Below, piece by piece: positions 1 to 64,000 of a stretch of DNA of 64,000 nucleotides. The stretch is taken from assembly GCA_012728115.1 (NCBI GenBank), contig JAAYFS010000036.1, forward strand, positions 1,280-65,279, given 5' to 3'. The DNA is from Bacillota bacterium (lineage in GTDB: Bacteria; Bacillota; Limnochordia; Darwinibacteriales; JAAYFS01). The number at the start of each line of letters is the position of its first letter. Within the stretch, counting starts at the first letter, position 1. A program made the position numbers and the translations under genes. The notes under the pieces are model-generated. The model saw nothing but the letters and a program-made list of their open reading frames with translations, searched no databases and was not told the origin of the DNA.

Positions 1-1
1 G

Positions 2-904
2 ACGGTGTATCCGATCAACGAAGTCGATACCAAGGACGAAATGCCTAGTTTGGTATACGGAAATGTGTCTGAACCACGGATCAATAAGCCTAATCTGGGT
101 AGTGCACAGCCACGGGTACTAATCCCAATTTTCCCAGGAACTAACGGGGAATATGATCTAGTGGATGCCTTTTCCAGAGCTGGTGCAAAGGTAGAGACAC
201 TTGTAATAAAGAATCTTTCTGTTTCCGATCTAAAGGAATCAATTGCCAAATTGGTTGAATTGATTGGCCAAAGTCAAATTCTGGCTTTCCCTGGAGGAAG
301 TAGTATGGGTGGGGAACCAGATGGGGCAGCGAAGTTTATTGGTGCATTATTTAAAGACCCTTCCCTAACTGAAGCCATTACAAAGCATTTAGACGACAGA
401 GACGGTTTGATCCTTGGAATTGGCGAAGGTTTTCATGCGCTCATCAGATTAGGCCTACTTCCTCATGGCAAGATCAGCGAATCTAGTGTGGAAAGCCCAG
501 TTCTAACCTATAACCCAATTGGGCGTCATATTTCTCGTATGGTGCAAACAAAGGTTGTTTCCAAGCTTTCCCCATGGCTAAGTATGAACGAAATAGGAGA
601 GGTCCATACGTTGCCAGTTTCGCATGCACAAGGACGTTTTAGTGGGTCAAGTGAGTTAATCACTAGCTTAGCTTTAAATGGCCAAATAGCGACTCAGTAT
701 GTGGACTTAGAAGGCAATCCTACTATGGATCCAAGATATAACCCATTCAGCTCGTTTGGGGCAATTGAAGGGATTACAAGTCCAGATGGAAGAGTATTTG
801 GAAAACTAGCTCATTCTGAGCGGATCAGCAATAATGTTGCGATAAATATCCCAGGTTCTAAGGAACAAAAGATTTTTGAAGCTGGCGTTAGCTACTTTAA
901 GTAA
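2..904 (+). CDS. purL: Phosphoribosylformylglycinamidine (FGAM) synthase, large single-chain type: C-terminal glutamine-amidotransferase domain. 5'-partial at the window edge.
   Basis: ORF 5..904 translation contains the type-1 GATase core of large PurL (FPGTNGEYDLVDAFSRAGAKVETLV ... GICNGFQ-like GIGEGFHALIRLGLLP ... HSERI). It has no start and continues off the window. Confidence 0.7.
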   Translation, partial: TVYPINEVDTKDEMPSLVYGNVSEPRINKPNLGSAQPRVLIPIFPGTNGEYDLVDAFSRAGAKVETLVIKNLSVSDLKESIAKLVELIGQSQILAFPGGSSMGGEPDGAAKFIGALFKDPSLTEAITKHLDDRDGLILGIGEGFHALIRLGLLPHGKISESSVESPVLTYNPIGRHISRMVQTKVVSKLSPWLSMNEIGEVHTLPVSHAQGRFSGSSELITSLALNGQIATQYVDLEGNPTMDPRYNPFSSFGAIEGITSPDGRVFGKLAHSERISNNVAINIPGSKEQKIFEAGVSYFK

Positions 905-970
905 GGTAAACGAACCTTAAACTTATCAGCTTAAGCTTAAGAATAAATAATAGCCTTAAATAAAAAAAGA

Positions 971-1006
971 AACGGCATAGTCGCAAATTTTTTCGACTAT
1001 GCCGTT
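971..1006. terminator. Bidirectional intrinsic terminator between convergent purL and the EamA gene.
   Basis: 13-bp perfect stem AACGGCATAGTCG / CGACTATGCCGTT with a 10-nt loop, flanked by an A-run upstream and T-rich loop/flank. Confidence 0.6.
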
Positions 1007-1052
1007 GTTATCTATTAAATGAGATTGTTTTAATACGGAAAAACTAAGTGTG

Positions 1053-1982
1053 TTAAATAGTCTTGGAAGCATCCCTAATTACTTTATTTTGATGTTCTTT
1101 TGTCACCAGGTAGATACCAATTATCACAATTAAACCACCAATTAACTGAGCAAAAGCTAATTCTTCACCTAGAACTAAGATTCCTGTCAATACCCCAAAT
1201 ACGGGAATTAAATTCAGATAAGTGGTTGTAACTGTTGGCCCTAATTCACTTTGAGCGAAGAAGTAGAAAAGATAAGCAGCACCAGAACAAAGAAGCGTCA
1301 GAATCGCTAGATGAAGTATTACTTCACCATTAAGATTACTCACATGGAAATTCGCCCATTTACCTTCAATTAACGAGAACAAAGCGAACGACAAGCCGCC
1401 AATCAGGCTTTGCCAATAAATCAGGGTAAGCGAAGCATACTTTTCAGTCAAGGGTTGATTCAACCTAATAAAGGCAACCCAAGACAGGGCGGATCCCAAG
1501 ATTAAAATGTTTCCAAGAATACTGTCCTCGCCAGCAGTTGACGCTTGGGAAAAGATAATTAAAAATACACCGATAATAGAGAGAAAAACACCGAGCAATT
1601 GAAATGCTGGATATCGTTCCTTCCAAATGATTCTTCCAGCTAAAAGGTTTAAACCAGGAATCGTAGCGATGATTAATGAACCGCTGCTAGCGGATGTATA
1701 AGATAAACCGATGTTTTCGAAACAATAATAAAGGGGTATACCGATCATTCCTGCCAAGAATAAACGAGGCCAATCTTTTTTCTCAATCGATTTTCGCTTC
1801 CCAACCAGGAAATGCCATAGGATGGCAACTAAACCAAATCTTACTAGTCCAACTTGAACGGGTGATAAAGCACCTAACGCAATAATTGTGCTGGTGTAAG
1901 AGACTCCCCAAAAAGCAGTAGTAATTATAATTGCGGTAATAGCCAAATATCGTTTCATTTTAAGCACCGTCCTTAAGCTCAT
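1053..1982 (-). CDS. EamA/DMT-superfamily transporter (10 TM, two EamA repeats).
   Basis: 309-aa highly hydrophobic ORF with duplicated EamA-like halves, typical of drug/metabolite transporter family. Confidence 0.65.
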   Translation of the reverse strand: MSLRTVLKMKRYLAITAIIITTAFWGVSYTSTIIALGALSPVQVGLVRFGLVAILWHFLVGKRKSIEKKDWPRLFLAGMIGIPLYYCFENIGLSYTSASSGSLIIATIPGLNLLAGRIIWKERYPAFQLLGVFLSIIGVFLIIFSQASTAGEDSILGNILILGSALSWVAFIRLNQPLTEKYASLTLIYWQSLIGGLSFALFSLIEGKWANFHVSNLNGEVILHLAILTLLCSGAAYLFYFFAQSELGPTVTTTYLNLIPVFGVLTGILVLGEELAFAQLIGGLIVIIGIYLVTKEHQNKVIRDASKTI

Positions 1983-2153
1983 GATTCAATTTTAATGCTT
2001 TGGGGAGCGAAGGTCAATCCAAACACAACATCAATCGTTATTATATTAACAAAATCAAGTCTGCTTACTAAATGTTACTGATTATTCTCGTTCTATATTT
2101 TAGTTTACATAATATCTATTATACGAAGTTCATTCTTTTAAAAAGAGACCATG

Positions 2154-2861
2154 TTAGTTCATGGTTTTTGTACAGACATGTAAAGCCACTATTCCGCCAG
2201 CATAAGTTTTTATTTTGGGATAAGTAAAACCTTGAGCGAAAATTTCATCAGCCAGTTGAAATTTATCAGGAAAGTTTTGCATGGATTCAAACAACCAGGC
2301 GTATTCATTGGGTTTATTTGCCCATAATTTTCCGATAAACGGAACTCCGTATTTTACGAAGCCGTAACAAAGCTTACGATATCCTGGAATCGTTGGATGT
2401 GACATATCCATACATGCGAATTTCCCGTTAGGTTTAAGGAGCCGATTTATTTCAATTAGTGCCTGTCTGTAGTCAACTATATTCCTTAAACCAAAACAAA
2501 TCGTAGCAACATCAAAAGTATTGCTTTCAAATGGCATAGTTAAAACATTACAATGCACGAATTTTATATTCTTAACGTTTTCGCGACTTGCTTTTTCTTT
2601 TGCGATCGTTAACATATTCTCGCTAAAGTCAATGCCTGTTATTAACGAGTTGTTACCAGCTTTCTTTGCTAATGCTATAGTAAAATCGCCAGTTCCGCAA
2701 CAAAGATCTACGATTGAGCAATTCGAAATGTCGCCTAAACGATTGATTGCATCTCTTCGCCATTTTTTGTGCAATCCTAGGCTGATCAGATTGTTGATAA
2801 AATCGTACTTATCATAAATAGACTCAAAGATATGGTGCACAAACTTTCGTTTTGATTCCAT
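2154..2861 (-). CDS. ubiE: Demethylmenaquinone / ubiquinone-menaquinone C-methyltransferase (UbiE/MenG family, class I SAM MTase).
   Basis: 235 aa. SAM-binding motif DLCCGTGDFTIALAKK. N-terminal HHIFESIYDKYDFINNLISLGLHKKWRR is the characteristic UbiE/MenG signature. Confidence 0.8.
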   Translation of the reverse strand: MESKRKFVHHIFESIYDKYDFINNLISLGLHKKWRRDAINRLGDISNCSIVDLCCGTGDFTIALAKKAGNNSLITGIDFSENMLTIAKEKASRENVKNIKFVHCNVLTMPFESNTFDVATICFGLRNIVDYRQALIEINRLLKPNGKFACMDMSHPTIPGYRKLCYGFVKYGVPFIGKLWANKPNEYAWLFESMQNFPDKFQLADEIFAQGFTYPKIKTYAGGIVALHVCTKTMN

Positions 2862-2939
2862 TGAGAATCTCCTTAAAAAACTGGTTCGGAGATATTATTT
2901 GTCGTTGATAGATTTGATTATTCAAGGCCATAATCGGAA

Positions 2940-3773
2940 TCAATAATTTCTAACGAGCACTTCTTTTACTGATCCGCGTTTGTTAAAATCGCAATTCAGC
3001 ACTCTGTTGGCCTTTACAAAGGATATCTTGTAGTCTTTGTAAAGTTCTAAAATAAAGTCAGTTGCAGAATTTGAGAGCAAAAACCTTACTTCTTTTTGGG
3101 TTAATCGATCACAGAGCTTTTTTAGGCGAATTTGTTCATCTCTATTAAACCCGCCGCTTACATACCCTGTGAAATTTGCACTACAAGTAAGCGGATCATA
3201 CGGTGGGTCAAAATACACAAAAGTCCCCTTTTCTATGCTTTGAAAAATGTCTTCAAAGTCTCCGCATTTAAACTGAACATTTGCTTTATTTAAATAATCG
3301 CTAACAGCTAGTAATCTTTTTTCGTTAACTATATTAGGGTTTTTGTACTTTCCAAAAGGAGCATTAAACTCTCCTCTTTGATTTACTCTAAACAAGCCGT
3401 TATAGCAGGTCTTATTAAGATATATCACTCTGGAAGCTCTTTCTACATCGCTTAATTTTCTATACTCAATCTTGTTGCGATCCAACTCTCGCAGTTTGTA
3501 AAAATAACTAGCCTCATTACGGTGTTTCTTTAAATCTTCAATCAGTTTATGTACATCATTCTTGATAACTAGGTACATATTGATTAGTTCTTCGTTAATA
3601 TCATTAACTATTGCATAGGTTGGTTGCAAATTGAATAAAATAGCCCCGCCGCCGAGAAAAGGTTCATAATAGGTGGAAAACTCATGCGGTATAAGCTTCA
3701 TAATATCTGACAATAATTGTCGTTTTCCGCCTACCCATTTGACGACTGGGGCAACCAATGGATTTTTTTTCAT
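2940..3773 (-). CDS. dam: DNA adenine (N6) methyltransferase, Dam family (D12 class); orphan, with no adjacent restriction gene.
   Basis: 277 aa, same length as E. coli Dam. N-terminal VKWVGGKRQLL... SAM-binding motif I and catalytic DPPY motif (FVYFDPPYDP). Confidence 0.8.
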   Translation of the reverse strand: MKKNPLVAPVVKWVGGKRQLLSDIMKLIPHEFSTYYEPFLGGGAILFNLQPTYAIVNDINEELINMYLVIKNDVHKLIEDLKKHRNEASYFYKLRELDRNKIEYRKLSDVERASRVIYLNKTCYNGLFRVNQRGEFNAPFGKYKNPNIVNEKRLLAVSDYLNKANVQFKCGDFEDIFQSIEKGTFVYFDPPYDPLTCSANFTGYVSGGFNRDEQIRLKKLCDRLTQKEVRFLLSNSATDFILELYKDYKISFVKANRVLNCDFNKRGSVKEVLVRNY

Positions 3774-3867
3774 AACCTCACCCTTGACTTTTAGTCATCG
3801 AGGTGCCATTGTTAAGAAACCGCCCGTGCACCAACATTATTATAACATATTTTACAAAAAAATCACA

Positions 3868-4188
3868 TTATTGGTAGACAGGCACGCGCAATACTTGACC
3901 AGGATACACCGTAGCGCTTTCCAATTGATTCTCTTCTCTGATAGTCCATACTACCAGACGGGTATCAACACCTGGCGCTAAAGTTTTAGCTATCTTCCAC
4001 AAGGTATCGCCAGGTTTTACAACAACTTCGTTAAAAGCTATATGTTCGTTCGAATTAGCACCAAAGATATTCTTGGTAAGCATAAATCCAATCGTTACCG
4101 TAAGCACTACTATTACGACCATAATGATAATCTTCTTCAGAGATTCTAAATTTATGGTAGACTCATAAGTTGAATTCCGTACAGCCAT
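3868..4188 (-). CDS. yneA: LysM-domain SOS cell-division inhibitor (YneA-like), divergent from lexA.
   Basis: Small protein with an N-terminal TM helix and a C-terminal LysM motif ([15 protein letters not shown]...[10 protein letters not shown]). ATG at ~4188 is preceded by GAGGTG. A Cheo box sits immediately upstream. Position divergent to lexA matches B. subtilis yneA. Confidence 0.7.
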
Positions 4189-4200
4189 GTGATCACCTCG

Positions 4201-4214
4201 CAAACGTATGTTCG
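4201..4214. promoter_or_regulatory. LexA operator (Cheo box) 1.
   Basis: CAAACGTATGTTCG matches Firmicutes LexA consensus CGAAC-N4-GTTCG (AAAC-GTAT-GTTC). Lies between yneA RBS and lexA. Confidence 0.65.
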
Positions 4215-4236
4215 ATCCTTGTGTTAATTATAAAAC

Positions 4237-4250
4237 AGAACATATGTTTT
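4237..4250. promoter_or_regulatory. LexA operator (Cheo box) 2.
   Basis: AGAACATATGTTTT (GAAC-ATAT-GTTT), near-consensus Cheo box. Confidence 0.7.
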
Positions 4251-4272
4251 GTCAAGCGCGAAAACAAAAAAT

Positions 4273-4286
4273 CGAACGCAAGTTTG
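4273..4286. promoter_or_regulatory. LexA operator (Cheo box) 3, overlapping the lexA -35.
   Basis: CGAACGCAAGTTTG (GAAC-GCAA-GTTT). It overlaps the TTGATA -35 at ~4284 of the lexA promoter (TTGATA-N17-TATAAT, -10 at ~4307). Confidence 0.6.
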
Positions 4287-4349
4287 ATATCGACGATTTC
4301 TTATGGTATAATTTACATGATATACTTAGGAACTCAGGGGGCATTTGTG

Positions 4350-4967
4350 ATGAACGAATTGAGTGCTAGGCAGAAGCAAATATTGAATTATATCAAACAA
4401 GAAGTTGAATTGCGGGGGTATCCCCCATCAGTTCGGGAAATTGGAAAGGCTGTAGGGCTGCAATCTAGTTCAACGGTGCATGCGCATCTTAGGAAGCTTG
4501 AATCACTTGGATATATTAGGCGCGATCCGACTAAGCCCAGAGCGATTGAAATATTAGAAACTCATAATTATGGCCTTATTCTGCGACCATCGGTTTTAAA
4601 TGTGCCGATTGTTGGTAAAGTAACTGCTGGCAGTCCCATCCTCGCCCAAGAAAATATCGAAGACTACTTCCCTATCCCTAAGGATTTTATTAATCATGAC
4701 GATGTTTTTATGCTTCGGATTCAAGGTGATAGTATGATCGACGCAGGGATTTTTGATAAGGACTATGTCCTTGTAGAACGAAGAAGTACTGCTAATAATG
4801 GCGATATAGTTGTAGCATTATTGGGCGATGAGGCGACGGTAAAAAGGTTTTTCTTAGAGAAATCTGCTGTTAGATTACAACCTGAGAATCCTTCAATGTC
4901 CCCTATTATTACAAATGATGTTCAAATTTTAGGAAAAGTAATTGGTGTGTTTCGCAGAGTTCACTAA
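4350..4967 (+). CDS. lexA: LexA SOS repressor (S24 peptidase).
   Basis: The six-frame ORF begins at a TTG at 4170. The conserved protein starts [17 protein letters not shown] (~4350) and is 205 aa. N-terminal winged HTH, cleavage region and C-terminal S24 serine-lysine dyad (GDSMIDAGI ... VKRF). Confidence 0.9.
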
Positions 4968-4992
4968 ATGTTTCTTCGGAAGGTTAAAAAAT

Positions 4993-5026
4993 GAAGGAAC
5001 GGATTTTTATGTTAATCCGTTCCTTC
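4993..5026. terminator. Bidirectional terminator between convergent lexA and the 5012..5374 gene.
   Basis: Perfect 13-bp stem GAAGGAACGGATT / AATCCGTTCCTTC with an 8-nt loop, followed by AATAAATTCTTTTT. Confidence 0.6.
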
Positions 5027-5374
5027 AATAAATTCTTTTTCAGTTATCAACTCACCATTGTATAAATCTGAATTTATTAGCCTGTATTTTGCATCGAAGA
5101 AGAACGATGCCTCTATGCGATTAAAACACTTATTTCCAACGATAGTTTTGTTAACATAGTATTCAAATCCATCTTCTGGTTCTGCCTCTTGGACTTCATC
5201 TGTTGTACGAATTCTTAGCTTGATTTTCTCACCACATTTTTTACACCTAACAAATACCCAGAGTGCTTTGTCGTCGGGAACTGTATAACGATCAGAAGGT
5301 TCACTAGGCATTTCTTCCCCGTTTGATTTCCCTTTACCACTTATTGCACTCCAAAGTTTGCTAAAAATACTCAC
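5012..5374 (-). CDS. Hypothetical protein with putative zinc-ribbon (CKKCGEKI ... GNKCF).
   Basis: 120-aa ORF, no recognisable family. Two Cys pairs ~35 aa apart suggest a Zn-ribbon. Confidence 0.4.
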   Translation of the reverse strand: MSIFSKLWSAISGKGKSNGEEMPSEPSDRYTVPDDKALWVFVRCKKCGEKIKLRIRTTDEVQEAEPEDGFEYYVNKTIVGNKCFNRIEASFFFDAKYRLINSDLYNGELITEKEFIEGTD

Positions 5375-5403
5375 AAAACTCTACCTCCGTGTTAGATTAA
5401 GGA

Positions 5404-5769
5404 CTATACAGTTTGCGCTCCCATCGCTTTATCTTCATTATCATCCATTTCTGAATCTGGACCAACTCCAAGAATGCCAAATAGCATTTCTAACGCTTGC
5501 TTTGTACCTATGATATCTGGATCGTCTTTGTTTTCAGGAACCAAAAAAGGCAGATCAGCGTATTTTTCTTTAGCAGCTTGATACGCATAATCCACCCCAT
5601 GTTCTTCAACCAATTCCATTAACCAAGTATAGGTATTTCTTCGTCCCTCGGCTTGTGCGCTCCAAAATTCGGGCTCGTTGGTTAATGAACTAGCCAATAG
5701 ATCTTGTTTTGCAAGACGCTTAAACTTCTTTAAAGCATTTAAGACATCTTCTTTGGCTAACACAATCAT
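5404..5769 (-). CDS. Hypothetical protein (acidic C-terminus).
   Basis: 121-aa ORF on the same strand and 29 nt upstream of the previous ORF. No recognised family. Confidence 0.4.
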   Translation of the reverse strand: MIVLAKEDVLNALKKFKRLAKQDLLASSLTNEPEFWSAQAEGRRNTYTWLMELVEEHGVDYAYQAAKEKYADLPFLVPENKDDPDIIGTKQALEMLFGILGVGPDSEMDDNEDKAMGAQTV

Positions 5770-5872
5770 GGCGAATTCCCCCTTTTGTTTTTAAAGGAAT
5801 TTCCTTTCACCTATTTGATTCAACAAAATCCGTTGCTATCCTCCTTATTCCTAAATTATTTTAGATGGTTTT

Positions 5873-6088
5873 TTACTCCTCTCGTTCAATTTTGCGAGGA
5901 AAACTTACGATCGAAATCGTTCCATTGTGTACCAGTTTATAATAATCTGACAATTTTCCGTTATAGGTAAATGAACCCAAGTATTCGGTCAAATTTTCAA
6001 AACCATGGTCCTCATACTTCGCCAAGAATTCCTGATGTTGATGGATCTTTTGGTCGGGTTCTTGAAAATTAACAACATTTCCTTTCAT
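5873..6088 (-). CDS. Hypothetical small protein.
   Basis: 71-aa ORF, no recognised motif. Coding status uncertain. Confidence 0.3.
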   Translation of the reverse strand: MKGNVVNFQEPDQKIHQHQEFLAKYEDHGFENLTEYLGSFTYNGKLSDYYKLVHNGTISIVSFPRKIEREE

Positions 6089-6160
6089 TCTCCCTTCCCC
6101 CCCTTAGACATTCCTCGCCGATTATTTATAGTATACCCATTGTTGGTCGCTATAAACAAA

Positions 6161-6952
6161 TTATTCAGGGGTAGTCTCGGTTTCGATTATTCCTTTGAGC
6201 TCATTCAATAAAGAATAATCTGTTAGGTCAAAATTTATAGGAGTAACAGAAACATAACCATTTTCAACTGCTAGTTGATCATGATCATCATCAAATTCCT
6301 TCAAAGGCAATGATTTCGGGGTGCCACCGAGCCAATAATATGGTCTTCCTCGTGGGTCGAGTCGTTTTTCAATTGCATCCTCAAAGATTCTTATGCCTAG
6401 TTTAGTAACCTTTATTCCTTTTACTTGATTTATTGGAAGTCCAGGTACATTAATATTTAAAAGACTGTTTTTAGGCAAAGGATTAGTCAAACGTTTTATG
6501 ATAATCTGGAGGAAATAAGCCGCGGTATCTAAGTGATCAAAGTTATCACACTGGGAAATTGCAATGGAAGGATAACCGAGGATTACCCCTTCAATAGCGG
6601 CAGAAACAGTACCTGAATAAAGCACATCGGTACTAAGATTTGCTCCTAGATTGATCCCCGAAACAACTAGATCTGGAATGAAGTTTAATCCCTGAATTGC
6701 CATTTTTACGCAGTCAGCTGGAGTTCCATCCAACATGTAGACATGGTCGATATTTGGAATGGCATTTGACTTATTGAGTCTCAATGGGTGATGTACAGTA
6801 ATTGAGTGACCAGAGCCGCTTTTCTCGGTATGGGGTGCAATAACCATCACTTCACCGATTTTGGCTAATGATTGAGCCAACACTCGAATTCCAGATGCAT
6901 TAATACCGTCGTCATTCGTAACTAGAAATTTCAAGACCTCTACCTCCACCAA
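6161..6952 (-). CDS. surE: 5'/3'-nucleotidase SurE.
   Basis: 263 aa. N-terminal VTNDDGINASGIRVLAQSL, the SurE DDG metal-binding motif. Confidence 0.85.
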   Translation of the reverse strand: MVEVEVLKFLVTNDDGINASGIRVLAQSLAKIGEVMVIAPHTEKSGSGHSITVHHPLRLNKSNAIPNIDHVYMLDGTPADCVKMAIQGLNFIPDLVVSGINLGANLSTDVLYSGTVSAAIEGVILGYPSIAISQCDNFDHLDTAAYFLQIIIKRLTNPLPKNSLLNINVPGLPINQVKGIKVTKLGIRIFEDAIEKRLDPRGRPYYWLGGTPKSLPLKEFDDDHDQLAVENGYVSVTPINFDLTDYSLLNELKGIIETETTPE

Positions 6953-6954
6953 AT

Positions 6955-7620
6955 CTACTTATAGCCTACATGTGTAACTCCTTCAATAACAAACAATTCT
7001 TCTAGGAGCATCTCTTGGCATTCTTTTGATGGCAAAACTACCTCAAGCATTATAGTAGTTTCTCCATTCTTTGAAGAATCGAGTTGAATGTTAAAAACAT
7101 TAACGTTAAGCTTTTCCAAAACCTCTAAGGCTTGGCTTAAACGACAATTGTCCTTCTCTATCCTTATTTCAAGGATTTCATTACGATAGCTAAAGTACTT
7201 CCATTCTAACCTATTCAACAAAATTAGTGCTCCAACTACAATCAAAGAGGCCATAATTGCGGGAAAATAAAAGCCAGCACCAACAGCCAAGCCAATTCCA
7301 GCAACACTCCAAAGACTAGCGGCTGTAGTCAGGCCTCGAATATTTGCCCCTTCGCGCAATATTGTGCCAGCTCCAAGAAAACCGATTCCACTAATAACTT
7401 GAGCTGCAATTCTTCCTGGATCATATCCGCGTGCAAGCACTAATTCAAAATCGTAGAAAGCATAAGCTGAAACTAGCATTACGAGTGTAGAGCCGACGCT
7501 TACGAGAATGTGAGTGCGAAAACCTGCAGGTCTACCATGAGTCTCTCGTTCAAGTCCGATTAATCCACCGAGAATTAAGGATAGAAACAAGCGAATGGCA
7601 ATTTCTAGATTACTTATCAC
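6955..7620 (-). CDS. MgtC/SapB-family membrane protein with C-terminal ACT-like domain.
   Basis: 221 aa, with 4-5 N-terminal TM helices (MgtC domain) and a soluble C-terminal tail. Separated from surE by a 2-nt gap (operonic). Confidence 0.65.
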   Translation of the reverse strand: MISNLEIAIRLFLSLILGGLIGLERETHGRPAGFRTHILVSVGSTLVMLVSAYAFYDFELVLARGYDPGRIAAQVISGIGFLGAGTILREGANIRGLTTAASLWSVAGIGLAVGAGFYFPAIMASLIVVGALILLNRLEWKYFSYRNEILEIRIEKDNCRLSQALEVLEKLNVNVFNIQLDSSKNGETTIMLEVVLPSKECQEMLLEELFVIEGVTHVGYK

Positions 7621-7658
7621 AACCGGGATCTCTCCTTAGTGGAAATCGCAACATATAC

Positions 7659-8363
7659 TCACCCTAAGCGTTTTTCCACTTTACTTATAATACGACACAA
7701 AGCGTTATCGATCGATTTTGTATGAGTATTGAGCTGTGCTGCAATCTCTTTATAAGAATAACCATTAATGTACAATCTAAATACATTATATTCAAACTCA
7801 GAGAGAATGTTCTTGATCTTTCCCTGCGTGTTCTGGAGATGTTCCCTATTAATCGTGATCGATTCTGGATCTTCTACCTTGTTATCCGTAAGCATTTCCA
7901 TCAGAGTACGGTCGCCCTCATTTTCATAAACAGGCTTGTACAATGAAGTGTAAGAGTTTAGGGGAATATGCTTCTGGCGGGTGGTTCCTTTGATCGCACT
8001 GATCACATTTCGGGTAATACAAAGTTTGGCAAATGACCAGAATGAAGAAGAGCCGCCAGTATAATCCCTGATGGCTTTGAATAATCCGATCATTCCTTCC
8101 TGTAGTAAATCGTCTATTTCTCCACCCTGAAGGAAATAAGAACGCGTCCAAAGGTAGACCATCTTTTGGTACTTGTTTATCAGATATTCTTCAGCAGCAG
8201 TATCACCAGCTTGCGCCAAACTAACAAGTTCCTCGTCCGTGGCATCCTGAAAATTCAAATTCACAACAGGCAATTCCATTGCTGCCCTCCCGCTGACTAA
8301 ATTTTGCGTTCCCCTCTCGAATTCGACATTTTCATTAAATTTTCCTGCTATTTCCACTTTCAA
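7659..8363 (-). CDS. sigH: Sporulation/stationary-phase sigma factor sigma-H (Spo0H)-like.
   Basis: Strong similarity to B. subtilis SigH through regions 2-4: RSYFLQGGEIDDLLQEGMIGLFKAIRDY, CITRNVISAIKGTTRQKHIPLNSYTSLYKP (Bsu: CITRQIITAIKTATRQKHIPLNSYASLDKP), C-terminal SYKEIAAQLNTHTKSIDNAL. Confidence 0.8.
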   Translation of the reverse strand: MKVEIAGKFNENVEFERGTQNLVSGRAAMELPVVNLNFQDATDEELVSLAQAGDTAAEEYLINKYQKMVYLWTRSYFLQGGEIDDLLQEGMIGLFKAIRDYTGGSSSFWSFAKLCITRNVISAIKGTTRQKHIPLNSYTSLYKPVYENEGDRTLMEMLTDNKVEDPESITINREHLQNTQGKIKNILSEFEYNVFRLYINGYSYKEIAAQLNTHTKSIDNALCRIISKVEKRLG

Positions 8364-9607
8364 AGTTTTTGACTCGGTAAAAGATTTGCATTTTTTAGTT
8401 CGGTTAATACAAACTCAAGGGCGATCTCTACATGCTCTTTACAAATTCCGCCTTGGAGAAAACAGATATATGGCTCACGGATAGGTCCATCAGCACTAAG
8501 TTCGATTGAAGAACCTTGAATAAAGGTTCCGCCAGCCATAACCACACTATCTTGATATCCAGGCATTGCATCAGGAGTCGGTGAGTATTGAAAGTCCACA
8601 GGTGATGCTTTTTGGATACCTTCACAAAATGCCAGCAGGCTTTCCTTACTTCCCATTCTAATAGCTTGGATAATATCGGTGCGAAACTCGTCAGGTTTTG
8701 GTGAGACCTCAAATCCTAATTCCATAAACACTTCTGCCGCCAAAATAGCTCCGAACAAAGCTTCGCTTACGATATGAGGAGCGATAAAGAGTCCTTGCAT
8801 CAGTGGACGAATCAGACCAAAGGTAGGTCCCATCTTATTTCCAAGCCCAGGAGCCGTAAGTGAATCGGCACAAGAATCAACTAGTTCCTCTTTTCCGACG
8901 ACATATCCTCCGCTGGTAGCTAGAGAGCCACCAGGATTCTTAATTAAAGAACCCGCCATTAAATGCGCACCAACCTCAGTTGGCTCAAGAGTTTCAACAA
9001 ATTCACCATAACAGTTGTCCACAAAAATGATGCAGTTAGGATTAATTTTTGCTACTATCTCACATGCCCTTTTAATCGATTCAATATTGATCGATGGTCG
9101 CCAGAGGTAACCACGTGAACGCTGAATCATTACCATTGTGGTCGTGGGCTTAATCGCTTGTTCAATTGCGTGATAGTCAAGCAGTCCATCTTGATCGAGA
9201 GGCACTTCGGAATATTTTATTCCTTTTTTAATCAATGAGCGTTCTGAATCGCCTTTAGTGCCAATGATGTGTTGGAGTGTGTCATAAGGAGAGCCGCTTA
9301 GTGACAAAAGTTCATCCCCTGGTTTAAGTATACTAAGACACAAGTAAATTGCATGAGTTCCTGAAACGATCTGGGGTCTTACCAAAGCCGCTTCAGTCTG
9401 GAAAATATGTGTATAGATTTCTTCTAAAGTTTCTCTGCCAAGATCATGATAGCCATACCCTGTAGAATCCATAAAACAATGCGTACCAGTCCTTGCTTGC
9501 TGAAACGCATTAAGAACTTTTCTTTGATTAAAAAGCTTAACATCTTCATATCTATCAAAAATTGGTTTTACCTTGTCTTTTGCCTTTTTAATTATCGTCT
9601 GAATCAT
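8360..9607 (-). CDS. PLP-dependent Cys/Met-metabolism family protein ('aluminium resistance protein' / YnbB family).
   Basis: 415-aa ORF resembling the YnbB-type methionine gamma-lyase-like family. 4-nt overlap with sigH indicates translational coupling. Confidence 0.6.
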   Translation of the reverse strand: MIQTIIKKAKDKVKPIFDRYEDVKLFNQRKVLNAFQQARTGTHCFMDSTGYGYHDLGRETLEEIYTHIFQTEAALVRPQIVSGTHAIYLCLSILKPGDELLSLSGSPYDTLQHIIGTKGDSERSLIKKGIKYSEVPLDQDGLLDYHAIEQAIKPTTTMVMIQRSRGYLWRPSINIESIKRACEIVAKINPNCIIFVDNCYGEFVETLEPTEVGAHLMAGSLIKNPGGSLATSGGYVVGKEELVDSCADSLTAPGLGNKMGPTFGLIRPLMQGLFIAPHIVSEALFGAILAAEVFMELGFEVSPKPDEFRTDIIQAIRMGSKESLLAFCEGIQKASPVDFQYSPTPDAMPGYQDSVVMAGGTFIQGSSIELSADGPIREPYICFLQGGICKEHVEIALEFVLTELKNANLLPSQKL

Positions 9608-9881
9608 CTTCTAACTCGTTCTCCATTTCTTCTTCTTCTTCGTCCACTCCTGGATCGACAGTATCCATTTTTACTGTAACTAGTCTTCCATTAAGCTTTT
9701 CCAGCGTGGAATCCCTCAGCTGCTTTTCAGAATGAATGTTCAATCTCCACTTCCCATTAGGTAAAGCAACCATTTCCATTTCGCCTGTAACTTTGTGTAC
9801 ATTCCACAGCTTTTTTGCTGTTTCTAACATTTCTTCTTCAGTATCAAATTCCAATCCGAATGATTGAATCAAGTAGATCAC
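9588..9881 (-). CDS. Hypothetical protein with poly-acidic C-terminal tail (EEEEEMENELEDDSDDN).
   Basis: 97-aa ORF overlapping the downstream gene start by 20 nt. No recognised family. Confidence 0.35.
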   Translation of the reverse strand: MIYLIQSFGLEFDTEEEMLETAKKLWNVHKVTGEMEMVALPNGKWRLNIHSEKQLRDSTLEKLNGRLVTVKMDTVDPGVDEEEEEMENELEDDSDDN

Positions 9882-9890
9882 CTCTATAGT

Positions 9891-11039
9891 CTATTTTACC
9901 ATTTTCGGAGACTTTTTCAAAACGATTGCGAGCGTAATCGTCGCTATTAGGATTACCACTACAAAGATAAAAAGTAATCTAAATCCTTGATGGACACCTG
10001 CATAGTCAGCTGTTACTCCAACTAGACCAGGAATGATTGTCCTACCCACCGCTCCAAAAGTCATGGTAATACCTGTTATGGTCCCTGCGAGTGTCGGAAA
10101 TCTAGATGTTCCAACGGAAAGTGTTAATGGTAATAGTGAAGCAAACGCGAAGCCTGTCAAGGCAAACCCGATATATACTAGCACCTGGTTATTACTTAAA
10201 AATGCAACTCCTGAGGTAATTACCGAGAATAACGATACCAGCGCTAATAGTGACTGATAAGGCATTTTTTCGGCGATAAATCCACAAAAAAGGCGTCCTA
10301 ACGCCAGACCAACGCTATATGTCGATAGTAAGGCTGCTGCCCACCATGCGGAGAAACGCAAATAGTCAATTAGATAAGTATTGATCCATCCCATGATCGA
10401 AGTGCTAATCCCAGTGTAGCAAAAAGTTATGGTAGCAAGCATTAAAAACGGCAATCCCAAGATTGCTTTAAGATTTTTTATAGGTGAAACATGCTTATGG
10501 GGAACCTCGGGGAATTTTTGCCTGGCGATTTGAATAAAAACAAAAGCTGAGACTAAGGCAGCAAGACTGAATAGTACCCGCCAAGAAAAATAAGAAAGAA
10601 TTAATTGACCTACTAATGGACCAGTAACTGCCCCTACTCCAAACCAAAAATGAAGTTTATTCATCGCAGTACCTGTATTTTCTGGATTTCCTTGGGCGAC
10701 GAGAGTATTTAAAGAGACATCTACTGCTCCTAAACCAAAACCAATTAAGATCCAGATAAAAAGCGCTACCACATCCATGGTAGCGGAAGCAAACACTAAT
10801 AAACCGACTACCCAAGAGATCGCACCAGCCAAAATTACTTTTCTTGTTCCAATCAAATCTGCCAAAAGTCCACTAAGTAAGACAGCGACAATCATGCCTA
10901 TACCGCGTAGAGAATAAAGCGATCCTGCTTGTGTTTGAGTTAAGGCAAACTCAGTCACTAAATAGGGTAGTGATGGACCAGCTATACTTAGCATTACACC
11001 GAAAAGAAACATTCCGAAGAAAGAATAGAACATTAACAC
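9891..11039 (-). CDS. MFS transporter (12 TM).
   Basis: 382-aa hydrophobic ORF with MFS-like twofold repeat and GxLaDrxGrkk-like loop (LADLIGTRKV). Confidence 0.7.
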   Translation of the reverse strand: MLMFYSFFGMFLFGVMLSIAGPSLPYLVTEFALTQTQAGSLYSLRGIGMIVAVLLSGLLADLIGTRKVILAGAISWVVGLLVFASATMDVVALFIWILIGFGLGAVDVSLNTLVAQGNPENTGTAMNKLHFWFGVGAVTGPLVGQLILSYFSWRVLFSLAALVSAFVFIQIARQKFPEVPHKHVSPIKNLKAILGLPFLMLATITFCYTGISTSIMGWINTYLIDYLRFSAWWAAALLSTYSVGLALGRLFCGFIAEKMPYQSLLALVSLFSVITSGVAFLSNNQVLVYIGFALTGFAFASLLPLTLSVGTSRFPTLAGTITGITMTFGAVGRTIIPGLVGVTADYAGVHQGFRLLFIFVVVILIATITLAIVLKKSPKMVK

Positions 11040-11095
11040 TGCTAAAACGTCTCCTCTGCTATTACAATCGAGGAGATATTCGCTTAAATGCCGTT

Positions 11096-11320
11096 TTATT
11101 CCTGCTTAGAACTAGTAAAATCGATTTCTTCAAGTTTTGAGCCGCAAATTTGACATCGACCGCTATAGAACGATCGTTCTCGTTGGCGAAGCGTATTCGT
11201 TGCTTCGCCAGAGGCATATCCTTGACGAAAACCAATTCGTCTGCCAAAAAAATAAGAAAGAAAAATGCTAACAAGGAAAACCAAGAAAAGAATTTCAGTC
11301 ATGTTTAAATCCCCCATCAA
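11096..11320 (-). CDS. Small membrane-anchored protein with C-terminal CxxC motif.
   Basis: 74 aa, with one N-terminal TM helix and a C-terminal CQICGSKLEE. Overlaps the upstream gene by 26 nt. Confidence 0.35.
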   Translation of the reverse strand: MMGDLNMTEILFLVFLVSIFLSYFFGRRIGFRQGYASGEATNTLRQRERSFYSGRCQICGSKLEEIDFTSSKQE

Positions 11321-11864
11321 ATACTTCCTCCCTTTTTATTTTAGGAAAGATTATTTCACTAATAATTAAACTGCTAACGAGAGATACGACAGAGAGAATG
11401 GGTAGGGATTTTGTTGCGCAGAAAGTAAACAATAAGAATAAGAGGATACATTCACTAATTCCAATTTTGTTAGCAACATTCCGAAAGCCCCTTTGCTCAT
11501 CTTCCGTGACATCGATTATGTCATCAAGCAATTGAATCGAAAAAATGATCAATACAGCCCAAATAGTTTGGGTAATAGAGGTAAGGAGTATTGAAGCGAT
11601 TAAGGCAAGGATAGTCTCTACCCAGCTAGGTAAGCCCGTAGGAAGAATAGTAAATGGTTCGAAAAACATTCCAACAGCATAACTAGCTAAAAACAAAGAA
11701 ATGGCAAGATTAAAATTAAGTAATAATGCCCCAGTAAATAAAAGGATGATGTACGGAAAAAAACGACGTGATATATCAGAATCATCATCTATCGCATCAT
11801 CCATAGTTTTAATCACTAAGCCTATCAGGAGGATCGAAATGATACTAGAGATGTTTCCTAACAA
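11295..11864 (-). CDS. Integral membrane protein, unknown function.
   Basis: 189 aa, 5-6 predicted TM segments, acidic loops (DDAIDDDSD, DDIIDVTEDE). Overlaps the GTPase gene by 20 nt. Confidence 0.45.
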   Translation of the reverse strand: MLGNISSIISILLIGLVIKTMDDAIDDDSDISRRFFPYIILLFTGALLLNFNLAISLFLASYAVGMFFEPFTILPTGLPSWVETILALIASILLTSITQTIWAVLIIFSIQLLDDIIDVTEDEQRGFRNVANKIGISECILLFLLFTFCATKSLPILSVVSLVSSLIISEIIFPKIKREEVFDGGFKHD

Positions 11865-12450
11865 AAGATTTAACCTCCTTAAAACCAGTTTTGTAGAGGG
11901 CAGAAATCGGAATCACAACATGCCCAGGGAAGCTGTCCTGCAGTTTGCGCAAACCATCCTTGGCGAGCGGAAGATCCATTTTGTTGGCGAGAACTAAGTA
12001 ACCAGCGCGCATTTGACCAAATTGCGCTACTTGGTAGTCGACATCACTTACCGCAGATAAAAGGTCCCTTTTTCCAATCTCTGCAGCATCAAAGAGATGG
12101 AAAATTAAATCAGCCTCTCTCACCGCTGTTAGCGTTTGCCCCATCGCCTTTCTTACTTGTTCATCCTGGTGGATTCCATTAGTTAATCCCGCAGTGTCTA
12201 ATAATTCAAAGGCTTTTCTACCTTTTCCCCATGGCATGGACAGAACAATGGAGTGTAAGGCTCTGGTAAAATGAGGTTTGGGGCTGACAAGGAATTCAAT
12301 AGCTTGGCTAATCGTGTACGTACGAGTGTATTCACCTCTATGATCAATAAACTTAAAAGTCAACGATTCAATTCCAAGATAATGTGCAAAATTAATAGTA
12401 AAAAGTGTTTTGCCTACATTTGTTTGCCCCAAGACTATGATGGATCTCAT
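11845..12450 (-). CDS. Small GTP-binding protein (bare Era/HflX-like G domain).
   Basis: 201 aa with G1 GQTNVGKT, G3 DTAGL, G4 NKMD, G5 SAL. It has no HflX N-domain or KH domain. Overlaps the spoVK stop by 4 nt. Confidence 0.6.
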   Translation of the reverse strand: MRSIIVLGQTNVGKTLFTINFAHYLGIESLTFKFIDHRGEYTRTYTISQAIEFLVSPKPHFTRALHSIVLSMPWGKGRKAFELLDTAGLTNGIHQDEQVRKAMGQTLTAVREADLIFHLFDAAEIGKRDLLSAVSDVDYQVAQFGQMRAGYLVLANKMDLPLAKDGLRKLQDSFPGHVVIPISALYKTGFKEVKSFVRKHL

Positions 12451-13496
12451 TCATTGAGCACCTCCAGAATATCGTCTGCGACGATTTCTATAAGGTCATT
12501 ACGGGTAATTTGCCCTTTGGATACCAATCTTACAGCCTGCCTGCGAACAGCTTTCTCAATAATATTGCGAACCACTCGCGCGTTGCCAAAGTTTTCTTCA
12601 TTCACCGCGACTAACTTTTCAATCAAGATGTATAGTTTCGCTTTGGCTTCCTTATTCAATTTATACTGTCTTTGCTCTAACATATTCTCAGCAATTTTAA
12701 ATAGCTCAAAAGTAGAATAGTTGGGGAAATCAATGATGATCGGAAAACGAGACTTTAAACCAGGGTTGGTTTGAAGAAAATCTTCCATCGGTTGGGAGTA
12801 ACCCGCGAGAATTACGATAATATCGGAACGATGATCTTCCATTGCCTTAACTAAAGTATCGATTGCTTCTTTTCCGAAATCTTTTTCACCACCCCGTGCT
12901 AGAGAGTATGCTTCATCCACAAACAGTATTCCACCCATAGCCTTTTTAATATTTGCTCGGGTTTTTTGAGCAGTCTGTCCAATATATTCAGCCACTAGGT
13001 CTGCTCGTTCAACTTCGAGAAGATGTCCCTTAGTGAGCACCCCCATGTGTTTAAACATCTTTCCAATAATTCTAGCGACGGTTGTCTTTCCAGTACCTGG
13101 ATTACCTTTAAATATCATATGTAACACTACTGGTTCAGAGACTAAATTATACAAGCTCCGTTTTTGTTGGATTTGGACAAAGGCTTGGATTTCTTTTATC
13201 AGTGCTTTAACTGAATCTAAACCGATCAGGCTATCCAGCTCGGCAATAACATCATTGATACTTTCTTCCGCTGGAGTGTGCTCGATCACAACTGGATTTA
13301 TCCTGGGTTTGGCTGGCGGTTTTTCCTTAGTTACGCTTTGGTGTGTTGGGGTAATACTATGAGGTTTTCCCCTAAACATAAGCAAGGCATCGCTAACCGA
13401 AATTTTACCCTGCTCTACAAGCGTAATGATTTCATCGCTCTTAATGGGTTCTGGTTTGTTGATCATCCTATCAACTCCTCTAATCGACCTCAACAT
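12447..13496 (-). CDS. spoVK: Stage V sporulation protein K (SpoVK/CbbX-type AAA+ ATPase).
   Basis: Walker A GNPGTGKTTVARIIG, Walker B ILFVDEAYSL, and the SpoVK-typical LAGY...FLQTNPGLKSRF segment. Confidence 0.8.
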   Translation of the reverse strand: MLRSIRGVDRMINKPEPIKSDEIITLVEQGKISVSDALLMFRGKPHSITPTHQSVTKEKPPAKPRINPVVIEHTPAEESINDVIAELDSLIGLDSVKALIKEIQAFVQIQQKRSLYNLVSEPVVLHMIFKGNPGTGKTTVARIIGKMFKHMGVLTKGHLLEVERADLVAEYIGQTAQKTRANIKKAMGGILFVDEAYSLARGGEKDFGKEAIDTLVKAMEDHRSDIIVILAGYSQPMEDFLQTNPGLKSRFPIIIDFPNYSTFELFKIAENMLEQRQYKLNKEAKAKLYILIEKLVAVNEENFGNARVVRNIIEKAVRRQAVRLVSKGQITRNDLIEIVADDILEVLNE

Positions 13497-13528
13497 CCTC
13501 CATTATCTATCCTCTATTTATACGCAAG

Positions 13529-13569
13529 AACCCAGGAAATAGTTACTCTTTCAAGTAATTTCCTGGGTT
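13529..13569. terminator. Hairpin terminator downstream of proA.
   Basis: 12-bp perfect stem AACCCAGGAAAT / ATTTCCTGGGTT with a 17-nt loop. T-run weak. Confidence 0.4.
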
Positions 13570-13609
13570 ATCTTAAGTAATTATTAATTGTATCTAATTT
13601 GGCATTGTC

Positions 13610-14848
13610 CTATCTACGAACGCTGTTATCACCATAAATAACAAACTTGGTAGATGTTAATGCTGTTAGACCCATAGGACCTCGAGCATGGAGTTTTTGA
13701 GTACTGATACCGATCTCTGCACCCATGCCAAACTCCGACCCATCGGTAAATCTGGTTGAAGCATTGACATAAACAGCCGCCGAATCAATCTCTTTAACGA
13801 AGCGGCGAGCATTATTTAGATCGTTCGTAAGAATTGCCTCTGAATGGTTAGTACTATATTTTTCGATATGCGCAATGGCTTCTTGAAGCGATGAAACGAT
13901 TTTAATAGCTAGGATGAGGTCTAAGTATTCGGTTTCCCAATCGTCTTCGGTAGCTTCTGCAACGTCGATTATCTTTCTGACCTTTTCACATCCTCTTAGT
14001 TCGACCCGTTCTTCTAATCTTTTCTTAAGATCTGGTAACAACTGAGAAGCTATATCTTCATGAACCAAGACTGTTTCCACCGCGTTACAAACCCCTGGTC
14101 GCTGCAATTTTGCGTTTTCAATTATTTTTATGGCTTCATTCAAGTCTACTGGATAATCGACATAGATATGGCAGTTTCCCGCCCCAGTTTCAATCACAGG
14201 TACAGTAGCATTTTCTATTACGCTCTTTATTAGACCCGTTCCGCCACGGGGGATCAATACATCAATTAAGCCGTTTAGTCTCATCATTTGTTGAACCTGG
14301 CACCTATCTGTGTCCTCTATTAATTGAACTACATCAAAAGGTAAGTTCAATTTTTGGAGAGCATCGCGTAAGAGTCTTGCAATCATTTTATTTGAATGAA
14401 TGGCTTCGCTGCCACCTCTTAGCACTACCGCGTTTCCACTTTTTAAACATAATGCAGCAGCATCTGCTGTTACATTTGGTCTTGCTTCATAAATAATTCC
14501 TACAACACCGAGAGGAACTCGAACTTGATAAATCTGTAGACCTTGATTCGTAACCTTCCCATGAATTGTTTCACCGAGTGGACTTGGAAGCGAGGATATT
14601 TCTCGAATTCCTTGTGCCATGCTAGCAATTCTTTCTTTAGTAAGCGTTAATCGATCTAACATTGCGCCAGAAATTCCTTTTTCTTTTGCCTTTTCGATAT
14701 CTTTTTGGTTTGCTTCGATTATCTTTAAACTGTTCTCTTCTATATTATCTGCCATTGTAATAAGTGCGTGATCTCTTTCCGAGTTCGATAATTTGACCCA
14801 CTCTTTACATGCTATTTTCGCAAGTTGAGCCTTTTTGATTACTTCCAT
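13610..14848 (-). CDS. proA: Gamma-glutamyl phosphate reductase.
   Basis: 412 aa, aldehyde-dehydrogenase fold with ProA motifs (VIYGDNSVRR C-term, catalytic Cys region GAGNCHIYVD). Confidence 0.9.
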   Translation of the reverse strand: MEVIKKAQLAKIACKEWVKLSNSERDHALITMADNIEENSLKIIEANQKDIEKAKEKGISGAMLDRLTLTKERIASMAQGIREISSLPSPLGETIHGKVTNQGLQIYQVRVPLGVVGIIYEARPNVTADAAALCLKSGNAVVLRGGSEAIHSNKMIARLLRDALQKLNLPFDVVQLIEDTDRCQVQQMMRLNGLIDVLIPRGGTGLIKSVIENATVPVIETGAGNCHIYVDYPVDLNEAIKIIENAKLQRPGVCNAVETVLVHEDIASQLLPDLKKRLEERVELRGCEKVRKIIDVAEATEDDWETEYLDLILAIKIVSSLQEAIAHIEKYSTNHSEAILTNDLNNARRFVKEIDSAAVYVNASTRFTDGSEFGMGAEIGISTQKLHARGPMGLTALTSTKFVIYGDNSVRR

Positions 14849-15975
14849 TCTGCCCTCCCCTTTCTAGAAACCACCTTGGTAATAACCAAATTATTGCGAT
14901 GAACAACCTCTTGGAAAGAAAAGGTTCCTTCAAGTCTTTCGATTTCTTCCGAACACTTACCCATTATTCGATCTAGTTCATTGTTTGAATAGTTACATAA
15001 GCCTTTTGCTATCTCAACTGTCTCGCTATTAATTATCTGAACAAGATCTCCAGATTGGAATTCGCCAGAATAGGAAACCACCCCGATTGGGAGCAAACTC
15101 TTTCCATTATAAAGCGCTTCTTCCGCCCCACGATCGATGATGATTTGTCCTCTAGGATGAGATATTGATGCTAACCATCGCTTTCTACTAGGTAGCTTAA
15201 CTGGTTTGGCTAAAAACTTCGTACCGATTGATTCCCCATTTACAGTTTGAGTAATTGCAAAATCTTTCGCACCATTAGTAATTACGACAGGAATACCAGC
15301 ATTAGTTGCTATTTGTGCCGCTTGAAACTTGGTAGCCATTCCGCCAGTTCCTAGAGTGCCCTTTCCTCCTGCCATTGCTTCGATTTCTGGTGTGATTTCT
15401 TCGATAATTGGAATTAGTTGCGCTTTCGAATTGTGGCGAGGATCTTCCGTATATACTCCATCGATGTCCGAGAGAATTATTAATAAATCAGCACTGATCA
15501 ACGTTGCCACTAATGCAGATAAAGTATCATTGTCTCCGACAGCGATCTCGTCGAAACTAACTGAATCATTTTCATTAATGATCGGGATAATGCCGTTTTG
15601 AAGCAAAACCTCCAAGGTATTACGACTATTGAGGTATCGGTTTCGTTGCTCAAGATCTTCCGCTGTAATAAGAACTTGCCCACAAACATGGGAATACTCT
15701 GCAAAAAGCCGGGAGTATGTTTGCATCAGAATGCCTTGCCCCACAGCTGCGGCAGCTTGTTTTTCTTCAATACGTTTTGGTCTGTGAGTTAAACCCATTG
15801 GCCCTAATCCCGCTCCTACTGCCCCAGAAGACACGATCGCAACTTCAATCCCACTATTGACTAAATCCGCAACTTCACGAACTAACTTTTCAATTTGTCC
15901 AAGTTTCAACCTCCCGTTATCATAGGTTAAAGAACTAGTGCCTACCTTTACCACAATCCGTTTTTTGTCCATCAT
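14839..15975 (-). CDS. proB: Glutamate 5-kinase with C-terminal PUA domain.
   Basis: 378 aa. N-terminal RIVVKVGTSSLT amino-acid-kinase motif. PUA domain at the C-terminus. Overlaps proA by 10 nt. Confidence 0.9.
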   Translation of the reverse strand: MMDKKRIVVKVGTSSLTYDNGRLKLGQIEKLVREVADLVNSGIEVAIVSSGAVGAGLGPMGLTHRPKRIEEKQAAAAVGQGILMQTYSRLFAEYSHVCGQVLITAEDLEQRNRYLNSRNTLEVLLQNGIIPIINENDSVSFDEIAVGDNDTLSALVATLISADLLIILSDIDGVYTEDPRHNSKAQLIPIIEEITPEIEAMAGGKGTLGTGGMATKFQAAQIATNAGIPVVITNGAKDFAITQTVNGESIGTKFLAKPVKLPSRKRWLASISHPRGQIIIDRGAEEALYNGKSLLPIGVVSYSGEFQSGDLVQIINSETVEIAKGLCNYSNNELDRIMGKCSEEIERLEGTFSFQEVVHRNNLVITKVVSRKGRAEWK

Positions 15976-16035
15976 TATCAGCTTCTTTCCTGTGAATCTT
16001 ATTACACATTATAGCATGATTACTAGGTTTAGGAA

Positions 16036-16069
16036 GTAAAAAAGCACCAACCGTTAACGGTTAGTGCTT
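16036..16069 (-). terminator. Intrinsic terminator downstream of the HEPN gene (also works on + strand).
   Basis: AAGCACCAACCGTTAACGGTTAGTGCTT 12-bp stem (1 mismatch). The A6 run on + strand corresponds to a T6 run following the stem on - strand. Confidence 0.6.
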
Positions 16070-16073
16070 TTTC

Positions 16074-16469
16074 TTAGTTAGTTTTAATTTTGGTTAAGGA
16101 TTCAATAAATTCTTTGATAATCTCTGCGTCTTCAATCGCTTCTGCTACATCTCTTTCTTCAAGATCAACATGAAAAGGATATCTTACATTTACCCCGTAG
16201 TCTGTCAAGTTAATACATTCGTCCATTATCTCGATGAAGGACGAATTGTAGCGTTGACAATCGCGGTTTAGCACCACTAGATCGTGGGTTTTTCTTATTC
16301 GTGCACCACTAAAGGCAATAAACCCTTTAAGATATTTTTCGGCGGATTGTTGGCAGTGATAAGCAATGATTTCTAGCGGTTTGGGTTTCATTCTCTGTAA
16401 GTAAACTGCCGATTGTAAATCTAAATCAGCTAAGGTAAACCACTCTTTTGCAACCGCTATATTATCCAT
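16074..16469 (-). CDS. hepT: HEPN-domain toxin (HepT-like) of a HEPN/MNT type VII toxin-antitoxin pair.
   Basis: 131-aa ORF with HEPN-like core (AEKYLKGFIAF ... R-x4-6-H region). Overlaps upstream nucleotidyltransferase gene by 8 nt. Confidence 0.65.
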   Translation of the reverse strand: MDNIAVAKEWFTLADLDLQSAVYLQRMKPKPLEIIAYHCQQSAEKYLKGFIAFSGARIRKTHDLVVLNRDCQRYNSSFIEIMDECINLTDYGVNVRYPFHVDLEERDVAEAIEDAEIIKEFIESLTKIKTN

Positions 16470-16788
16470 AGACTTTCACTCCCTCCCTCTTGATCTTGTA
16501 TTCAAGCGTAGTTTTGATGCTTGCTCGCTCTATAAATTCTTCCTTGGTATAAACCAATAGGTCGACTGGATACAGAGATATTGGGGCAATTGCTTTTCTG
16601 GCACGTTTAATAAGCTCTAGGGCTTGGTTGCCGTTAGTCGTGGTTAGTATGCAAAGATCAATATCGCTATCTTCATTCGGAGAACCATAGGCGTATGAAC
16701 CAAATAAAAAGATCTCTTCGACGGGAATTACTTCGACAATTTTCTCAACTAAAGATTTTACATATTGTTCTAATTCGGGAGTCACCAA
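16462..16788 (-). CDS. mntA: Minimal nucleotidyltransferase antitoxin (MntA-like).
   Basis: 108 aa. GSYAYGSPNEDSDIDLCIL is the Pol-beta-type NTase GS...D.D motif. Confidence 0.75.
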   Translation of the reverse strand: MVTPELEQYVKSLVEKIVEVIPVEEIFLFGSYAYGSPNEDSDIDLCILTTTNGNQALELIKRARKAIAPISLYPVDLLVYTKEEFIERASIKTTLEYKIKREGVKVYG

Positions 16789-16894
16789 AACCAGCTCCTC
16801 ATTTTCGTTAACTTTAGTGTCTACTTCTATTATACAGGATTAATGGTAACCCTCCAAATCTTTCTTAAATAGCGTAATAATTCTCTTGATTTTG

Positions 16895-16924
16895 TTGACA
16901 AAATTAACCGATTAGGTTTATAAT
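16895..16924 (+). promoter_or_regulatory. Near-consensus sigma-A promoter driving the aroF leader.
   Basis: TTGACA (16895-16900) - 18 nt - TATAAT (16919-16924). Confidence 0.6.
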
Positions 16925-16954
16925 ATCTGAAAACACATAAAGGTCTGAGGTCAA

Positions 16955-17104
16955 ATGATAGAGATTTGGAATGGAGTTTTAAGCAGGGTTTTCAATTTCG
17001 TTTTTGCTTTTTGGAGCTGGGGCTACTTTTATTGCGCTGGCTATTTTAACTTTATCAAAAACGAATTGAAAAGCACGCCTAATCTAAATCTCTATTCTGT
17101 ATGA
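16955..17104 (+). CDS. Candidate 49-codon aromatic-rich leader peptide (attenuation leader for aroF-pheA).
   Basis: ATG at 16955 after AGGTCTGAGG. Translation MIEIWNGVLSRVFNFVFAFWSWGYFYCAGYFNFIKNELKSTPNLNLYSV* has 14 of 49 residues as Trp/Phe/Tyr. Stop at 17102-17104, 30 nt before an intrinsic terminator. Confidence 0.45.
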   Translation: MIEIWNGVLSRVFNFVFAFWSWGYFYCAGYFNFIKNELKSTPNLNLYSV

Positions 17105-17133
17105 AAGTTTCAAGTGACATAGGTTAAGAGTAT

Positions 17134-17159
17134 AGAGGCTTAGAAAGCCTCTTTTTTTA
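17134..17159 (+). terminator. Intrinsic terminator (attenuator) immediately upstream of the aroF RBS.
   Basis: AGAGGCT-TAGAA-AGCCTCT followed by T7. Ends 5 nt before the AAAGGAGGA RBS of aroF. Confidence 0.6.
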
Positions 17160-17179
17160 TCATAAAGGAGGAATTGCGC

Positions 17180-18196
17180 ATGGTCATCGTTATGAAACCG
17201 AATGCCCCCCAAAGTGAGATCCATAGGATAATCGAAAAAGTAAAAAGTTTGGGTTGTAGAATTCATGTTTCGCAAGGAGAAAACTATTGCTTACTTGGAT
17301 TGGTGGGACATACTGAAAAGATCGATCTAAGCCAGCTTCAAGCTAATGAGCATGTTGATCGCGTCATTAGAGTGCAACACCCGTTCAAATTGGTAAATCG
17401 GTTGTTTCATCCAGAAGACACAGTGCTCGATATCGAAGGTGTGAAAGTCGGTGGTGGTAACAATGTGTATATCGCTGGACCATGTGCGGTAGAAAGTGAA
17501 GAACAACTGTTGACGATCGCCACTGCCGTTAAAGAAGCTGGAGCCCACATGCTCAGAGGTGGAGCCTATAAACCTCGTACTTCCCCTTATAGTTTCCAAG
17601 GCCTTGAAGAAGAAGGTTTAAAGATTATGGAACGAGTGAAATTCGAAACTGGTTTACCGATCGTAACAGAAGTTATGTCCCCTGACACTGTAGAGATTGT
17701 TGCGAGCTATGCCGATGTTTTACAAATCGGAGCCAGAAACATGCAAAACTTTCCTCTTTTAAAGGCAGTTGGAGAGACGGACAAGCCTGTGTTACTTAAA
17801 CGGGGTTTATCCGCCACTATCGAAGAATGGCTCATGGCTGCCGAGTATATTATGGCGGAGGGAAATAAAAAAGTGATCCTTTGCGAACGTGGGATCCGAA
17901 CTTTTGAAACCTATACCCGCAATACCTTGGATTTAAGTGCAGTACCAGCCGTGAAGGAACTTAGCCACCTTCCAATCATTGTTGACCCAAGTCATGCAGC
18001 AGGAAAGTGGAGAATGGTTGAACCTTTATCCAAAGCAGCGATCGCTGTCGGAGCCGATGGTCTAATTGTTGAAGTTCACCATCAACCTGAATTAGCTGTA
18101 TCCGATGGAGCTCAATCGTTAAAGCCCGAGAAGTTCGAAAAATTAATGAAAGCAGTTAGACAAATAGCAGCGATTAATGAGGTGACCAGATGTTAA
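17180..18196 (+). CDS. aroF: 3-deoxy-7-phosphoheptulonate (DAHP) synthase, type I-beta with N-terminal ferredoxin-like/ACT regulatory domain.
   Basis: ATG at 17180 (tool used TTG 17174). The first ~90 aa form an FL regulatory domain (as in Thermotoga DAHPS). The rest is the KDO8PS-like catalytic barrel (GPCAVESEEQ, KPRTSPYSFQG, IVDPSH). Confidence 0.85.
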   Translation: MVIVMKPNAPQSEIHRIIEKVKSLGCRIHVSQGENYCLLGLVGHTEKIDLSQLQANEHVDRVIRVQHPFKLVNRLFHPEDTVLDIEGVKVGGGNNVYIAGPCAVESEEQLLTIATAVKEAGAHMLRGGAYKPRTSPYSFQGLEEEGLKIMERVKFETGLPIVTEVMSPDTVEIVASYADVLQIGARNMQNFPLLKAVGETDKPVLLKRGLSATIEEWLMAAEYIMAEGNKKVILCERGIRTFETYTRNTLDLSAVPAVKELSHLPIIVDPSHAAGKWRMVEPLSKAAIAVGADGLIVEVHHQPELAVSDGAQSLKPEKFEKLMKAVRQIAAINEVTRC

Positions 18197-19017
18197 AAAA
18201 GATCGTATATCAAGGGGTTCCAGGTTCTTTTAGTGAAGAAGCCGCTATTAAATATTTCGGTGCTAAAACAGAGCGAATATCCGTTCAGTACTTTGAAGAA
18301 GTGTTCGTTGAGGTTACTGAGGGAAACGGTGAATTTGGTGTACTCCCTTTAGCAAATTCCCTGACAGGCGGAGTATATGAAGTACTAGATTTAATTAATG
18401 TGTACAACCTCTATATTGTCGGTGAAGTATATTTACCGATTAAACATCACCTACTTGGAATTCCTGGTGCGTCTATCGAGCAAATTACTGAAGTTTATTC
18501 GCATCCACAAGGTTTTCAGCAATGTTCGCGCTTTCTAACTTCTTTTTCGCAGTGGATGAAGATTCCCTACTTCAATACAGCGATCAGTGCTCAGTATATA
18601 AAAGAACAGGCCTCACCAAATAAGGCCTGTATCGCAAGCGAACGAGCAGCAGAAATATATGGTTTACAAGTGTTAAAACCTAGTATTCAAAACAATAATC
18701 ATAACTACACTCGCTTTATTATTATCGGAAAAGAAATTCTGGAATCAGACAACAATGATAAAGTAAGCATAGTGTATTCCCTACCTCATAAAGCGGGTAG
18801 TTTGTTTCAAAGTTTGTCAATCTTTTCGGTCCACGATTTAAACCTTTTGCGTTTAGAATCAAGACCGATCCCTGATCGACCTTGGGAATTTTATTTCTAT
18901 GTTGATTTTACAGGAAATCTACTGGCTGACCGCACCAGGTTTGCTCTGGAACTACTGAAGGAAAAGACTACATATTTTAAGCTACTAGGTTGCTATAAAT
19001 CTGCAGCTATTGATTGA
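18190..19017 (+). CDS. pheA: Prephenate dehydratase with C-terminal ACT domain.
   Basis: 275 aa. PDT domain (YQGVPGSFSEEAA, TRF), ACT domain at the C-terminus. Overlaps aroF by 7 nt. Confidence 0.85.
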   Translation: MLKKIVYQGVPGSFSEEAAIKYFGAKTERISVQYFEEVFVEVTEGNGEFGVLPLANSLTGGVYEVLDLINVYNLYIVGEVYLPIKHHLLGIPGASIEQITEVYSHPQGFQQCSRFLTSFSQWMKIPYFNTAISAQYIKEQASPNKACIASERAAEIYGLQVLKPSIQNNNHNYTRFIIIGKEILESDNNDKVSIVYSLPHKAGSLFQSLSIFSVHDLNLLRLESRPIPDRPWEFYFYVDFTGNLLADRTRFALELLKEKTTYFKLLGCYKSAAID

Positions 19018-19450
19018 GTGCATCAAGCACTCTTTTTACTATTTCCTTAGCTTCAGGTAGGGACATATCCCGATAGTTTCCGCATTGAATTTCATTAGCG
19101 GCGGGTACTTCAGCCGCCGCTAATATTTTATTAAGTGAGTTCTTTAAACCTTCAGCGATCTGATTTTCACAATATTCCCCGACTAGAATCAAGTAAAATC
19201 CTGTCCGACATCCCATCGGGGAAACATCGATCACGTTTGCAAATTCTTCCCGTAAAAACCCCGCAAGCAAATGCTCGATAGCATGGACAGCTCCTGTAGG
19301 CATTATTTCTTGATTTGGTTGAGTAAACCGTAAGTCAAACTTACTGATCACGTCTCCTCTAGGAGTAAGGATCCTGCCACAGTGCCTAACAAACGGAGCT
19401 TTAACTTTTGTATGGTCAAAGGTGAAACTTTCAACGATTACATTATCCAT
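19007..19450 (-). CDS. luxS: S-ribosylhomocysteine lyase (AI-2 synthase).
   Basis: HAIEHLLAGF (HxxEH metal motif) and FDHTKVKAPFVR. Start MDNV at ~19450 preceded by GGAGGAG. The ORF as called by the tool (19480) abuts the stop of the upstream fusion gene. Confidence 0.85.
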   Translation of the reverse strand: MDNVIVESFTFDHTKVKAPFVRHCGRILTPRGDVISKFDLRFTQPNQEIMPTGAVHAIEHLLAGFLREEFANVIDVSPMGCRTGFYLILVGEYCENQIAEGLKNSLNKILAAAEVPAANEIQCGNYRDMSLPEAKEIVKRVLDALNQ

Positions 19451-19480
19451 ATTGTACTCCTCCATAAGTAGTTGCCACAA

Positions 19481-22108
19481 TTAGGCTCCGCAAGCACTCT
19501 GTCTTTCACTGATCACTTGTTGCCAAACTAAGTCATCGATTGGTCTATTAAAGCTACGAAAACCCGCTAAAATAAATCCATGTTTTTGTGCTAATTCTCG
19601 CATTTCATTTAAGTAATCGAGATTCAGATCGGCACCGATACTTGTATTTTCATAACGCTGCTCAAGACCGAGCATCATTGTTTCAGACATGCAAGCATAT
19701 GCTAGACCCTTATCGAAACCAAAATCCCAACCTAAATCAGCTTTATTTGGAGTTTCAATAACACCACCATCGATCACTAATACATCTTTCCGATTATCTA
19801 GTACTTCATCAGCAACGTTTGCTGGTCGGGAAACATCACAAACCAAAGCACCCCACTTCAAGTTGGAAGAAGTGAGCATAGCCTTTGTATTACTTGTTGC
19901 CGCTAACACTAAATCTGCTTTAGGCAACCACTTATTGAGATCTACTGTGATCTTAATTGGAAAATCTTTCTTGTCACGCAAATCTTTCACTAACTCGATC
20001 CAAGCAGTGAGCGAATCATCTTGTGTCGGTAGGTCAATTAATTTCCCGACATAATGACCAATTGCGCCTGGTGAAAATGTTACGCCTTTTTTATTCAGAT
20101 CCGAAAGATATTTAAGTATTTCAGCGGCAACCTTCAACATCCGATACTCGCTTTTTTCTGGACGTTCAGGATTACCTATTAGAATTAACTCGCTAACACT
20201 TTCAGAGAGCAATACCGCAGAGGCTTTACCGATTGCTCCGCCAGCACCAACTACAGCAGCTGTTACTTTGTTGAGATCCATTCCGAGTTTTTGTGCACCT
20301 AAAATTAACGACTCTACACACGAAACCACAGTATAAGAGTTCCCTGTCGTAATTGGAACATCAACCTTGCCTGTCAAGGATCTTCCACCCATAGTAACGA
20401 CCGAAGTATAAGCTCCTAAACCAACGATTTTTGCACCTCTTGAACGTGCTAATTCAACTGCAGCAATAATCTCCGATTGAGCTTGTTCAGATGACATTTC
20501 TACCAATTGGTCAGCGGTCCGAGGTACGACAATAAATTCGCCGTAAGCACTCTGGCCCGTCTTACTTACTATTGTGGTACTGGAAACAACAAAAGGTTCA
20601 ACCATATCATTCCAGCGGCTTGATATATCTTCTAACTGTTCATCAGTCAATACTTGTAGACTCTTATCAAATTCCGTATAGTTTTTCAGATCGAGTGGAT
20701 GAACGAGGAACGCAAACCTGCCTTCATTCGGATCATCAGATGGTTTTGCAATTTCTTTTCTGACTAATGGCTTTGGATCTTCATCGTCTGGATCTTTATA
20801 ATTCACTAAGTGACCGATTAATGCCGCTGTATTTCTATGAGCAAGCATTCTAACCGCACGCTCGATTCTGGATAATGCAGTCTCTATCTGCTCATAACTA
20901 ATGATTAATGGAGGTTCAATTCTAATTACACTAGCACCGTTTAAAGTTGGTGCAACGCGTAGATTTTCTGTATTTAGTAAGTAGCTTGAGAACAAAGGTG
21001 TCAATATTTCTTGTTCAGCCATTACCCCTAGCAAACTATCTGGATAAAGCTCGCGATCCGAACCTAAATCGATACCGATCATTAAACCGCGACCTCGAAC
21101 TTCTTTGATAATATCTGGATACTTCGCTTGGATTTTAAGCAATCCATTCTTAAGTAGTTCGCCCTTCTTTTTAACTTCTTTGATCAACTCACAGTCATTG
21201 CGAGTTAACATTTCAATCACTTTAAGACCAACGCGACAACCAATAGAATTGCCCGCAAATGTGGAGGAATGTTTATTACCGAATTCTTCTGTATATACAT
21301 CTTCGGTACATAAAACTGCTCCGATCGGTACAATTCCACCACCAAGTGCCTTGGCGAGTACCATAACATCTGGTTCTACACCTTCATCGAAACAGGCAAA
21401 CATTGTTCCTGTTCTTCCAAGTCCTGTCTGGACTTCGTCGAAGATTAATAGTGCTCCAAATTCATCACATACTTCTCTTACCGCTTTGAGATATCCTTTT
21501 GGCGGAAGAACTATACCACCCTCACCTTGGATAGGCTCGACAATAAAGGCGGCATAGTTTTCACCATTTGTCTCAAATTCCATTCGCAAAGCATTGATAT
21601 CACCAAATGGGATGTGCTTAAACCCTGTAACTGGAGCACCAAAATCCTTTTGATATCCTGTATTACCTGTAGCAGAAAGAGCACCTAAAGTTTTCCCATG
21701 GAAACTATTGGAGGTGGCGAGAATTCCGAGCTTCTTCTTTCGGGATCGAACTAATTTAATTGCTGCTTCGACTGCTTCCGCACCACTATTAGTGTATGTA
21801 ACATATTGCATATTGGCAGGAGCAATCTCAATTAACCTTTTTGCTAGTGCCCCAGCAGCCTCTAAAAAGGATGGCTGAGTAAAACTAGGTTCGAGTGAGG
21901 CCTGGATTTCGTTGATCGCCTCCCAAATTGTTGGATGATTAAAGCCAAAAGGCAGCGCTCCGTAGGCAGCGATAAAATCCAAAATCTGGTTGCCTTGATC
22001 ATCGTATAAATAACAGCCCTCACCTTTTTTGTACCTTTTGTTCATTCCAATTTCTTGCAATAACCTACCTAAGTAAGGATTGATATGTTCGACATATGGA
22101 TGCATCAT
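19481..22108 (-). CDS. Bifunctional fusion: N-terminal class-III PLP aminotransferase + C-terminal fatty acyl-ACP reductase (AAR)-like NAD(P)-dependent domain.
   Basis: N-terminal half has DEVQTGLGRTGTMFACF and Schiff-base Lys VMVLAKALGGG (class III AT). C-terminal ~400 aa aligns along its whole length with cyanobacterial acyl-ACP reductase: LGAYTSVVT~LGGFTSIIF, TTGNSYTVVSCVESLILGAQKLGMDLNKVTAAVVGAGGAIGKASAVLL~[55 protein letters not shown]~DLILTAR, VLVIDGGVIE~IYVLNGGVVE, ACMSETMMLGLE~ACFAEAMLLEFE. Start ATGATG at 22108 preceded by GGGGG. Confidence 0.75.
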   Translation of the reverse strand: MMHPYVEHINPYLGRLLQEIGMNKRYKKGEGCYLYDDQGNQILDFIAAYGALPFGFNHPTIWEAINEIQASLEPSFTQPSFLEAAGALAKRLIEIAPANMQYVTYTNSGAEAVEAAIKLVRSRKKKLGILATSNSFHGKTLGALSATGNTGYQKDFGAPVTGFKHIPFGDINALRMEFETNGENYAAFIVEPIQGEGGIVLPPKGYLKAVREVCDEFGALLIFDEVQTGLGRTGTMFACFDEGVEPDVMVLAKALGGGIVPIGAVLCTEDVYTEEFGNKHSSTFAGNSIGCRVGLKVIEMLTRNDCELIKEVKKKGELLKNGLLKIQAKYPDIIKEVRGRGLMIGIDLGSDRELYPDSLLGVMAEQEILTPLFSSYLLNTENLRVAPTLNGASVIRIEPPLIISYEQIETALSRIERAVRMLAHRNTAALIGHLVNYKDPDDEDPKPLVRKEIAKPSDDPNEGRFAFLVHPLDLKNYTEFDKSLQVLTDEQLEDISSRWNDMVEPFVVSSTTIVSKTGQSAYGEFIVVPRTADQLVEMSSEQAQSEIIAAVELARSRGAKIVGLGAYTSVVTMGGRSLTGKVDVPITTGNSYTVVSCVESLILGAQKLGMDLNKVTAAVVGAGGAIGKASAVLLSESVSELILIGNPERPEKSEYRMLKVAAEILKYLSDLNKKGVTFSPGAIGHYVGKLIDLPTQDDSLTAWIELVKDLRDKKDFPIKITVDLNKWLPKADLVLAATSNTKAMLTSSNLKWGALVCDVSRPANVADEVLDNRKDVLVIDGGVIETPNKADLGWDFGFDKGLAYACMSETMMLGLEQRYENTSIGADLNLDYLNEMRELAQKHGFILAGFRSFNRPIDDLVWQQVISERQSACGA

Positions 22109-22128
22109 ATTTCCCCCTAACATCGTTG

Positions 22129-22144
22129 AGCACAAAGTTGTGCA
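22129..22144. promoter_or_regulatory. Palindromic candidate operator at the predicted transcription start of the fusion gene.
   Basis: GCACAA-AG-TTGTGC perfect 6-2-6 inverted repeat. A third TGCACAA half-site lies just upstream of the -35 (22181-22187). Confidence 0.35.
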
Positions 22145-22151
22145 CACAGTT

Positions 22152-22180
22152 ATTATATCAATTCAGTTTGGGAAATACAA
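22152..22180 (-). promoter_or_regulatory. Putative sigma-A promoter of the fusion gene.
   Basis: Minus-strand TTGTAT (22180-22175) - 17 nt - TATAAT (22157-22152). Confidence 0.4.
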
Positions 22181-22202
22181 TGCACAAATTTGGATTAATT
22201 GT

Positions 22203-22235
22203 AAAAAAATCGCCCTATTGAGTAATCAATAGGGC
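22203..22235 (-). terminator. Intrinsic terminator after the FMN-binding protein gene.
   Basis: GCCCTATTGA-GTAA-TCAATAGGGC perfect 10-bp stem followed (minus strand) by T7. Confidence 0.7.
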
Positions 22236-22255
22236 TCGGAAATATCACAAAAATC

Positions 22256-22657
22256 TTACAAAACTCCTGTTAAGGCATTATTTACTGCCTCAATGATAGC
22301 TTTACTAGTAAATGTTGCATTCGTAACAACATCAACTCCATCGGTGCCTTGGTTTTCGATAATTCGAGTTGGAATTTGTTCAAATGCTGGATCAGAAACG
22401 CCTGGAGTTTCATTATGCTCTAAGATATTGATTTTAACGATTTCTCCATTATCAACAAGTACTTCAAGTTTAACTGGACCGATAAATCCTTTTGCTTCAC
22501 CAATGTATTTTTGTGCACCTGCGGTTTTTAAAGCAGGATCGTTAATTTGAATTGCCAATCCAATCGCAAGCCCAATTATTACGCCAAGCAAGATAAGTGA
22601 AATAACAGTTGTAGTTTTGTAGAACATTTCTCTCCTCCTATTAAGGGTATTAATCAA
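22256..22657 (-). CDS. Membrane-anchored FMN-binding domain protein.
   Basis: 133 aa with an N-terminal TM helix and a C-terminal FMN_bind-type motif (TGATFTSKAIIEAVNNAL). Confidence 0.6.
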   Translation of the reverse strand: MINTLNRRREMFYKTTTVISLILLGVIIGLAIGLAIQINDPALKTAGAQKYIGEAKGFIGPVKLEVLVDNGEIVKINILEHNETPGVSDPAFEQIPTRIIENQGTDGVDVVTNATFTSKAIIEAVNNALTGVL

Positions 22658-22693
22658 TAGATCTTTATTCGGTAGTTAGTTGCTATCTCCTTC

Positions 22694-23560
22694 TCAAATC
22701 ACTAGACAAAAAATCCAAATCGAGCCGAAAACTGCATGAAGTTTTGCGGTCTGGATATCTATGTCATAAAAAATTTGAGATTTGCATCTCCTGATGTTCA
22801 TTAAAGCGACAGGGATGGTAAGGAATACTAATCCAGTGATTATCGGAACTAGTTTCATTAAAATCAGCCAAAAAACCGCGATATATGTTGCGCATAGAAA
22901 GGCCGAATAAAGACAAACCCCTTTTCCCAAACCCATTAGTTTAGCGATCGTGATTATTTTTATATCTGTTTCAATATCACGTAAATCATTTCCGTGAAGA
23001 ATCGCTGTTACTAGAAATGCAATGGGTAGTGAAGTCCATAAAAGCATTGATGAAAACTCGCCTGTAAGTGCATAATACACAGCTTGACTAAGAACAGGAC
23101 CAAATAAAAGGAACACAACAAATAAACCTAGTCCACGATACTTTAGTTCGCATGGTGGAGCGGTGTAATAATATGCACCCGAGATCCCTACCGCGCTAAA
23201 GACTATCACCCAATAACGTTGATAGACAACTGCAAAAGCGATTGACATCAGGAAAAACAAAACCATAACACTTTGTCCAACATGCAAAGCCAGTTTCGGA
23301 GAGATCCTGCCTTCAATCAGGACTTGACTCGCCGCTAGCACATCAGGTTGGTCTATTCCATTCGTACAATCAAAGAATTCATTTAATATATTTGATGCAC
23401 AATGGAGCAACAAAACGCAAAAAAGAATTGAAATAAAGAGCGCATCGCTAAAATTTCCATTTAAGTATGCCGTAATGCCACCAAGAAATACTGGAACAAT
23501 TGATGCGCTCCAAGAAAACGGACGTGAAATTTCTAACCAATTCTTTAATCCATTCATCAA
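22694..23560 (-). CDS. UbiA-family aromatic prenyltransferase (MenA/UbiA-like).
   Basis: 288 aa, 8-9 TM segments. Asp-rich motifs NEFFDCTNGID and RDIETD. Confidence 0.65.
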   Translation of the reverse strand: MMNGLKNWLEISRPFSWSASIVPVFLGGITAYLNGNFSDALFISILFCVLLLHCASNILNEFFDCTNGIDQPDVLAASQVLIEGRISPKLALHVGQSVMVLFFLMSIAFAVVYQRYWVIVFSAVGISGAYYYTAPPCELKYRGLGLFVVFLLFGPVLSQAVYYALTGEFSSMLLWTSLPIAFLVTAILHGNDLRDIETDIKIITIAKLMGLGKGVCLYSAFLCATYIAVFWLILMKLVPIITGLVFLTIPVALMNIRRCKSQIFYDIDIQTAKLHAVFGSIWIFCLVI

Positions 23561-23622
23561 ATCGCCGACTCCTTGAGAAAAAAGTCATTTCATTTTAATG
23601 TACCCAAGGATGTACGATTTAT

Positions 23623-24987
23623 TTAAAACTCAAAAAAACCTTCCCGAATTACTTCGCACACCGTCGGGTGTGGGAACACTAACTTCTTAATATCTTCCAA
23701 CTTCATCTTAGTATCAACCAAGATTCCAGCCCCATAAATGATCTCTGATGTATAACTTCCGATCATATGGACACCAACAATTGTTTGGGTTTCTTTATTC
23801 AAAAGAATCTTGCAGATTCCATCTCCGCCTTCGTTTTCAGCCATGTAACGACCACTATAACGCATTGAAATAGTGATTGAATCAACATCAATACCTGCTT
23901 CTTTGGCACTTTGTTCGGTGTGTCCTACGGATGCTACTTCTGGATTGGTGTAAATCACATTGGGAATTGCATCGTAATTAACTTCATCGACGTCGCCCAA
24001 TATCGTGTTTACTACTACTTCCGCTTCGCGATACGCTGTATGAGCTAGCATCGAACGACCATTAACATCGCCAGCTGCATAAACATTAGGTACATTTGTT
24101 CGTCCTGAGCCATCAACTATGATTGCACCATTTTGTACTTCTACCCCAATCGTTTCTAAACCAAGGCCATTAACTACTGGCTTTCTACCAGTACTGATTA
24201 ATACTTTATCCGTTTCGACAGAAACGGTTTCTCCATCCACCTGATAAATGACTTTTGAATCCTCGATACCAGTGACTCTTGAGTTGAGGTGGAAGGTAAT
24301 CCCCGCTTTTTGATAGTTCTTCAAAAGAATATTTGAGATATCTGCATCTATATAACCGCCAACATGGTCCAACATTTCAATAACGGTTACTTTACTACCA
24401 GCCGAGTTAAAATACGAGGCCATTTCTAAACCGATTACTCCACCGCCGATAATTACCAGTTTTTCTGGGATCTCTTCAATATCAAGAATTTCTCGATTTG
24501 TAAGTACAAAGCCGCTTTCTAAGCCTTCTTTTAGTCCTGGAATAGGTGGAATAGCAGGTAATGAACCAGTGGCAATCAATAGATTGGTTCCAGAATATAC
24601 ATTACCATCAACACTAACGTTAATTCCATTCTCATCCCGTCCTTGAATTTCAGCTTCCCCTTCAAGAACATCTACTTCATTTTTCTTTAGTTTGCTTTTG
24701 ATACCAGATACCAACATTCTAACGATCTTATTCTTCCGTTTAAGCACTGTCGCATGATCGAAACTTACTTTTTCGGATTTGACTCCATATTTTTCACTAA
24801 ACCGCGCATAATCATAAATTTTGGCTGAATGGAGCAAAGTTTTCGATGGGATACAACCTTCATTTAAACATACTCCGCCCAAAGCACGCTTCTCAATTAC
24901 CAAGGTTTTTAATTTAGCTTGCCCAGCTCGCTCAGCCGCTAGGTAACCCGCTGGACCTCCACCGATAACTATTAAATCGTAACTCAA
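23623..24987 (-). CDS. lpdA: Dihydrolipoyl dehydrogenase (E3).
   Basis: [13 protein letters not shown] motif, redox disulfide [14 protein letters not shown]-terminal HPT..E dimerisation motif. Confidence 0.9.
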
Positions 24988-25868
24988 TCCATCTCCTCCT
25001 TTGTATTTAAAAGTTTTTCAGAAACTTTTTCTGCATGATACGAACTTCGAACAAGTGGTGCACTGGCTACATATTTAAAGCCGTATTCCTCACCTACTTT
25101 TTTGTAGTACTCGAACTCTTCAGGTGAAACATATTCGATTACAGGGTGGTGTTTTGCGGACGGAGCAAGATATTGCCCGATCGTCATTAAATCACAATCC
25201 ACAGCCCGTAAATCTTTCAGGGTTTGTAATACTTCCTCTTTTTGTTCTCCAAGCCCCAAAATAATCCCAGATTTCGTATGAATAGAAGAGTCCAATTCCT
25301 TTACACGGGCTAGAAGTTCTAAAGATCGTTCGTAAATTGCTTGTGGCCTTACTTTCGGATACAAACGCGGAACGGTTTCCACATTATGGTTAATAATCTC
25401 AGGTTTAGCGGCTGCTACTGTCTGAAGAGCTGCTAAAGATCCATTAAAATCAGGAATTAATACTTCTACGATAATGCTACTATCCATATCTTTTATCGCT
25501 CGGATCACCTTCGCAAATTGGGAGGCCCCGCCGTCCTCAAGATCATCTCTTGATACTGAAGTGATCACAACGTGTTTAAGTTTTAATTGGGCGACTGCTT
25601 GAGCGACATGTTCTGGTTCGAGTGGATCCACTGCTAAGGGAGTGGACTGGTTCTTTTCTACATTACAAAAAGTACATTTCCTGGTACAAATTCTTCCTAG
25701 AATCATAAATGTAGCGGTCCTCTTTCCGAAACACTCTACTATATTGGGGCATTTTGCTTCTTGGCATACCGTATGTAAAGAGAGTTTGTTTAGCATCTCT
25801 TTGACCTCAAGGGAGTGTTCGTTTGAGCGATATCCAACTCTCAGCCAACTAGGTTTTCGCTTATACAT
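24984..25868 (-). CDS. lipA: Lipoyl synthase (radical SAM).
   Basis: CPN..EC auxiliary cluster motif and [10 protein letters not shown] radical-SAM CxxxCxxC. 4-nt overlap with lpd. Confidence 0.9.
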
Positions 25869-26563
25869 TGGTCAGTAACTCCTTTCTCTTTGAATAGACT
25901 GGCTAGTTCATCAACCGTTAGCCATTGTGGTATTAAATCAAAGACCTCACAAAATTTTTGACTGAGTTTAAGCATCACTGCCTTGAGATCTTGCTTTTGT
26001 CCAAGCAGTTTCTCAAGTGAAGTTGTTCCTCGGTCGGTTATTCCACATGGAGTAATCCAATTAAAGTGCGTTAAGTTGGTATTTACATTCAAGGCAAATC
26101 CATGCATACTAACCCAGCGTTTGATAGCAAAACCGATCGCTGTAATTTTGTCATTCCCAACCCAAACTCCAGTATACTGCGGGTCTCTTACAGCTTCAAT
26201 ACTATAATCTTTAAGAAGTTGGATAAACACTTCTTCTATATTGAAAATAAATTTTCGCACACTCTTTCCATGTAGTTTTAGATCCATGATCGGATAACCA
26301 ACTATTTGACCAGGACCATGGTATGTAACATCGCCTCCCCGATTTGTGGTCACCAATGACGCACCTAGAGCTTTAAGCTGTTGTTGGGTTAGATGAACAT
26401 GTGAAGTCTGACCACGCTTCCCCATTGTTATAACAGGTGGATGTTCAAGTAAGAGAAGAATATCATCGATAGCATTTTCTTGCCTAAGTTCCAAAAGAAT
26501 TTCCTGTAGTCTAAACGCAACGTTATATTCAATTAGTCCTAAAGATACAATTTGCAAATTCAT
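25841..26563 (-). CDS. lipB: Octanoyltransferase (lipoyl(octanoyl) transferase) LipB.
   Basis: 240 aa. [14 protein letters not shown], the LipB signature around the catalytic region. Confidence 0.8.
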
Positions 26564-26675
26564 TTATCCATGCCCCTCTATAAAAACGGAAGTCCACATG
26601 ATATAATGATCATAACGTGTTTTCCTAAATGTTATTTTAATCATAAGAAAAAGTAAATGCAAGGAGATAGTACAT

Positions 26676-27104
26676 ATGGAGACAATTTGCCGAATCCTCA
26701 CCAAAGAAGAATTTAACTCAGCATTATCAATTCGTTTAAAGGTTTTTGTTGACGAACAAAATGTTCCTCTCGAAGAAGAACGCGATCATTATGATGATTC
26801 CGCTATTCACTTTGGCGCTTTTGTAAGTGACACAATGGTAGCCACAGGCCGTTTAATAATCCTTGACGATAACACAGGAAAAATCGGTCGTATGGCGGTT
26901 CTGAGAGAATACCGTGGTTTAGGTATTGGACTTACCTTACTTAATTCACTTATCCACGAATGTCGGCGCCTAGGCTTAAAAGAGGCTATCTTAAGTGCCC
27001 AGCTCCAAGCAATTCCGTTCTATGAAAAAGCAGGTTTTACAGCTCATGTAGGAATCTACGATGATGCAGGTATCCCTCATCGAACCATGACCTTGTGTCT
27101 CTAA
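26676..27104 (+). CDS. GNAT-family N-acetyltransferase.
   Basis: 142 aa. Acetyl-CoA motif A RMAVLREYRGLGIGLTLL. Confidence 0.7.
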   Translation: METICRILTKEEFNSALSIRLKVFVDEQNVPLEEERDHYDDSAIHFGAFVSDTMVATGRLIILDDNTGKIGRMAVLREYRGLGIGLTLLNSLIHECRRLGLKEAILSAQLQAIPFYEKAGFTAHVGIYDDAGIPHRTMTLCL

Positions 27105-27874
27105 TTCCGTTTTAAGATCAATAAATCGATCGCAATTAGCGTTAAAAAGGCAACTACTGCAGGCAAGACTGATTGTAACGCCCAAGTAGAATCAAACGCT
27201 CGGATGGAGCCAAGAATTAATCCAGCGAGGACTGCTTTGGTTCCATTCGGATAATTTTTTAATAGCAGGCTAAGTAAATGAGCCAAAGCTAATAACCCAA
27301 CCAATGCCCCAATTCCGAATGGGAGTAGAATCCCAAGATTGAGGTCTTGAACAGCTTCTAAGATTAATTCATAACTATTAAATATAATTAAAACGGTTGT
27401 ACCACTTATTCCAGGGATCAACATCGCAGCACTCGCAATTGCACCCACAAAGACTAGGGTAATTGCTTGAGGAGCTTGAAACGAACTATTAAAGTCGGAG
27501 ATGATATCCGAAAACATAAACATGATTAGGAAGCTGAGAAAGAAAATAATCCATACTTCCCGCCTTGCTTTTGCATCTTGTACTCCTTTAATAATGATCA
27601 TGGCGGATGCTAAGATAAAGCCAAGAATAGCACCGTTTGCTTCGAGCGGATAGGTATCGAGGAAATATGTCACTATCGATGAGCCAAGGTAGATACTCAA
27701 GCAAAGGCTAAGAATAAATGGTAGTAATTTTTTTAGCTTTACCCTTTTTATCGCATCGATCAACTCGTTATAAATACCTAGAATTAATGCCATATTACTA
27801 CCACTAATTCCAGGAACTAAATTAATAAATCCGATCGGTATTCCATAGAGTAGCCATTGAATAAAAGTCTTCAT
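27101..27874 (-). CDS. DUF368-family membrane protein (PopT-like putative undecaprenyl-phosphate translocase).
   Basis: Characteristic duplicated PGISGS motif (NLVPGISGSNMALILG ... MLIPGISGTTVLIIF). Start likely MKTFIQ at ~27874. Confidence 0.65.
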   Translation of the reverse strand: MKTFIQWLLYGIPIGFINLVPGISGSNMALILGIYNELIDAIKRVKLKKLLPFILSLCLSIYLGSSIVTYFLDTYPLEANGAILGFILASAMIIIKGVQDAKARREVWIIFFLSFLIMFMFSDIISDFNSSFQAPQAITLVFVGAIASAAMLIPGISGTTVLIIFNSYELILEAVQDLNLGILLPFGIGALVGLLALAHLLSLLLKNYPNGTKAVLAGLILGSIRAFDSTWALQSVLPAVVAFLTLIAIDLLILKRN

Positions 27875-27920
27875 TTTTGCGTGGCTCCTTTTGCTAAAAT
27901 GCTGTATTTTGGAGGTCATT

Positions 27921-28721
27921 ATGAAGCGTCTAATAATAGGCACGTTTCTTATTCTCTTAATCCTGATTGTCCCTTATGAGACGGGATATGCTAAATCGAT
28001 TCAAACACAAATACCTTCGTTTACTGAGTTAGGACGTTATGTGCTAGCAAGTAAAACTTTAACTAGCTCTTTTATTCAATCACTTTCAGAACGAGATGGT
28101 CTAAAATTAGAGAAGTTACTACATTCTTCCCTACCTACGGAAGGAACTCTAAACAACCTTTTAGATATTCCCTGGTTTATTGAGAAATTCCTGTATGAAG
28201 AAAAAGAACTTCATATTTTTGATGATACAATTCGAATCAAGGTGGCACTTACGCCAATTGTTAATCCAGTTATTATAGAACACTATTCCTATTACGATCT
28301 CGAACTAGCATGGGTTATCGAAGGCACAGAATTAGTCATATCAAACTTAGCTTTGCAGCCTGTTTTGGAAAGCGACATTAACTTGGATCCACAAATCGCT
28401 CAAAATATCGAGAAAGCCTTAAAAAATTGGCTCTCCGTTCTAATTAAGAATGTCAATGAGGAAAACAAAGAACTACTTGCAGCAAGTTTTGTAGAACCGA
28501 ATGAGAGAAGCTCTCTTATTTTAGATTTCTTTGAGTCGTTCAATCCGATCACGGAATTTAAACTCTTAAGATATAGGTTGGCCGATGAAATAGAAGTTGA
28601 GCTGAATTTTTATGCTAGAGACGATATTATTGTGAGAACTCGGTTATACATAATTCCCACTGGATCAAATTGGATGATTAAGGATTTAATAGCATTCCCT
28701 CTCTGGAAAGTAAAACATTAA
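27921..28721 (+). CDS. Secreted hypothetical protein (signal peptide).
   Basis: MKRLIIGTFLILLILIV signal-like N-terminus. No recognised domain. Confidence 0.45.
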   Translation: MKRLIIGTFLILLILIVPYETGYAKSIQTQIPSFTELGRYVLASKTLTSSFIQSLSERDGLKLEKLLHSSLPTEGTLNNLLDIPWFIEKFLYEEKELHIFDDTIRIKVALTPIVNPVIIEHYSYYDLELAWVIEGTELVISNLALQPVLESDINLDPQIAQNIEKALKNWLSVLIKNVNEENKELLAASFVEPNERSSLILDFFESFNPITEFKLLRYRLADEIEVELNFYARDDIIVRTRLYIIPTGSNWMIKDLIAFPLWKVKH

Positions 28722-28755
28722 GAACACCCTATTATGTTTTCTAAATAGGGTGTTC
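28722..28755. terminator. Bidirectional terminator between convergent genes.
   Basis: GAACACCCTAT-loop-ATAGGGTGTTC 11-bp perfect stem. Confidence 0.55.
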
Positions 28756-28782
28756 TTCGTAACATATGTTCTAAAAAATATT

Positions 28783-29493
28783 CTAGAAATGAAGTCCAGC
28801 TCCGATAAAGACACCGCTAAAGCGATGAGAATAGGCTTCTTCTGCTTTTAGATTCTCTGTTCTATAACCAGCCTTAGCTACCAAGAACGGAATCTTGTAC
28901 TCTATCCCGACTTCAAAACTCGATAGTTGAGCATTTTCTGCATCTAAATTTTCTTTATAAGTACTAGTTAATATAGGGGCAAATTCGTACAACCCATATG
29001 CTCTCAAGCCTCTTGCAATTTCAACGCCAAGCCCAGCTTCATATGTTAATCCTTGAAATAGTCCAAAGGAAAAATTGTCGTTATTTTGATGAACGAATCC
29101 AGTGTATTTATATCCTACACCACCGATTACCGAACCTCTAAAAGGTATTGGCCAATCTACTCGAACCTTCCCACCTAGATCTGCGATGACATAACGCTGT
29201 CCCTCTAATTCAGCTGGGTCTTCTATATCCTCAATATTTTTCCGAATTAAGTCCCAAACCAAACTGATTCCATCGTCATTTCCTGCAAATTGAGCATCAG
29301 ACACTACAGAAAATGGTCCAACTTTAAATAAGCGAAACTGACCCCCATACACATTTTTCAACTCAATGTTATCGAAAGGAACTTCAAATTTATGTACTCT
29401 TACCATCTCGCCAGTCAAACCAAAGGCCAATGCTGGAGAAGAAATAAAAAGGATTGAACATAACATAACTGCTAAAATTGTGTTTCGTTTCAT
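28783..29493 (-). CDS. Outer-membrane beta-barrel protein (OmpW/PF13505-like).
   Basis: Signal peptide with AXA site (SSPALA-FG), amphipathic alternating beta-strand pattern throughout, C-terminal strand ending in Phe (FSGVFIGAGLHF), the OMP sorting signature. Confidence 0.55.
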   Translation of the reverse strand: MKRNTILAVMLCSILFISSPALAFGLTGEMVRVHKFEVPFDNIELKNVYGGQFRLFKVGPFSVVSDAQFAGNDDGISLVWDLIRKNIEDIEDPAELEGQRYVIADLGGKVRVDWPIPFRGSVIGGVGYKYTGFVHQNNDNFSFGLFQGLTYEAGLGVEIARGLRAYGLYEFAPILTSTYKENLDAENAQLSSFEVGIEYKIPFLVAKAGYRTENLKAEEAYSHRFSGVFIGAGLHF

Positions 29494-29554
29494 TATTAAA
29501 TCACTGCACCTTTCCTTTGTACTTTAAAACTATCGACTCTATTATCTTTTATTC

Positions 29555-30064
29555 TCACAAGTTCACTCTTTTCCTGTTAAAAAAGGTAAATTTGGCTAGG
29601 ACTGAAGATGGTAAAAATCTCCCAGCATGTATTCTATTTAGAACCCAGACAAGCGCATAAGCAATAACAAGCCGCGGAAGTAGGAGAATCCAGATTGGAA
29701 TTCCTACTCTCCAGAACAATAAAGTATCTTCAATTAACGCATGTGCTAAAGCCATACTAGATCCAACTGCTCTTACTTCGTAGTCGGAGAGTTTGCCTTC
29801 CTTCACATAAGAGATGATTACTCCCGATCCATAGGTTAAACCAAAGATAAAGGCTACCAAGATCGGAAAAACGGCATTTTCACTTAATCCTAAGTGTTTT
29901 AATGGTGGATGTAGTTTGTGAGACCATTTATCTAGGATAGAATTATCTTTAGCAATTTCTAAAACTATAATAATTGGAATTACTATGATAGCTAAACTCC
30001 AAACATTACTTATTCCGTTAAGTAAACCCTCCCAAAGAGTTGCAAAAATACTCAAAATAGCCAC
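29555..30064 (-). CDS. Nucleoside-recognition (Gate) domain membrane protein, SpmB/YjiG-like.
   Basis: Hydrophobic. Pairs with the upstream Gate-domain ORF as in spmA/spmB or yjiH/yjiG. Probable GTG/TTG start near 30064 (the tool's 30130 start overlaps the upstream gene by 79 nt). Confidence 0.5.
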   Translation of the reverse strand: MAILSIFATLWEGLLNGISNVWSLAIIVIPIIIVLEIAKDNSILDKWSHKLHPPLKHLGLSENAVFPILVAFIFGLTYGSGVIISYVKEGKLSDYEVRAVGSSMALAHALIEDTLLFWRVGIPIWILLLPRLVIAYALVWVLNRIHAGRFLPSSVLAKFTFFNRKRVNL

Positions 30065-30477
30065 CCCCCGAGTATTCCAACTAGAAGTGAAGGAATTAAG
30101 CGGACCAGAAGTACATAAAACAGAGAGCAACCCGCTTTCTTACTGATCGCTAACTCCATAAAGAGAGAATGACTTAACATTAACATAACCCCGATAATCA
30201 TTAGTTCTTTTAAAGTCAAAGAAAGAGTGAGAATCACACCGATGGCAGCGTAAAGATTAATGAAATAACCACTGAATAAAGCCAGCGCAGCCTTACCGGA
30301 AAGACCAAAGACGCGCATTAGGGGAGCTGCAAAATCAGCGAGAAACTCTAGTGCTCCACTTTTCCCTAGAATCGTCACAACTATCGACACGGGGATGATA
30401 ATTTTTGCTAGGTCGAATGTTGTAAGTAACCCTTTCAACATTCCAGCATACAATGTTTCTTTTTTGACTTGGATCAT
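30052..30477 (-). CDS. Nucleoside-recognition (Gate) domain membrane protein, SpmA/YjiH-like.
   Basis: 141 aa, Gate-domain-like (GKSGALEFLADFAAPLMRVFGLSGKAALALFSG). Confidence 0.5.
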   Translation of the reverse strand: MIQVKKETLYAGMLKGLLTTFDLAKIIIPVSIVVTILGKSGALEFLADFAAPLMRVFGLSGKAALALFSGYFINLYAAIGVILTLSLTLKELMIIGVMLMLSHSLFMELAISKKAGCSLFYVLLVRLIPSLLVGILGGWLF

Positions 30478-31400
30478 CCCAATTCTCCTTCTTTACAATA
30501 CTTTAGAATATCAGCCATATCACCAGGTAATGGAACCGAAATGTTTACTGTCCGACCTGTTCGGGGATGCCTAAATGAAAGTGACCATGCATGAAGCGCT
30601 TGTCTATTGATCAAACTTGAGGGTTTTGAATAAATCGGATCAGCTAAAATCGGATATCCGAGCCAGGCAAGGTGCACTCTGATCTGATGAGTTCTTCCAC
30701 TAAACAACTGAAGCTTGGCTAAGGTGAGTTTATGTTCCTTGTCATGATAATAGGTTCTAATTACCTCATACTTTGTTTTGGCTGGTTTACCATCAGCGTC
30801 CACTACTCGTTTAAGGCCGTGATCTTCGTCGTTCTCAGCCCTCTTAATCGGTTGGTCAATCACCCCACTGTGATGCTCTATATGTCCTTCACAAATCGCC
30901 AAGTATTTACGCGTTAAATCATTTCTCCGCAATTGTTGCACCAGTTTATGGAAGGCATAGGGCTCTTTAGCAACTAAGATCGCACCAGATGTTTCTCGAT
31001 CGAGCCGGTGGACAAGGCGGATTTTGCGCTTAAGTCCCTGTTTTTGCCAATAATATGCTAAAGCATTCGCTAATGTACCGCTTTGGTATGATCCTGTCGG
31101 GTGGACCGCCATATTTGGTGGCTTGTTCACAACAACCAGAGAATCATCTTCCCAAAGAATATCAAGTTCAATATCTTCTGCGGGTAAATCGGTTGCGGAA
31201 TCGTGAAAATAAATAGAAATTACATCGTTTTCTTTTACTCGTTGAGTAACAAAGGCGCGGGTGCCGTTAAGAAATACCCCACCCCCTTGTTTCATTCTTC
31301 TTAATAACCCCCTACTAAGTTTCAGACGGCGGTAGATTATTTCTTTTATCATTAAACCAGCGTCTTCAGCTGAAACATGGACGATCAGATCTTCAGTCAA
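30474..31400 (-). CDS. rluD: RluA-family 23S rRNA pseudouridine synthase (RluD-like) with N-terminal S4 domain.
   Basis: HRLDRETSGAILVAK catalytic-Asp motif and an S4-like N-terminus. True start TTG at ~31400 preceded by GGAGG. The ORF's longer N-terminal extension overlaps znuB and is rejected. Confidence 0.75.
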   Translation of the reverse strand: MTEDLIVHVSAEDAGLMIKEIIYRRLKLSRGLLRRMKQGGGVFLNGTRAFVTQRVKENDVISIYFHDSATDLPAEDIELDILWEDDSLVVVNKPPNMAVHPTGSYQSGTLANALAYYWQKQGLKRKIRLVHRLDRETSGAILVAKEPYAFHKLVQQLRRNDLTRKYLAICEGHIEHHSGVIDQPIKRAENDEDHGLKRVVDADGKPAKTKYEVIRTYYHDKEHKLTLAKLQLFSGRTHQIRVHLAWLGYPILADPIYSKPSSLINRQALHAWSLSFRHPRTGRTVNISVPLPGDMADILKYCKEGELG

Positions 31401-31405
31401 TTGAG

Positions 31406-32224
31406 CTACCTCCGCATTTTTGATATTGCTAAGCCAATCGCAAATTGAATTGTAGCTACTAATACCACTGTTGCACCAGGAGGTGCAGCAAAATGAAACG
31501 AGATAATAATACCAATAAAGGATGCAAATAATCCTAAAATACCAGCGAGGATCATCATATGGGATAGTTTTTTCGTAAAAAGCGATGCTGTAGCAGCTGG
31601 GGTAATCATCAAAGCGACGACCAAAATCATTCCCACCGCTTGAATAGCTACGACTATTGAAACTGCTGTTAGAATCATTAACAACAAATCTAACCATGTT
31701 ACTGGCAGTCCAGCGGCTTCCGCTCCTGTTGGATCAAATACGGAAAAGACTAGATGTTCAAAAGTAATAGAAACTATCAAGCCTACAAAAAGAACCGTCC
31801 CTCCGATTAAGTAAACCTCCTGTGGTCTAATGGCTAGGACTGAACCTAGCAGCAACGAGGAAAGATCGCCTGCGAAATTGGGCATTGCAGACAAAAGGAT
31901 CACACCTAAAGCGAACGCACCTGTAAAAAGAATTGCTAAGGCGGTATCATTACGCACCTTGCTCGTACGATTCAAAAACGTAACACCGACCGCGGTAAAA
32001 ATAGCGAGAATTATCGCTCCTAGATAAAGATTAAGACCTAGAAGAAGGGCAATCGCAATGCCAGCAAACGATGTATGAGCGATGGCATCGCCAATGAAAG
32101 CCAAACCTTTCAAAACAAGGAATGAGCCGATGATCGCCGATAATAGAGAAACCAAAGTAGTTCCAACTAAAGCTCTTGTCATAAACCCGTATTGAAAAGG
32201 TTCGATAAAGAAATCAATGTTCAT
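31406..32224 (-). CDS. znuB: Metal (Zn/Mn) ABC transporter permease.
   Basis: 272 aa, 8 TM, ZnuB/MntB-family ABC-3 permease pattern. Confidence 0.75.
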   Translation of the reverse strand: MNIDFFIEPFQYGFMTRALVGTTLVSLLSAIIGSFLVLKGLAFIGDAIAHTSFAGIAIALLLGLNLYLGAIILAIFTAVGVTFLNRTSKVRNDTALAILFTGAFALGVILLSAMPNFAGDLSSLLLGSVLAIRPQEVYLIGGTVLFVGLIVSITFEHLVFSVFDPTGAEAAGLPVTWLDLLLMILTAVSIVVAIQAVGMILVVALMITPAATASLFTKKLSHMMILAGILGLFASFIGIIISFHFAAPPGATVVLVATIQFAIGLAISKMRR

Positions 32225-32981
32225 GAATGGTGACCTCCCCAGAGGAACTGATGGTTGGGAAATGCTTAGAAAAGAGCCTTGTTAATATATCAGACTTAAG
32301 TACCTCATGAGGACAGCCTTGCATCACAACTTTTTGGTCCAAAGCGAGCACCACATCAAAGTTTTCAGCAAGACAGTTTAAGTCATGAGTAGTAATCACT
32401 AACGTTCGACCTTGATTACGAAGTTTGATAAATAACTCTAGTAGTTCGTGTTGAGCAAGTGCATCGAGTCCAGTGGCTGGTTCATCGAGGATGATTAAAC
32501 TAGCCTCTTGAGCAATTGCTCGCGCTAAAAAAGTTCTCTGTTTCTGCCCTCCTGAAAGAGTCGCTATTTGTTTTGATGCTAAATCTTCAATTCCAACTGA
32601 AACAAGTGCTTCGTATGCTTTTTCTCGGTCAAGTTTGGTTGAGCGTTGCCAAACCTTTTTATGTACTAAACGCCCTTGAATTACAACATCTAGTACAGAG
32701 ATTGGAAACTGCCAATCTATCTCTTCCGTTTGTGGTAGGTATGAAACCATTGGCCTAGCTTTTTCTGGTGACTTGTCAAACATCAAAATCTTCCCTGAAA
32801 ATGGATGAACTATCCCTACTAATGATTTAAGGAGGGTTGATTTTCCACCACCATTAGGTCCAATAATGGCTGCCATTTGACCTTTTTTGACTTCCCAATT
32901 TATGTTTTCTAGCACAGTTTTAGATTCGTATTTCACGGAAATGGAATCTATTTTAATAACAAGATCCTTGGTTTCTGTCAC
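32214..32981 (-). CDS. znuC: Metal ABC transporter ATP-binding protein.
   Basis: Walker A GPNGGGKST, signature LSGGQKQR, Walker B LIILDEP. Confidence 0.8.
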   Translation of the reverse strand: MTETKDLVIKIDSISVKYESKTVLENINWEVKKGQMAAIIGPNGGGKSTLLKSLVGIVHPFSGKILMFDKSPEKARPMVSYLPQTEEIDWQFPISVLDVVIQGRLVHKKVWQRSTKLDREKAYEALVSVGIEDLASKQIATLSGGQKQRTFLARAIAQEASLIILDEPATGLDALAQHELLELFIKLRNQGRTLVITTHDLNCLAENFDVVLALDQKVVMQGCPHEVLKSDILTRLFSKHFPTISSSGEVTIHEH

Positions 32982-33139
32982 TTCAAATCCCCCATCCTGA
33001 CAGATTCTTACATCAGTTTATCACTTTTAGGATCGCACTGCAATCAAGTCGAAACTTTATCTGGTGACATTATGGTAGTATTTCCATTTAATTTTTGATA
33101 AACTTTGTATAAAAGGAATATAAGAAAGGAGTCGGTTCA

Positions 33140-34255
33140 ATGACTGACCCACGGATCATGACCTTGGCAAAGAATTTAGTCAATTATTCGTGTAATGTTC
33201 AGAAAGGCGAAAAGGTACTAATTGAGAATTTTGGTTTGACCAAAGAACTTGTACTTGCCTTGATCGATGAGGTGTATGCTGCAGGTGGATATCCTTTTGT
33301 TAGTCTTCAGGATTATCGAATCAATCGAAGTCTGATATGGAATGCATCAAAGGAGCAATTCGATCTAATGGCCAGCTATGAAGCTGCTAGGATGAAAGAA
33401 ATGGATGCCTACATCGGGATTCGAGCTGGTGATAATGTAAATGAGCTATCTGATGTTCCTGCGAACCAAATGCAAATGTTCGCCAAATATGTTAACCATC
33501 CAGTCCATACGGAGATTCGGATTCCTCATACTAAATGGGTGGTATTGCGCTATCCAACACCTTCAATGGCTCAGTTAGCCAACATGAGTACAGCAGCTTT
33601 TGAAGATTTTTACTTCGATGTCTGCAACCTTGACTATGCAAAGATGTCAAAAGCGATGGATGCTTTGGTTGCCCTAATGGACAAAACTGATGAAGTGCAT
33701 ATCGTTGGATCAGGAACTGACCTTAAGTTCTCGATCAAAGATATTCCTACGATTAAATCTGCTGGAAACCATAACATTCCAGATGGTGAAGTGTTTACAG
33801 CACCTGTTCGTGACTCAGTAAACGGCAAAATTAGCTATAATGCTCCTTCACCCTATCAAGGCTTTACGTTTAGGGATGTCGTCTTTGAATTTAAGGACGG
33901 AAAAATAGTATCTGCAACTGCTAATGATACTAAAAGAATTAATGAAATCTTAGACAGTGATGAGGGTGCCCGCTACATAGGAGAATTTGCGATCGGTGTC
34001 AATCCGTATATCAACCATCCAATGAACGATATTCTTTTTGATGAGAAAATCGCGGGCAGTTTCCATTTTACCCCTGGTCAATGTTACAAAAATGCTTTTA
34101 ATGGAAACAATTCCTCTATACACTGGGACTTAGTCGCTATCCAGACTAAAGAATACGGTGGCGGAGAAATGTATTTTGATGGTGTATTAGTTCGCAAAGA
34201 AGGAATCTTTGTTTTAGATGAACTTCAAGCGCTAAATCCAGATGCTTTAAAATAG
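33140..34255 (+). CDS. Aminopeptidase, M29 (AmpS/PepS thermophilic metalloprotease) family.
   Basis: 371 aa. M29-typical N-terminal MTDPRIMTLAKNLVNYSCNVQKGEKVLI and metal-binding E/H/D set in the C-terminal half. Confidence 0.75.
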   Translation: MTDPRIMTLAKNLVNYSCNVQKGEKVLIENFGLTKELVLALIDEVYAAGGYPFVSLQDYRINRSLIWNASKEQFDLMASYEAARMKEMDAYIGIRAGDNVNELSDVPANQMQMFAKYVNHPVHTEIRIPHTKWVVLRYPTPSMAQLANMSTAAFEDFYFDVCNLDYAKMSKAMDALVALMDKTDEVHIVGSGTDLKFSIKDIPTIKSAGNHNIPDGEVFTAPVRDSVNGKISYNAPSPYQGFTFRDVVFEFKDGKIVSATANDTKRINEILDSDEGARYIGEFAIGVNPYINHPMNDILFDEKIAGSFHFTPGQCYKNAFNGNNSSIHWDLVAIQTKEYGGGEMYFDGVLVRKEGIFVLDELQALNPDALK

Positions 34256-34274
34256 CTAAGAAAAAGGGGCTAAA

Positions 34275-35645
34275 CTAACGCATTAGCCCCTTTTCTAGTT
34301 TCGCACGCAAATCCTCAAATCCAGGCTTACCTAGTAGCGCAAACATATTTCGCTTATATGCTTCAACACCAGGTTGGTTAAAAGGATTAACACCTAGTAA
34401 GTAGCCACTGATTCCGCAAGCCTTTTCGAAGAAATATACTAATGAACCAAAGTAGTATGGCGTCATTTGTGGAATGGTTACAACTAAATTCGGTACATTT
34501 CCATCAGAGTGGGCAAGTAAAGTACCCAAGAACGCCTTTTCATTTACAAAGTGCATCGTTTTGCCTGCAAGGTAATTCAAACCATCGAGATCGTTTGTTT
34601 CTTTCTCAAGCACGATATTTTTTTCAACCTTCTCCACAAACAAAACGGTTTCAAATAGTTGACGTAACCCTTCTTGAATGTATTGCCCCATGGAATGTAA
34701 ATCTGTACTAAAATCTACTGCTGCAGGAAAAATTCCCTTATTATCCTTACCTTCGCTCTCTCCAAATAGTTGTTTCCACCATTCAGCAAAATAGTGAAAG
34801 CTTGGTTCATAGTTTACAAGGATTTCAATCGTCTTTCCTTTGCGGTAGAGCAAGTTTCTAATTGTGGCATACTGATAACAAATGTTTTGCTCTAGATCAG
34901 GATTCAGATACTGTTGGTAACTTGCTTGTGCGCCACTCATTATTTCTTCAATATCGATACCTGCTACCGCCAAAGGTAATAAGCCAACGGCAGTTAAAAC
35001 AGAATATCTGCCCCCTACATCGTCAGGAATAACAAAGGTTTCATAGCCTTCGTTGGTCGCAAGGTCTCGCAACGCACCTTTTTCGCTGTCGGTTGTCGCA
35101 TAAATTCGCTTCTGGGCTTCCTCTACCCCGTACTTTTCTTCTAAGTATTTTTTAAGAATTCTGAATGCGATCGCTGGTTCGGTGGTGGTACCAGATTTGG
35201 AGATAACATTAACAGAGATATCTCTACCTTCAATTAGTTCAAGTAGGTCGGTTAAATAGGTTGAGCTAATATGGTTGCCTGCGAAAAAGATTTGGGGTGC
35301 AGTTCTTTTCTCCTTTGGTAAGAGGTTATGAAAAGAATGAGTCAACAGATCAATGCCAGCCTTCGCTCCTAAGTAAGAACCTCCTATGCCGATTACGATC
35401 AACACATCGCTAGTATCCTGGATTCTTTTGGCGCATTCTTTAATCCGTTGATACTCATTTCTATCGTAATTAATTGGTAGGTCCACCCAGCCTAAGAAAT
35501 CGCTACCAGCTCCACCTCCTTGATGCAGCTGATTATGAGCATTAAGAACATCTCTCTTTAAATAGCTAATTTCGTGGTTACCAATAAAATCAAGTGCGTT
35601 ACTAAAATCAAACTTTAGTGGTGTCATATTAACCCTCCTATTCAA
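34275..35645 (-). CDS. pgi: Glucose-6-phosphate isomerase (bacterial short type).
   Basis: 456 aa. SIS-domain motifs [14 protein letters not shown] and [11 protein letters not shown]. Confidence 0.9.
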
Positions 35646-38600
35646 TAGTTAGATAACTTCCATGTTTGCCTGGCTTAGCTGAATGAACGAGGATCCTTTT
35701 ATTGATTCTCTGTTTGAGATCAGGAACATGGCTAATTATTCCAATTATCATCGATCCTAGCCTAAGTCGTTCTAAGGAGTTCATTACTGTATCAAGTAGT
35801 TCAGGATCTAAGGCACCAAAACCTTCATCTAAAAAGAAAAACTCTAGCGGGAATTCACCTTTTAGCTGAATTTGATTTGATAAGGACAGAGCTAGTGCCA
35901 AGGAGGTGACAAATGTTTCGCCACCCGAAAGGGTATTAACAGGTCGTTTTAATCCTCCGTTGGCATCATCTCTGATCAAAAATCCACCTGTGGAATCTAA
36001 TTCAAGTGCATAACGGAATCTTGTCAGATTTCCTAAACGGATCGATGCATCAGTTGCAACAGAAAGTAATTGTTGTTCCGCAATAAACTCAACAAATGCA
36101 TTCCCTTTTAGAACCGATTGCAATTTTGCTAAGCGTTGCCTATCTTCCTCTAGTTTAACTCGCTCTGTCTCCCACTCTTTCCATTTGGCGTTGTTTTCTT
36201 TAATGGTTTTATATTTTTCGCCGATAGCACCTCGGTTGGCGACGATTTGATCGAGTTTTTGGCGAAGTTCTTTCCGCTGAGTTTGAATTTCCTCCCACTC
36301 GGATTTAGTGACTTCTTGATCTTTCAGTTGGGCATCGATTCGTTTTTGTTGTTCGATAAGAACATGCAGATCTTTATCAAATTGATTTATCCTTTCCTGA
36401 AAACGTTCGATTTCTCCTAAGGAAAGCAACGCACCTTTAGCATCAGCTAGTGTATTGAATGAAGATTTAATCAAAAGATCCTCCAAGGCTTCCCCTGTCC
36501 GTCTTAGTTCCTCATTGACTGTTTCTAACTTAGTTGTAAGCGTATGGATCAATTTTTGGGTTGCATCAAGCTTTTCTTTAGCTAGATTCATTTCCCCCAG
36601 GGTGGATGCTTGCGTTTCTTTTAATGCCTTTAGTTTATTATTTACTTCTTCCAAAGCTTCTCCAGCACTCTTATACTTTTCGGAAAGAATGTTTGATAAT
36701 TTCTCATGGATAGATTGTTTCCTTTCATTTAAGTTCTCTTGTCCTACCTTGAGGCGCTCTACCCAGGCCTTAAGCTCAGTAACTTCTATATTTAGAGATT
36801 CAAACTGGGCATCTAGTTTACTCTTTGTTTCCGATGCCTCTTTCACTTTTGTTGCCAGTTGTTCCAACTCGTTTTCCTGTAACTGAAGTTGGTTATACCG
36901 TTTCACAGCTTCATCGATGCTCATGGAACCAGCGAACTTTTGATATTCCAACTCGACTTTTTTATACTCTATTTCGAGTCCCGAAACCGATTCTTGCACC
37001 AGCTCGCATTTAGTTTTTACTGCTGTTAATCTCTGTTTTATTTCGTTATATAACTGCGAGGTTCTACTGTTTTCCGCCTTCAGTTCAATCAATTTTGTCT
37101 TTGCCTCTTTTAATGCTTTTTCTTTAAGTTCTTGTTCACTTAGTTTTTCCTGGAAAACCTCTTCGAGCTTTGTAAGTTCATAATCTTGATATATGCTAAT
37201 AAGTTGGGCTCGAATTTCTTTTGTCTTTAAAGCCAATTCATTCAAGCTTTCGGAAACTTCCTTGTAGTCCTTTTTATCTTGGTGGAGTCTCTGCGTATAT
37301 TCTCCGATTTTAGCATGGATTGTACCCTGCTTTTGGTACAATTCATCTTTTTGTAACGCAATACTAGCGAGTTGCTCTATCGAAACATCCATGTTGATCG
37401 GTTTTGCGGGATGCTCTGTACTACCACAAACTGGGCATTGATCCCCTTCCTTCAATTGACCCGCTAGTTCGTAAGCGGCAAAGTCTTTTTGGAGTTGTTG
37501 GTGCTTGTCAGCTAACGTTTGATATTCCCCTTTTGCTTTTTCTAATTTACTCTGCTGCTCGTTTAATTGGGCCCTTGTTTCGTGTATTCTGTGATCTAGC
37601 AAATTCTTTTTGGAGCATAAGTCCAGCTCTTTATTCTTCATGGTAGTTAATTCATCAAGTTGCTTACGAAATGAATCAAGCCATCTCCGTTCAACAGAGA
37701 GCCCCTCTTCGTTCTCTACACTCACTTCTTTTTCCAGCGCCCAGATTTTCTGGTTGCTAGTTTCAAATTCTGCCTCAATTGCTTTAAATTCTCCTTCAAG
37801 ATCTTTTAGGACTTGAATACACTCAGTAAGGTCTCCCTTATCCTGCTCTAACTCTTTTTCAAGCTCCATCAGTTTCACAGCTTGATGATAAGTTTGGGTA
37901 ATAACCTGTTTTTTCTGGCTGGGAACAGTTATCTGCTCAATCCGATTTTGGTAGGATTTTATGTGATCTTTTAATTCATCAATCTGTTTTTGTTCTTTAG
38001 CTAGTAAAGCTTCTTTTTGAGTTAATTCCTGTTCCCGGATATTAATTTCGCCTAGAGCAATCGAAACCTCTTCTTGAATTTTAGCAAGTTCGTTTTCTAG
38101 TTCTGATGCATAATAATATTTGTTTTTTTGTTCGTGGTAGAATGGTTCTTTTTCTTGTAACACAGCCGATGCTTCTTCATAACTTTTTTTCCATTCATGA
38201 TATTGGCTTTTTTCTTGCTTCTCCCGTGCTCGAAGTTTAAGAAGTTGCTCGTTATACTGGCAAATATCAGCAATAGCTATACTTTGTTGTGAAAGAAGAT
38301 GTCTAAAACATTCTGCTTCCTTAGCTGCTTGAACCTTTTTCCTAAGGATGATAATACCTTCTTCTTTATTCTTTATATTTTCTAATGCTTGATTTACTTT
38401 TTGTTTCTCTAATTGTAGATCCCAAATTTCACTCAATTTTTTAAAGCGATCTTCAAATTCTTTTAAATCCTTTGTTAACTTCTCTTCTAACTCTTGAACT
38501 GCATTAAATTCTTTTTTTATCAAAGCCAATGCTTCATCAGAAGCATCTCCAAGAGCCACTTGTTTTGACTCTATTTCTGTTAATTTATTTGTAACCTTAA

Positions 38601-39192
38601 GTAGTCGATTCCTTAGCCTTTCATTTAACTGATCCCCATAACGCTCCAATGAAAAGAGTCTTTGAAGCATTTGCCTTCGTTCGGATCCTTTTAGCGACAA
38701 AAATTCCGCAAACTTACCTTGAGGTAAAACCACCGCCCGGGTAAAATCATCTACTGTTAAACCAAGTAATTCTTGTACTTTCCCAGTCACATCACTGTCT
38801 TTGTCCGCCAAGATTTCAATAGGTTCAAAGGTTGCCTCATCTAAGCGTACTAGACGGCTCACGGTATTTCTGATCGATATGTCGCTATTTTTTGCCCGCA
38901 CATAGCTTCGCTCAACACCAAAAACAAAGCGTTCCGATTTTCGATTCAATTCAAAGATTAAAGAGACATAAAGGCGATTTTCATGGTGATTCATAACTCC
39001 TTGGGTACGATTGGTGGCGCGTTCCACTTTGCCATAGAGTGCGAGGGTGATTGCATCGAGGATGGTAGATTTCCCACTGCCTGTTGGACCAAAGATACCA
39101 AATATTCCGCTATCACCAAGTGCACGAAAATCAATAGTTTGTTTTTCTTGATAGCTATTTAATCCTGAAAAGGTGAGTATTATCGGCTTCAT
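35638..39192 (-). CDS. sbcC: SbcC/Rad50-family ATPase (exonuclease SbcCD subunit C).
   Basis: 1184 aa. N-terminal Walker [10 protein letters not shown], long coiled-coil, central zinc hook CPVCGS, C-terminal signature LSGGETF and D-loop FFLDEGFG. Confidence 0.9.
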
Positions 39193-40475
39193 TTTTCTTC
39201 CTCCCTACTACTAGCTACTTCATCAGCAAACTCTAATGGAGTAGACTCGGCATCGCTACTTAATAGCTCGGTGAACAGAGCTACAAGCTTTTTATCTGGC
39301 GTAGCTCCTCCAGTTTGTTGAGAGTAGAATTGAATAAAGAGTTGATCGATCGGTAAATCATCACGGCGTTCCAATTCCATTTGTAGATTTTCCGATTTAA
39401 ATACTGGTATTATGTTTAAAAGTCCAGGGTGTTCAGCTCTGATTCGTTGCAGCTGTTCGGGAGTAAGAATATCATCGAGGTGGATTTCTAATTCAACCCA
39501 AGCATTTTTATCTCGCCCTTTAGAAATCCATTCTTCCACTTGGCTGATTCCTTCCTTTGCCACCCATCTCACTAATGGTTTACCACATGATAAATGAATT
39601 TCTTTAATAATAGCCTCGCTACCAGGCTTTATATCTATCACGGTCACCGATTTTGCATGCATACTTTCAGAAAAGCTGTAGGCAAGCGGTGAGCCAGCGT
39701 AGCGGGTTGGGACACTTGTCCCTTTTAAGGTTTGAGCACGGTGTAAATGCCCCAGTGCAAAATATTGCGATTTAAGCGGAACAACATCAATAGGGATAGT
39801 ATATGCGCCTCCGACTGAGATCGGACGTTCTGATTGACTTTCTTGGCTTCCAGCCATAAATAAATGGCTCATACTGATACAAATAGCATCATCAGTAAAT
39901 TTATTAGTTATGGCATTGAATAAGGAATTAATCCTTGTAACATAACTTTGCTGCAAAGTCTTTTCATCCAAGGGAACTTGTTCATCGGAAAACTTAGTTA
40001 AAAGCTCATTTAAACGCATCTCAGATGGATAAGGTAGAGCGAATAACTTTACTAGTTCATTGCGCTTTTCACTAAAATACGATAAATAGGATATATCTCG
40101 ATCAATTAAACGATGTTTCCCATACCGTGATTGAGCAGGGATATCCGCTGGCATCCCTAATAAATACACACCTTGATGAATAGCCAATGGATTAGCGGCA
40201 CACAGTCGCTCTGGATTATCATGATTGCCTGCAATTCCAACCACAGTCCGTTGACCGTTGTTACTTAATCTCTCGATAGCATAATAAAAAAGCTCTTCAG
40301 CTTTAGCGGGAGGGTTAACTGAATCAAAAATATCGCCCGCAATTAAAATTAAGTCAATATCTTCGTTAGAAACAATTTCACACAATTCTTCGATAAATTC
40401 TTCCTGTTCGGAAAGACGGGAATTTCCTTCTAGACTTCGCCCAAGATGCCAATCCGCAGTATGAAGTATTCGCAA
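39189..40475 (-). CDS. sbcD: SbcD/Mre11-family nuclease.
   Basis: MRILHTADWHLGR phosphoesterase motif I, GDIFD, GNHD. 4-nt overlap with sbcC. Confidence 0.9.
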   Translation of the reverse strand: MRILHTADWHLGRSLEGNSRLSEQEEFIEELCEIVSNEDIDLILIAGDIFDSVNPPAKAEELFYYAIERLSNNGQRTVVGIAGNHDNPERLCAANPLAIHQGVYLLGMPADIPAQSRYGKHRLIDRDISYLSYFSEKRNELVKLFALPYPSEMRLNELLTKFSDEQVPLDEKTLQQSYVTRINSLFNAITNKFTDDAICISMSHLFMAGSQESQSERPISVGGAYTIPIDVVPLKSQYFALGHLHRAQTLKGTSVPTRYAGSPLAYSFSESMHAKSVTVIDIKPGSEAIIKEIHLSCGKPLVRWVAKEGISQVEEWISKGRDKNAWVELEIHLDDILTPEQLQRIRAEHPGLLNIIPVFKSENLQMELERRDDLPIDQLFIQFYSQQTGGATPDKKLVALFTELLSSDAESTPLEFADEVASSREEEK

Positions 40476-40562
40476 ACTTAGCCCCCCATTCTTACCTGTA
40501 TTATACCAGAATTAATAGCTTGAAAAATACATTTGTGTTAAACTTATCTAGGAGGTGATGTT

Positions 40563-41258
40563 ATGGAACGCATTGGCATTATCGGGGCGATGGAAGAAGA
40601 GGTTTCAGCCTTAATTGATCGGTTTAATGATATCAAAGTCGTGTCCTATGGATTATTAGATTTTGTGATGGCTAGATTAGAAAATAAAGAAATTATCATC
40701 GTAAAATGCGGAATTGGGAAAGTAAATGCCGCCATGTGTACTCAAATCTTAATCGATAAGTTTGATGTATCGGCGATTATTAATACGGGGGTTGCTGGCG
40801 GGATTGACTCAAAAATCAAAATCGGTGATATTGTGGTTTCTTCGGCGGCTATCCACCATGATTTTGATACAACTGCGTTTGGAAATAGGCTTGGCGAAAT
40901 CCCGCGAATGGATTTAAGTACCTTTCCAGCGGATGAAAAACTAGTCGAAATTGCCCTTGATGCTTCGTACAGCGTTGTGGGCAAAGAACGAACTCATTTA
41001 GGGTTAATTGCTAGTGGTGATCAATTTATTTCTTCGTATGAACAAAAAGAAAAAATAGCTGCTTATTTTCAAGCAGCCTGTGCTGAAATGGAAGGGGCAG
41101 CAATAGCTCATGTAGCTTATTTAAACCGAGTCCCGTTTGTAATTATTCGTGCTATTTCTGACCAAGCAGATAGTGGTGCAGCTGAAAATTTCAATGAGTT
41201 TTTAACTAGAATTGTGCCTCAACTCAATGATGTCGTTTATTCGGTTTGTTCAAGATAA
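40563..41258 (+). CDS. mtnN: 5'-methylthioadenosine/S-adenosylhomocysteine nucleosidase.
   Basis: MERIGIIGAMEEEV N-terminus and MEGAAIAHVAY...ISD motif typical of Pfs/MtnN. Confidence 0.9.
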   Translation: MERIGIIGAMEEEVSALIDRFNDIKVVSYGLLDFVMARLENKEIIIVKCGIGKVNAAMCTQILIDKFDVSAIINTGVAGGIDSKIKIGDIVVSSAAIHHDFDTTAFGNRLGEIPRMDLSTFPADEKLVEIALDASYSVVGKERTHLGLIASGDQFISSYEQKEKIAAYFQAACAEMEGAAIAHVAYLNRVPFVIIRAISDQADSGAAENFNEFLTRIVPQLNDVVYSVCSR

Positions 41259-41974
41259 TGTGTCGAGTGGAACATGATAATTCCCTTTGCTAAAGCTTCT
41301 GCTACGGATTGTCTAAACTCTGGATCGATCAATTTTTCATAGTCTGAAGAGTTGGAGATAAATCCAGTTTCAACTAATATAGTAGGTCGACTTACTTTGA
41401 GTAATATTAAGTTGCTTCTTGGGACTACATAGTTATGATTCATGTTCTGCACTCGTTCCAACTCGTCGAAAACATTTTGAGCATAACGTTCGCCAATATA
41501 TGAATCGCGCATGTAAAAAATAATGGCACCGTTAACGGAAGGATCCTTACTTGCATTGACATGCACACTCATACCGATTCTACCTTTATGCATCAGTTGA
41601 AAGCGAGCTAATTTGTCTTTTTCATGTCTAGTTCCTTTTGAACTTAGGTGACTTAAATCGGTGTCGATATCCCGCGTGAGTCCGACTGTAAGTCCTGCTT
41701 TTTCAAGGATTTCTTTCATTCTTAAAACAATATCGAGGGCGATATCCTTTTCATACACATCATCCCTACCCACTGCACCAGAATCGATACCACCATGACC
41801 AGCATCCAGCATTACATCATATTCGATCTCGATCGACCGAACGCTAAGTGCTACCATCGCAAGTGGATAGGATCGATAAATACTGAAACCGATTAGACAT
41901 AAGAGTAAGAGTGCAACGGCAACAAAATAATGCTTCGGAATAACCAATAAAATGGTACCTCTTTTTTTGCCCAT
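41237..41974 (-). CDS. cwlD: N-acetylmuramoyl-L-alanine amidase (Amidase_3), CwlD-like germination-specific amidase.
   Basis: 245 aa, N-terminal TM/signal. LDAGHGG...DSGA zinc-amidase motif, E in ETGFISN. Confidence 0.7.
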   Translation of the reverse strand: MGKKRGTILLVIPKHYFVAVALLLLCLIGFSIYRSYPLAMVALSVRSIEIEYDVMLDAGHGGIDSGAVGRDDVYEKDIALDIVLRMKEILEKAGLTVGLTRDIDTDLSHLSSKGTRHEKDKLARFQLMHKGRIGMSVHVNASKDPSVNGAIIFYMRDSYIGERYAQNVFDELERVQNMNHNYVVPRSNLILLKVSRPTILVETGFISNSSDYEKLIDPEFRQSVAEALAKGIIMFHSTHYLEQTE

Positions 41975-41980
41975 AAAAAA

Positions 41981-42031
41981 TCACTCCTAATATATTCCAA
42001 CAGTAACTCTCTGAATATATATTAGGAGTGA
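41981..42031 (-). terminator. Terminator hairpin of the PK_C gene whose 3' arm contains the cwlD Shine-Dalgarno.
   Basis: Minus strand: TCACTCCTAATATAT - 21-nt loop - ATATATTAGGAGTGA - TTTTTT - ATG(cwlD). 15-bp perfect stem; AGGAGTGA is both stem and SD. Confidence 0.55.
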
Positions 42032-42053
42032 AGCTTGTAACATTCCATCTTAT

Positions 42054-42605
42054 CTACCAATTCGCAGGTTTTACTAAGATTTCATGAATCTTAAGTTCAA
42101 ATACTTTGTTCGAATGGGCTGGAGTAAGTACTAATGCAGTGTCAGCACCTCTACCACTACCGCCCACCGCAACTATCGGCTTGCCGTATTCAATCAATCC
42201 AGCATCCAGAGCCATAATTGCAATCTCTACACAAACCTTTGTTCCTTGTCCAAACATCCTCAAAGTAGAAGCAATAATCTCAGGTGGATAGATGCCACCG
42301 AATTGGGTCCGTAACGCCCGATCAACTCCAGCAAGGACATGTGTAGTAGTCAATACTTTTACTGAACGTTCAATTAGTTCAGCACGCTTACTTTCTTCTA
42401 ACTCATTTTCCCCAGGATTTCTAAATCCCGTCATATGGGTAACACAGACAATATCTAAACCTCCTGCTCCCAATTCCAAAGCACGAAAGACAGTATCTCC
42501 AGTATTGGAAGCAATAACTAGGGATAAACCGTCTTCTTTTGCCCTTTCGATAGCAATTCTTAACGTTTCATCAGTATATTCTTGGCCCGCTCCATCGAAA
42601 TACAT
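42054..42605 (-). CDS. Stand-alone pyruvate kinase C-terminal (alpha/beta) domain protein.
   Basis: 183-aa ORF resembling PK_C domain (LVIASNTGDTVFRALELG ... IVAVGGSGRGADTALVL). Confidence 0.55.
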   Translation of the reverse strand: MYFDGAGQEYTDETLRIAIERAKEDGLSLVIASNTGDTVFRALELGAGGLDIVCVTHMTGFRNPGENELEESKRAELIERSVKVLTTTHVLAGVDRALRTQFGGIYPPEIIASTLRMFGQGTKVCVEIAIMALDAGLIEYGKPIVAVGGSGRGADTALVLTPAHSNKVFELKIHEILVKPANW

Positions 42606-42632
42606 TTTATCACTCCTTTAGAATGATGATGC

Positions 42633-43169
42633 TTATATTTTCGAAGATATATTTCTTAATCCCTTTCTCTGTGGTACGATGTTATCGAAAGCGATTCCTG
42701 CTTTACTCAATGAACTATATAACCCTAAAGTAAGTACCGAGTCAACTAGATGGTGAAAAACTGTACCTATTCCAACCACCACAAACGCAGTGTAGAGGTT
42801 AAAACCAAAGGGTAAAACTACGAATGCTTCTAACGCATGAATTGGAAGAATCATTAATAATATTTGCGATGGTTTAAAACCTTTTCTAAACAGAATTGCC
42901 CCAACAACACCAAAAAGGATGTGAACTGCAGCTCGCGCAGCAACAACAGGACCGAGCGTCATTAAAAACCCAAGAGTGGATCCAATACCGACAAAAGCGG
43001 CTGCCCAAGGACTAATAAACATGGCAAGGAATGAAGGAATATGACTTCCGATTGTGGCAGAAAATGGTGGAATGTTCACTTGTAGCCACCCTTGAAAAGC
43101 CACTGGGATAAGTATCGCAAGCGCTGCCAAAATTGCTCCATAAATGAGTTCTTTTACCTGTATTCTCAT
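42633..43169 (-). CDS. niaX: Putative niacin transporter NiaX (ECF-type S-component-like membrane protein).
   Basis: 178 aa, 5-6 TM. Divergent from niaR with a palindromic operator between them. The NiaR-NiaX pairing is established from comparative genomics. Confidence 0.5.
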   Translation of the reverse strand: MRIQVKELIYGAILAALAILIPVAFQGWLQVNIPPFSATIGSHIPSFLAMFISPWAAAFVGIGSTLGFLMTLGPVVAARAAVHILFGVVGAILFRKGFKPSQILLMILPIHALEAFVVLPFGFNLYTAFVVVGIGTVFHHLVDSVLTLGLYSSLSKAGIAFDNIVPQRKGLRNISSKI

Positions 43170-43205
43170 CTTTATCCGCCTCCACCCTATTTTATTAAAG
43201 TATAC

Positions 43206-43225
43206 ACAGGTGTATATACACCTGT
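43206..43225. promoter_or_regulatory. Candidate NiaR operator.
   Basis: Perfect 20-bp palindrome ACAGGTGTATATACACCTGT, immediately followed by TCAAGACA (second overlapping TGTC-AA-GACA palindrome), in the niaX-niaR intergenic region. Confidence 0.5.
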
Positions 43226-43282
43226 CAAGACATTTGCTACATAATATGCTATTATGAATTTAAGAGTTAGGAGGTTTAAAAA

Positions 43283-43810
43283 ATGAGTACAAAGTTTCGA
43301 AGAGAATCGGTCTTGGAAATTTTGAGTAACAGCACAGAACCGATCACGGGTTTAAGTTTAAGTGAGAAATTTGGGGTAACTAGGCAAGTAATTGTTTCTG
43401 ATATCGCCATATTAAGAGCTCAAGGACATACTATTATCGCTACCCCACAAGGTTATATGTATGAACGTACAGCTACTACAAATCCTGAAAGAACAGTGCA
43501 AACAATAGCTGCAAAACACTCGAGTGACTATGCAGAAATCAAAGATGAGCTATTTACAATAATTGATTTTGGTGGGTATGTAATGGATGTAACTGTTGAA
43601 CACCCTGTTTATGGTGAAATAACAGGAAATCTCCATTTGCGTTCTCGACATGATGTCGAACAATTTATTGAGCGGTTAAAGCACTCCAAGTCTGAACCTC
43701 TACTCATACTAACCGATGGTCTACATTTACATACGATCGAGACAGACTCACCAGAAACTATGGATAAAATTCTTAATGCCTTAGCGCAAAAGAACTTCTT
43801 AGCTGAATAA
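43283..43810 (+). CDS. niaR: Niacin-responsive transcriptional repressor NiaR (YrxA; HTH_11 + 3H domain).
   Basis: 175 aa. N-terminal HTH (ITGLSLSEKFGVTRQVIVSDIAIL) and C-terminal 3H domain with conserved His residues (VEHPVYGEITGNLHLRSRHD...HLHTIE). Confidence 0.8.
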   Translation: MSTKFRRESVLEILSNSTEPITGLSLSEKFGVTRQVIVSDIAILRAQGHTIIATPQGYMYERTATTNPERTVQTIAAKHSSDYAEIKDELFTIIDFGGYVMDVTVEHPVYGEITGNLHLRSRHDVEQFIERLKHSKSEPLLILTDGLHLHTIETDSPETMDKILNALAQKNFLAE

Positions 43811-44569
43811 GTCCTGGTTCGTTAGGATCGATTTTAGAGTACGAGCATCTTCAAGAAACTGCTTTTTATCATCATTTCTCACAAACTCTATGATTGCATA
43901 CCGGATGAATTCATCATTTATTTGACGTACTTTTTTTAAATAGCCCTGCCAATATTGTATTCCATCTTGGAGAGGATACCGTTCACCTGCCGCACTCCAG
44001 TGAAAAACATGAACATTTGCTAGGTGTGGAAGTACGCGGGTCAAACTATCCAAGCGATATTCAAAACCCCAGTCCGCGAGAGGTTGCCAATAAGTCATGA
44101 TATTCTGATGATCTATTAACTGAAGTAAACGATCGGTTGAATCAGGTGTATCGGTTAGTGTTCCTCCATGATATTCGAAAGCGACTTTAATGTTTTGTTT
44201 CTCCGCAAGCATTGCAATTTTTCTCGCATCACTGACCACTTTATCCCACCAAGCGTCGGTAGCGTCTTTTGAACCAACATTTCCTGCCCAGACGCGAATT
44301 AAAGGCGCCTGTAAAGCCAAAGCCGTATCTAAAATTTTGTTAAAATCTTCATTTCCCGTCCCTACTCGATAATATGAACCGTAGGAAGAAACGCACAAAC
44401 CAGCTTTCCTTGTTAATTCACCTACCTTCTGTGCAGTAAATAAATCGCCGTGAGGGATATGAATGTCACCTCCCCATTCAATTGCGTCTAACTGGGCCTG
44501 AAGTGTCAACTCAATAATTTCTTCAGGCTTTAATTGACGAAAAGTTACCGACGTGACTGCAGTACGCAT
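43799..44569 (-). CDS. Sugar phosphate isomerase/epimerase (xylose-isomerase-like TIM barrel).
   Basis: AP-endonuclease-2/TIM-barrel pattern. Start likely MRTAVTSVTF (~44569). Confidence 0.6.
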   Translation of the reverse strand: MRTAVTSVTFRQLKPEEIIELTLQAQLDAIEWGGDIHIPHGDLFTAQKVGELTRKAGLCVSSYGSYYRVGTGNEDFNKILDTALALQAPLIRVWAGNVGSKDATDAWWDKVVSDARKIAMLAEKQNIKVAFEYHGGTLTDTPDSTDRLLQLIDHQNIMTYWQPLADWGFEYRLDSLTRVLPHLANVHVFHWSAAGERYPLQDGIQYWQGYLKKVRQINDEFIRYAIIEFVRNDDKKQFLEDARTLKSILTNQDLFS

Positions 44570-44595
44570 GTATTCTTCAACCTCCAAGCCGAAAA

Positions 44596-45597
44596 TTATG
44601 CAAGAAGTCTTAATTTTTCTTCCGTAATTTCCCACATTAACGGTTTTCCGTTAAGATAGCGTTCCAGCTCTTCAACTATGTACCTTCCCATTCGCCTACA
44701 TTCGCCGTTTAAAGACCCAGCGATATGAGGCATCAAAACTACATTGTCCAAATCGTATAAAGGGGAATCTGGCAATGGAGGTTCTGGCCAGGTCACATCT
44801 AAAACAGCCAGTAAATCAGGGCGTTTTTGCAAAACAGCAATCATTTCTTTTTCGTTCACTATCGCGCCCCGAGCTGTGTTAATAAAGGAAGCATTCTCTT
44901 TCATTACCTCAAAATGATTACCTCTTATCATGTTCTCTGTTTCTTTTAACCACGGTGAATGAAGTGATACCACATCTGAAAAACGAAATATATCCTCTAG
45001 CGAACACAATTCCACATTTAAGCGTTTTGCTTCTTCTTTAGATACGAATGGGTCATATGCAAGAATTTTTAAATCATAATTTCGTAATAATTCACATACT
45101 TGGCGAGCGATCATTCCCAGCGATATTAAACCAACAGTTGATCCATAAGCCCCTGTCACTTCGATTCTGGCAGGATACTTTTTATTTCGTTTTATCTCTA
45201 AAGCATATTGCCAAGCCCTTTTTAGACAAAAAATCAATTGCGACACGGTGAACTCAGCTACAGGAATGGCGTTAGCAGCGTAAGCACTGGTTATGCGGAT
45301 ACCTCTTTGCCAAAAGGCCTCGGTAACCACATTACGAATTGAACCCGCTCCATAAAAAACTGCCCTGAGTTTTGGGGCTGCAGCCAAGAATTTTCGATCC
45401 ATTCGTGGACAACCCCATCCAGACAGAATTATTTCTACGTCTTTAAGAAGCTCGAGGTTTTGATAGATACTCTGTGTTGTTTGGGGCGGGGCGATAATTT
45501 CAACCATTTCCTCAATATTTGCTCTTTCCTCTTCGCCATAGATCTTTTGGAAACTATCCGATCCAAGAATGTATAGTCCCTTTACCACAATAAACAC
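44596..45597 (-). CDS. D-isomer-specific 2-hydroxyacid dehydrogenase (glyoxylate/hydroxypyruvate reductase-like).
   Basis: NAD-binding GAYGSTVGLISLGMIARQV (GxGxxG) and catalytic R/E/H triad region (TARGAIV ... MPHIAG). Confidence 0.75.
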   Translation of the reverse strand: MFIVVKGLYILGSDSFQKIYGEEERANIEEMVEIIAPPQTTQSIYQNLELLKDVEIILSGWGCPRMDRKFLAAAPKLRAVFYGAGSIRNVVTEAFWQRGIRITSAYAANAIPVAEFTVSQLIFCLKRAWQYALEIKRNKKYPARIEVTGAYGSTVGLISLGMIARQVCELLRNYDLKILAYDPFVSKEEAKRLNVELCSLEDIFRFSDVVSLHSPWLKETENMIRGNHFEVMKENASFINTARGAIVNEKEMIAVLQKRPDLLAVLDVTWPEPPLPDSPLYDLDNVVLMPHIAGSLNGECRRMGRYIVEELERYLNGKPLMWEITEEKLRLLA

Positions 45598-45753
45598 ATC
45601 CCATTTACTATTTTGCTATTTATAATCAACACATACCGTAGAGATTTTTATTAAAAAAGTCTATCTGTTCGAGAAAAGATCTTTAGTAATTAATTCCCAG
45701 TTGTTTTTTCCTATGCTATAATAAAAGCAATAAATGCTCGAGGTTGGATACGG

Positions 45754-46344
45754 ATGAAAAAACGATCGGCAATCATCTTGGCTGGTGGTAAAAACACACG
45801 AATGGGTATCAACAAAGCGTTTCTAAAAGTAAATCAAACCAAGATTATCGATTATCAAGTCGACACCTTGCGTTCTTTATGCGATGAAGTGATCATAGTT
45901 ACAAATAAACCCGAGGACTTCGAATATCTTGGTGTTTCTCTTATCGAAGATTTGATTAAGGATAGAGGTCCGTTATCTGGCATCTACTCTGGCCTCTCGG
46001 TAGCCACATCGCCTTACGCATTGGTAATGGCTTGTGATATGCCATATCTTGATCGAAAGCTTATCGAGTTTATGTTCAAGGAATGTTCTGGATACGATGC
46101 AGTAGTTCCAGTGAGCTATAGACATCTTCAGCCCTTACATGCAATTTATTCAAAAAATTGTTTAAAACCAATAATTGCCAGTGTGGAAAATCTTACTCTC
46201 AAGGTAAGTTCTTTTTATAATCAAGTTTCAGTCAGATATATTTCCGAAACGGAAATAAAAAATTTTGTTAATCCAGAACGAGCATTCTTTAATATCAACA
46301 CACCCGACGATCTTAGACTATATCTTCAAAGGTTCTCCAATTAA
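45754..46344 (+). CDS. mobA: Molybdenum cofactor guanylyltransferase.
   Basis: AIILAGGKNTRMG N-terminal nucleotide-binding motif. 196 aa. Confidence 0.8.
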   Translation: MKKRSAIILAGGKNTRMGINKAFLKVNQTKIIDYQVDTLRSLCDEVIIVTNKPEDFEYLGVSLIEDLIKDRGPLSGIYSGLSVATSPYALVMACDMPYLDRKLIEFMFKECSGYDAVVPVSYRHLQPLHAIYSKNCLKPIIASVENLTLKVSSFYNQVSVRYISETEIKNFVNPERAFFNINTPDDLRLYLQRFSN

Positions 46345-46832
46345 TGTTCGAAAGACGTACTTGTAAGGATTTCGATCGCTTGAGGTAGTACTGGCAAGAT
46401 TACCTCGAGGCTTTCTTGAACTGCTTTTGGGCTTCCTGGAAGATTAATAATTAGCGTAGATTTTCTTATCCCAGCCACCGCCCTGGAGAGCATAGCTTTT
46501 GGAGTTTTTTCAAGACTTTTCAACCTGATTACCTCAGCAATGCCTGGTGCTTGTCTTTCCAGAATGTCTAGGGTAGCTTCAGGAGTAATATCTCGAGGCG
46601 CAAGGCCAGTTCCTCCAGTGGTAATAATCAAATTCGCTTCGTTATTGTCACATAGTATTTTTAAGGTGGTTGATATCTGGTCGCGTTCATCAGGCAGTAT
46701 TAAATACTTTACCACCTTGATTGATATCTCTTCGAGCAATTTTATAGCAAGAGGGCCGCTTAAGTCCTCTCTTAACCCTTGCGACCCTTTGTCACTCACT
46801 GTAATTACTGCGGCCTTAATCATTGACGTCAC
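46341..46832 (-). CDS. mogA: Molybdopterin adenylyltransferase (MogA/MoaB family).
   Basis: 163 aa. ITVSDKG and GGTG motifs (ITTGGTGLAPRD). Confidence 0.8.
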   Translation of the reverse strand: MTSMIKAAVITVSDKGSQGLREDLSGPLAIKLLEEISIKVVKYLILPDERDQISTTLKILCDNNEANLIITTGGTGLAPRDITPEATLDILERQAPGIAEVIRLKSLEKTPKAMLSRAVAGIRKSTLIINLPGSPKAVQESLEVILPVLPQAIEILTSTSFEH

Positions 46833-47271
46833 CCGAAACTAGGTAAATATCAGCCCCATTTTCAATCTCTCCACCTTTTAATACTCGTGCGAAAATCCCT
46901 TTTTTCGGCATAATACATGCCCCTACCTTTCGATGGATCTCACACTTGGTATGACATTCCTTACCGATCTGAGTTATTTCAATCAAGCACGAACCTATTT
47001 GAAGCTGATCACCGATCTTTAAGGTAGTTAGATCTATTCCTTCGGTGGTAATGTTTTCAGCGAAATTTCCGATCTCAACACCAAAACCTTTTTCTTGCAT
47101 GACTTTAATGCTTTCTATATCGATTAAACTAATCTGTCGATGCCAATTACCAGCATGAGCATCTCCGACCAATCCATGTTCTTCTTTGAGTATTCCTTTT
47201 GTTACAGGGGTTTTGACAGTCCCTTTATTTTCACTAATATTTATCGAGGCCACTCTGCCTTTAATATCCAC
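46816..47271 (-). CDS. MOSC-domain protein.
   Basis: 151-aa beta-barrel MOSC-like protein (conserved Cys in GACIMPKKG). Overlaps mogA by 17 nt. Confidence 0.6.
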   Translation of the reverse strand: MDIKGRVASINISENKGTVKTPVTKGILKEEHGLVGDAHAGNWHRQISLIDIESIKVMQEKGFGVEIGNFAENITTEGIDLTTLKIGDQLQIGSCLIEITQIGKECHTKCEIHRKVGACIMPKKGIFARVLKGGEIENGADIYLVSGDVND

Positions 47272-47283
47272 GTTATCCTCCCC

Positions 47284-47760
47284 CTACTCTTTAAGTAAAT
47301 TCAGATCGGATTTACCACCAGTTTTTTTGACTAACTTAATTTCTTCAATAACCATTCCTTTGTCCACTGCTTTGCACATATCATAGATAGCTAAAGCACA
47401 GATAGAAACCGCCGTAAGTGCTTCCATTTCTACCCCTGTCTTACCAGTTGTTTGTACTGTAGCGGTGATCTTAACTCTACTCTCTTCTTCATCGATAGCA
47501 AAGTTAAGGTCAACTCCTTCTATTAAAATATTATGACACATCGGAATCAGTGCAGATGTTTGTTTTGCCCCCATAATTCCAGCTATCTGCGCTGTGGTTA
47601 AAACATCACCTTTTTTCATTTGCCCCAGTTTTATCAATTCGATCGTTGAAGGAGCCATTTTCACGCTCCCAACCGCAACGGCAGTCCGAGCAGTGACATT
47701 TTTTTCTCCGATACTAACCATTTTCGGTTGTCCCGCTTCATTAAAATGCGTAAAGCCCAT
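47284..47760 (-). CDS. moaC: Cyclic pyranopterin monophosphate synthase accessory protein MoaC.
   Basis: 158 aa. [16 protein letters not shown] and [21 protein letters not shown] motifs. Confidence 0.9.
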
Positions 47761-47763
47761 TTT

Positions 47764-48738
47764 CTACCCTCCGATCTGAGACATATATCTTCCATCATCC
47801 GAAACTTGTTTCCCATTTGAGAGTTTGTGCCCACTAGGTTTTAATTCGATCGCTCCGTGGATCGCATCCCTTAAACCATCCAGATCCTTCTCCTTAAGAT
47901 AGGGTCTTACATTCACTTCTATCTTTGAATGAAGACAAGGCATTAACTTCCCGTCGGATGTTAGTCTCAATCTATTACATGTACCACAAAAACAATTGCT
48001 TAAGGCGCTGATGAACCCTATCCGACCTTGATATCCCTCGAGGGGGTAATAATCTGCTGGCCCAGCATTGATTAGATTATCATCAGAAGCTTTTCTCAGT
48101 CCTGGGATGTGTGTCATTATTTCGGTTGTTGAGAGATATTCACTAGCTAGTTCGTTTGCCTGCCCAATCCCCATAAGCTCGATAAACCGTACATCGACAG
48201 GTTTGTCCTTGGCTAGATTAACTAAATCCAGTATTTCATGGTCGTTAAAGCCTTTCATTAGCACTGCATTGATCTTCACTTTATCAAAACCAACTTTAAG
48301 CGCTTGATCGATTCCATGCAAAACATCATTTAAATCACCCCAGCGAGTGATATAACGATATTTCTCTGGATCAAGGGTATCTAAGCTAATGTTAATACTT
48401 TTTAACCCCGCTTCTTTCAGTGCTTTGGCATTCGGGGCAAGCTTTCTAGCGTTGGTAGTTAAACCAATTTCTTTTATGCCAGGAATCTGGTTGATTCTTG
48501 CAACAAAATCTACGATTCCTTTTCTAACTAACGGTTCCCCGCCCGTTAGCCTCACTTTATTAATACCAAAATTGGTGCTCATTTCTACAAAAGTGAGAAT
48601 CTCTTCATACGATAAGATTTCATCATGTGATTTTACTGCTATCCCCTGTTCTGGCATACAGTACCGACAACGTAAGTCACAGCGGTCTGTAACGGAAATG
48701 CGTAAATAGTTGATTTGCCGTCCGAACGGGTCTTTCAT
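47764..48738 (-). CDS. moaA: GTP 3',8-cyclase MoaA (radical SAM).
   Basis: CDLRCRYCMP N-terminal radical-SAM cluster and C-terminal second cluster CFCGTCNRLRLTSDGKLMPCL. Confidence 0.9.
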   Translation of the reverse strand: MKDPFGRQINYLRISVTDRCDLRCRYCMPEQGIAVKSHDEILSYEEILTFVEMSTNFGINKVRLTGGEPLVRKGIVDFVARINQIPGIKEIGLTTNARKLAPNAKALKEAGLKSINISLDTLDPEKYRYITRWGDLNDVLHGIDQALKVGFDKVKINAVLMKGFNDHEILDLVNLAKDKPVDVRFIELMGIGQANELASEYLSTTEIMTHIPGLRKASDDNLINAGPADYYPLEGYQGRIGFISALSNCFCGTCNRLRLTSDGKLMPCLHSKIEVNVRPYLKEKDLDGLRDAIHGAIELKPSGHKLSNGKQVSDDGRYMSQIGG

Positions 48739-48746
48739 TCCATCAC

Positions 48747-50666
48747 CTACTTTAGGTATTTTACCTCACCTATCCGTTTTAGTTCATAGCCACCCATTCT
48801 TTCCAAGGCTTGAGCAAACTCCTCACTCTTAATTACTTCAAGCAGGGGATCGATCAATCCTTGTTCCAAAAACTTAACAGGTACAGCCAAATCGTATTGT
48901 TCGCCACAAATCGGAATGAAGTCTAAACCCAATGCATTAGCGGCAGATAGAATTCCTAAACTAACATCCGCAGAATCTTCCAAAACCGCACTCGCTGTTG
49001 TAAGGTGGGTGTACTCCTCCCTGTCGTACCCATTAATCAGTGCTGGGTCAATGTTTATTTTATTTAGATAATAATCGAGAAGCATTCTAGTACCTGAACC
49101 TTTTTGGCGATTGATAAAACGAACATCCTCGCGCATTAGATCGTTTAAGCTTGTGATTCCTTTAGGGTTGCCTTTCTTTACCATTAAGCCCTGAGTTCTT
49201 TCTACAACATGAATCAAAGCCATCTCTTCATTTCTTAGATAACGGTTCAGGTAAGTCACGTTATAGGTGCCATCCTCTGGATCTAGCAAGTGAATGCCTG
49301 CAATATGACATTCACCCCGCCTTAAAGCCATTATTCCTCCCATACTACCTACATGGGATGAGCTAAGGAACAGGTTTGGATAGTTTCGATGCAGAATATC
49401 AGCCAATATATCCAACATTGGATCATGGCTACCGATCGCTACAATGGTGTTCTTTACATTTTCAAAGTCTTTAAACAGAGTGACTTCTACTGTGTCGCCA
49501 GCTTCATACCCTTCTAAATTGCGAGGGATGGTTACAAATCCATCGGCTTTTACCAGGGACATAATTACACCCGCGCCCCTTTCTAAGGGGGTAGCGATAA
49601 ACTTACCGTCAACAGTTCCTAACTTAACCCGCACATATTCTTCATGTTTAAGCGAGGAAACAATTTTTCTTGCTGTTGTTGCAGGGATCTTTTTACGTGC
49701 TTTGACTTGTCTCCTTGTTAGCCTATCGATTAGTGGTTTAACAAAAAGCTCCATCACGAAAAAGGCAGAGACAGGATATCCAGGAATACCCAGCACAGGT
49801 TTTTTATCGATAATACCTAAAATGCTAGGCTTACCAGGTTTGATCGCAATTCCATGGACAACTACTTCACCTAGTTCTCGAATGATACTGGAGGTATAAT
49901 CTTCGCTTCCAGCACTTGAGCCAGCGTTAACGAGTACTACATCGTTTTCCGAAACTGCCTTAAGGATATTCTCCTTTAGTTCTTCATAATCGTCCTTAGT
50001 AATTCCGTACCGATTCGGTTCTCCTCCCCACTCGGTAATCAAATTTGCAAACATGTGGGAGTTAAAGTCAATAATATCGCCCTTTTTAAGGGGTTTCCCA
50101 GCTTCCACCAACTCAGTTCCAGTTGGCAAAATCGCAACTTTAGGTCGCTTATAAACCGTAACTTCCATAACTCCTCCAGCTAGCAAGGCGGCGATATCAA
50201 CTGGAGAAATCTGATGATTTGATGGTATTATCATTTCGGTGGCAGTGATATCTTCACCTATGGGCCTAATGTGTTGCCATGGTACAGGACTTTTATATAT
50301 TAACACCGTTTCATCGTCTTCCTGGATTACATCCTCAATCATTATCACTGCATCGTAGCCTTCGGGAATCACATCCCCCGTGTCGACATGAATAAAATCA
50401 ACTTGACGTTTCAACCTAGCGGGGTTTTTCTCAGAAGCTCCAAAAGCTTTTTTAGCAGCAATAGCTATTCCATCCATCGCAGCAGCGTTAAAATGAGGAT
50501 TAGAAATCTCTGCAAATACTGGTTCCGCAGTAACTCGATTTAAGGCGTCTTCAACACCAATGGATTCAGTTAGTTGAAAAATGGAGCATTCTTTAATAGC
50601 TTCTTGAAAGAGTTTTTGAGCTTGTTCAAGCGGGATATTATCTATATAGATATTTCTTTTTGCCAT
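48747..50666 (-). CDS. moeA: Molybdopterin molybdenumtransferase MoeA fused to a C-terminal periplasmic-binding-protein-like (PBP_like) domain.
   Basis: 639 aa. First ~410 aa are a complete MoeA (MDGIAIAAKKAFGAS, GGVSVG-like SAGSEDYT, GIAIKPGKP). The final ~230 aa have PBP type-2 fold features. Confidence 0.8.
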   Translation of the reverse strand: MAKRNIYIDNIPLEQAQKLFQEAIKECSIFQLTESIGVEDALNRVTAEPVFAEISNPHFNAAAMDGIAIAAKKAFGASEKNPARLKRQVDFIHVDTGDVIPEGYDAVIMIEDVIQEDDETVLIYKSPVPWQHIRPIGEDITATEMIIPSNHQISPVDIAALLAGGVMEVTVYKRPKVAILPTGTELVEAGKPLKKGDIIDFNSHMFANLITEWGGEPNRYGITKDDYEELKENILKAVSENDVVLVNAGSSAGSEDYTSSIIRELGEVVVHGIAIKPGKPSILGIIDKKPVLGIPGYPVSAFFVMELFVKPLIDRLTRRQVKARKKIPATTARKIVSSLKHEEYVRVKLGTVDGKFIATPLERGAGVIMSLVKADGFVTIPRNLEGYEAGDTVEVTLFKDFENVKNTIVAIGSHDPMLDILADILHRNYPNLFLSSSHVGSMGGIMALRRGECHIAGIHLLDPEDGTYNVTYLNRYLRNEEMALIHVVERTQGLMVKKGNPKGITSLNDLMREDVRFINRQKGSGTRMLLDYYLNKINIDPALINGYDREEYTHLTTASAVLEDSADVSLGILSAANALGLDFIPICGEQYDLAVPVKFLEQGLIDPLLEVIKSEEFAQALERMGGYELKRIGEVKYLK

Positions 50667-50678
50667 GTGAACACCTCA

Positions 50679-51893
50679 TTAGAATAAGTTAACTTCAACG
50701 ATCTCGTCTTTATATATTCCTTCCTTGTAAGAAGGTAGATGAACATAGCCTATCGCTTGTGACATTGTAGCCATCATGTTTGATTTGCTGTAAACTGGCA
50801 TGACCATAGAGTCTAACCCCTCAACAGGTTGAACTAAGATACAATCATCCCGACCTGGGGCTGATGCATAATTTTCAGCGAATTTTGCTTTAATTTTTAA
50901 TGGTTTTCGACAGAACCCTAATTCGCTTAAGAAACTCCTGATTAATACATAGTAAATCAGGTAGGCCGAGACAGGATTACCAGGTAAACCAAGAACCAAC
51001 TTGTCTTTAACTCTAGCTACAATCGTAGGTTTTCCTGGTTTAATTGCAATGCCATGTACTAAAATCTCGCTGCCCTTCAACGAATCGATCACTTTATAAG
51101 TTAAATCGTGAGTACCTACCGAACTACCACCTGAAATCAAAACCAAATCATTTTCATCGATCGCTTTTTGGAGTGCTTCTCGTAGTTCAACTTCATTATC
51201 TGCTATTACGCCATAAATTTTAGGAATAAAGGTATCTGCGACTACTGCAGCAGCAAGTGAATATGTATTAATATCCCTCACTTTACCCTATGGTAAGGGC
51301 TGGAAAGGATCCGCTATCTCATTACCCGTTGAAAGGATTCCAAATTCTAACCTTTTCGCAACAGGCACGGTCTTAATACCCGCTGAAGAAAGTACTCCTA
51401 TATCCTGAGGCCTTATAATATGCCCTTTCTCGAAGATTAAATCGCCTGCTTTTATATCTTCTCCTTTATGGATAACATTTTCACCAGGAGAAACAGGCCT
51501 TTCAATTAAAACATTGATATCGTCGATTCTTTCCGCATATTCGATCATTACCACGCTATCCGCACCCTCAGGTAGCATACCTCCAGTAGGTATGTAGCAT
51601 GCTTGCCCATCTTGAATGGTGAATTTAGGTACTTCGCCCATTCTTACTTCTCCTACGAGATCTAGCATAGCTGGTAAGGAAGCACTAGCGCCGAAGGTAT
51701 TCTTGGCTTTTACAGCAAAGCCATCCATCGTGGACCGACTAAATCCAGGCAGATCTTCCCTACAATGAATGTCTTCGCTTAAGACCCTATTGAGGCTTTC
51801 CAGAATCGTTATTTCAACAGCATTAATATTAAAGGACGAAAAAATACTTTTTAGAATACTTATTGTTTCGTCAAAAGTTTTAACTTGGAACAT
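50679..51893 (-). pseudogene. moeA: Second moeA paralog interrupted by a single in-frame TAG (51288-51290).
   Basis: ORF 51288..51893 is the MoeA N-domain (MDGFAVKAKNTFGAS) and ORF 50679..51281 is the MoCF/C-domain (GGSSVG, HGIAIKPGKP). They are in the same frame separated by TAG-GGT-AAA. The junction ...LSTGNEIADPFQPLP*GKVRDINTY aligns colinearly with E. coli MoeA ...[23 protein letters not shown]. Confidence 0.65.
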
Positions 51894-51976
51894 ATATTTT
51901 CTCCTTTATCTTGGTATGTTTAAATTTCGATAATGGAAAGGATTATCCTGCCGATATTAAGACTCCTCTTAGAAAC

Positions 51977-52656
51977 CTAAGAGGAGCTAGTTGGATCACC
52001 GATCAATGGTATTTCGCTTTTTTTACTTAACCATTTTACCAATTCCTGGGTAGAAGCTACATGTTCATCCAGAATAATCCCGCCACGCCCAAGATCCTCG
52101 GGTTGGTGAAAATCTGATCCCGAAATGCCTTTTAGATTATGCTCCTGAGCATGAGCTAGAGCGATGTAATTCTTCGATGGATGTCTGGGATTACCGTTAA
52201 ACACTTCAATTCCATCAAGATATTCGCTCGCGAATATCTCGTTTCCAGGTCGGAACGGATGAGCTTGGAAGATTAGCCCTTGATAACTTTCAACCAACGA
52301 TTTAAGATCTTTCAAGGATAAATCAAAAATTTCCGGATGGCTTTTTAATATAGTTTCGTCTAAACCATACACTAAGTAGTGATTAAGATGCTCACCTAGT
52401 GCTAATTCCAAACCGAACAGTACTTCAAGACCATAGTCTTTACCGTAAGAATAGGCAAGCTTATAGCCAGAAGTGAAAACATCTACTTTCTCGGCCCAAG
52501 TATTATTATTTAATGAGTTAAAGAAACCTTTATAGTAATGATCTGTTATCACAATACCAGTATATCCCGCATTTTTGTACATTTTGACCACATCCAAAGC
52601 GCTAACTTGACCACATAGACTTACCTCTTTGGTATGAACATGGGTATCATACTTAT
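51977..52656 (-). pseudogene. PHP-domain metal-dependent phosphoesterase whose conserved N-terminal HxH motif lacks an upstream start codon.
   Basis: Annotated ORF starts MDVVKMYKNAGYTGIVITDH (52597). The in-frame upstream sequence (after a TAA at ~52697) encodes TKTKGRDLIITQTYKYDTHVHTKEVSLCGQVSALDVV, i.e. the PHP motif-I (D-x-H-x-H-T), with no ATG/GTG/TTG before it. Confidence 0.5.
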
Positions 52657-52665
52657 ACGTTTGTG

Positions 52666-53232
52666 TTATGATAAGATCACGTCCCTTAGTTTTCGTTTAG
52701 GAACATGTAAGGTACCTTGTTCATCCTTATAGTACCTAACGCTTCCGCCCTCATCTTCGGATACTGGCTGTTCACCAATATAGCCTAGGGCAATTACATG
52801 GATTAGTTTCAAATGCTCAGGTATACTAAGTATTTCCGTGATCTTGGGCTTATTAATCGCGCCCATCCAACACGCACCAATTCCTTCTTCCCAAGCAGTT
52901 AAAATCAGGTTTTGAACCGCAGCACCTAGATCAAACTCCCACCCAGATGTACTGATGGAAGTATCAACTAAGACAGCGATAAAGGCTGTTGGTTCCTCAC
53001 CTTTTTTAGGGGTGCCTTCTGGTGCGATGAAACCAGCCCATCGAACATTCTCAAAAATATCTTTTACTTTTTCAGCCTGATCGACGATAATGTATTTTAA
53101 CGGCTGAAGATTCTGTGCTGATGGTGCCACTCTAGCTGCGTTTACTAACTTTTCCAAGGTTTGGCGTTTGATTTTTTCTTGTTTAAACTTTCTAATGGTT
53201 CGCCTAGCTAATATTGATTCATATACCGACAT
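52666..53232 (-). CDS. Nitroreductase-family flavoprotein.
   Basis: MSVYESILARRTIRKF...AARVAPSAQNLQP, the classic nitroreductase N-terminal motif. Confidence 0.75.
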   Translation of the reverse strand: MSVYESILARRTIRKFKQEKIKRQTLEKLVNAARVAPSAQNLQPLKYIIVDQAEKVKDIFENVRWAGFIAPEGTPKKGEEPTAFIAVLVDTSISTSGWEFDLGAAVQNLILTAWEEGIGACWMGAINKPKITEILSIPEHLKLIHVIALGYIGEQPVSEDEGGSVRYYKDEQGTLHVPKRKLRDVILS

Positions 53233-53282
53233 TTTCTCCCCTCCTCCTCGACATAGAAAAATATAATAGGTCAAGATTAACT

Positions 53283-54005
53283 TTAGATCTCTCCTTTTAA
53301 GAATGCCTGCCGAATAGGTTCTTCAAAATGCTCGATTGCATAACGAAGCATTGTTCGGGGCATTTTCCTATAATGTTTTGTCAAAAATTGATACTCTGTA
53401 TTATAATCACGCTTACCTATTTCGCGAAGCATCCACCCTACTGCTTTATGCATCAGATCATGTTCATGCTCCAAAAATTTTTCTGCTAACTCCAGAGTAC
53501 AAGAATAATCACCGTTTTTAATGAAATAAAAAGTGGTCAAAACGGCGATGCGCTGTTTCCATAAAGATTGAGAGTTGGCTAACTCATACAAAACTGTTCG
53601 ATCTCGATCCATTAGATGAGCACCAAGGATCTTTGGCGCGGTTACATCTACTAAATCCCAATTGTTTACCCCATCTATGTTTCTTAAATATACTTCAACA
53701 GCGGTATTCTTTTCTGAATCAGTTTTTGCTTTTTCGTATTTATTAATTAGTAAAAAAAGACCAGTGGAGCGGCGTTCATGATAAGGATCTTGTAAAAGAG
53801 TTTCTATTTCCTCAAATGAGATCTGACGGTAATATTTTTGGGCAATTTTTCGCTGAAAAGGAACTCTAACTCCTAAAAACTTATCACCTTCACCATAACC
53901 ACCAGGAAAAGCTTGAAAGAATTTTGGGTAGAACTCTCGTTTTTCTGGCTCAATACACCGGTCTAATTCCTTCTTAATTTTTACAACCAGGGATTGTTCC
54001 ATCAA
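53283..54005 (-). CDS. DNA alkylation repair protein (AlkD/AlkC-like HEAT-repeat glycosylase family).
   Basis: 240 aa. Helical repeats and WDLVD motif region (VNNWDLVDV). Confidence 0.6.
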   Translation of the reverse strand: MMEQSLVVKIKKELDRCIEPEKREFYPKFFQAFPGGYGEGDKFLGVRVPFQRKIAQKYYRQISFEEIETLLQDPYHERRSTGLFLLINKYEKAKTDSEKNTAVEVYLRNIDGVNNWDLVDVTAPKILGAHLMDRDRTVLYELANSQSLWKQRIAVLTTFYFIKNGDYSCTLELAEKFLEHEHDLMHKAVGWMLREIGKRDYNTEYQFLTKHYRKMPRTMLRYAIEHFEEPIRQAFLKGEI

Positions 54006-54008
54006 ATC

Positions 54009-54668
54009 TCACCCCTTCAAAACATCTCCTAGCTCCTTAACGCTATCAACAACTAAAGTGGGTTCATGGGCTTGGAGTTCATCTATTATTCCATAACCAT
54101 AGGTTACCGAAATACAGTCAATACCATTATTTTTAGCGCCGACAATGTCGTAGACTGTATCACCAACCATAACAACTTCGTTGCGATCTACATTGGGAAT
54201 ATAGTTTTCAAAAATATAAGAGATAACCTCACCTTTGTCAACCCGGGTACCATCCAGATTACTACCGATTATCGCATCGAAAAAGTGATCAATCTCCCAA
54301 TGTTTCATAATCGGATTAGCATAAAAAGTCGGTTTTGAAGTAGCAACGAATAATCTTTTCCCTTGTTCTTTTAATTCCGCTAGAAGTTCACCCATTCCAG
54401 GATAAATATCCGCTTCAAGAATGCCTAATTCTGACCAATGACGGCCATAGTAACTAGAGGCTTTTTTTGCGAGTTCCTCATCCAAACCGTAAAACTCCAT
54501 GAAAGATTTTCTCACGCCTGTGCCAACAAAACGCGCCAGGTTCTCAAAATTTTCTTCCACAATACCTACCTTTTTTAGTGCCCAGTCGATCGATCGCATT
54601 ATACCTATCTTCGGATCAGTAAGCGTTCCATCAACGTCGAACAAGATATATTTATACTTTTTCCCAGC
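54009..54668 (-). CDS. HAD-superfamily hydrolase (phosphoglycolate phosphatase-like, subfamily IA).
   Basis: FDVDGTL motif I, T/S motif II (ATSK), GDTVYDIVGAKNNG motif IV. Confidence 0.75.
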   Translation of the reverse strand, partial: AGKKYKYILFDVDGTLTDPKIGIMRSIDWALKKVGIVEENFENLARFVGTGVRKSFMEFYGLDEELAKKASSYYGRHWSELGILEADIYPGMGELLAELKEQGKRLFVATSKPTFYANPIMKHWEIDHFFDAIIGSNLDGTRVDKGEVISYIFENYIPNVDRNEVVMVGDTVYDIVGAKNNGIDCISVTYGYGIIDELQAHEPTLVVDSVKELGDVLKG

Positions 54669-54770
54669 CATAACTGCCTCCTTTACGAGTACTTGCAAAT
54701 CATATTTCACTAAAAATTTTCCTAAATCCTTCAAAAAACTCGTCCCTAACTTGTAACTAAGGTACTTTCT

Positions 54771-56102
54771 CTATTTGCAAAGAAACAAATCCTGTTCATT
54801 ATCCTGAAAATAAACATAATCAAGTGTTTTGCTTTCGGTTAGCTTATCAAAATCGCTTAAAGCTTCTCTACGACATAAGTTGCAGGATAACCACGGAACG
54901 ATGATCGCCGCGATTTTAAAACTTAAACCAACACCCTCATTTGTTTCTGAAAAAATAAGTCGCCACCCTGAACACTCATTACATAACCTTATTCTTTCAT
55001 ATTGCTTTTCAATTATCTGGTCGGTATCGTAAAAGATCTGCCTGTGACGAGTATAAAAACGATCCTTACCGAAGATTTGTTGTAAATTTGCTTTTTTTCT
55101 ATTTTCCCAAAGATTCCATACTTGATCTACCACTTCATGAATGGTTTCTGTTACTTGTCTTGATTGTTTCAAACGAGTAGGATGCCAATCAGGTTCCTTA
55201 AGATGAGAATAATCCAAACCAGCTAGTGCCAAGATTAATCCGACATTTACATATGGTAAAGCACCTTCAATTGAATAACCACCCTCTAAAACCACGATGT
55301 CTGGATTAAGTAAGTCTGTTAGCTGTGCGTATCCTCTTGCTGAAAACTCCATATTTGTTAAAGGATCCGAGTAATGATTATCTTGTCCCGCAGCATTGAT
55401 AATGAGATCTGGCTTCCATTCAGCAAGAATCGGAAGAACTAATTGCTCCGTGACATAAAGCATCCCTTCATCACCAGTTCCTGGCGGAAGCGGAATATTA
55501 ACTGTCTGTCCGAAACTTGCTGGTCCACCGCGTTCCAGAAAACTTCCAGTACCAGGATAAAGAGTGCGACCATCCTGATGAAGTGAGATATGAAGCACTC
55601 CTGGATCATTGTAGAAAATATCTTGGGTTCCATCAGCATGATGGGCGTCTGTATCGACAATAGCGATCCGCACCTTTGGTCCAAGACGATGACGAATATG
55701 TTCTACCATGATAGCTTCGTTATTTATGGTGCAAAATCCACGAGAACCATGGACTATTCGATTTGCATGATGCCCTGGCGGGCGTAGCAAGGCAAAGGAA
55801 CGCTCCACCTTTTTGTCAAGGACTAAATCTGCGGCTAACATAGTGCCTCCAGCCGCAATCCGATGTGGTTCGCTTACCCTTTTCGCCACACTCGGAACAC
55901 AAATATGTACTCTTTGAATATCCTTTTCTTCTGCAACAATGGGTCGGTATTCAACAATACCTGGTATATCAAGTAATCCTTCCTCAATAATTTGATCTCT
56001 AGTATATAAGAGTCTCTCCTCGCGTTCGGGGTGGTCCGCAGAGATACACCAATCGAAGGCTGGAAAAAAGACTAAACCTACACGATGTTTTGCAGTTATC
56101 AT
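54771..56102 (-). CDS. Histone deacetylase/acetoin-utilisation (AcuC) superfamily amidohydrolase with C-terminal Cys-rich (zinc-ribbon-like) extension.
   Basis: HDAC motifs PPGHHA, VDTDAHHADGTQ, EGGY. C-terminal ~120 aa carry CNECSGW ... CNLCRRE. Confidence 0.7.
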   Translation of the reverse strand: MITAKHRVGLVFFPAFDWCISADHPEREERLLYTRDQIIEEGLLDIPGIVEYRPIVAEEKDIQRVHICVPSVAKRVSEPHRIAAGGTMLAADLVLDKKVERSFALLRPPGHHANRIVHGSRGFCTINNEAIMVEHIRHRLGPKVRIAIVDTDAHHADGTQDIFYNDPGVLHISLHQDGRTLYPGTGSFLERGGPASFGQTVNIPLPPGTGDEGMLYVTEQLVLPILAEWKPDLIINAAGQDNHYSDPLTNMEFSARGYAQLTDLLNPDIVVLEGGYSIEGALPYVNVGLILALAGLDYSHLKEPDWHPTRLKQSRQVTETIHEVVDQVWNLWENRKKANLQQIFGKDRFYTRHRQIFYDTDQIIEKQYERIRLCNECSGWRLIFSETNEGVGLSFKIAAIIVPWLSCNLCRREALSDFDKLTESKTLDYVYFQDNEQDLFLCK

Positions 56103-56106
56103 TCTG

Positions 56107-57780
56107 TCACCTCACTCGCCAAACAGCAGGTCGGATCTGAGCTTTTATACTGAAAATACGACCAACCGTATAGAACCCTCGTACCACATTAAATGCTTCA
56201 TCTTCGATTATTTGAATTTCTCCATAATCAGATAACCCCATTTGTTCTGCATAAGACTCTAATTTTTCAATTGCAATACGACGGGCTTGTTTTCGATCAA
56301 AAAAAAGACGACGTTTGATTTTTTCACGATAAGCTAATTCTGGGATTATCAGACTTTCTTCTTCGGTATCAACATGCAGAGAAATGGCCAGGGTCGGTCT
56401 AGCAGCGGCTGCCCCTATTCCATTAGATCCAGCTGAGTAAGGCAGAATTTGATATGGCAGATTAAGTATTTTGGCAACTAGTGGAATAAAAACGGTGGCT
56501 GGTGCCCCTAAACCGATCACTTTTTTCGGTCTTATATCCTTTGGAGCCAGAATCTCCGAAACGGTATACACAGGAACCTTAGTTAATCTTTGATACATTT
56601 CGTGGATGGCCTCACTTAATTGGTAAGCAAATGCATCGATGATTGCTTCGGCAAGTTTTAACCAAGAATCATACTTACCTTTTGTGCGTTGTTTTAAAAC
56701 CGCGATCGCCTTTTCTTTAACTCCCAATTCCACCAAACCTAGAGCGATAGCTGCGTCAGTAGGAGTTAAAGAATCACCGCCAAGCGCTGCTGCTGTACCA
56801 GCTCGTTTGGGACCCAGGACAATATTATGTTCTTCAATGTGAACTTCACTGTCACCACCGAGCCCAATCGAATGAGTCAATAAGGCTGGTACAAGCGTTT
56901 GATATTCTCCAATCACAGCACCGTTTCTTTGATATAGTGGTTCTCCACCAACAATTACCGCTATATCGGTAGTTGTCCCACCGATATCTACCACCACAGC
57001 ATTATCAGCACAAGTCTCTACCAGTGCTAAAGCTGCCATTATACTTGCAGCTGGTCCAGATAGAATAGTTTCGATCGGTCTAAGGCAAGATTCTTTCAAA
57101 CCCATAGTTCCGCCATCAGCTTTTAGAATTTTTACATCGGATATAATTGGGTTAGTCTTAATTATCTCTTCGATCATTTGCACGAAATTTGCTTGGATAG
57201 ATGCAACACTAGCATTTAGATAAGCAGACATTATTCGCCGCGGGAAATTTGGACTGCCTGAAAGCTGATGCCCTAAGGTTATTACTTTAAACCAACCTTG
57301 TGTCTCTAATAATTCTTTCACTGCAATTTCCAAACTATTGTTTCGGTGACTGAATTTGCCGACAATAGCAATAGATTTTGTTCCATCGATTCTTAATTGA
57401 TTAGCTATCTTAAGAATTTCCTCTCGATCAATCTCCTTAACGATTCTGCCGCGGTGATCAACATAGCCCTGTATTGAATAAACTGAAAAGTTAAAGCCAA
57501 AGTCTGCTATATTCAACCCTGGTCCAGCAAGAGCTAGTACTGCAGTTGAATCCCCTTTACCTTCGACTATCGCATTAGTTGATAGCGTGGTGGATAGATG
57601 AAGCTGTACAGGATGTGCATCATTTTTGAGTTTTAGAATTTTATTTAATGCAGCTTTAGTACTAGCTAAAATATTACTATGATCTGTTGGCGTTTTTACC
57701 ATCGCCAAAACACGCTTATCTTCACTGAGCAAAGTCGCATCAGTATTCGTACCACCAACATCAATTCCAACTACCTGCAA
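56107..57780 (-). CDS. Hydantoinase/oxoprolinase-family (ASKHA-fold) protein.
   Basis: 557 aa. N-terminal VGIDVGGTNTDATLL and central VVDIGGTTTDIAVI sugar-kinase/Hsp70/actin-type phosphate motifs. 4-nt gap to the HDAC-like gene. Confidence 0.6.
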   Translation of the reverse strand: MQVVGIDVGGTNTDATLLSEDKRVLAMVKTPTDHSNILASTKAALNKILKLKNDAHPVQLHLSTTLSTNAIVEGKGDSTAVLALAGPGLNIADFGFNFSVYSIQGYVDHRGRIVKEIDREEILKIANQLRIDGTKSIAIVGKFSHRNNSLEIAVKELLETQGWFKVITLGHQLSGSPNFPRRIMSAYLNASVASIQANFVQMIEEIIKTNPIISDVKILKADGGTMGLKESCLRPIETILSGPAASIMAALALVETCADNAVVVDIGGTTTDIAVIVGGEPLYQRNGAVIGEYQTLVPALLTHSIGLGGDSEVHIEEHNIVLGPKRAGTAAALGGDSLTPTDAAIALGLVELGVKEKAIAVLKQRTKGKYDSWLKLAEAIIDAFAYQLSEAIHEMYQRLTKVPVYTVSEILAPKDIRPKKVIGLGAPATVFIPLVAKILNLPYQILPYSAGSNGIGAAAARPTLAISLHVDTEEESLIIPELAYREKIKRRLFFDRKQARRIAIEKLESYAEQMGLSDYGEIQIIEDEAFNVVRGFYTVGRIFSIKAQIRPAVWRVR

Positions 57781-57881
57781 CTTCTAAACACCACCTTCCA
57801 TCATTAATTTACCACATAATGACTCTTTAACCAAAAAATGTCCCCTCTAAATCAAAAAAAGGCGGAAGATTCTCCCTGTGT

Positions 57882-58571
57882 TTAATCATTTGAACGAACT
57901 GATTTTGGTAAATATTTTGAGATTTCCCCTACCATGTCCTGAACGGGCATTGTTTGGAGCCAAACCCTACCTGGACCAGTTAATGTCGTTAAGAATAAAC
58001 CTTCCCCACCTAAAAACATATTTTTAAAGCCTCGAACTGGTTGGATATCCATAGTAACACTTTCCTCAAATGCCCCAACCGAACCAGTTGATACCCGAAT
58101 TCTCTCACCAGGAGCTAATTCCTTCTCAACAACTTCGCCATCCATCTCAATTACCAATAGGCCGCTACCTCTAAATTTTTGCATAATAAATCCTTCTCCG
58201 CCAAAAAAACCTACTCCAAGGCGTTTTTGAAAATACAGATCGTAATCGATCGTTGTGCTGGCACAGAGAAAAGATCTCTGCTGACAAATTAATGCTTTAT
58301 CCGTTAAGTCAAAAGTCAAGATTTGACCTGGATAGGTGTGCCCGAAGGCGACTTTAGCACCATCTCTCTCAGCAGTAAAGTTTACTACAAACATACTCTC
58401 TCCAGTAAAGGTGCGTTTCATTGCTCCTAGGAAACCACCTCTCATCTCTGTTTGCATTAAGATCGCTTCATCCATCCACTGCATCGCACCAGATTGTGAA
58501 TACACCGTTTCCCCACGTTGGAGCTCGATCTCAATCATCGGCATAACAGTGCCAAATATTTGATACTTCAT
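57882..58571 (-). CDS. AIM24/DUF124 (TIGR00266) family protein.
   Basis: MKYQIFGTVMPMIEIELQRGETVYSQSGAMQWM, the typical AIM24-family N-terminus. 229 aa. Confidence 0.6.
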   Translation of the reverse strand: MKYQIFGTVMPMIEIELQRGETVYSQSGAMQWMDEAILMQTEMRGGFLGAMKRTFTGESMFVVNFTAERDGAKVAFGHTYPGQILTFDLTDKALICQQRSFLCASTTIDYDLYFQKRLGVGFFGGEGFIMQKFRGSGLLVIEMDGEVVEKELAPGERIRVSTGSVGAFEESVTMDIQPVRGFKNMFLGGEGLFLTTLTGPGRVWLQTMPVQDMVGEISKYLPKSVRSND

Positions 58572-58806
58572 TGTAATTCCTCCCACCCAACTTATTTTCT
58601 TGTTGATGCTCATGCGAATTAATTGTCGAGCGAATCACTTGTTCTTCTTACTTTTTAATTTGACTTTGCCATAATTGGTTCCTTCCAAAAAACACCTTTT
58701 GCAAAACATAAATAGAAATAGCCACTTTCATCTATAAAGGGGGATTTTTTTACTTCATCTCGAAGCAAGGATTAAAGGAAACAATTAAAAAACTCGAGGT
58801 GAAAGC

Positions 58807-60363
58807 ATGGGAACACTTTTTGTTAACGGGAAATTTTACTCAATGAACAAACAGATGGATACCTATTCGGCTATCTTGGTTAATGACGGATTTATTAAGG
58901 CAACTGGAAGCAGAGATGAACTTAAGGCGAAATACAATTTCTCGAAAGAAATCGATCTCCAAGGATACACTATCTTACCAGCATTTACTGATTCGCATCT
59001 TCATTTATTAAATTTTGGGCTGGGATTGGATAATATTATTTTGGATAATTGCACTTTAGATGAATCACTAGCAAAAGTACATGAAACAACAAAAATGGTT
59101 CCGTCAAACGAATGGATCATTGGAAGAGGCTTTAATTTTAATGATTGGGAAGAAGGTTGGCCTCAAATGAGTTGGTTGGACAAGGTAGCTCCCAACCACC
59201 CAGTTGTTCTGATTGCTAAGGATGGTCATTTAGTCTGGGGAAACCGAATCGCTTTTGAATTAGCGAATATCACTAAGGAAACCCTTGCACCTGAAGGCGG
59301 AGCAATAACTAAAGATGCTAATGGCGAACTAGTTGGAACTTTGACCGAAAAAGCGATAACATTATTGCTAAATAAAATTCCATCTCCATCTGAAGTAGCG
59401 CGAAAAAGAGCACTCGAAAAAGCGATTTCAGTTGCCTATTCTTTTGGAATTACTGCAGTACATACTATGGAAGATCGACAAACTTGGCTTGCCTTACAAG
59501 AACTAAGAGAATCGAAAGGATTGAAATTCCGGGTCCTCCTCTCTATCCCTGTCGAAGAGCTTGATTCAGCTATTAATTTAGGAATTCGGACAGGATTTGG
59601 TGACCAAATTTTACGCATCGGAAGTGTGAAAATTTTTGCCGATGGATCATTAGGTTCACGGACCGCGTGGATGTTAAAACCGTATACTGGCACTAATAAC
59701 TTTGGAATCAGAGTTACAAATGAAAATAGGTTAAAAGAAATGATCGCTAAAGCCAACAACGCGGGGCTATCAGTTGCAGTTCATGCAATCGGAGACGGGG
59801 CAAATCGAGCGGTACTTGATGCTATTGAAACTGTTGGAAATAGAAAATTAAGAAATCGAATTGAGCACGCACAGTTAGTTTCACCTGTAGATATTCCCCG
59901 CTTTGCTCAATTGAACATAGTGGCATCTATGCAACCTACTCAATGCCCTGAGGATCGCTACATGAGTGATGAGCACTGGGGAGAGCGATGTGCATTTGCG
60001 TACCCATTCCGTTCTTTACTTGATTCGGGAGCAACGCTTGCATTTGGTTCTGATGCTCCAGTAGAAAGTTGCGATACTTTACTCGGACTATATAGTGCTG
60101 TGGCTCGAAAACGGTGGAATGAAGCAGGTTCAGAATCATGGTACTTCAATCAAGCAATTTCTATTGAAGAAGCGGTAAAGGGTTATACTATTGGCGCTGC
60201 CATTGCCGCCAATGAAGAACACTATCGTGGTAAGCTTGAAACAGGTTATCAAGCAGATTTTACTATCCTTTCCCATGATATTTTTAACAATGAACCAGAG
60301 ATTCTTAAAGAAACCAAAATAGTTGCAACATACTTTCAAGGAAAAAAAGTCTTTTCTAAATAA
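58807..60363 (+). CDS. Metal-dependent amidohydrolase (Amidohydro_3 family).
   Basis: 518 aa. FTDSHLHLL metal-binding HxH, later VHAIGD and FGSDAPV motifs. Confidence 0.75.
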   Translation: MGTLFVNGKFYSMNKQMDTYSAILVNDGFIKATGSRDELKAKYNFSKEIDLQGYTILPAFTDSHLHLLNFGLGLDNIILDNCTLDESLAKVHETTKMVPSNEWIIGRGFNFNDWEEGWPQMSWLDKVAPNHPVVLIAKDGHLVWGNRIAFELANITKETLAPEGGAITKDANGELVGTLTEKAITLLLNKIPSPSEVARKRALEKAISVAYSFGITAVHTMEDRQTWLALQELRESKGLKFRVLLSIPVEELDSAINLGIRTGFGDQILRIGSVKIFADGSLGSRTAWMLKPYTGTNNFGIRVTNENRLKEMIAKANNAGLSVAVHAIGDGANRAVLDAIETVGNRKLRNRIEHAQLVSPVDIPRFAQLNIVASMQPTQCPEDRYMSDEHWGERCAFAYPFRSLLDSGATLAFGSDAPVESCDTLLGLYSAVARKRWNEAGSESWYFNQAISIEEAVKGYTIGAAIAANEEHYRGKLETGYQADFTILSHDIFNNEPEILKETKIVATYFQGKKVFSK

Positions 60364-60383
60364 AACGGGGGCTATTTTGCCCC

Positions 60384-61598
60384 CTAAATTTCTGACAATA
60401 ACCGTTTTTCCCCAGTCAATTCTCTTAGCGGTTGGATATTCTGGGAAACTTCCATTGTTCCAAGGTATTCCCCGTTTTCATCCCGTACAGCAAAATATCT
60501 GATATGGATGAATCTATCCTTCTGCTGAATCCAAAACTCTTCTACATCCTTCTTTCCTGCTTTAAAATCAGCAACGATTTTTTCGACGATATGAACACTA
60601 CCAGGAGGATGACAATTAGCGACTTTTCTGCCGATAACAGCCTTAGTCCTTTCAAAAATCCTTTCTTTGCCGTGGCTGAAATATTTTACGGTATCGTCTT
60701 TATCAACAAAAGTTATATCAAAAGGTAGATGATTAAGCATTAACTCCATTTCCTTAATCGATACTACCCCAGTTTCAAACCTAATCTGTTCCTTGCTAAT
60801 GGATTCTGGCAAAGAAACAGCTTTAATACCTACATCCTCTCGAACTGGCTCCCATTTGGCATCCTGGTTAATTAAAGTATATCCTATCTGATCACTTTCT
60901 CTGTAAATTGCGTACCATTCGTCCTCTGAAAGTGTTTCAATAGCCATCGGTAAAAGAATATTCTCTTCTTTAAAGATCATTTCATCGACGCGAACTAATG
61001 CATCCGAAACAATTTCTTTCGTTTCATTCTTTAACTCTGCATCAGATTCTACTACTTCGATTGCGTTCTTTATCTCTGCTCTAATCTCATCATCCACTCC
61101 CCACATTACTTTAGGTGGAGCGGTGATTCCGTTTTTCTCTAAATAAGGAAAGAGTAAGTTTTCTTTCCGACTATAGTGATTCTCAATCGTAAGTAGTTCT
61201 CGTAATCCTTCTAGAACGTTTGAGCGATCCTGCTGTTTCAAAGCAGGTTTTATTTTATTGTTTATTAAATCTTCAATAGCTCGATTCTCTTGTTTAAAAG
61301 TATGGACGGGATGACCAGGCTTTTCGAAAGACTGAACGGTGATCTCTTTATGAATATCCTCGATCGAACCCTTAAAAACTGCTGCATGAACATCACATAA
61401 CCTTTGGACTTCCTCAACAGGCATTCCTTCAGCAATCAGCGCTTGTTCCATCTGGGAAATTTCACTTGCTGAAACGCCTTCAATGAGTTTTTCAAATCGC
61501 CCTTTAACCTCATCAATTGTCTTTCCCGCATGTAACTCTAAAATTAGTTCCTTCAACACCTTTTGGCGATATTCCCTGTTATTGATGATTTCGGACAT
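60384..61598 (-). CDS. DUF438-domain protein (with hemerythrin-like and PAS-like regions).
   Basis: 404 aa. N-terminal YRQKVLKELILELHAGKTIDEVKGRFEKLIEGVSASEISQMEQALI, characteristic DUF438. Confidence 0.6.
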   Translation of the reverse strand: MSEIINNREYRQKVLKELILELHAGKTIDEVKGRFEKLIEGVSASEISQMEQALIAEGMPVEEVQRLCDVHAAVFKGSIEDIHKEITVQSFEKPGHPVHTFKQENRAIEDLINNKIKPALKQQDRSNVLEGLRELLTIENHYSRKENLLFPYLEKNGITAPPKVMWGVDDEIRAEIKNAIEVVESDAELKNETKEIVSDALVRVDEMIFKEENILLPMAIETLSEDEWYAIYRESDQIGYTLINQDAKWEPVREDVGIKAVSLPESISKEQIRFETGVVSIKEMELMLNHLPFDITFVDKDDTVKYFSHGKERIFERTKAVIGRKVANCHPPGSVHIVEKIVADFKAGKKDVEEFWIQQKDRFIHIRYFAVRDENGEYLGTMEVSQNIQPLRELTGEKRLLSEI

Positions 61599-61663
61599 CC
61601 TAAAACCTCCTTTTTAAAATTACTGCAGCGCTATTATTAAGCTTTTCAAAACAATCATCATTT

Positions 61664-61897
61664 TTATTCTACAATAGTATACCCTCTTGCCTGGAAAGCC
61701 TTACGAACCGAGTCTAAATCAATTCCCCTCATCCTAGCACCCTTCGGAATAGTCATTACTCGACCCACTGTAGCAATCATTTTTGGATTTGTAACCTGGT
61801 CAAATCCAAGCTCTCTCATTATTTTAATAATCTCTCTGTCATTATTCGTTAACTCAAAGATGGTTTTACGAAAATCAATTGTTTTCGCATCAGTCAA
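61664..61897 (-). CDS. DUF1858-domain small protein.
   Basis: 77 aa. TI...TVGRVMTIPKGARMRGIDLD matches DUF1858, the usual partner of DUF438. Confidence 0.55.
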   Translation of the reverse strand: MTDAKTIDFRKTIFELTNNDREIIKIMRELGFDQVTNPKMIATVGRVMTIPKGARMRGIDLDSVRKAFQARGYTIVE

Positions 61898-62084
61898 TAG
61901 GGATCCCCCCTTTTTTGGCTTTTAGGTTAATGCCTTTAAAGTTCCATTTTTACCAAGTTTTTCCCTCTTAAATGATGTGAATTATTTAAATTGAAATTAA
62001 ACACTAAGAGTTTCACCAAAGGAGGAAATTTATAGCAATAAAGAGAATAAACCCAAGGTAGAAAATAAAGAAGGAGGTGCTAGC

Positions 62085-63065
62085 TTGCAATATAGAGTTT
62101 TTGGGAAAACAGGTTGGCAAATTAGTGAGATAAGTTTCGGTGCGTGGGCAATTGGGGGTTCATGGTGTAAAGTTGATGATCAGGAAGCACTAGACGCCTT
62201 AAGAGAAGCTTTAGATCTAGGCGTCAATTTTATTGATACCGCCGATAATTATGGAAATGGACGTAGTGAAAGGCTTATTGGAAGTTTTATTGGGAATAAC
62301 GATGAAATTAAAGTAGCGACAAAACTAGGCCGACGGCTATCGCCTCATATAGCGGAAGGATATACAGAAGACAATATTAGGAGCTTTATTGAGAGTAGTC
62401 TTAGGAATCTTCAACGAGATTGCTTGGATCTTATTTAACTCCATACGCCACCTACCAAAGTGTATTACAAACCCGAAGTGTTTGAGACCCTAGACAGTTT
62501 GGTTAAAGAGGGTAAAATCCGTTACTATGGTGTAAGCGTTGAAACAGTTGAAGAAGGATTAAAGGCAATCGAATATCCGAACGTTGCTAGCGTCCAAATT
62601 ATTTTTAATATGTTTAGACATCGCCCAGCTGAAAAACTGTTGGCGGAATGTAAGGCTAGGAACGTTGCAGTTATAGCTAGGGTACCACTAGCAAGTGGCC
62701 TCCTTACGGGAAAAATCACTGCCGATACTGAATTCCCTGAAGACGATCACCGCAATTTCAATCGCTATGGTGAAAAATTCGATCGCGGTGAGACATTTTC
62801 TGGTGTAGATTTTCATAAAGGACTAAAAGCTGTGTCAGAACTAAAAGAGCTAGTACCTTCAGGATTTTCGTTAGCACAGCTTGCTCTCAAATGGATCCTG
62901 ATGCATCCCGAAATTTCGTGTACCATTCCTGGTGCCAAAAAAACTAGCCAAGTACAAGAAAACGTATCCTCGATTAATATGCCTGGGCTTTCTTCGGAAG
63001 TGATGGAGAAAGTTGCTGACATTTATAACAAATACATTAAAGAAGATGTTCATCACCGCTGGTAA
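62085..63065 (+). pseudogene. Aldo/keto reductase interrupted by an in-frame TAA (62436-62438).
   Basis: ORFs 62085..62438 and 62460..63065 are in the same frame. The junction ...RDCLDLI*LHTPPTKVYY corresponds to the AKR consensus DLxQxH, and TAA replaces the conserved Gln codon (CAA). Confidence 0.65.
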
Positions 63066-63090
63066 CTATTTTATGAGGTGAAGAAATTTC

Positions 63091-64000
63091 ATGAAAACGT
63101 TTTCAAAAAACGAGCAAGTTGTAGCTAATCTTGCTCAAAAAGAATCTTCGAAAGATGCATTGTTTGAACTAATCATTGAGAGATATTATTTAAGACTTAA
63201 TAGGTTTATCTTGTCTAAAGTGAGTAATGTTTTTGATGCCGAGGATCTAACTCAGGAAGTTTTCGAATCAGCATATAACTCAATCGATTCACTAAAAGAC
63301 CCTAATAAACTACATCTCTGGCTTTTCGGGATAGCAAATAACAAAATTAAAATGTATTACCGCAAAAAATCCAGAAAAGGCAACGTCGAAGGATTTAATG
63401 AGGAGATTCTTTATAACCTTACCGATACTCAGAATCTTCCTGATGAAGAAGTTTTAAGCGATTTTGAGCAAAGTGACCTATACAGCATCATTAAAGCTAC
63501 TCCTAAGAGGATTCGTGAACCTCTCGAACTTCAAACATTAGAAGGATATAGTTATCAGGAAATCGCGAATACCCTTCAGATACCAAAGAGCACCGTTCGT
63601 GGTAGGATTTATCAAACCAAGAAACAATTTGCTGCCAACTGCCTAAAACCATCAACACCGAAAGAGGTTAGAGAGCAAATAGCGAAATTAATTACCAAAA
63701 GAGAAAAAAACTTGTCAGGGCTTAGAGAGGAGCTTTTAAAAGATCACTTTGCTAATATCACGATGATTTCGGTTCTTGAGCCTATCAAAAACCAAACCTA
63801 TATCCAGCAAGTCTACGTTTATGAATCAGCGAAAAATGTTATATCGATTAGAATTGAACCAAATATTAAAAATGTAAACATAAAGTATAAAGACGTTGAT
63901 GCGTTAATTGCCTTTTTGCAACTAATTCCTCAGTATACCAGATGCTTCTTGGCATTTAGTGGAACCTCAATCCATTATGAGATTATTAAGCAGTTTGGCG
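63091..64000 (+). CDS. ECF-type sigma-70 factor with a long C-terminal extension, 3'-partial at the window end.
   Basis: ATG at 63091 after GAGGTGAAG. Region 2 (DAEDLTQEVFESAYNSIDSL...HLWLFGIANNKI) and region 4 (LELQTLEGYSYQEIANTLQIPKSTVRGRIYQTKKQF). An open frame continues over 110 codons beyond region 4 to the window edge, with no TM segment. Confidence 0.7.
   Translation, partial: MKTFSKNEQVVANLAQKESSKDALFELIIERYYLRLNRFILSKVSNVFDAEDLTQEVFESAYNSIDSLKDPNKLHLWLFGIANNKIKMYYRKKSRKGNVEGFNEEILYNLTDTQNLPDEEVLSDFEQSDLYSIIKATPKRIREPLELQTLEGYSYQEIANTLQIPKSTVRGRIYQTKKQFAANCLKPSTPKEVREQIAKLITKREKNLSGLREELLKDHFANITMISVLEPIKNQTYIQQVYVYESAKNVISIRIEPNIKNVNIKYKDVDALIAFLQLIPQYTRCFLAFSGTSIHYEIIKQFG

Follow-up and report, generated by a model that had tools for sequence, protein, structure and literature searches.

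The aroF-pheA operon in the 64,000-nucleotide stretch of Bacillota DNA analysed here (the window) is preceded by a leader that, as its sequence and its relatives suggest, is probably a ribosome-mediated transcription attenuator. This putative device would tie aroF-pheA to charged tRNA-Phe, tRNA-Tyr and tRNA-Trp jointly, and would most likely turn the operon on when aromatic amino acids run short. The promoter, the leader ORF, the terminator and the complementarity between regions 2 and 3 of the leader RNA are all present in the window. Sequence comparison shows the translatable ORF, the aromatic run, the terminator and the basal RNA helix P1 to be retained in the lineages examined, and the family to which the leader belongs is linked to shikimate-pathway genes at every locus examined. 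A first-pass annotation of the same DNA had proposed attenuation of the E. coli pheL/trpL type, and this reading is supported: an alternative to the terminator pairing can be formed, the leader ORF is conserved, and the peptide occurs in related contexts.

The leader and its operon

The elements of the leader and the operon are listed in Table 1. The promoter had been described as a consensus TTGACA-N18-TATAAT, and it is recovered at exactly that place with 12/12 matching positions, being the sole perfect match within 16000-19600; transcription of the leader would start near 16931-16933. The duplex between the GAGG of the leader ORF and the anti-Shine-Dalgarno sequence has an energy of -6.3 kcal/mol, which is among the best 5% of random positions; its short distance of 4 nt to the ATG speaks against the attenuation reading. 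The 49-residue peptide reads MIEIWNGVLSRVFNFVFAFWSWGYFYCAGYFNFIKNELKSTPNLNLYSV, and a direct count of its aromatic codons (7 Phe, 4 Tyr and 3 Trp) reproduces the 14 of 49 given previously. Among the 362 window ORFs of 30-80 codons in six frames, 4 contain at least 14 aromatic residues, and the densest aromatic run is that of the leader ORF, with 12 in 21, the runner-up having 9. Aromatic density within the window thus marks the leader ORF as unusual and is by itself not decisive; the comparative evidence is decisive.

The terminator (AGAGGCTT-AGA-AAGCCTCT at 17134-17152, with a T run reaching 17158) begins 30 nt past the leader stop codon, as had been noted, and ends just before the ribosome-binding site of aroF, with a gap of 5-6 nt. 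The identification of the downstream genes as DAHP synthase and prephenate dehydratase is likewise borne out, and their pathway is the one that matches the aromatic codons of the leader.

Table 1. Features of the leader and of the aroF-pheA operon (window positions)
Feature	Position	Strand	Remark
-35 hexamer TTGACA	16895-16900	+	promoter scan, 12/12 consensus with 18-nt spacer
-10 hexamer TATAAT	16919-16924	+	same promoter (16895-16924)
Shine-Dalgarno-like GAGG of leader ORF	16947-16950	+	4 nt 5' of ATG, short spacing
Leader ORF	16955-17104	+	ATG start, 49 codons and TGA; stop codon 17102-17104
Region 1	about 16955-16974	+	5' strand of basal helix P1, start codon included
Helix P2, 5' strand	16990-17006	+	17 nt, 82% complementary to 17056-17072
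Aromatic codon run FNFVFAFWSWGYFYCAGYFNF	16991-17053	+	codons 13-33, apex of long hairpin
Apical hairpin P3 (AGCUGG.GC / GC.CUGGCU)	17015-17042	+	covers codons S-W-G-Y...C-A-G
Helix P2, 3' strand	17056-17072	+	complementary to 16990-17006
Region 2	17077-17101	+	3' strand of P1 and 5' strand of predicted antiterminator
Region 3	17126-17144	+	3' strand of predicted antiterminator; holds terminator 5' arm and loop
Intrinsic terminator	17134-17158	+	8-bp stem 17134-17141/17145-17152, loop AGA, then T run
aroF Shine-Dalgarno AAGGAGG	17165-17171	+	5-6 nt 3' of terminator T run
aroF	17180-18196	+	DAHP synthase with N-terminal FXD domain; ATG at 17180
pheA	18190-19017	+	prephenate dehydratase; overlaps end of aroF
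Terminator-like hairpin	19016-19032	+	closes aroF-pheA operon; terminator scan

A family of aromatic-rich upstream ORFs

The leader ORF is not a chance frame; sequence comparison identifies it as a divergent member of a family of upstream ORFs with the core YFYFSWGYFYFSAGYF. When a family HMM of 206 peptides, with the window sequence excluded, was searched against the stop-to-stop frames of the window, the frame 16949-17104 was the sole match among 1,767 frames (E=4e-7, 26.7 bits). The upstream ORFs of the family have 36-95 codons (median 53), and a profile search found members in Clostridia and Negativicutes that form at least 184 clusters when grouped at 50% identity. All those with a source name among the 72 small proteins of the first profile search were called hypothetical. 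Phe, Tyr and Trp are all present in 178 of the 206 peptides, the mean aromatic fraction is 26%, the motifs S-W-G and S-A-G are nearly invariant, and an S-A-G-Y-F-like motif occurs in 167.

As to conservation in front of aroF, a homologous upstream ORF was found in the closest AroF relatives (73-76% identity), Natronincola and Geosporobacter among them, and in many other Clostridia and Negativicutes. In AroF scans of public genome and metagenome collections the best identities were 68% and 64%, respectively, and the lack of closer AroF relatives makes a close-relative covariation analysis impossible. The same-species copies of the locus are almost identical and carry no information. The leader ORF of the window is absent from the protein collection searched, scans of the leader peptides against Pfam and NCBIfam gave no match, and no description of the clostridial leader family was found in the literature searched. 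None of the Rfam, Pfam and NCBIfam libraries searched contains the family; the mechanism itself is of a known kind. Publications already describe leader-peptide attenuators both in Firmicutes and in front of aroF, and the earlier remark that such an arrangement is unusual for Firmicutes was overstated, given how widespread the leader family is there.

The genomic context of the family is uniform at the loci examined. In the look-ups that started from the peptide, 6/6 lie directly upstream of shikimate-pathway genes (aroF, or aroA-aroC-aroK), so that a micro-protein occurring in unrelated contexts, which had been named as a competing possibility, was not encountered; the profile matches in loci L001-L174 are all on the coding strand and upstream of aromatic-pathway genes (26/26). 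A terminator begins 24-59 nt past the ORF stop in 12/12 lineages scanned, the same scan giving none at locus L097, and paralogous leader copies precede different shikimate operons within one genome. A conserved peptide family that is always co-located with aromatic-pathway genes could also be explained by a functional micro-protein, that is, a hydrophobic peptide of 49 residues with its own job, e.g., as a membrane- or enzyme-associated subunit in aromatic metabolism, with the terminator merely setting the ratio of the small gene to aroF. We consider this extremely unlikely. Paralogous copies before different operons are what is expected of a cis-regulator, each of the 12 lineages scanned has a terminator behind the ORF, neither Pfam nor NCBIfam has a match, and outside the core the N- and C-terminal ends are unconserved as peptide and co-vary as the RNA helix P1.

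Several features point to a leader ORF that is actually translated. A Shine-Dalgarno-like sequence lies 2-9 nt 5' of the start in 13/13 lineages. Frame 0 has no stop across 10 lineages, the other two frames having 44 and 63; in every lineage tested it stays open for at least 44 codons from the inferred start at a G+C content of 24-36%, with about 5 stops in each of the other frames per lineage. In the aligned core, most substitutions swap TTT, TTC, TAT and TAC, so that the codons remain aromatic, and Phe and Tyr interchange freely at the aromatic positions. Over the whole ORF, entropy shows no pronounced three-base periodicity (0.97, 1.15 and 1.15 at codon positions one to three). The flanks evolve as an RNA helix rather than as a peptide.

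Leader RNA structure and the attenuation model

The leader RNA is predicted to fold as one long hairpin joining the start of the ORF to its end, with P1 at the base, P2 above it, and P3 as the apical hairpin within the aromatic run. Compared with shuffled sequence, the whole leader has the more stable fold (z=-2.9). In P1, 16958-16970 is 92% complementary to 17083-17095, and P3 in the window has an energy of -11.2 kcal/mol (z=-2.7). The P1 (1:2) pairing is lineage-specific: in a test on 13 lineages, cognate strands gave -21.8 kcal/mol versus -13.1 kcal/mol for non-cognate ones, with 0/50,000 permutations as good, the 1:2 duplex of the window being the most stable among them all. A hairpin at the position of P3 was formed by 9/9 lineage sequences folded. 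Formal covariation of P3 does not exceed that of shuffles, since the helix is mostly invariant. Some substitutions in P3 turn a wobble into a Watson-Crick pair: in L009 and L097 a UGG codon (W) has become CAG (Q), and in L167 a GGC codon (G) has become AGC (S). In the L007 clade, S-W-G/S-A-G is replaced by A-P-V/S-T-G, with a different hairpin.

Could the structure alone be the regulator? The co-evolution of P1, the recurrence of P3 and the stability of the whole fold would all suit a non-coding structured RNA in which P1-P2-P3 binds a protein or ligand controlling the terminator, the ORF being a U-rich by-product. This is very unlikely, however, as such an RNA would account neither for the open frame at low G+C content nor for the Shine-Dalgarno-like sequence and start codon in every lineage, and the aromatic codon class survives changes at second and third positions. 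In addition, the stop codon adjoins the predicted antiterminator strand in most lineages, and there is no match to an Rfam family.

It should be noted that the naked leader fold buries the leader Shine-Dalgarno sequence and the start codon in P1, and that the aroF Shine-Dalgarno sequence lies so close behind the T run. Both facts could be taken to favour an upstream ORF acting mainly after transcription, through translational coupling or occlusion or through mRNA stability, and not through conditional termination. Such control is exceedingly improbable here, since a canonical G+C-rich hairpin and T run separate ORF and gene in the 12 lineages scanned, whereas the aroF ribosome-binding site takes part in none of the conserved pairings found.

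The attenuator that we propose would work as follows. Transcription would begin near 16932, and a ribosome would load on the leader ORF. When aromatic aminoacyl-tRNAs are plentiful, the ribosome would reach the stop codon, where it masks region 2, and after its release P1 would re-form. With region 2 either masked or held in P1, nothing would keep region 3 from region 4; their pairing would build the terminator, and transcription would stop before aroF. If any aromatic aminoacyl-tRNA is scarce, ribosomes would stall and queue in codons 13-33, and this stalling is presumably the signal. The queue would keep P1-P3 open, so that region 2 pairs with region 3; with the 5' arm of the terminator thereby sequestered, RNA polymerase would read through into aroF-pheA. 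P3 may be a pause hairpin that synchronises polymerase and ribosome.

The pairing of region 2 with region 3 would thus serve as the antiterminator, and it is the weakest part of the attenuator model. In the window, the predicted duplex (17082-17101 with 17126-17144) competes with both P1 and the terminator, the mutually exclusive pairings having energies of -29.7 to -31.1 (1:2), -13.1 (2:3) and -9.9 kcal/mol (terminator hairpin). The mutually exclusive pairings that the first-pass annotation called for can thus be formed in the window, where region 2, which ends at the leader stop codon, can pair with region 1 or with region 3. For the family as a whole, 2:3 is less clear: its cognate test gave p=0.41, then 0.12, then 0.03 under three definitions, the last value being reached after redefinition and the addition of three lineages (n=13), and family-wide support for this pairing is suggestive only. 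The z-scores of the 2:3 duplexes against mononucleotide shuffles range from +1.0 to -3.1 and are mostly near -1 or weaker, because A/U-rich sequence pairs promiscuously.

Folding under ribosome constraints bears on how region 1 is kept from region 2. Region 1 corresponds to codons 1-7, 5' of the aromatic run, and a single ribosome stalled at the apex leaves it uncovered, P1 staying intact. Consequently, the model needs a ribosome queue or steric exclusion, either of which may make region 1 unavailable. With a stalled and one trailing ribosome, region 2 leaves region 1 and pairs with 17127-17144 when the stall is at codon 17 or codon 24; a stall at codon 33 brings no such shift. Equilibrium folding as a function of ribosome position favours the terminator nearly everywhere, so that the equilibrium probability says nothing about a kinetic switch. 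When transcripts end short of the 3' arm, the upstream pairing of the terminator 5' arm averages 0.47 for the naked RNA, 0.50 with a stalled ribosome and 0.41 with a ribosome at the stop codon, and in these calculations it depends only weakly on the modelled ribosome position.

One observation goes against simple codon counting, in that the conservation of S-W-G and S-A-G exceeds what a leader that only counts codons would need. TnaC is a nascent arrest peptide that stalls the ribosome in response to tryptophan, and by analogy the nascent peptide here (core FSWGYFYFSAGYF) might stall the ribosome on free aromatic amino acids or another small molecule. The terminator and the alternative pairings would then be the same, with a metabolite in the exit tunnel sensed directly instead of tRNA charging. 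Besides the near-invariance of the two motifs in the 206 peptides, beyond the aromatic positions, the length of the family members is sufficient to fill the exit tunnel. However, we regard this sensor as quite unlikely, as its regulatory sign is wrong: a stall upon amino acid abundance would lead to read-through, and to more aroF when the product is plentiful. Moreover, the conserved non-aromatic codons coincide with the arms of P3, the peptide changes in L009, L097 and L167 keep or improve its pairing while the L007 clade has a different hairpin, and Phe and Tyr interchange freely at the aromatic positions. It is equally improbable that the invariant core residues (F-S-W-G-Y-F-Y-F-S-A-G-Y-F), beyond being a by-product of P3, form an arrest peptide tuned by aromatics or by a shikimate-pathway metabolite. 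If so, they would define a TnaC-type metabolite-sensing upstream ORF, and not a charged-tRNA sensor, widespread in Clostridia and Negativicutes.

Relation to known regulators

The attenuation reading invites comparison with the E. coli pheL-pheA and trpL-trp leaders (Rfam Phe_leader RF01859 and Trp_leader), which likewise consist of an ORF rich in codons for the product, then a terminator, then the biosynthetic gene. The logic of the proposed 1:2, 2:3 and 3:4 pairing and the stop codon beside region 2 are also alike. There is, however, no sequence or structure homology; Phe_leader, whose gathering score is 55, reaches 17.1 bits (E=4.7), mainly on the terminator. The E. coli leaders have roughly 15 codons, so that the window ORF is about three times as long; it mixes Phe, Tyr and Trp codons, its host belongs to the Firmicutes (Bacillota), and its regulatory codons lie at the apex of a hairpin of roughly 150 nt, whereas those of pheL and trpL lie inside region 1. 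With respect to multivalency, the closest parallels are the E. coli thr and ilvGMEDA leaders, which contain codons for several end products and in which any shortage relieves termination, although the amino acids and the sequences differ.

The usual regulators of Firmicutes aromatic genes were considered as well. T-box leaders occupy the same position and have the same output, namely conditional termination before aroF; they sense uncharged tRNA directly by RNA-RNA contacts and have no ORF. The previously noted absence of a T-box motif is upheld by Rfam scans and a motif search, with no hit to RF00230 at E up to 10 in 16700-17400 and no GGTGG.ACC motif. Rfam gave no hit in the whole window at gathering thresholds and noise only in the E-value scan of 16700-17400, and in 20 related loci the gathering scan gave no leader family, the hits being T-boxes of other genes or lineages alone. 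For control by TRAP, 16931-17180 was found to hold no array of even three (G/U)AG triplets at 2-3 nt spacing. A search with the window for phage DNA gave no match and is irrelevant to the attenuator.

Two published systems come close. In Corynebacterium glutamicum, the aroR leader peptide attenuates aroF, as tested experimentally (Neshat et al., 2014, as summarized in PMC11802643); according to that summary it contains a Phe-Tyr-Phe motif and responds to Phe and not to Tyr (PMC11802643). As is proposed for the leader studied here, aroR is a ribosome-mediated attenuator of a DAHP synthase operon acting through aromatic codons; judged from that description, it differs in phylum and in that a Phe-Tyr-Phe motif alone is described, versus a run of 21 codons here. 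The uORFC-13-1 motif, a predicted upstream ORF with Phe codons, an adjacent terminator and a further base-paired substructure, was reported from a Firmicutes-related lineage, in which it precedes aroF and no other gene (Brewer et al., 2021; PMC8632094). The published description is of a U run coding for at least one Phe, and the 24 representatives come from Acholeplasma and environmental sequences alone (PMC8632094). Compared by description only, it shares the position before aroF, the upstream ORF and the terminator with the present family, and differs in taxon range. At the Anaeroplasmataceae locus L025, a different upstream ORF (MMLVASSKDYKAENYKYFLIIIIAF...) is unmatched by the family profile.

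At least 184 clusters of small ORFs upstream of shikimate-pathway genes, those bearing a source name all called hypothetical, could be re-annotated as cis-regulatory leaders. If the attenuator model holds, the common aromatic pathway of many Clostridia and Negativicutes would be under one multivalent Phe, Tyr and Trp attenuator, and not under T-box or TRAP control, and the leaders would be obvious targets for de-repressing clostridial production of aromatic compounds. Ribosome-mediated attenuation works only if RNA polymerase and the first ribosome move in step. Transcription in Bacillus subtilis is reported to run ahead of translation (PMC7858274). A large attenuator family in other Firmicutes would offer a tangible case in which to study whether coupling or pausing operates there, and in what way. 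The aroF homologues in loci L017 and L018 carry a T-box, and orthologous aroF genes switch between T-box and leader peptide.

Leader anatomy and the upstream-ORF family

The first-pass annotation had described, from the sequence alone, a candidate aromatic leader-peptide attenuator before aroF-pheA, and its description of the parts is borne out (see table). The leader promoter is the sole 12/12 consensus match within 16000-19600, and by direct count the ORF contains the 14 aromatic residues claimed (Phe 7, Tyr 4, Trp 3). The terminator stem begins 30 nt past the leader stop codon, 5-6 nt separate the end of its T run from the aroF Shine-Dalgarno sequence, and the genes behind the leader encode an FXD-domain DAHP synthase and a prephenate dehydratase. 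The neighbouring upstream genes are all on the opposite strand, and therefore the terminator can act only on the leader-promoter transcript. The aromatic density of the leader ORF within the window is extreme, though not unique: at least 14 aromatic residues occur in four of the 362 window ORFs of 30-80 codons, the leader ORF among them, and its densest 21-residue stretch holds 12 aromatic residues versus 9 in the runner-up. Rfam has no match to the leader (Phe_leader reaches 17.1 bits versus a gathering score of 55), Rfam scans of leader and window agree with the annotation that a T-box is absent, and no TRAP-type triplet array was found in the leader.

Coordinates of the leader and of further features (window positions unless a locus is named)
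Feature	Sequence	Coordinates	Remark
-35 element	window	16895-16900	TTGACA
-10 element	window	16919-16924	TATAAT, after an 18-nt spacer
Leader ORF	window	16955-17104	ATG start, 49 codons
Helix P1	window	~16955-16974 with ~17077-17100	RNA folding; first codons, including the start codon, with last codons
Helix P2	window	16990-17006 with 17056-17072	RNA folding
Helix P3	window	17015-17042	RNA folding; apical hairpin within the aromatic run
Region 2	window	17082-17101	
Region 3	window	17126-17144	
Terminator	window	17134-17152, T run to 17158	8-bp G+C-rich hairpin
aroF Shine-Dalgarno	window	17165-17171	
aroF start	window	17180	ATG
HEPN-domain gene	window	16074-16469 (-)	pair spans 16074-16788
Nucleotidyltransferase gene	window	16462-16788 (-)	overlaps the HEPN-domain gene
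luxS	window	19007-19480	
Aminotransferase-domain ORF	window	19481-22147 (-)	888 residues
Second family member	L175	492-641	
Tandem DAHP synthase genes	L007	1877-2890, 3001-4014	
Tandem DAHP synthase genes	L177	2762-3769, 3839-4846	
Extra hairpin	L006	~651-717	Clostridium
Extra hairpin	L169	~2690-2760	Clostridium
T-box before aroF homologue	L017	2672-2935	133 bits
T-box before aroF homologue	L018	2036-2310	118 bits
T-box of divergent gene	L165	1736-1998 (-)	
T-box of divergent gene	L167	1719-1980 (-)	

The window AroF is exactly NLY11167.1, from a 'Firmicutes bacterium' metagenome-assembled genome, and further metagenome assemblies carry the locus in virtually identical form. The closest other relatives (Natronincola, Geosporobacter, Anaerovirgula, Alkaliphilus and their relatives) are just 73-76% identical in AroF, and in all four loci fetched from them aroF is preceded by a homologous ORF, such as MIKMLEKIRKGCKLYIGFYFYWGFYFFSAGFFAWNNNRYETTFLRKSLYPMGA of Geosporobacter ferrireducens. 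A like ORF also precedes the aroF homologues of a Clostridium-like MAG and of Phascolarctobacterium; homologous leader ORFs are found in Clostridia and Negativicutes. A profile of eight upstream-ORF peptides recovered 72 small proteins, from Clostridium species, Alkaliphilus metalliredigens (Amet_0645), Anaerovirgula and Sporomusaceae, and every one with a name from its source is labelled hypothetical. An exhaustive profile search gave at least 184 family clusters at 50% identity, with the core YFYFSWGYFYFSAGYF visible even in the weakest matches listed. The leader ORF of the window is absent from the protein collection searched. A profile of 206 family peptides, with the window sequence left out, matched exactly one of the 1,767 stop-to-stop window frames (16949-17104, E=4e-7). 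Judged by sequence similarity, the leader ORF is one of a large family of conserved ORFs, for which Pfam and NCBIfam hold no model; the earlier remark that such a leader is unusual for Firmicutes was overstated, since the family is widespread there.

Six family peptides were located by sequence alone, and each is immediately followed, on its own strand, by shikimate-pathway genes: in Clostridium, aroF-tyrA-aroB; for the two copies of one Sporomusaceae genome, aroF-aroB (L173) and aroA-aroC-aroK (L174); and in three other lineages, aroF-tyrA-aroB, aroF-aroF and aroF-tyrA-aroE. The family profile, run on all six frames of the related loci L001-L174, gave 26 matches, all on the coding strand and upstream of aromatic-pathway genes. 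The second family member of L175, MKEMSQVLHEIAYVFTYFSWSSFFAGAGYFAY..., precedes a gene for a 136-residue ACT-domain protein, 2 kb from the leader-aroF copy. The check named in the first-pass annotation, whether the peptide turns up in unrelated contexts, gave no such case among these loci. A functional micro-protein is judged unlikely. In two loci, tandem paralogous DAHP synthase genes share a single leader.

The ORF also bears signs of translation. In ten independent lineages the family frame stays free of stops across 153-213 nt, at a G+C content of 24-36%; the remaining two frames contain 44 and 63 stops. A purine-rich Shine-Dalgarno-like element (GAGG, GGAGG, AGGUGA or AAGGA) lies 2-9 nt before the start in 13 of 13 lineages; note that AGGUGA was scored too low, the anti-Shine-Dalgarno string used being without its pairing partner UCA. 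In the codon alignment, substitutions at aromatic positions are mostly TTT/TTC/TAT/TAC swaps, and the codon stays aromatic because these are second-position T/A or third-position T/C changes. Phe, Tyr and Trp are all present in 178 of the 206 family peptides (medians 6, 6 and 1; aromatic fraction 26%), a content that would fit a sensor for the common pathway feeding all three. Beside these coding signals, a non-coding RNA that binds a protein or ligand is an improbable reading of the leader, its stable fold notwithstanding.

RNA structure and the proposed switch

The whole leader folds into a single long hairpin (-61.4 kcal/mol, z=-2.9 versus shuffled sequence) of basal (P1), middle (P2) and apical (P3) helices, an architecture common to every lineage despite differing P1 sequences. 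Mean pairing of the P1 strands is -21.8 kcal/mol for cognate strands versus -13.1 kcal/mol for between-lineage swaps, and none of 50,000 permutations was as good. P3 forms in nine of nine folded lineage sequences (z -0.6 to -4.2). Its arms are the codons of S-W-G (AGC UGG GGC) and S-A-G (AGC GCU GGC), which is why these non-aromatic residues are conserved. Peptide changes in these codons keep or improve the pairing: L009 and L097 have CAG for UGG (W to Q) and L167 has AGC for GGC (G to S), both of which turn wobble pairs into Watson-Crick pairs, and the L007 clade has A-P-V / S-T-G instead, with an ACCGGU/ACCGGU hairpin. Formal covariation of P3 reached no significance, because most columns are invariant. 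We regard an arrest peptide sensing free amino acids as unlikely.

A strong intrinsic terminator begins 24-59 nt past the stop in all 12 lineages scanned; the same scan gave none in one locus more, L097. A purely post-transcriptional role of the upstream ORF is accordingly given little weight. Two Clostridium loci contain an extra hairpin, AGGAAGACUC...GGGUUUUUCU, a near-duplicate of the terminator located between the leader stop codon and the true terminator, which suggests a relay of alternative pairings unlike the layout of the window.

Region 2 of the leader RNA has two alternative partners, region 1 (as P1) or region 3, which includes the whole terminator 5' arm and loop; regions 1 and 3 look alike (AUAGAGAUUUGGA and AUAGAGGCUUAGA), and region 1 is upstream of the aromatic run. 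In the window, the predicted energies are ~-30 kcal/mol for 1:2, -13.1 for 2:3 and -9.9 for the terminator hairpin, so that a putative antiterminator exclusive of the terminator does exist. The leader stop codon adjoins region 2, and therefore a ribosome terminating there would cover it; as read from pairing coordinates, the best partner of the terminator 5' arm overlaps the stop-codon ribosome footprint in 10 of 12 lineages. The predicted layout is that of a classical attenuator, with thin family-wide support: comparing the 2:3 energies of cognate with those of non-cognate pairs yielded p=0.41, 0.12 and 0.03, each under a successive definition, and equilibrium models barely told the ribosome states apart. 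In constraint folding, one ribosome stalled at the apex leaves P1 intact, and the model would therefore need a ribosome queue or steric exclusion; region 2 shifts to region 3 only once a trailing ribosome is added, and then when the stall is at codon 17 or 24 but not 33.

The aromatic leader is real, the attenuator interpretation is supported overall, and we consider it likely that aroF-pheA is controlled by ribosome-mediated attenuation. With ample charged tRNA-Phe, tRNA-Tyr and tRNA-Trp, a ribosome at the stop codon would mask region 2, or P1 would re-form after release; the terminator would then form and transcription end near 17158. With any of the three in short supply, ribosomes would stall in codons 13-33 and keep the long hairpin open, region 2 would capture region 3, and the polymerase would read into aroF-pheA. 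More speculatively, P3 could be a pause hairpin, giving the first ribosome time to catch up, and the start codon buried in P1 may confine translation to a co-transcriptional window.

The proposed mechanism is of an already known kind, and E. coli pheL and trpL work alike but are without homology to the window leader; the leader-ORF family itself is large and without a matching Rfam, Pfam or NCBIfam model. Three features are somewhat unusual: the codon run is multivalent (Phe/Tyr/Trp), it sits at the apex of a ~150-nt hairpin, and the start codon is occluded. The family makes better annotation possible and lends itself to testing transcription-translation synchronisation in Firmicutes; for Bacillus subtilis, runaway transcription has been reported (PMC7858274).

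Other leaders before aroF

In Firmicutes, the his genes were the first for which regular leader peptides were pointed out, and our literature search found no description of the Clostridial/Negativicutes aromatic family. An aroF-specific leader peptide, aroR of Corynebacterium glutamicum, has been shown experimentally (as summarised in PMC11802643). The predicted uORFC-13-1 of the Breaker laboratory (Acholeplasma and environmental, 24 representatives; PMC8632094) is, by its published description, likewise an upstream ORF and terminator before aroF. An Anaeroplasmataceae locus (L025) has, ~85-200 nt before aroF, an upstream ORF different from those of the family, MMLVASSKDYKAENYKYFLIIIIAFMTYGDRNNSCPF, which runs into a terminator-like hairpin and may be of the uORFC-13-1 type.

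In Veillonella, a different aromatic-rich small ORF (...QYFYWFFIQRTGKELFVVR) is located ~130-380 nt upstream of aroF (L019, L021, L024, L026, L038, L039, L068, L074, L105-L108, L111, L113, L119). It has no match to the family profile and therefore appears to be an independent aromatic leader-peptide family. Unrelated aromatic ORFs also precede aroF in actinomycetes (QFWFWFGYRPG...ARQTLR; L079, L080, L083, L150) and aroF homologues in some Bacillota/Clostridia MAGs (GFYQFGWYR; L023, L069, L070). By these comparisons, aromatic leader peptides seem to have arisen repeatedly before DAHP synthase.

In two loci a T-box stands in place of the leader peptide before aroF homologues, that is, the sensing device is swapped on the same gene. 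In L165 and L167, a T-box controls a divergent PALP-domain (tryptophan synthase beta-like) gene beside leader-aroF, and one intergenic region houses two different attenuation systems.

In the window itself, the overlapping HEPN-domain and nucleotidyltransferase genes between proBA and the aroF leader look like a two-gene toxin-antitoxin-type module. The 888-residue ORF, followed by luxS, has an N-terminal class-III aminotransferase domain and a long, unassigned C-terminal extension.

What the first reader, a model, noticed from the sequence alone, without database searches (positions are those of the whole stretch)
19481..22108. Fusion of class-III aminotransferase and acyl-ACP reductase: candidate fatty-amine synthase
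One 875-aa polypeptide joins a complete class-III PLP transaminase (DEVQTGLGRTG, Lys in VLAKALGGG) to a C-terminal ~400-aa domain. That domain aligns residue-for-residue with cyanobacterial fatty acyl-ACP reductase (AAR), including the NAD(P) loop VGAGGAIG~VGATGDIG and the flanking blocks. AAR reduces acyl-ACP to a fatty aldehyde. A fused omega-transaminase would be expected to convert that aldehyde to a primary alkylamine. This mirrors the TamH thioester-reductase/transaminase logic of tambjamine biosynthesis, but uses an AAR-type rather than an SDR-type reductase. I am not aware of a characterised enzyme with this architecture. The gene has its own promoter and a palindromic operator, and is immediately followed by luxS.
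Basis: partly seen in the sequence, partly recalled or inferred. Interest (0 to 1): 0.85.

Follow-up and report, generated by a model that had tools for sequence, protein, structure and literature searches.

The report
Known-type transaminase–acyl-ACP-reductase fusion enzyme
The gene really does fuse a PLP transaminase to a cyanobacterial-type acyl-thioester reductase, but this architecture is already described (TamH, KecF/PP_2782 and the Thermaerobacter/Thermincola 'TAm fusions'), so it is a new member of a known enzyme family whose natural substrate in Bacillota is still unknown.

Summary
The ORF at 19481-22108 (minus strand, 875 aa) has a class-III aminotransferase domain (residues 25-419, PLP Lys253). 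After a ~43-residue linker comes an AAR-like domain (463-875) with the VGAGGAIG loop and catalytic Cys806.

The C-domain scores far better to PigE-N and AAR than to GluTR or shikimate DH. Its AlphaFold model matches SeAAR first (E 3e-21).

The novelty claim fails. TamH is an N-terminal transaminase fused to a C-terminal AAR-type reductase, not an SDR, and with TamA it converts C12 fatty acid to C12 amine (PMC9594044). KecF/PP_2782 and the Bacillota enzymes TmFusion, TsFusion and TfFusion share this architecture, and their transaminase halves have been assayed (PMC10829540). The window protein is ~53% identical to TsFusion. It is also 50% identical over 870 aa to the TA-AAR part of an adenylase-ACP-TA-AAR megaenzyme.

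The most likely function is NAD(P)H-dependent reduction of a carrier-bound acyl thioester to an aldehyde, followed by Glu-dependent amination to a primary amine.

The window has no adenylase, ACP or PKS, and the luxS adjacency is species-specific. The gene is vertically inherited in a Limnochordia-like lineage. Its native substrate and physiological role remain open.

Verdict: new member of a known kind; modest interest.

The parts
19481..22108 (-). CDS of the bifunctional transaminase / AAR-type thioester reductase (875 aa plus stop). Alternative start ATG 22105 gives 874 aa, as in NLY11170.1. The upstream GTG at 22147 is unlikely to be the start.
20852..22036 (-). Class-III (omega) aminotransferase domain, residues 25-419. 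Nearest solved relatives are YgjG putrescine aminotransferase and the PigE TA domain.
   Evidence: Pfam Aminotran_3 E 3.4e-98; PDB 5H7D/4UOX E ~5e-93 and 4PPM E 3e-84
21350..21352 (-). Codon of Lys253, the PLP Schiff-base lysine in VLAKALGGG
   Evidence: motif conserved in TmFusion and TsFusion
20723..20851 (-). Inter-domain linker, residues 420-462. It is acidic and proline-rich (…YKDPDDEDPKPLVRKEIAKPSDDPNE).
   Evidence: lies between the Pfam TA boundary and the start of the PigE-N/AAR match
19484..20722 (-). AAR-type (COG5322) NAD(P)H-dependent thioester reductase domain, residues 463-875
   Evidence: NCBIfam PigE-N 177.6 bits and TIGR04058 99.8 bits; PDB phmmer; AF2 model plus Foldseek top hit SeAAR E 3e-21
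20228..20251 (-). Dinucleotide-binding loop VGAGGAIG (residues 620-627), equivalent to SeAAR 162-GATGDIG-168
   Evidence: G-A-x-G-x-I-G invariant in 49/49 fusions
19691..19693 (-). Codon of Cys806, the predicted acyl-enzyme nucleophile (equivalent to SeAAR Cys294 and TamH Cys887) within the invariant A-C-M-x-E-T motif
   Evidence: invariant in 49/49 fusions
22152..22180 (-). Putative sigma-70-type promoter: -35 TTGTAT (22175-22180), 17-nt spacer, extended -10 TGaTATAAT (22152-22160)
   Evidence: read from the sequence; not picked up by the consensus scanner because the -35 has only 3/6 matches; inferred
22133..22192 (.). 12-nt inverted repeat (CAAATTTGTGCA / TGCACAACTTTG, 92% complementary, 36 nt apart) bracketing the promoter. 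It includes the 8-bp palindrome TGTGCACA. Possible operator, untested.
   Evidence: half-site not enriched in the window
22113..22117 (-). Shine-Dalgarno GGGGG, 4 nt upstream of ATG 22108
22203..22235 (-). Intrinsic terminator of the upstream FMN_bind gene (10-bp perfect stem, 4-nt loop, T-run). This is the strongest palindrome near the gene and separates it from the upstream operon.
19007..19450 (-). luxS (S-ribosylhomocysteine lyase, 147 aa), 30 nt downstream with its own RBS and no intervening terminator. Probably co-transcribed, but the adjacency is species-specific.

Best explanation
The gene encodes a bifunctional enzyme of the TamH / KecF / 'TAm-AAR fusion' family.

Proposed mechanism:
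1. The C-terminal AAR-type domain takes an acyl group from a phosphopantetheine thioester onto Cys806. The thioester is most likely an acyl carrier protein, possibly CoA.
2. It reduces the acyl-enzyme with NAD(P)H to release an aldehyde. NADH is the more likely cofactor.
3. The N-terminal class-III PLP transaminase (Lys253) converts the aldehyde to a primary amine, using an amino acid donor such as L-glutamate.

The net reaction is acyl-S-carrier to primary alkylamine. The acyl chain is most probably a medium- or long-chain aliphatic one. This genome shows no dedicated adenylase or ACP nearby, so the substrate would come from an ACP or CoA pool supplied in trans.

Shown here: the domain identities, the catalytic residues and the family relationships. 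Inferred: the reaction direction, the substrate class, the cofactor and the physiological product.
For: Domain identity.

Catalytic residues: the catalytic Cys, His (SeAAR H7), T-T-G-N and G-A-x-G-x-I-G motifs are invariant in 49/49 fusions.

Characterised homologues with the same architecture:
- PtTamH with TamA converts C12 acid to C12 amine, is NADH-dependent and needs the acyl-ACP form (PMC9594044; bioRxiv 2025.08.11.669332).
- TmFusion, TsFusion and TfFusion transaminase domains prefer long or aliphatic aldehydes with L-Glu as donor (PMC10829540).
- The window is 52.9% identical to TsFusion over its full length and 59.8% to the TmFusion TA domain.

Rosetta-stone fusions and operons:
- Adenylase-ACP-TA-AAR polypeptides: L057, L058, P0253, P0258, P0261, P0281, P0301. 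P0253 is 50% identical to the window protein over 870 aa.
- TA-AAR-adenylase polypeptides: P0257, P0260, at 44-46% identity.
- A FAAL-ACP gene or a FAAL-PKS gene lies directly upstream in L062 and L060.
- Alkaliphilus has the TA and the AAR-like protein as adjacent separate genes (L081).

Phylogeny: an NJ tree places the window in a Bacillota clade with TsFusion, sister to the FAAL/ACP-linked fusions.

Cofactor hint: only one of SeAAR's three 2'-phosphate arginines is retained (R189/R193/R314 become N/R/A), which fits NADH use as in TamH (PMC7089970).
Against: - There is no adenylase, ACP, PKS or lipid-metabolism gene in the 64-kb window (tblastn; ACP motif scan; Pfam). None accompanies the ~870-aa fusions of the window's clade.
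- Reductase activity has never been demonstrated for any Bacillota member. Only transaminase assays were done.
- PtTamH did not accept acyl-CoA, so a suitable carrier must exist but is unidentified here.
- The TA domain's nearest solved relative is a diamine (putrescine) aminotransferase.
- An invariant Arg/Lys replaces SeAAR's acyl-tunnel residue Tyr247. This substitution is shared with the FAAL-ACP-linked relatives, so it is not discriminating.
Confidence: 0.6

Rival explanations
1. Same enzyme chemistry, but the native substrate is not a fatty acyl chain. It would be a short or polar thioester of primary metabolism, such as a dicarboxyl-, amino- or keto-acyl-CoA/ACP. The product would then be a small amino compound (an omega-amino acid, diamine or similar) needed as a housekeeping metabolite.
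For: - The gene is a vertically inherited singleton among housekeeping genes, with macro-synteny to Limnochordia loci.
- No lipid, ACP or FAAL genes are nearby.
- In some relatives dap genes lie next to it (dapB in L006; dapF plus a DegT/class-I-type aminotransferase in L001).
- Stand-alone AAR-like genes sit in the coaX-dus-lysS housekeeping region.
- The TA domain is closest to putrescine, acetylornithine and ornithine aminotransferases.
- An invariant Arg/Lys lies at the SeAAR Tyr247 tunnel position.
- The thermophilic orthologues also accepted 6-aminohexanoate and aromatic amines.
Against: - The closest multidomain relatives are fused to fatty-acyl-AMP-ligase-type adenylases.
- The orthologous TA domains prefer long aliphatic aldehydes.
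- The Arg/Lys at the Tyr247 position is also present in the FAAL-ACP-linked members.
- The dap adjacency is confined to one related lineage, so it is not independent evidence.
Confidence: 0.17
2. The enzyme works in the opposite, catabolic direction. The YgjG-like transaminase deaminates a primary amine or diamine to an aldehyde. The AAR-type domain then oxidises the aldehyde, through a Cys806 thiohemiacetal with NAD+, to an acyl-enzyme that is passed to CoA or hydrolysed. This would be a fused PatA/PatD-like amine-degradation enzyme.
For: - The TA domain's best solved match is putrescine aminotransferase, E ~5e-93; NCBIfam putrescine aminotransferase scores 367 bits.
- Both half-reactions are chemically reversible.
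- The NADPH-specific arginines are lost, and the related TAD domain binds NAD(H) rather than NADP(H).
- No acyl-activating partner is present in this genome.
Against: - Every characterised or genetically studied relative runs reductively: TamH, PigE, KecF and AAR.
- Repeated fusion to adenylating enzymes and ACPs only makes sense in the reductive direction.
- The putrescine aminotransferase model scores well below its cutoff, 367 against 612.
Confidence: 0.1
3. The C-terminal domain does not act as a reductase. It would perform TAD-like chemistry (thioester off-loading as an amide) or be a regulatory or structural NAD-binding module. The protein would then function only as a transaminase.
For: - The Foldseek second-best group is the carmabin terminal amidation domain, E ~1e-18, which shares the Cys and T-T-G motifs.
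- The truncated TA-only derivatives of the orthologues are fully active transaminases.
- Reductase activity is undemonstrated in Bacillota members.
Against: - Sequence similarity to PigE-N and AAR is far stronger (E 1e-30 and 2e-16) than to TAD (E 2e-3).
- The TAD-specific Asp-Asp-Ser-Gly-cisPro loop was not examined here, and TAD's own activity is unproven.
- Strict conservation of the Cys and the NAD loop across 49 fusions argues for catalysis.
- Fusion to a transaminase requires an aldehyde intermediate.
Confidence: 0.06
4. The gene is a tailoring enzyme of a prodiginine, tambjamine or koreenceine-like alkaloid gene cluster.
For: - The best NCBIfam hit is PigE.
- KecF and TamH are cluster-encoded.
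- The 2024 paper noted antiSMASH NRPS/PKS clusters elsewhere in the thermophiles' genomes.
Against: - The PigE score of 567 is well below its cutoff of 850, and the domain order is reversed.
- No PKS, NRPS, ACP or pyrrole genes occur in 64 kb.
- Identity to PP_2782 is only 30%.
- The gene is syntenic and vertically inherited in its lineage.
Confidence: 0.03

Closest known systems
TsFusion / TmFusion (ThesuDRAFT_00745, Tmar_2123; Thermaerobacter) and TfFusion (Tfer_2018; Thermincola) - 'natural transaminase fusions', RSC Adv 2024 (PMC10829540)
   Same: - Same phylum and same TA-linker-AAR architecture, of similar length.
- 52.9% identity over the full length to TsFusion, 59.8% to the TmFusion TA domain, 46% to the TmFusion C-domain, and 41% to TfFusion (the literature sequences are OCR text, so these are lower bounds).
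- The catalytic Cys and the NAD loop are conserved.
- The window groups with TsFusion in the same NJ clade.
   Different: - The source is a mesophilic-type MAG with ~40% GC.
- TmFusion has a ~100-aa longer linker and insert.
- Several relatives in that clade carry an upstream HTH187 and P309 operon that the window lacks.
- Only the transaminase halves of the published enzymes were assayed, so nothing on reductase activity transfers.
PtTamH (tambjamine YP1 pathway, Pseudoalteromonas tunicata; PMC9594044)
   Same: - N-terminal class-III omega-TA plus a C-terminal AAR-type thioester reductase with a catalytic Cys and GxxGxxG.
   Different: - TamH sits in a biosynthetic gene cluster with its dedicated loader TamA (adenylase-ACP).
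- The published identity of TamH to the Bacillota fusions is only 28-32%.
- TamH is 941 aa.
- The window gene has no cluster and no loader.
KecF / PP_2782 (koreenceine-type type II PKS clusters, Pseudomonas; PMC6498172, PMC10829540)
   Same: TA plus a COG5322 (AAR-like) domain in the same order. It is proposed to release an ACP-bound polyketide reductively and then transaminate it.
   Different: - 30% identity to the window protein.
- Embedded in a FAS/PKS cluster.
- Its NAD loop is partly degenerate (GAAGNVA).
- Its product cyclises to tetrahydropyridine alkaloids.
PigE (prodigiosin MAP pathway; PDB 4PPM; PMC8341465)
   Same: It has the same two domain families. The window's C-domain matches the PigE N-domain better than any other solved-structure sequence (E 1.4e-30). 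PigE performs thioester reduction followed by transamination.
   Different: - The domain order is circularly permuted (AAR-like at the N-terminus, TA at the C-terminus).
- The NCBIfam PigE equivalog score is 567, below the cutoff of 850.
- Its substrate is a 3-acetyloctanoyl thioester within a pigment cluster.
Cyanobacterial acyl-ACP reductase (SeAAR, TIGR04058; PDB 6JZQ/6JZU/6JZY; PMC7089970)
   Same: - Same three-subdomain fold (Foldseek E 3e-21, TM 0.77-0.79 on the target).
- Cys294, His7, T-T-G-N and the G-A-T-G-x-I-G loop are conserved.
- Ping-pong acyl-enzyme mechanism.
   Different: - About 21-22% identity; 99.8 bits against a cutoff of 449.7.
- SeAAR is a stand-alone enzyme that hands its aldehyde to ADO, not to a transaminase.
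- The NADPH 2'-phosphate Arg triad is not conserved in the window protein (N/R/A).
- Tyr247 is replaced by Arg.
- The window domain has an extra ~60-residue insert after the NAD-binding beta-alpha-beta unit.
Adenylase-ACP-TA-AAR and TA-AAR-adenylase megaenzymes (uncharacterised; L057, L058, P0253, P0257, P0260 and others)
   Same: The TA-AAR portion is 44-50% identical to the window protein over ~870 aa, with the same catalytic motifs.
   Different: They carry their own carboxylate-activating domain, with or without a carrier domain, in cis. They occur mostly outside Bacillota (Entotheonellaceae, Thermoanaerobaculia and others).
CarI terminal amidation domain (TAD; PDB 9E4S and related entries; bioRxiv 10.1101/2024.10.28.620694)
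   Same: It belongs to the AAR superfamily fold, with an invariant Cys next to the nicotinamide and a T-T-G motif. It accepts a carrier-protein-tethered substrate.
   Different: - Only 16-17% identity; phmmer E 2e-3.
- It is the terminal domain of NRPS modules.
- Its proposed role is to produce amides.
- It is not fused to a transaminase.

Membership tests
TA-AAR bifunctional fusion family (TamH / KecF / PP_2782 / TmFusion type) | N-terminal class-III PLP aminotransferase domain with the Schiff-base lysine | tested here: met
   Aminotran_3 E 3.4e-98, residues 25-419; Lys253 in VLAKALGGG
TA-AAR bifunctional fusion family (TamH / KecF / PP_2782 / TmFusion type) | C-terminal AAR-fold (COG5322) domain with a GxxGxxG-type NAD(P) loop and the catalytic cysteine equivalent to SeAAR Cys294 | tested here: met
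   Cys806 and VGAGGAIG
TA-AAR bifunctional fusion family (TamH / KecF / PP_2782 / TmFusion type) | Domain order TA then AAR in one polypeptide, with full-length homology to published members | tested here: met
   52.9% identity over 871 residues to TsFusion, 41% to TfFusion, 30% to PP_2782
TA-AAR bifunctional fusion family (TamH / KecF / PP_2782 / TmFusion type) | Coupled thioester reduction and transamination activity on a carrier-bound acyl substrate | not testable with these tools
   Needs enzymology. Shown only for PtTamH.
TA-AAR bifunctional fusion family (TamH / KecF / PP_2782 / TmFusion type) | Dedicated acyl-loading partner (adenylase-ACP, or a FAS/PKS cluster) encoded next to the gene. 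This is typical of TamH and KecF but not of the Bacillota members. | tested here: not met
   No adenylase or ACP in 64 kb (Pfam)
Cyanobacterial long-chain acyl-ACP reductase (TIGR04058 equivalog) | Score at or above the curated cutoff of 449.7 bits | tested here: not met
   99.8 bits
Cyanobacterial long-chain acyl-ACP reductase (TIGR04058 equivalog) | Catalytic Cys294 and the dinucleotide loop | tested here: met
Cyanobacterial long-chain acyl-ACP reductase (TIGR04058 equivalog) | NADPH 2'-phosphate pocket R189/R193/R314 | tested here: not met
   The aligned residues are N/R/A (landmarks from PMC7089970)
Cyanobacterial long-chain acyl-ACP reductase (TIGR04058 equivalog) | Partnership with aldehyde-deformylating oxygenase (ADO) | not tested
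   No ADO query was run. No ferritin-like ADO gene was seen among the annotated neighbours.
PigE (NF053554 equivalog) | Score at or above 850 bits and AAR-like-then-TA domain order | tested here: not met
   567 bits in 3 stretches. The TA domain maps to profile positions 381-730 and the C-domain to 1-193, so the order is permuted.
Putrescine aminotransferase (NF008570 / TIGR03372) | Score at or above the curated cutoff (612 / 658.65 bits) | tested here: not met
   367 and 323 bits
   hemA 18 bits against AAR 99.8 and PigE-N 177.6; Pfam Shikimate_DH 23.6 bits, below its cutoff of 24.3; neither appears in the Foldseek top 50
NRPS terminal amidation domain (TAD) | Close sequence relationship to the CarI TAD and a location at the end of an NRPS module | tested here: not met
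   phmmer E 2e-3 only; 16-17% identity; no NRPS present

The most novel reading that the evidence does not exclude
In anaerobic and thermophilic Bacillota, the TA-AAR fusion is not a secondary-metabolite tailoring enzyme. The same would hold for the related operon of HTH187, P309 and a stand-alone or fused AAR-like gene. Instead it would be a vertically inherited primary-metabolic pathway. It would draw on a housekeeping acyl-ACP or acyl-CoA pool, without a dedicated loader, to make free alkylamines or another amine for the cell envelope or for signalling. That would be a class of Firmicute metabolites that has not been described. The uncharacterised P309 protein ('quinate 5-dehydrogenase' by annotation only) would be its missing partner.
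Probability: 0.25. Interest if true: 0.6.

Novelty: new member of a known kind. Interest (0 to 1): 0.3.

Why it matters
As found, it matters little. It adds one more Bacillota member to a TA-AAR fusion family whose logic (reductive release, then transamination) is already published and is already being explored for biocatalytic fatty-acid-to-amine conversion.

Two points have residual value:

1. Open physiological role. The survey shows the family is large: 1,402 clusters at 50% identity reach E <= 1e-30. In Bacillota it behaves like a housekeeping singleton with no loader, and no reductase activity or native substrate has been demonstrated for any such member.

2. A conserved, uncharacterised operon. 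HTH187, P309 and an AAR-like gene co-occur in many Bacillota, and the TA-AAR pair is repeatedly fused to adenylases. Together these give concrete handles for finding the substrate.

A loader-independent enzyme that accepts bulk acyl-ACP or acyl-CoA would also be more useful for biocatalysis than TamH, which requires TamA.

Tried and rejected
- Riboswitch or leader upstream of the gene. An Rfam gathering-threshold scan of the window and four homologous loci found only an unrelated T-box far downstream in L027.
- luxS as a functional partner. luxS, FMN_bind and UbiA are adjacent to the fusion only in the window's own species.
- A universally conserved neighbour. Clustering neighbours across 54 fusion loci gave only lineage-specific synteny blocks.
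- Adenylase or ACP in the window. tblastn with the L057 adenylase and ACP domains found nothing, and an ACP motif scan gave one spurious antisense hit.
- The truncated 533-aa 'homologue' P0076 as a sign of a split gene. It and the other fragments come from 1-2x coverage assemblies; an intact 875-aa copy exists in L088.
- Operator motif enrichment. AAWTTGTGCA is not over-represented: 14 matches against 14.9 expected.
- Function of P309. No Pfam, NCBIfam or PDB sequence match. The AF2 model gives only weak fold matches, TM <= 0.46, to AAR, amino-acid dehydrogenases and sugar-binding proteins.
- Using the invariant Arg at the SeAAR Tyr247 position to argue for a charged substrate. Rejected, because the FAAL-ACP-linked relatives share it.
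- dap-gene adjacency as a lysine-pathway clue. It is seen only in closely related Limnochordia-type loci, so it is not independent evidence.
- One look-up of encoding contigs, for the SbcC-like 1184-aa protein, found nothing.

Full report
OBSERVATION

The ORF is real. It lies on the minus strand at 19481..22147 at its maximal extent. The ATG at 22108 gives 875 aa. A GGGGG Shine-Dalgarno sits 4 nt upstream of that ATG. A near-identical public protein, NLY11170.1 from an uncultured Bacillota MAG, is 874 aa, which corresponds to the next ATG. It lies next to the same luxS gene, NLY11169.1.

Pfam finds Aminotran_3 over residues 25-419 with E 3.4e-98.

The C-terminal half was scanned alone.
- It matches the N-terminal 193 positions of NCBIfam's PigE model at 177.6 bits, E 3.9e-52.
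- It matches the cyanobacterial AAR model TIGR04058 at 99.8 bits, E 1.9e-28.
- hemA reaches only 18 bits, and Pfam Shikimate_DH stays below its threshold.
- Against PDB sequences the best matches are PigE (4PPM, residues 2-348, E 1.4e-30) and SeAAR (6JZQ, E 1.7e-16).
- The window's YACMSET aligns with SeAAR's FACFAEA, so Cys806 corresponds to Cys294.

An AlphaFold2 model of residues 456-875 is confident (pLDDT 86, pTM 0.85). Its best Foldseek matches in the PDB are all SeAAR entries (E 3e-21, TM 0.77-0.79 on the target). Next comes the carmabin 'terminal amidation domain'. The next-best fold after that has E 1e-6, and no GluTR or shikimate dehydrogenase appears in the top 50.

Two details were overstated. 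The similarity to AAR is about 21-22% identity with insertions, not 'residue-for-residue'. The obvious perfect palindrome upstream (22212-22235, followed by a T-run) is the intrinsic terminator of the preceding FMN_bind gene.

A plausible promoter does exist downstream of that terminator. It has an extended -10 (TGaTATAAT, 22152-22160) and a weak -35 (TTGTAT). A 12-nt inverted repeat brackets it, but its half-site is not enriched in the window.

IS THE ARCHITECTURE NEW?

No.

PMC9594044 (ACS Catal 2022) describes PtTamH as an N-terminal class-III omega-transaminase fused to a C-terminal domain that 'can be confidently classified as an AAR'. That domain has GxxGxxG, has Cys887 equivalent to SeAAR Cys294, and superimposes on 6JZY. 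Together with TamA (adenylase-ACP), TamH converts C12 fatty acid into C12 amine. It did not accept acyl-CoA, and a 2025 preprint summarises it as NADH-dependent.

PMC6498172 describes KecF of the koreenceine cluster as aminotransferase plus COG5322, and proposes the same two steps.

PMC8341465 shows PigE to be the permuted version, with the AAR-like domain at the N-terminus and the TA at the C-terminus.

Most directly, PMC10829540 (RSC Adv 2024) cloned PP_2782 and three Bacillota fusions: Thermaerobacter marianensis Tmar_2123, T. subterraneus ThesuDRAFT_00745 and Thermincola ferriacetica Tfer_2018. It mapped their Cys onto SeAAR Cys294 and measured their transaminase activity. They preferred long or aliphatic aldehydes, with L-Glu as donor. 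Reductase activity was not tested.

Using the sequences in that paper's supplement, I compared them with the window protein:
- TsFusion: 52.9% identical over the full length.
- TmFusion: 59.8% in the TA domain and 46% in the C-domain.
- TfFusion: 41%.
- PP_2782: 30%.
- SeAAR: 22%.

The literature sequences are OCR text, so these identities are lower bounds.

FAMILY SURVEY

Scanning species-representative genomes with a C-domain alignment gave 80 loci. ORF analysis shows the following.
- About 50 TA-AAR fusions of ~870 aa. Most are in Bacillota: Limnochordia, Syntrophomonadaceae, Peptococcaceae, Symbiobacteriaceae, Halanaerobiales, Dethiobacteria and the cultured Brassicibacter mesophilus. Others are in Corallococcus and Pseudomonas.
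- Stand-alone AAR-like genes of ~360 aa, at 35-38% identity.
- Giant versions of 1,600-1,780 aa.

Pfam shows that L057 and L058 are AMP-binding, PP-binding, Aminotran_3 and AAR-like domains in one chain. In L062 a FAAL-ACP gene lies directly upstream of the fusion, and in L060 a FAAL-PKS gene does.

An exhaustive profile search of 1.84 billion representatives found 3,517 clusters with E <= 1e-3, of which 1,402 reach E <= 1e-30. The best 150 include:
- further adenylase-ACP-TA-AAR proteins (P0253, P0258, P0261, P0281, P0301);
- a recurrent ~1,400-aa TA-AAR-adenylase class (P0257, P0260);
- a 2,624-aa FAAL-AONS-FAAL-ACP-TA-AAR protein (P0282);
- an AAR-adenylase protein (P0349).

The window protein is 50% identical over 870 residues to the TA-AAR part of P0253, and 44-46% identical to the TA-AAR-adenylase proteins. 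These repeated fusions are strong guilt-by-fusion evidence. They indicate that the TA-AAR unit processes acyl groups activated by an adenylating enzyme and held as thioesters.

In Alkaliphilus (L081) the two activities are adjacent separate genes.

A neighbour-joining tree of the C-domains places the window in a Bacillota clade with TsFusion. That clade is sister to the FAAL/ACP-linked fusions. The stand-alone genes, TfFusion, PP_2782 and PigE lie further out, with SeAAR as outgroup (a crude tree without support values).

CATALYTIC COMPETENCE

I mapped the SeAAR landmarks from PMC7089970 onto the alignment.
- Cys294, His7, the T-T-G-N motif and the G-A-x-G-x-I-G loop are invariant in 49 of 49 fusions.
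- The three arginines that hold NADPH's 2'-phosphate (R189, R193, R314) are N, R and A in the window and in most fusions. The stand-alone AAR-likes keep R, K/R and R. This hints at NADH use, as reported for TamH.
- SeAAR's tunnel residue Tyr247 is an invariant Arg/Lys in the fusions. The FAAL-ACP-linked members share this substitution, so it does not argue against fatty substrates.

GENOMIC CONTEXT OF THE WINDOW GENE

The upstream genes on the same strand are lipB, lipA, an lpdA-like flavoprotein, a UbiA/MenA-like prenyltransferase and a small FMN_bind protein, which ends in the terminator described above. The fusion follows, then luxS 30 nt downstream. On the other side are pheA, a DAHP synthase, a nucleotidyltransferase/HEPN pair, proB and proA.

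The rest of the window holds housekeeping genes: a molybdenum-cofactor cluster, SbcCD, PGI, a Zn ABC transporter, LexA and others.

No adenylase, ACP, PKS or lipid gene is present.

The gene order Amidase_3, PNP_UDP_1, PGI, ABC, pseudouridine synthase, Gate, VCA0040-like, fusion matches Limnochordia-type loci L001 and L006, where the fusion proteins are 61-66% identical to the window's. The gene is therefore a vertically inherited chromosomal gene, and GC content is uniform across it.

The luxS, FMN_bind and UbiA adjacency is unique to this species. Rfam finds no regulatory RNA near the gene.

In other Bacillota lineages two small genes recur directly upstream. One is an HTH protein of ~187 aa. 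The other is a ~309-aa protein that NCBI calls 'quinate 5-dehydrogenase', although it has no Pfam, NCBIfam or PDB relative. They precede both the fusions and the stand-alone AAR-like genes. A confident model of P309 gives only weak matches, to AAR, amino-acid dehydrogenases and sugar-binding proteins. The window lacks both genes within its 64 kb.

MECHANISM

Best explanation (confidence about 0.6). An acyl thioester, on an ACP or possibly CoA, transfers its acyl group to Cys806. NAD(P)H, probably NADH, reduces the acyl-enzyme to an aldehyde. The aldehyde passes to the PLP domain (Lys253), which aminates it from L-Glu to give a primary amine. The chain is probably medium- or long-chain aliphatic, and the carrier is supplied in trans.

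What is shown: the domains, the catalytic residues, and homology to characterised enzymes. What is inferred: the direction, the substrate class, the cofactor and the product.

Rivals:
- A short or polar primary-metabolic thioester as substrate (0.17).
- The reverse, catabolic direction, suggested by the YgjG-like TA domain and the absence of a loader (0.10).
- A non-reductive, TAD-like or regulatory C-domain (0.06).
- Membership of an alkaloid gene cluster (0.03, effectively rejected).

VERDICT

This is a new member of a known kind.

What remains open is the native substrate and role of the loader-less Bacillota members, and the function of the co-occurring P309/HTH187 module. Both would need experiments.

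Interest 0.3. The most novel reading still allowed is a primary-metabolic alkylamine pathway in Firmicutes, with probability about 0.25 and interest 0.6 if true.

Noticed in passing
L004 8433-9951; L017 7097-8568; L028, L039, L040, L041, L055, L061; stand-alone cases L070, L071, L073, L078, L080, L085 (about 8.5-10 kb in each locus): A conserved operon of an HTH protein (~187 aa), P309 (~305 aa, annotated 'quinate 5-dehydrogenase' but with no Pfam, NCBIfam or PDB relative and more than 8,000 homologues) and an AAR-like gene. It precedes either the TA-AAR fusion or a stand-alone ~360-aa AAR-like gene in many Bacillota. The AF2 model of P309 (pLDDT 88) has only weak fold matches (TM <= 0.46), to AAR, Glu/Leu dehydrogenases and sugar-binding proteins. 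Function unknown. The module is absent from the window.
   Followed up: partly
L057 4293-9086; L058 6503-11317; proteins P0253, P0258, P0261, P0281, P0301: Single polypeptides of ~1,530-1,600 aa with AMP-binding (FAAL-like), PP-binding, Aminotran_3 and AAR-like domains. This is TamA and TamH fused into one chain, a complete predicted carboxylic-acid-to-amine enzyme. I found no description of this architecture in the papers I read.
   Followed up: partly
proteins P0257, P0259, P0260, P0266, P0274, P0288, P0290 (~1,400 aa); P0349 (949 aa); P0282 (2,624 aa): Further architectures of the family. One is TA-AAR followed by an acyl-CoA-synthetase-type adenylase with no carrier domain. Another is AAR-adenylase without a TA. 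The third is a FAAL, AONS-like aminotransferase, FAAL-ACP and TA-AAR giant.
   Followed up: partly
L066 5762-11104: A 1,780-aa Polyangia protein has TA-AAR at its C-terminus. Its ~950-aa N-terminal region gives only a weak FemAB_like hit and is otherwise unassigned.
   Followed up: no
L081 1665-4173 (Alkaliphilus peptidifermentans DSM 18978): A split version: a separate class-III aminotransferase (472 aa) is followed 2 nt later by a stand-alone AAR-like gene (362 aa). This is a cultured organism in which the two-step pathway could be dissected genetically.
   Followed up: partly
window 22203-22235 (minus strand): A textbook intrinsic terminator (10-bp perfect stem GCCCTATTGA/TCAATAGGGC, 4-nt loop, T-run) ends the upstream lipB-lipA-lpdA-UbiA-FMN_bind gene string.
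   Followed up: yes
window 22256-26563 (minus strand): An unusual same-strand gene string: lipB, lipA, a dihydrolipoamide-dehydrogenase-like flavoprotein, a UbiA/MenA-like prenyltransferase (scoring below the menA cutoffs) and a small secreted-looking FMN_bind protein (RnfG-like domain). The string is not seen next to the fusion in any other locus.
   Followed up: no
window 16074-16788 (minus strand): Overlapping nucleotidyltransferase (108 aa) and HEPN (131 aa) genes, a typical HEPN/MNT toxin-antitoxin pair, inserted between proB and the aromatic amino-acid genes.
   Followed up: no
window 44596-52600: A molybdenum-cofactor biosynthesis cluster: moaA, moaC, MOSC, mog-like, two MoeA paralogues (one fused to a PBP-like domain) and mobA.
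   Followed up: no
window 54771-57780 (minus strand): A Hist_deacetyl-family protein (443 aa, possibly an acetylpolyamine amidohydrolase or deacetylase) next to a hydantoinase_A-like protein (557 aa). The combination is unexplained.
   Followed up: no
L089, L090; proteins P0076, P0121-P0129: Public copies of this gene from assemblies at 1-2x coverage are broken into 2-4 fragments (for example 521 + 266 aa). As a result, a 533-aa 'C-terminal only' protein is the representative of the 90% cluster that contains the intact 874/875-aa proteins. This is an annotation artefact, not a natural split.
   Followed up: yes
L027 17571-17822 (Brassicibacter mesophilus): A T-box leader (129 bits) lies ~6 kb downstream of the fusion gene and appears unrelated to it.
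   Followed up: no
window 27101-27943 and L006 9150-9953: A VCA0040-like (DUF368, undecaprenyl-phosphate translocase-like) gene lies immediately upstream of the fusion in the Limnochordia locus L006. In the window it is ~5 kb upstream, with the lip/UbiA/FMN_bind string inserted between. It may be simple synteny or a hint of an envelope-related role.
   Followed up: no
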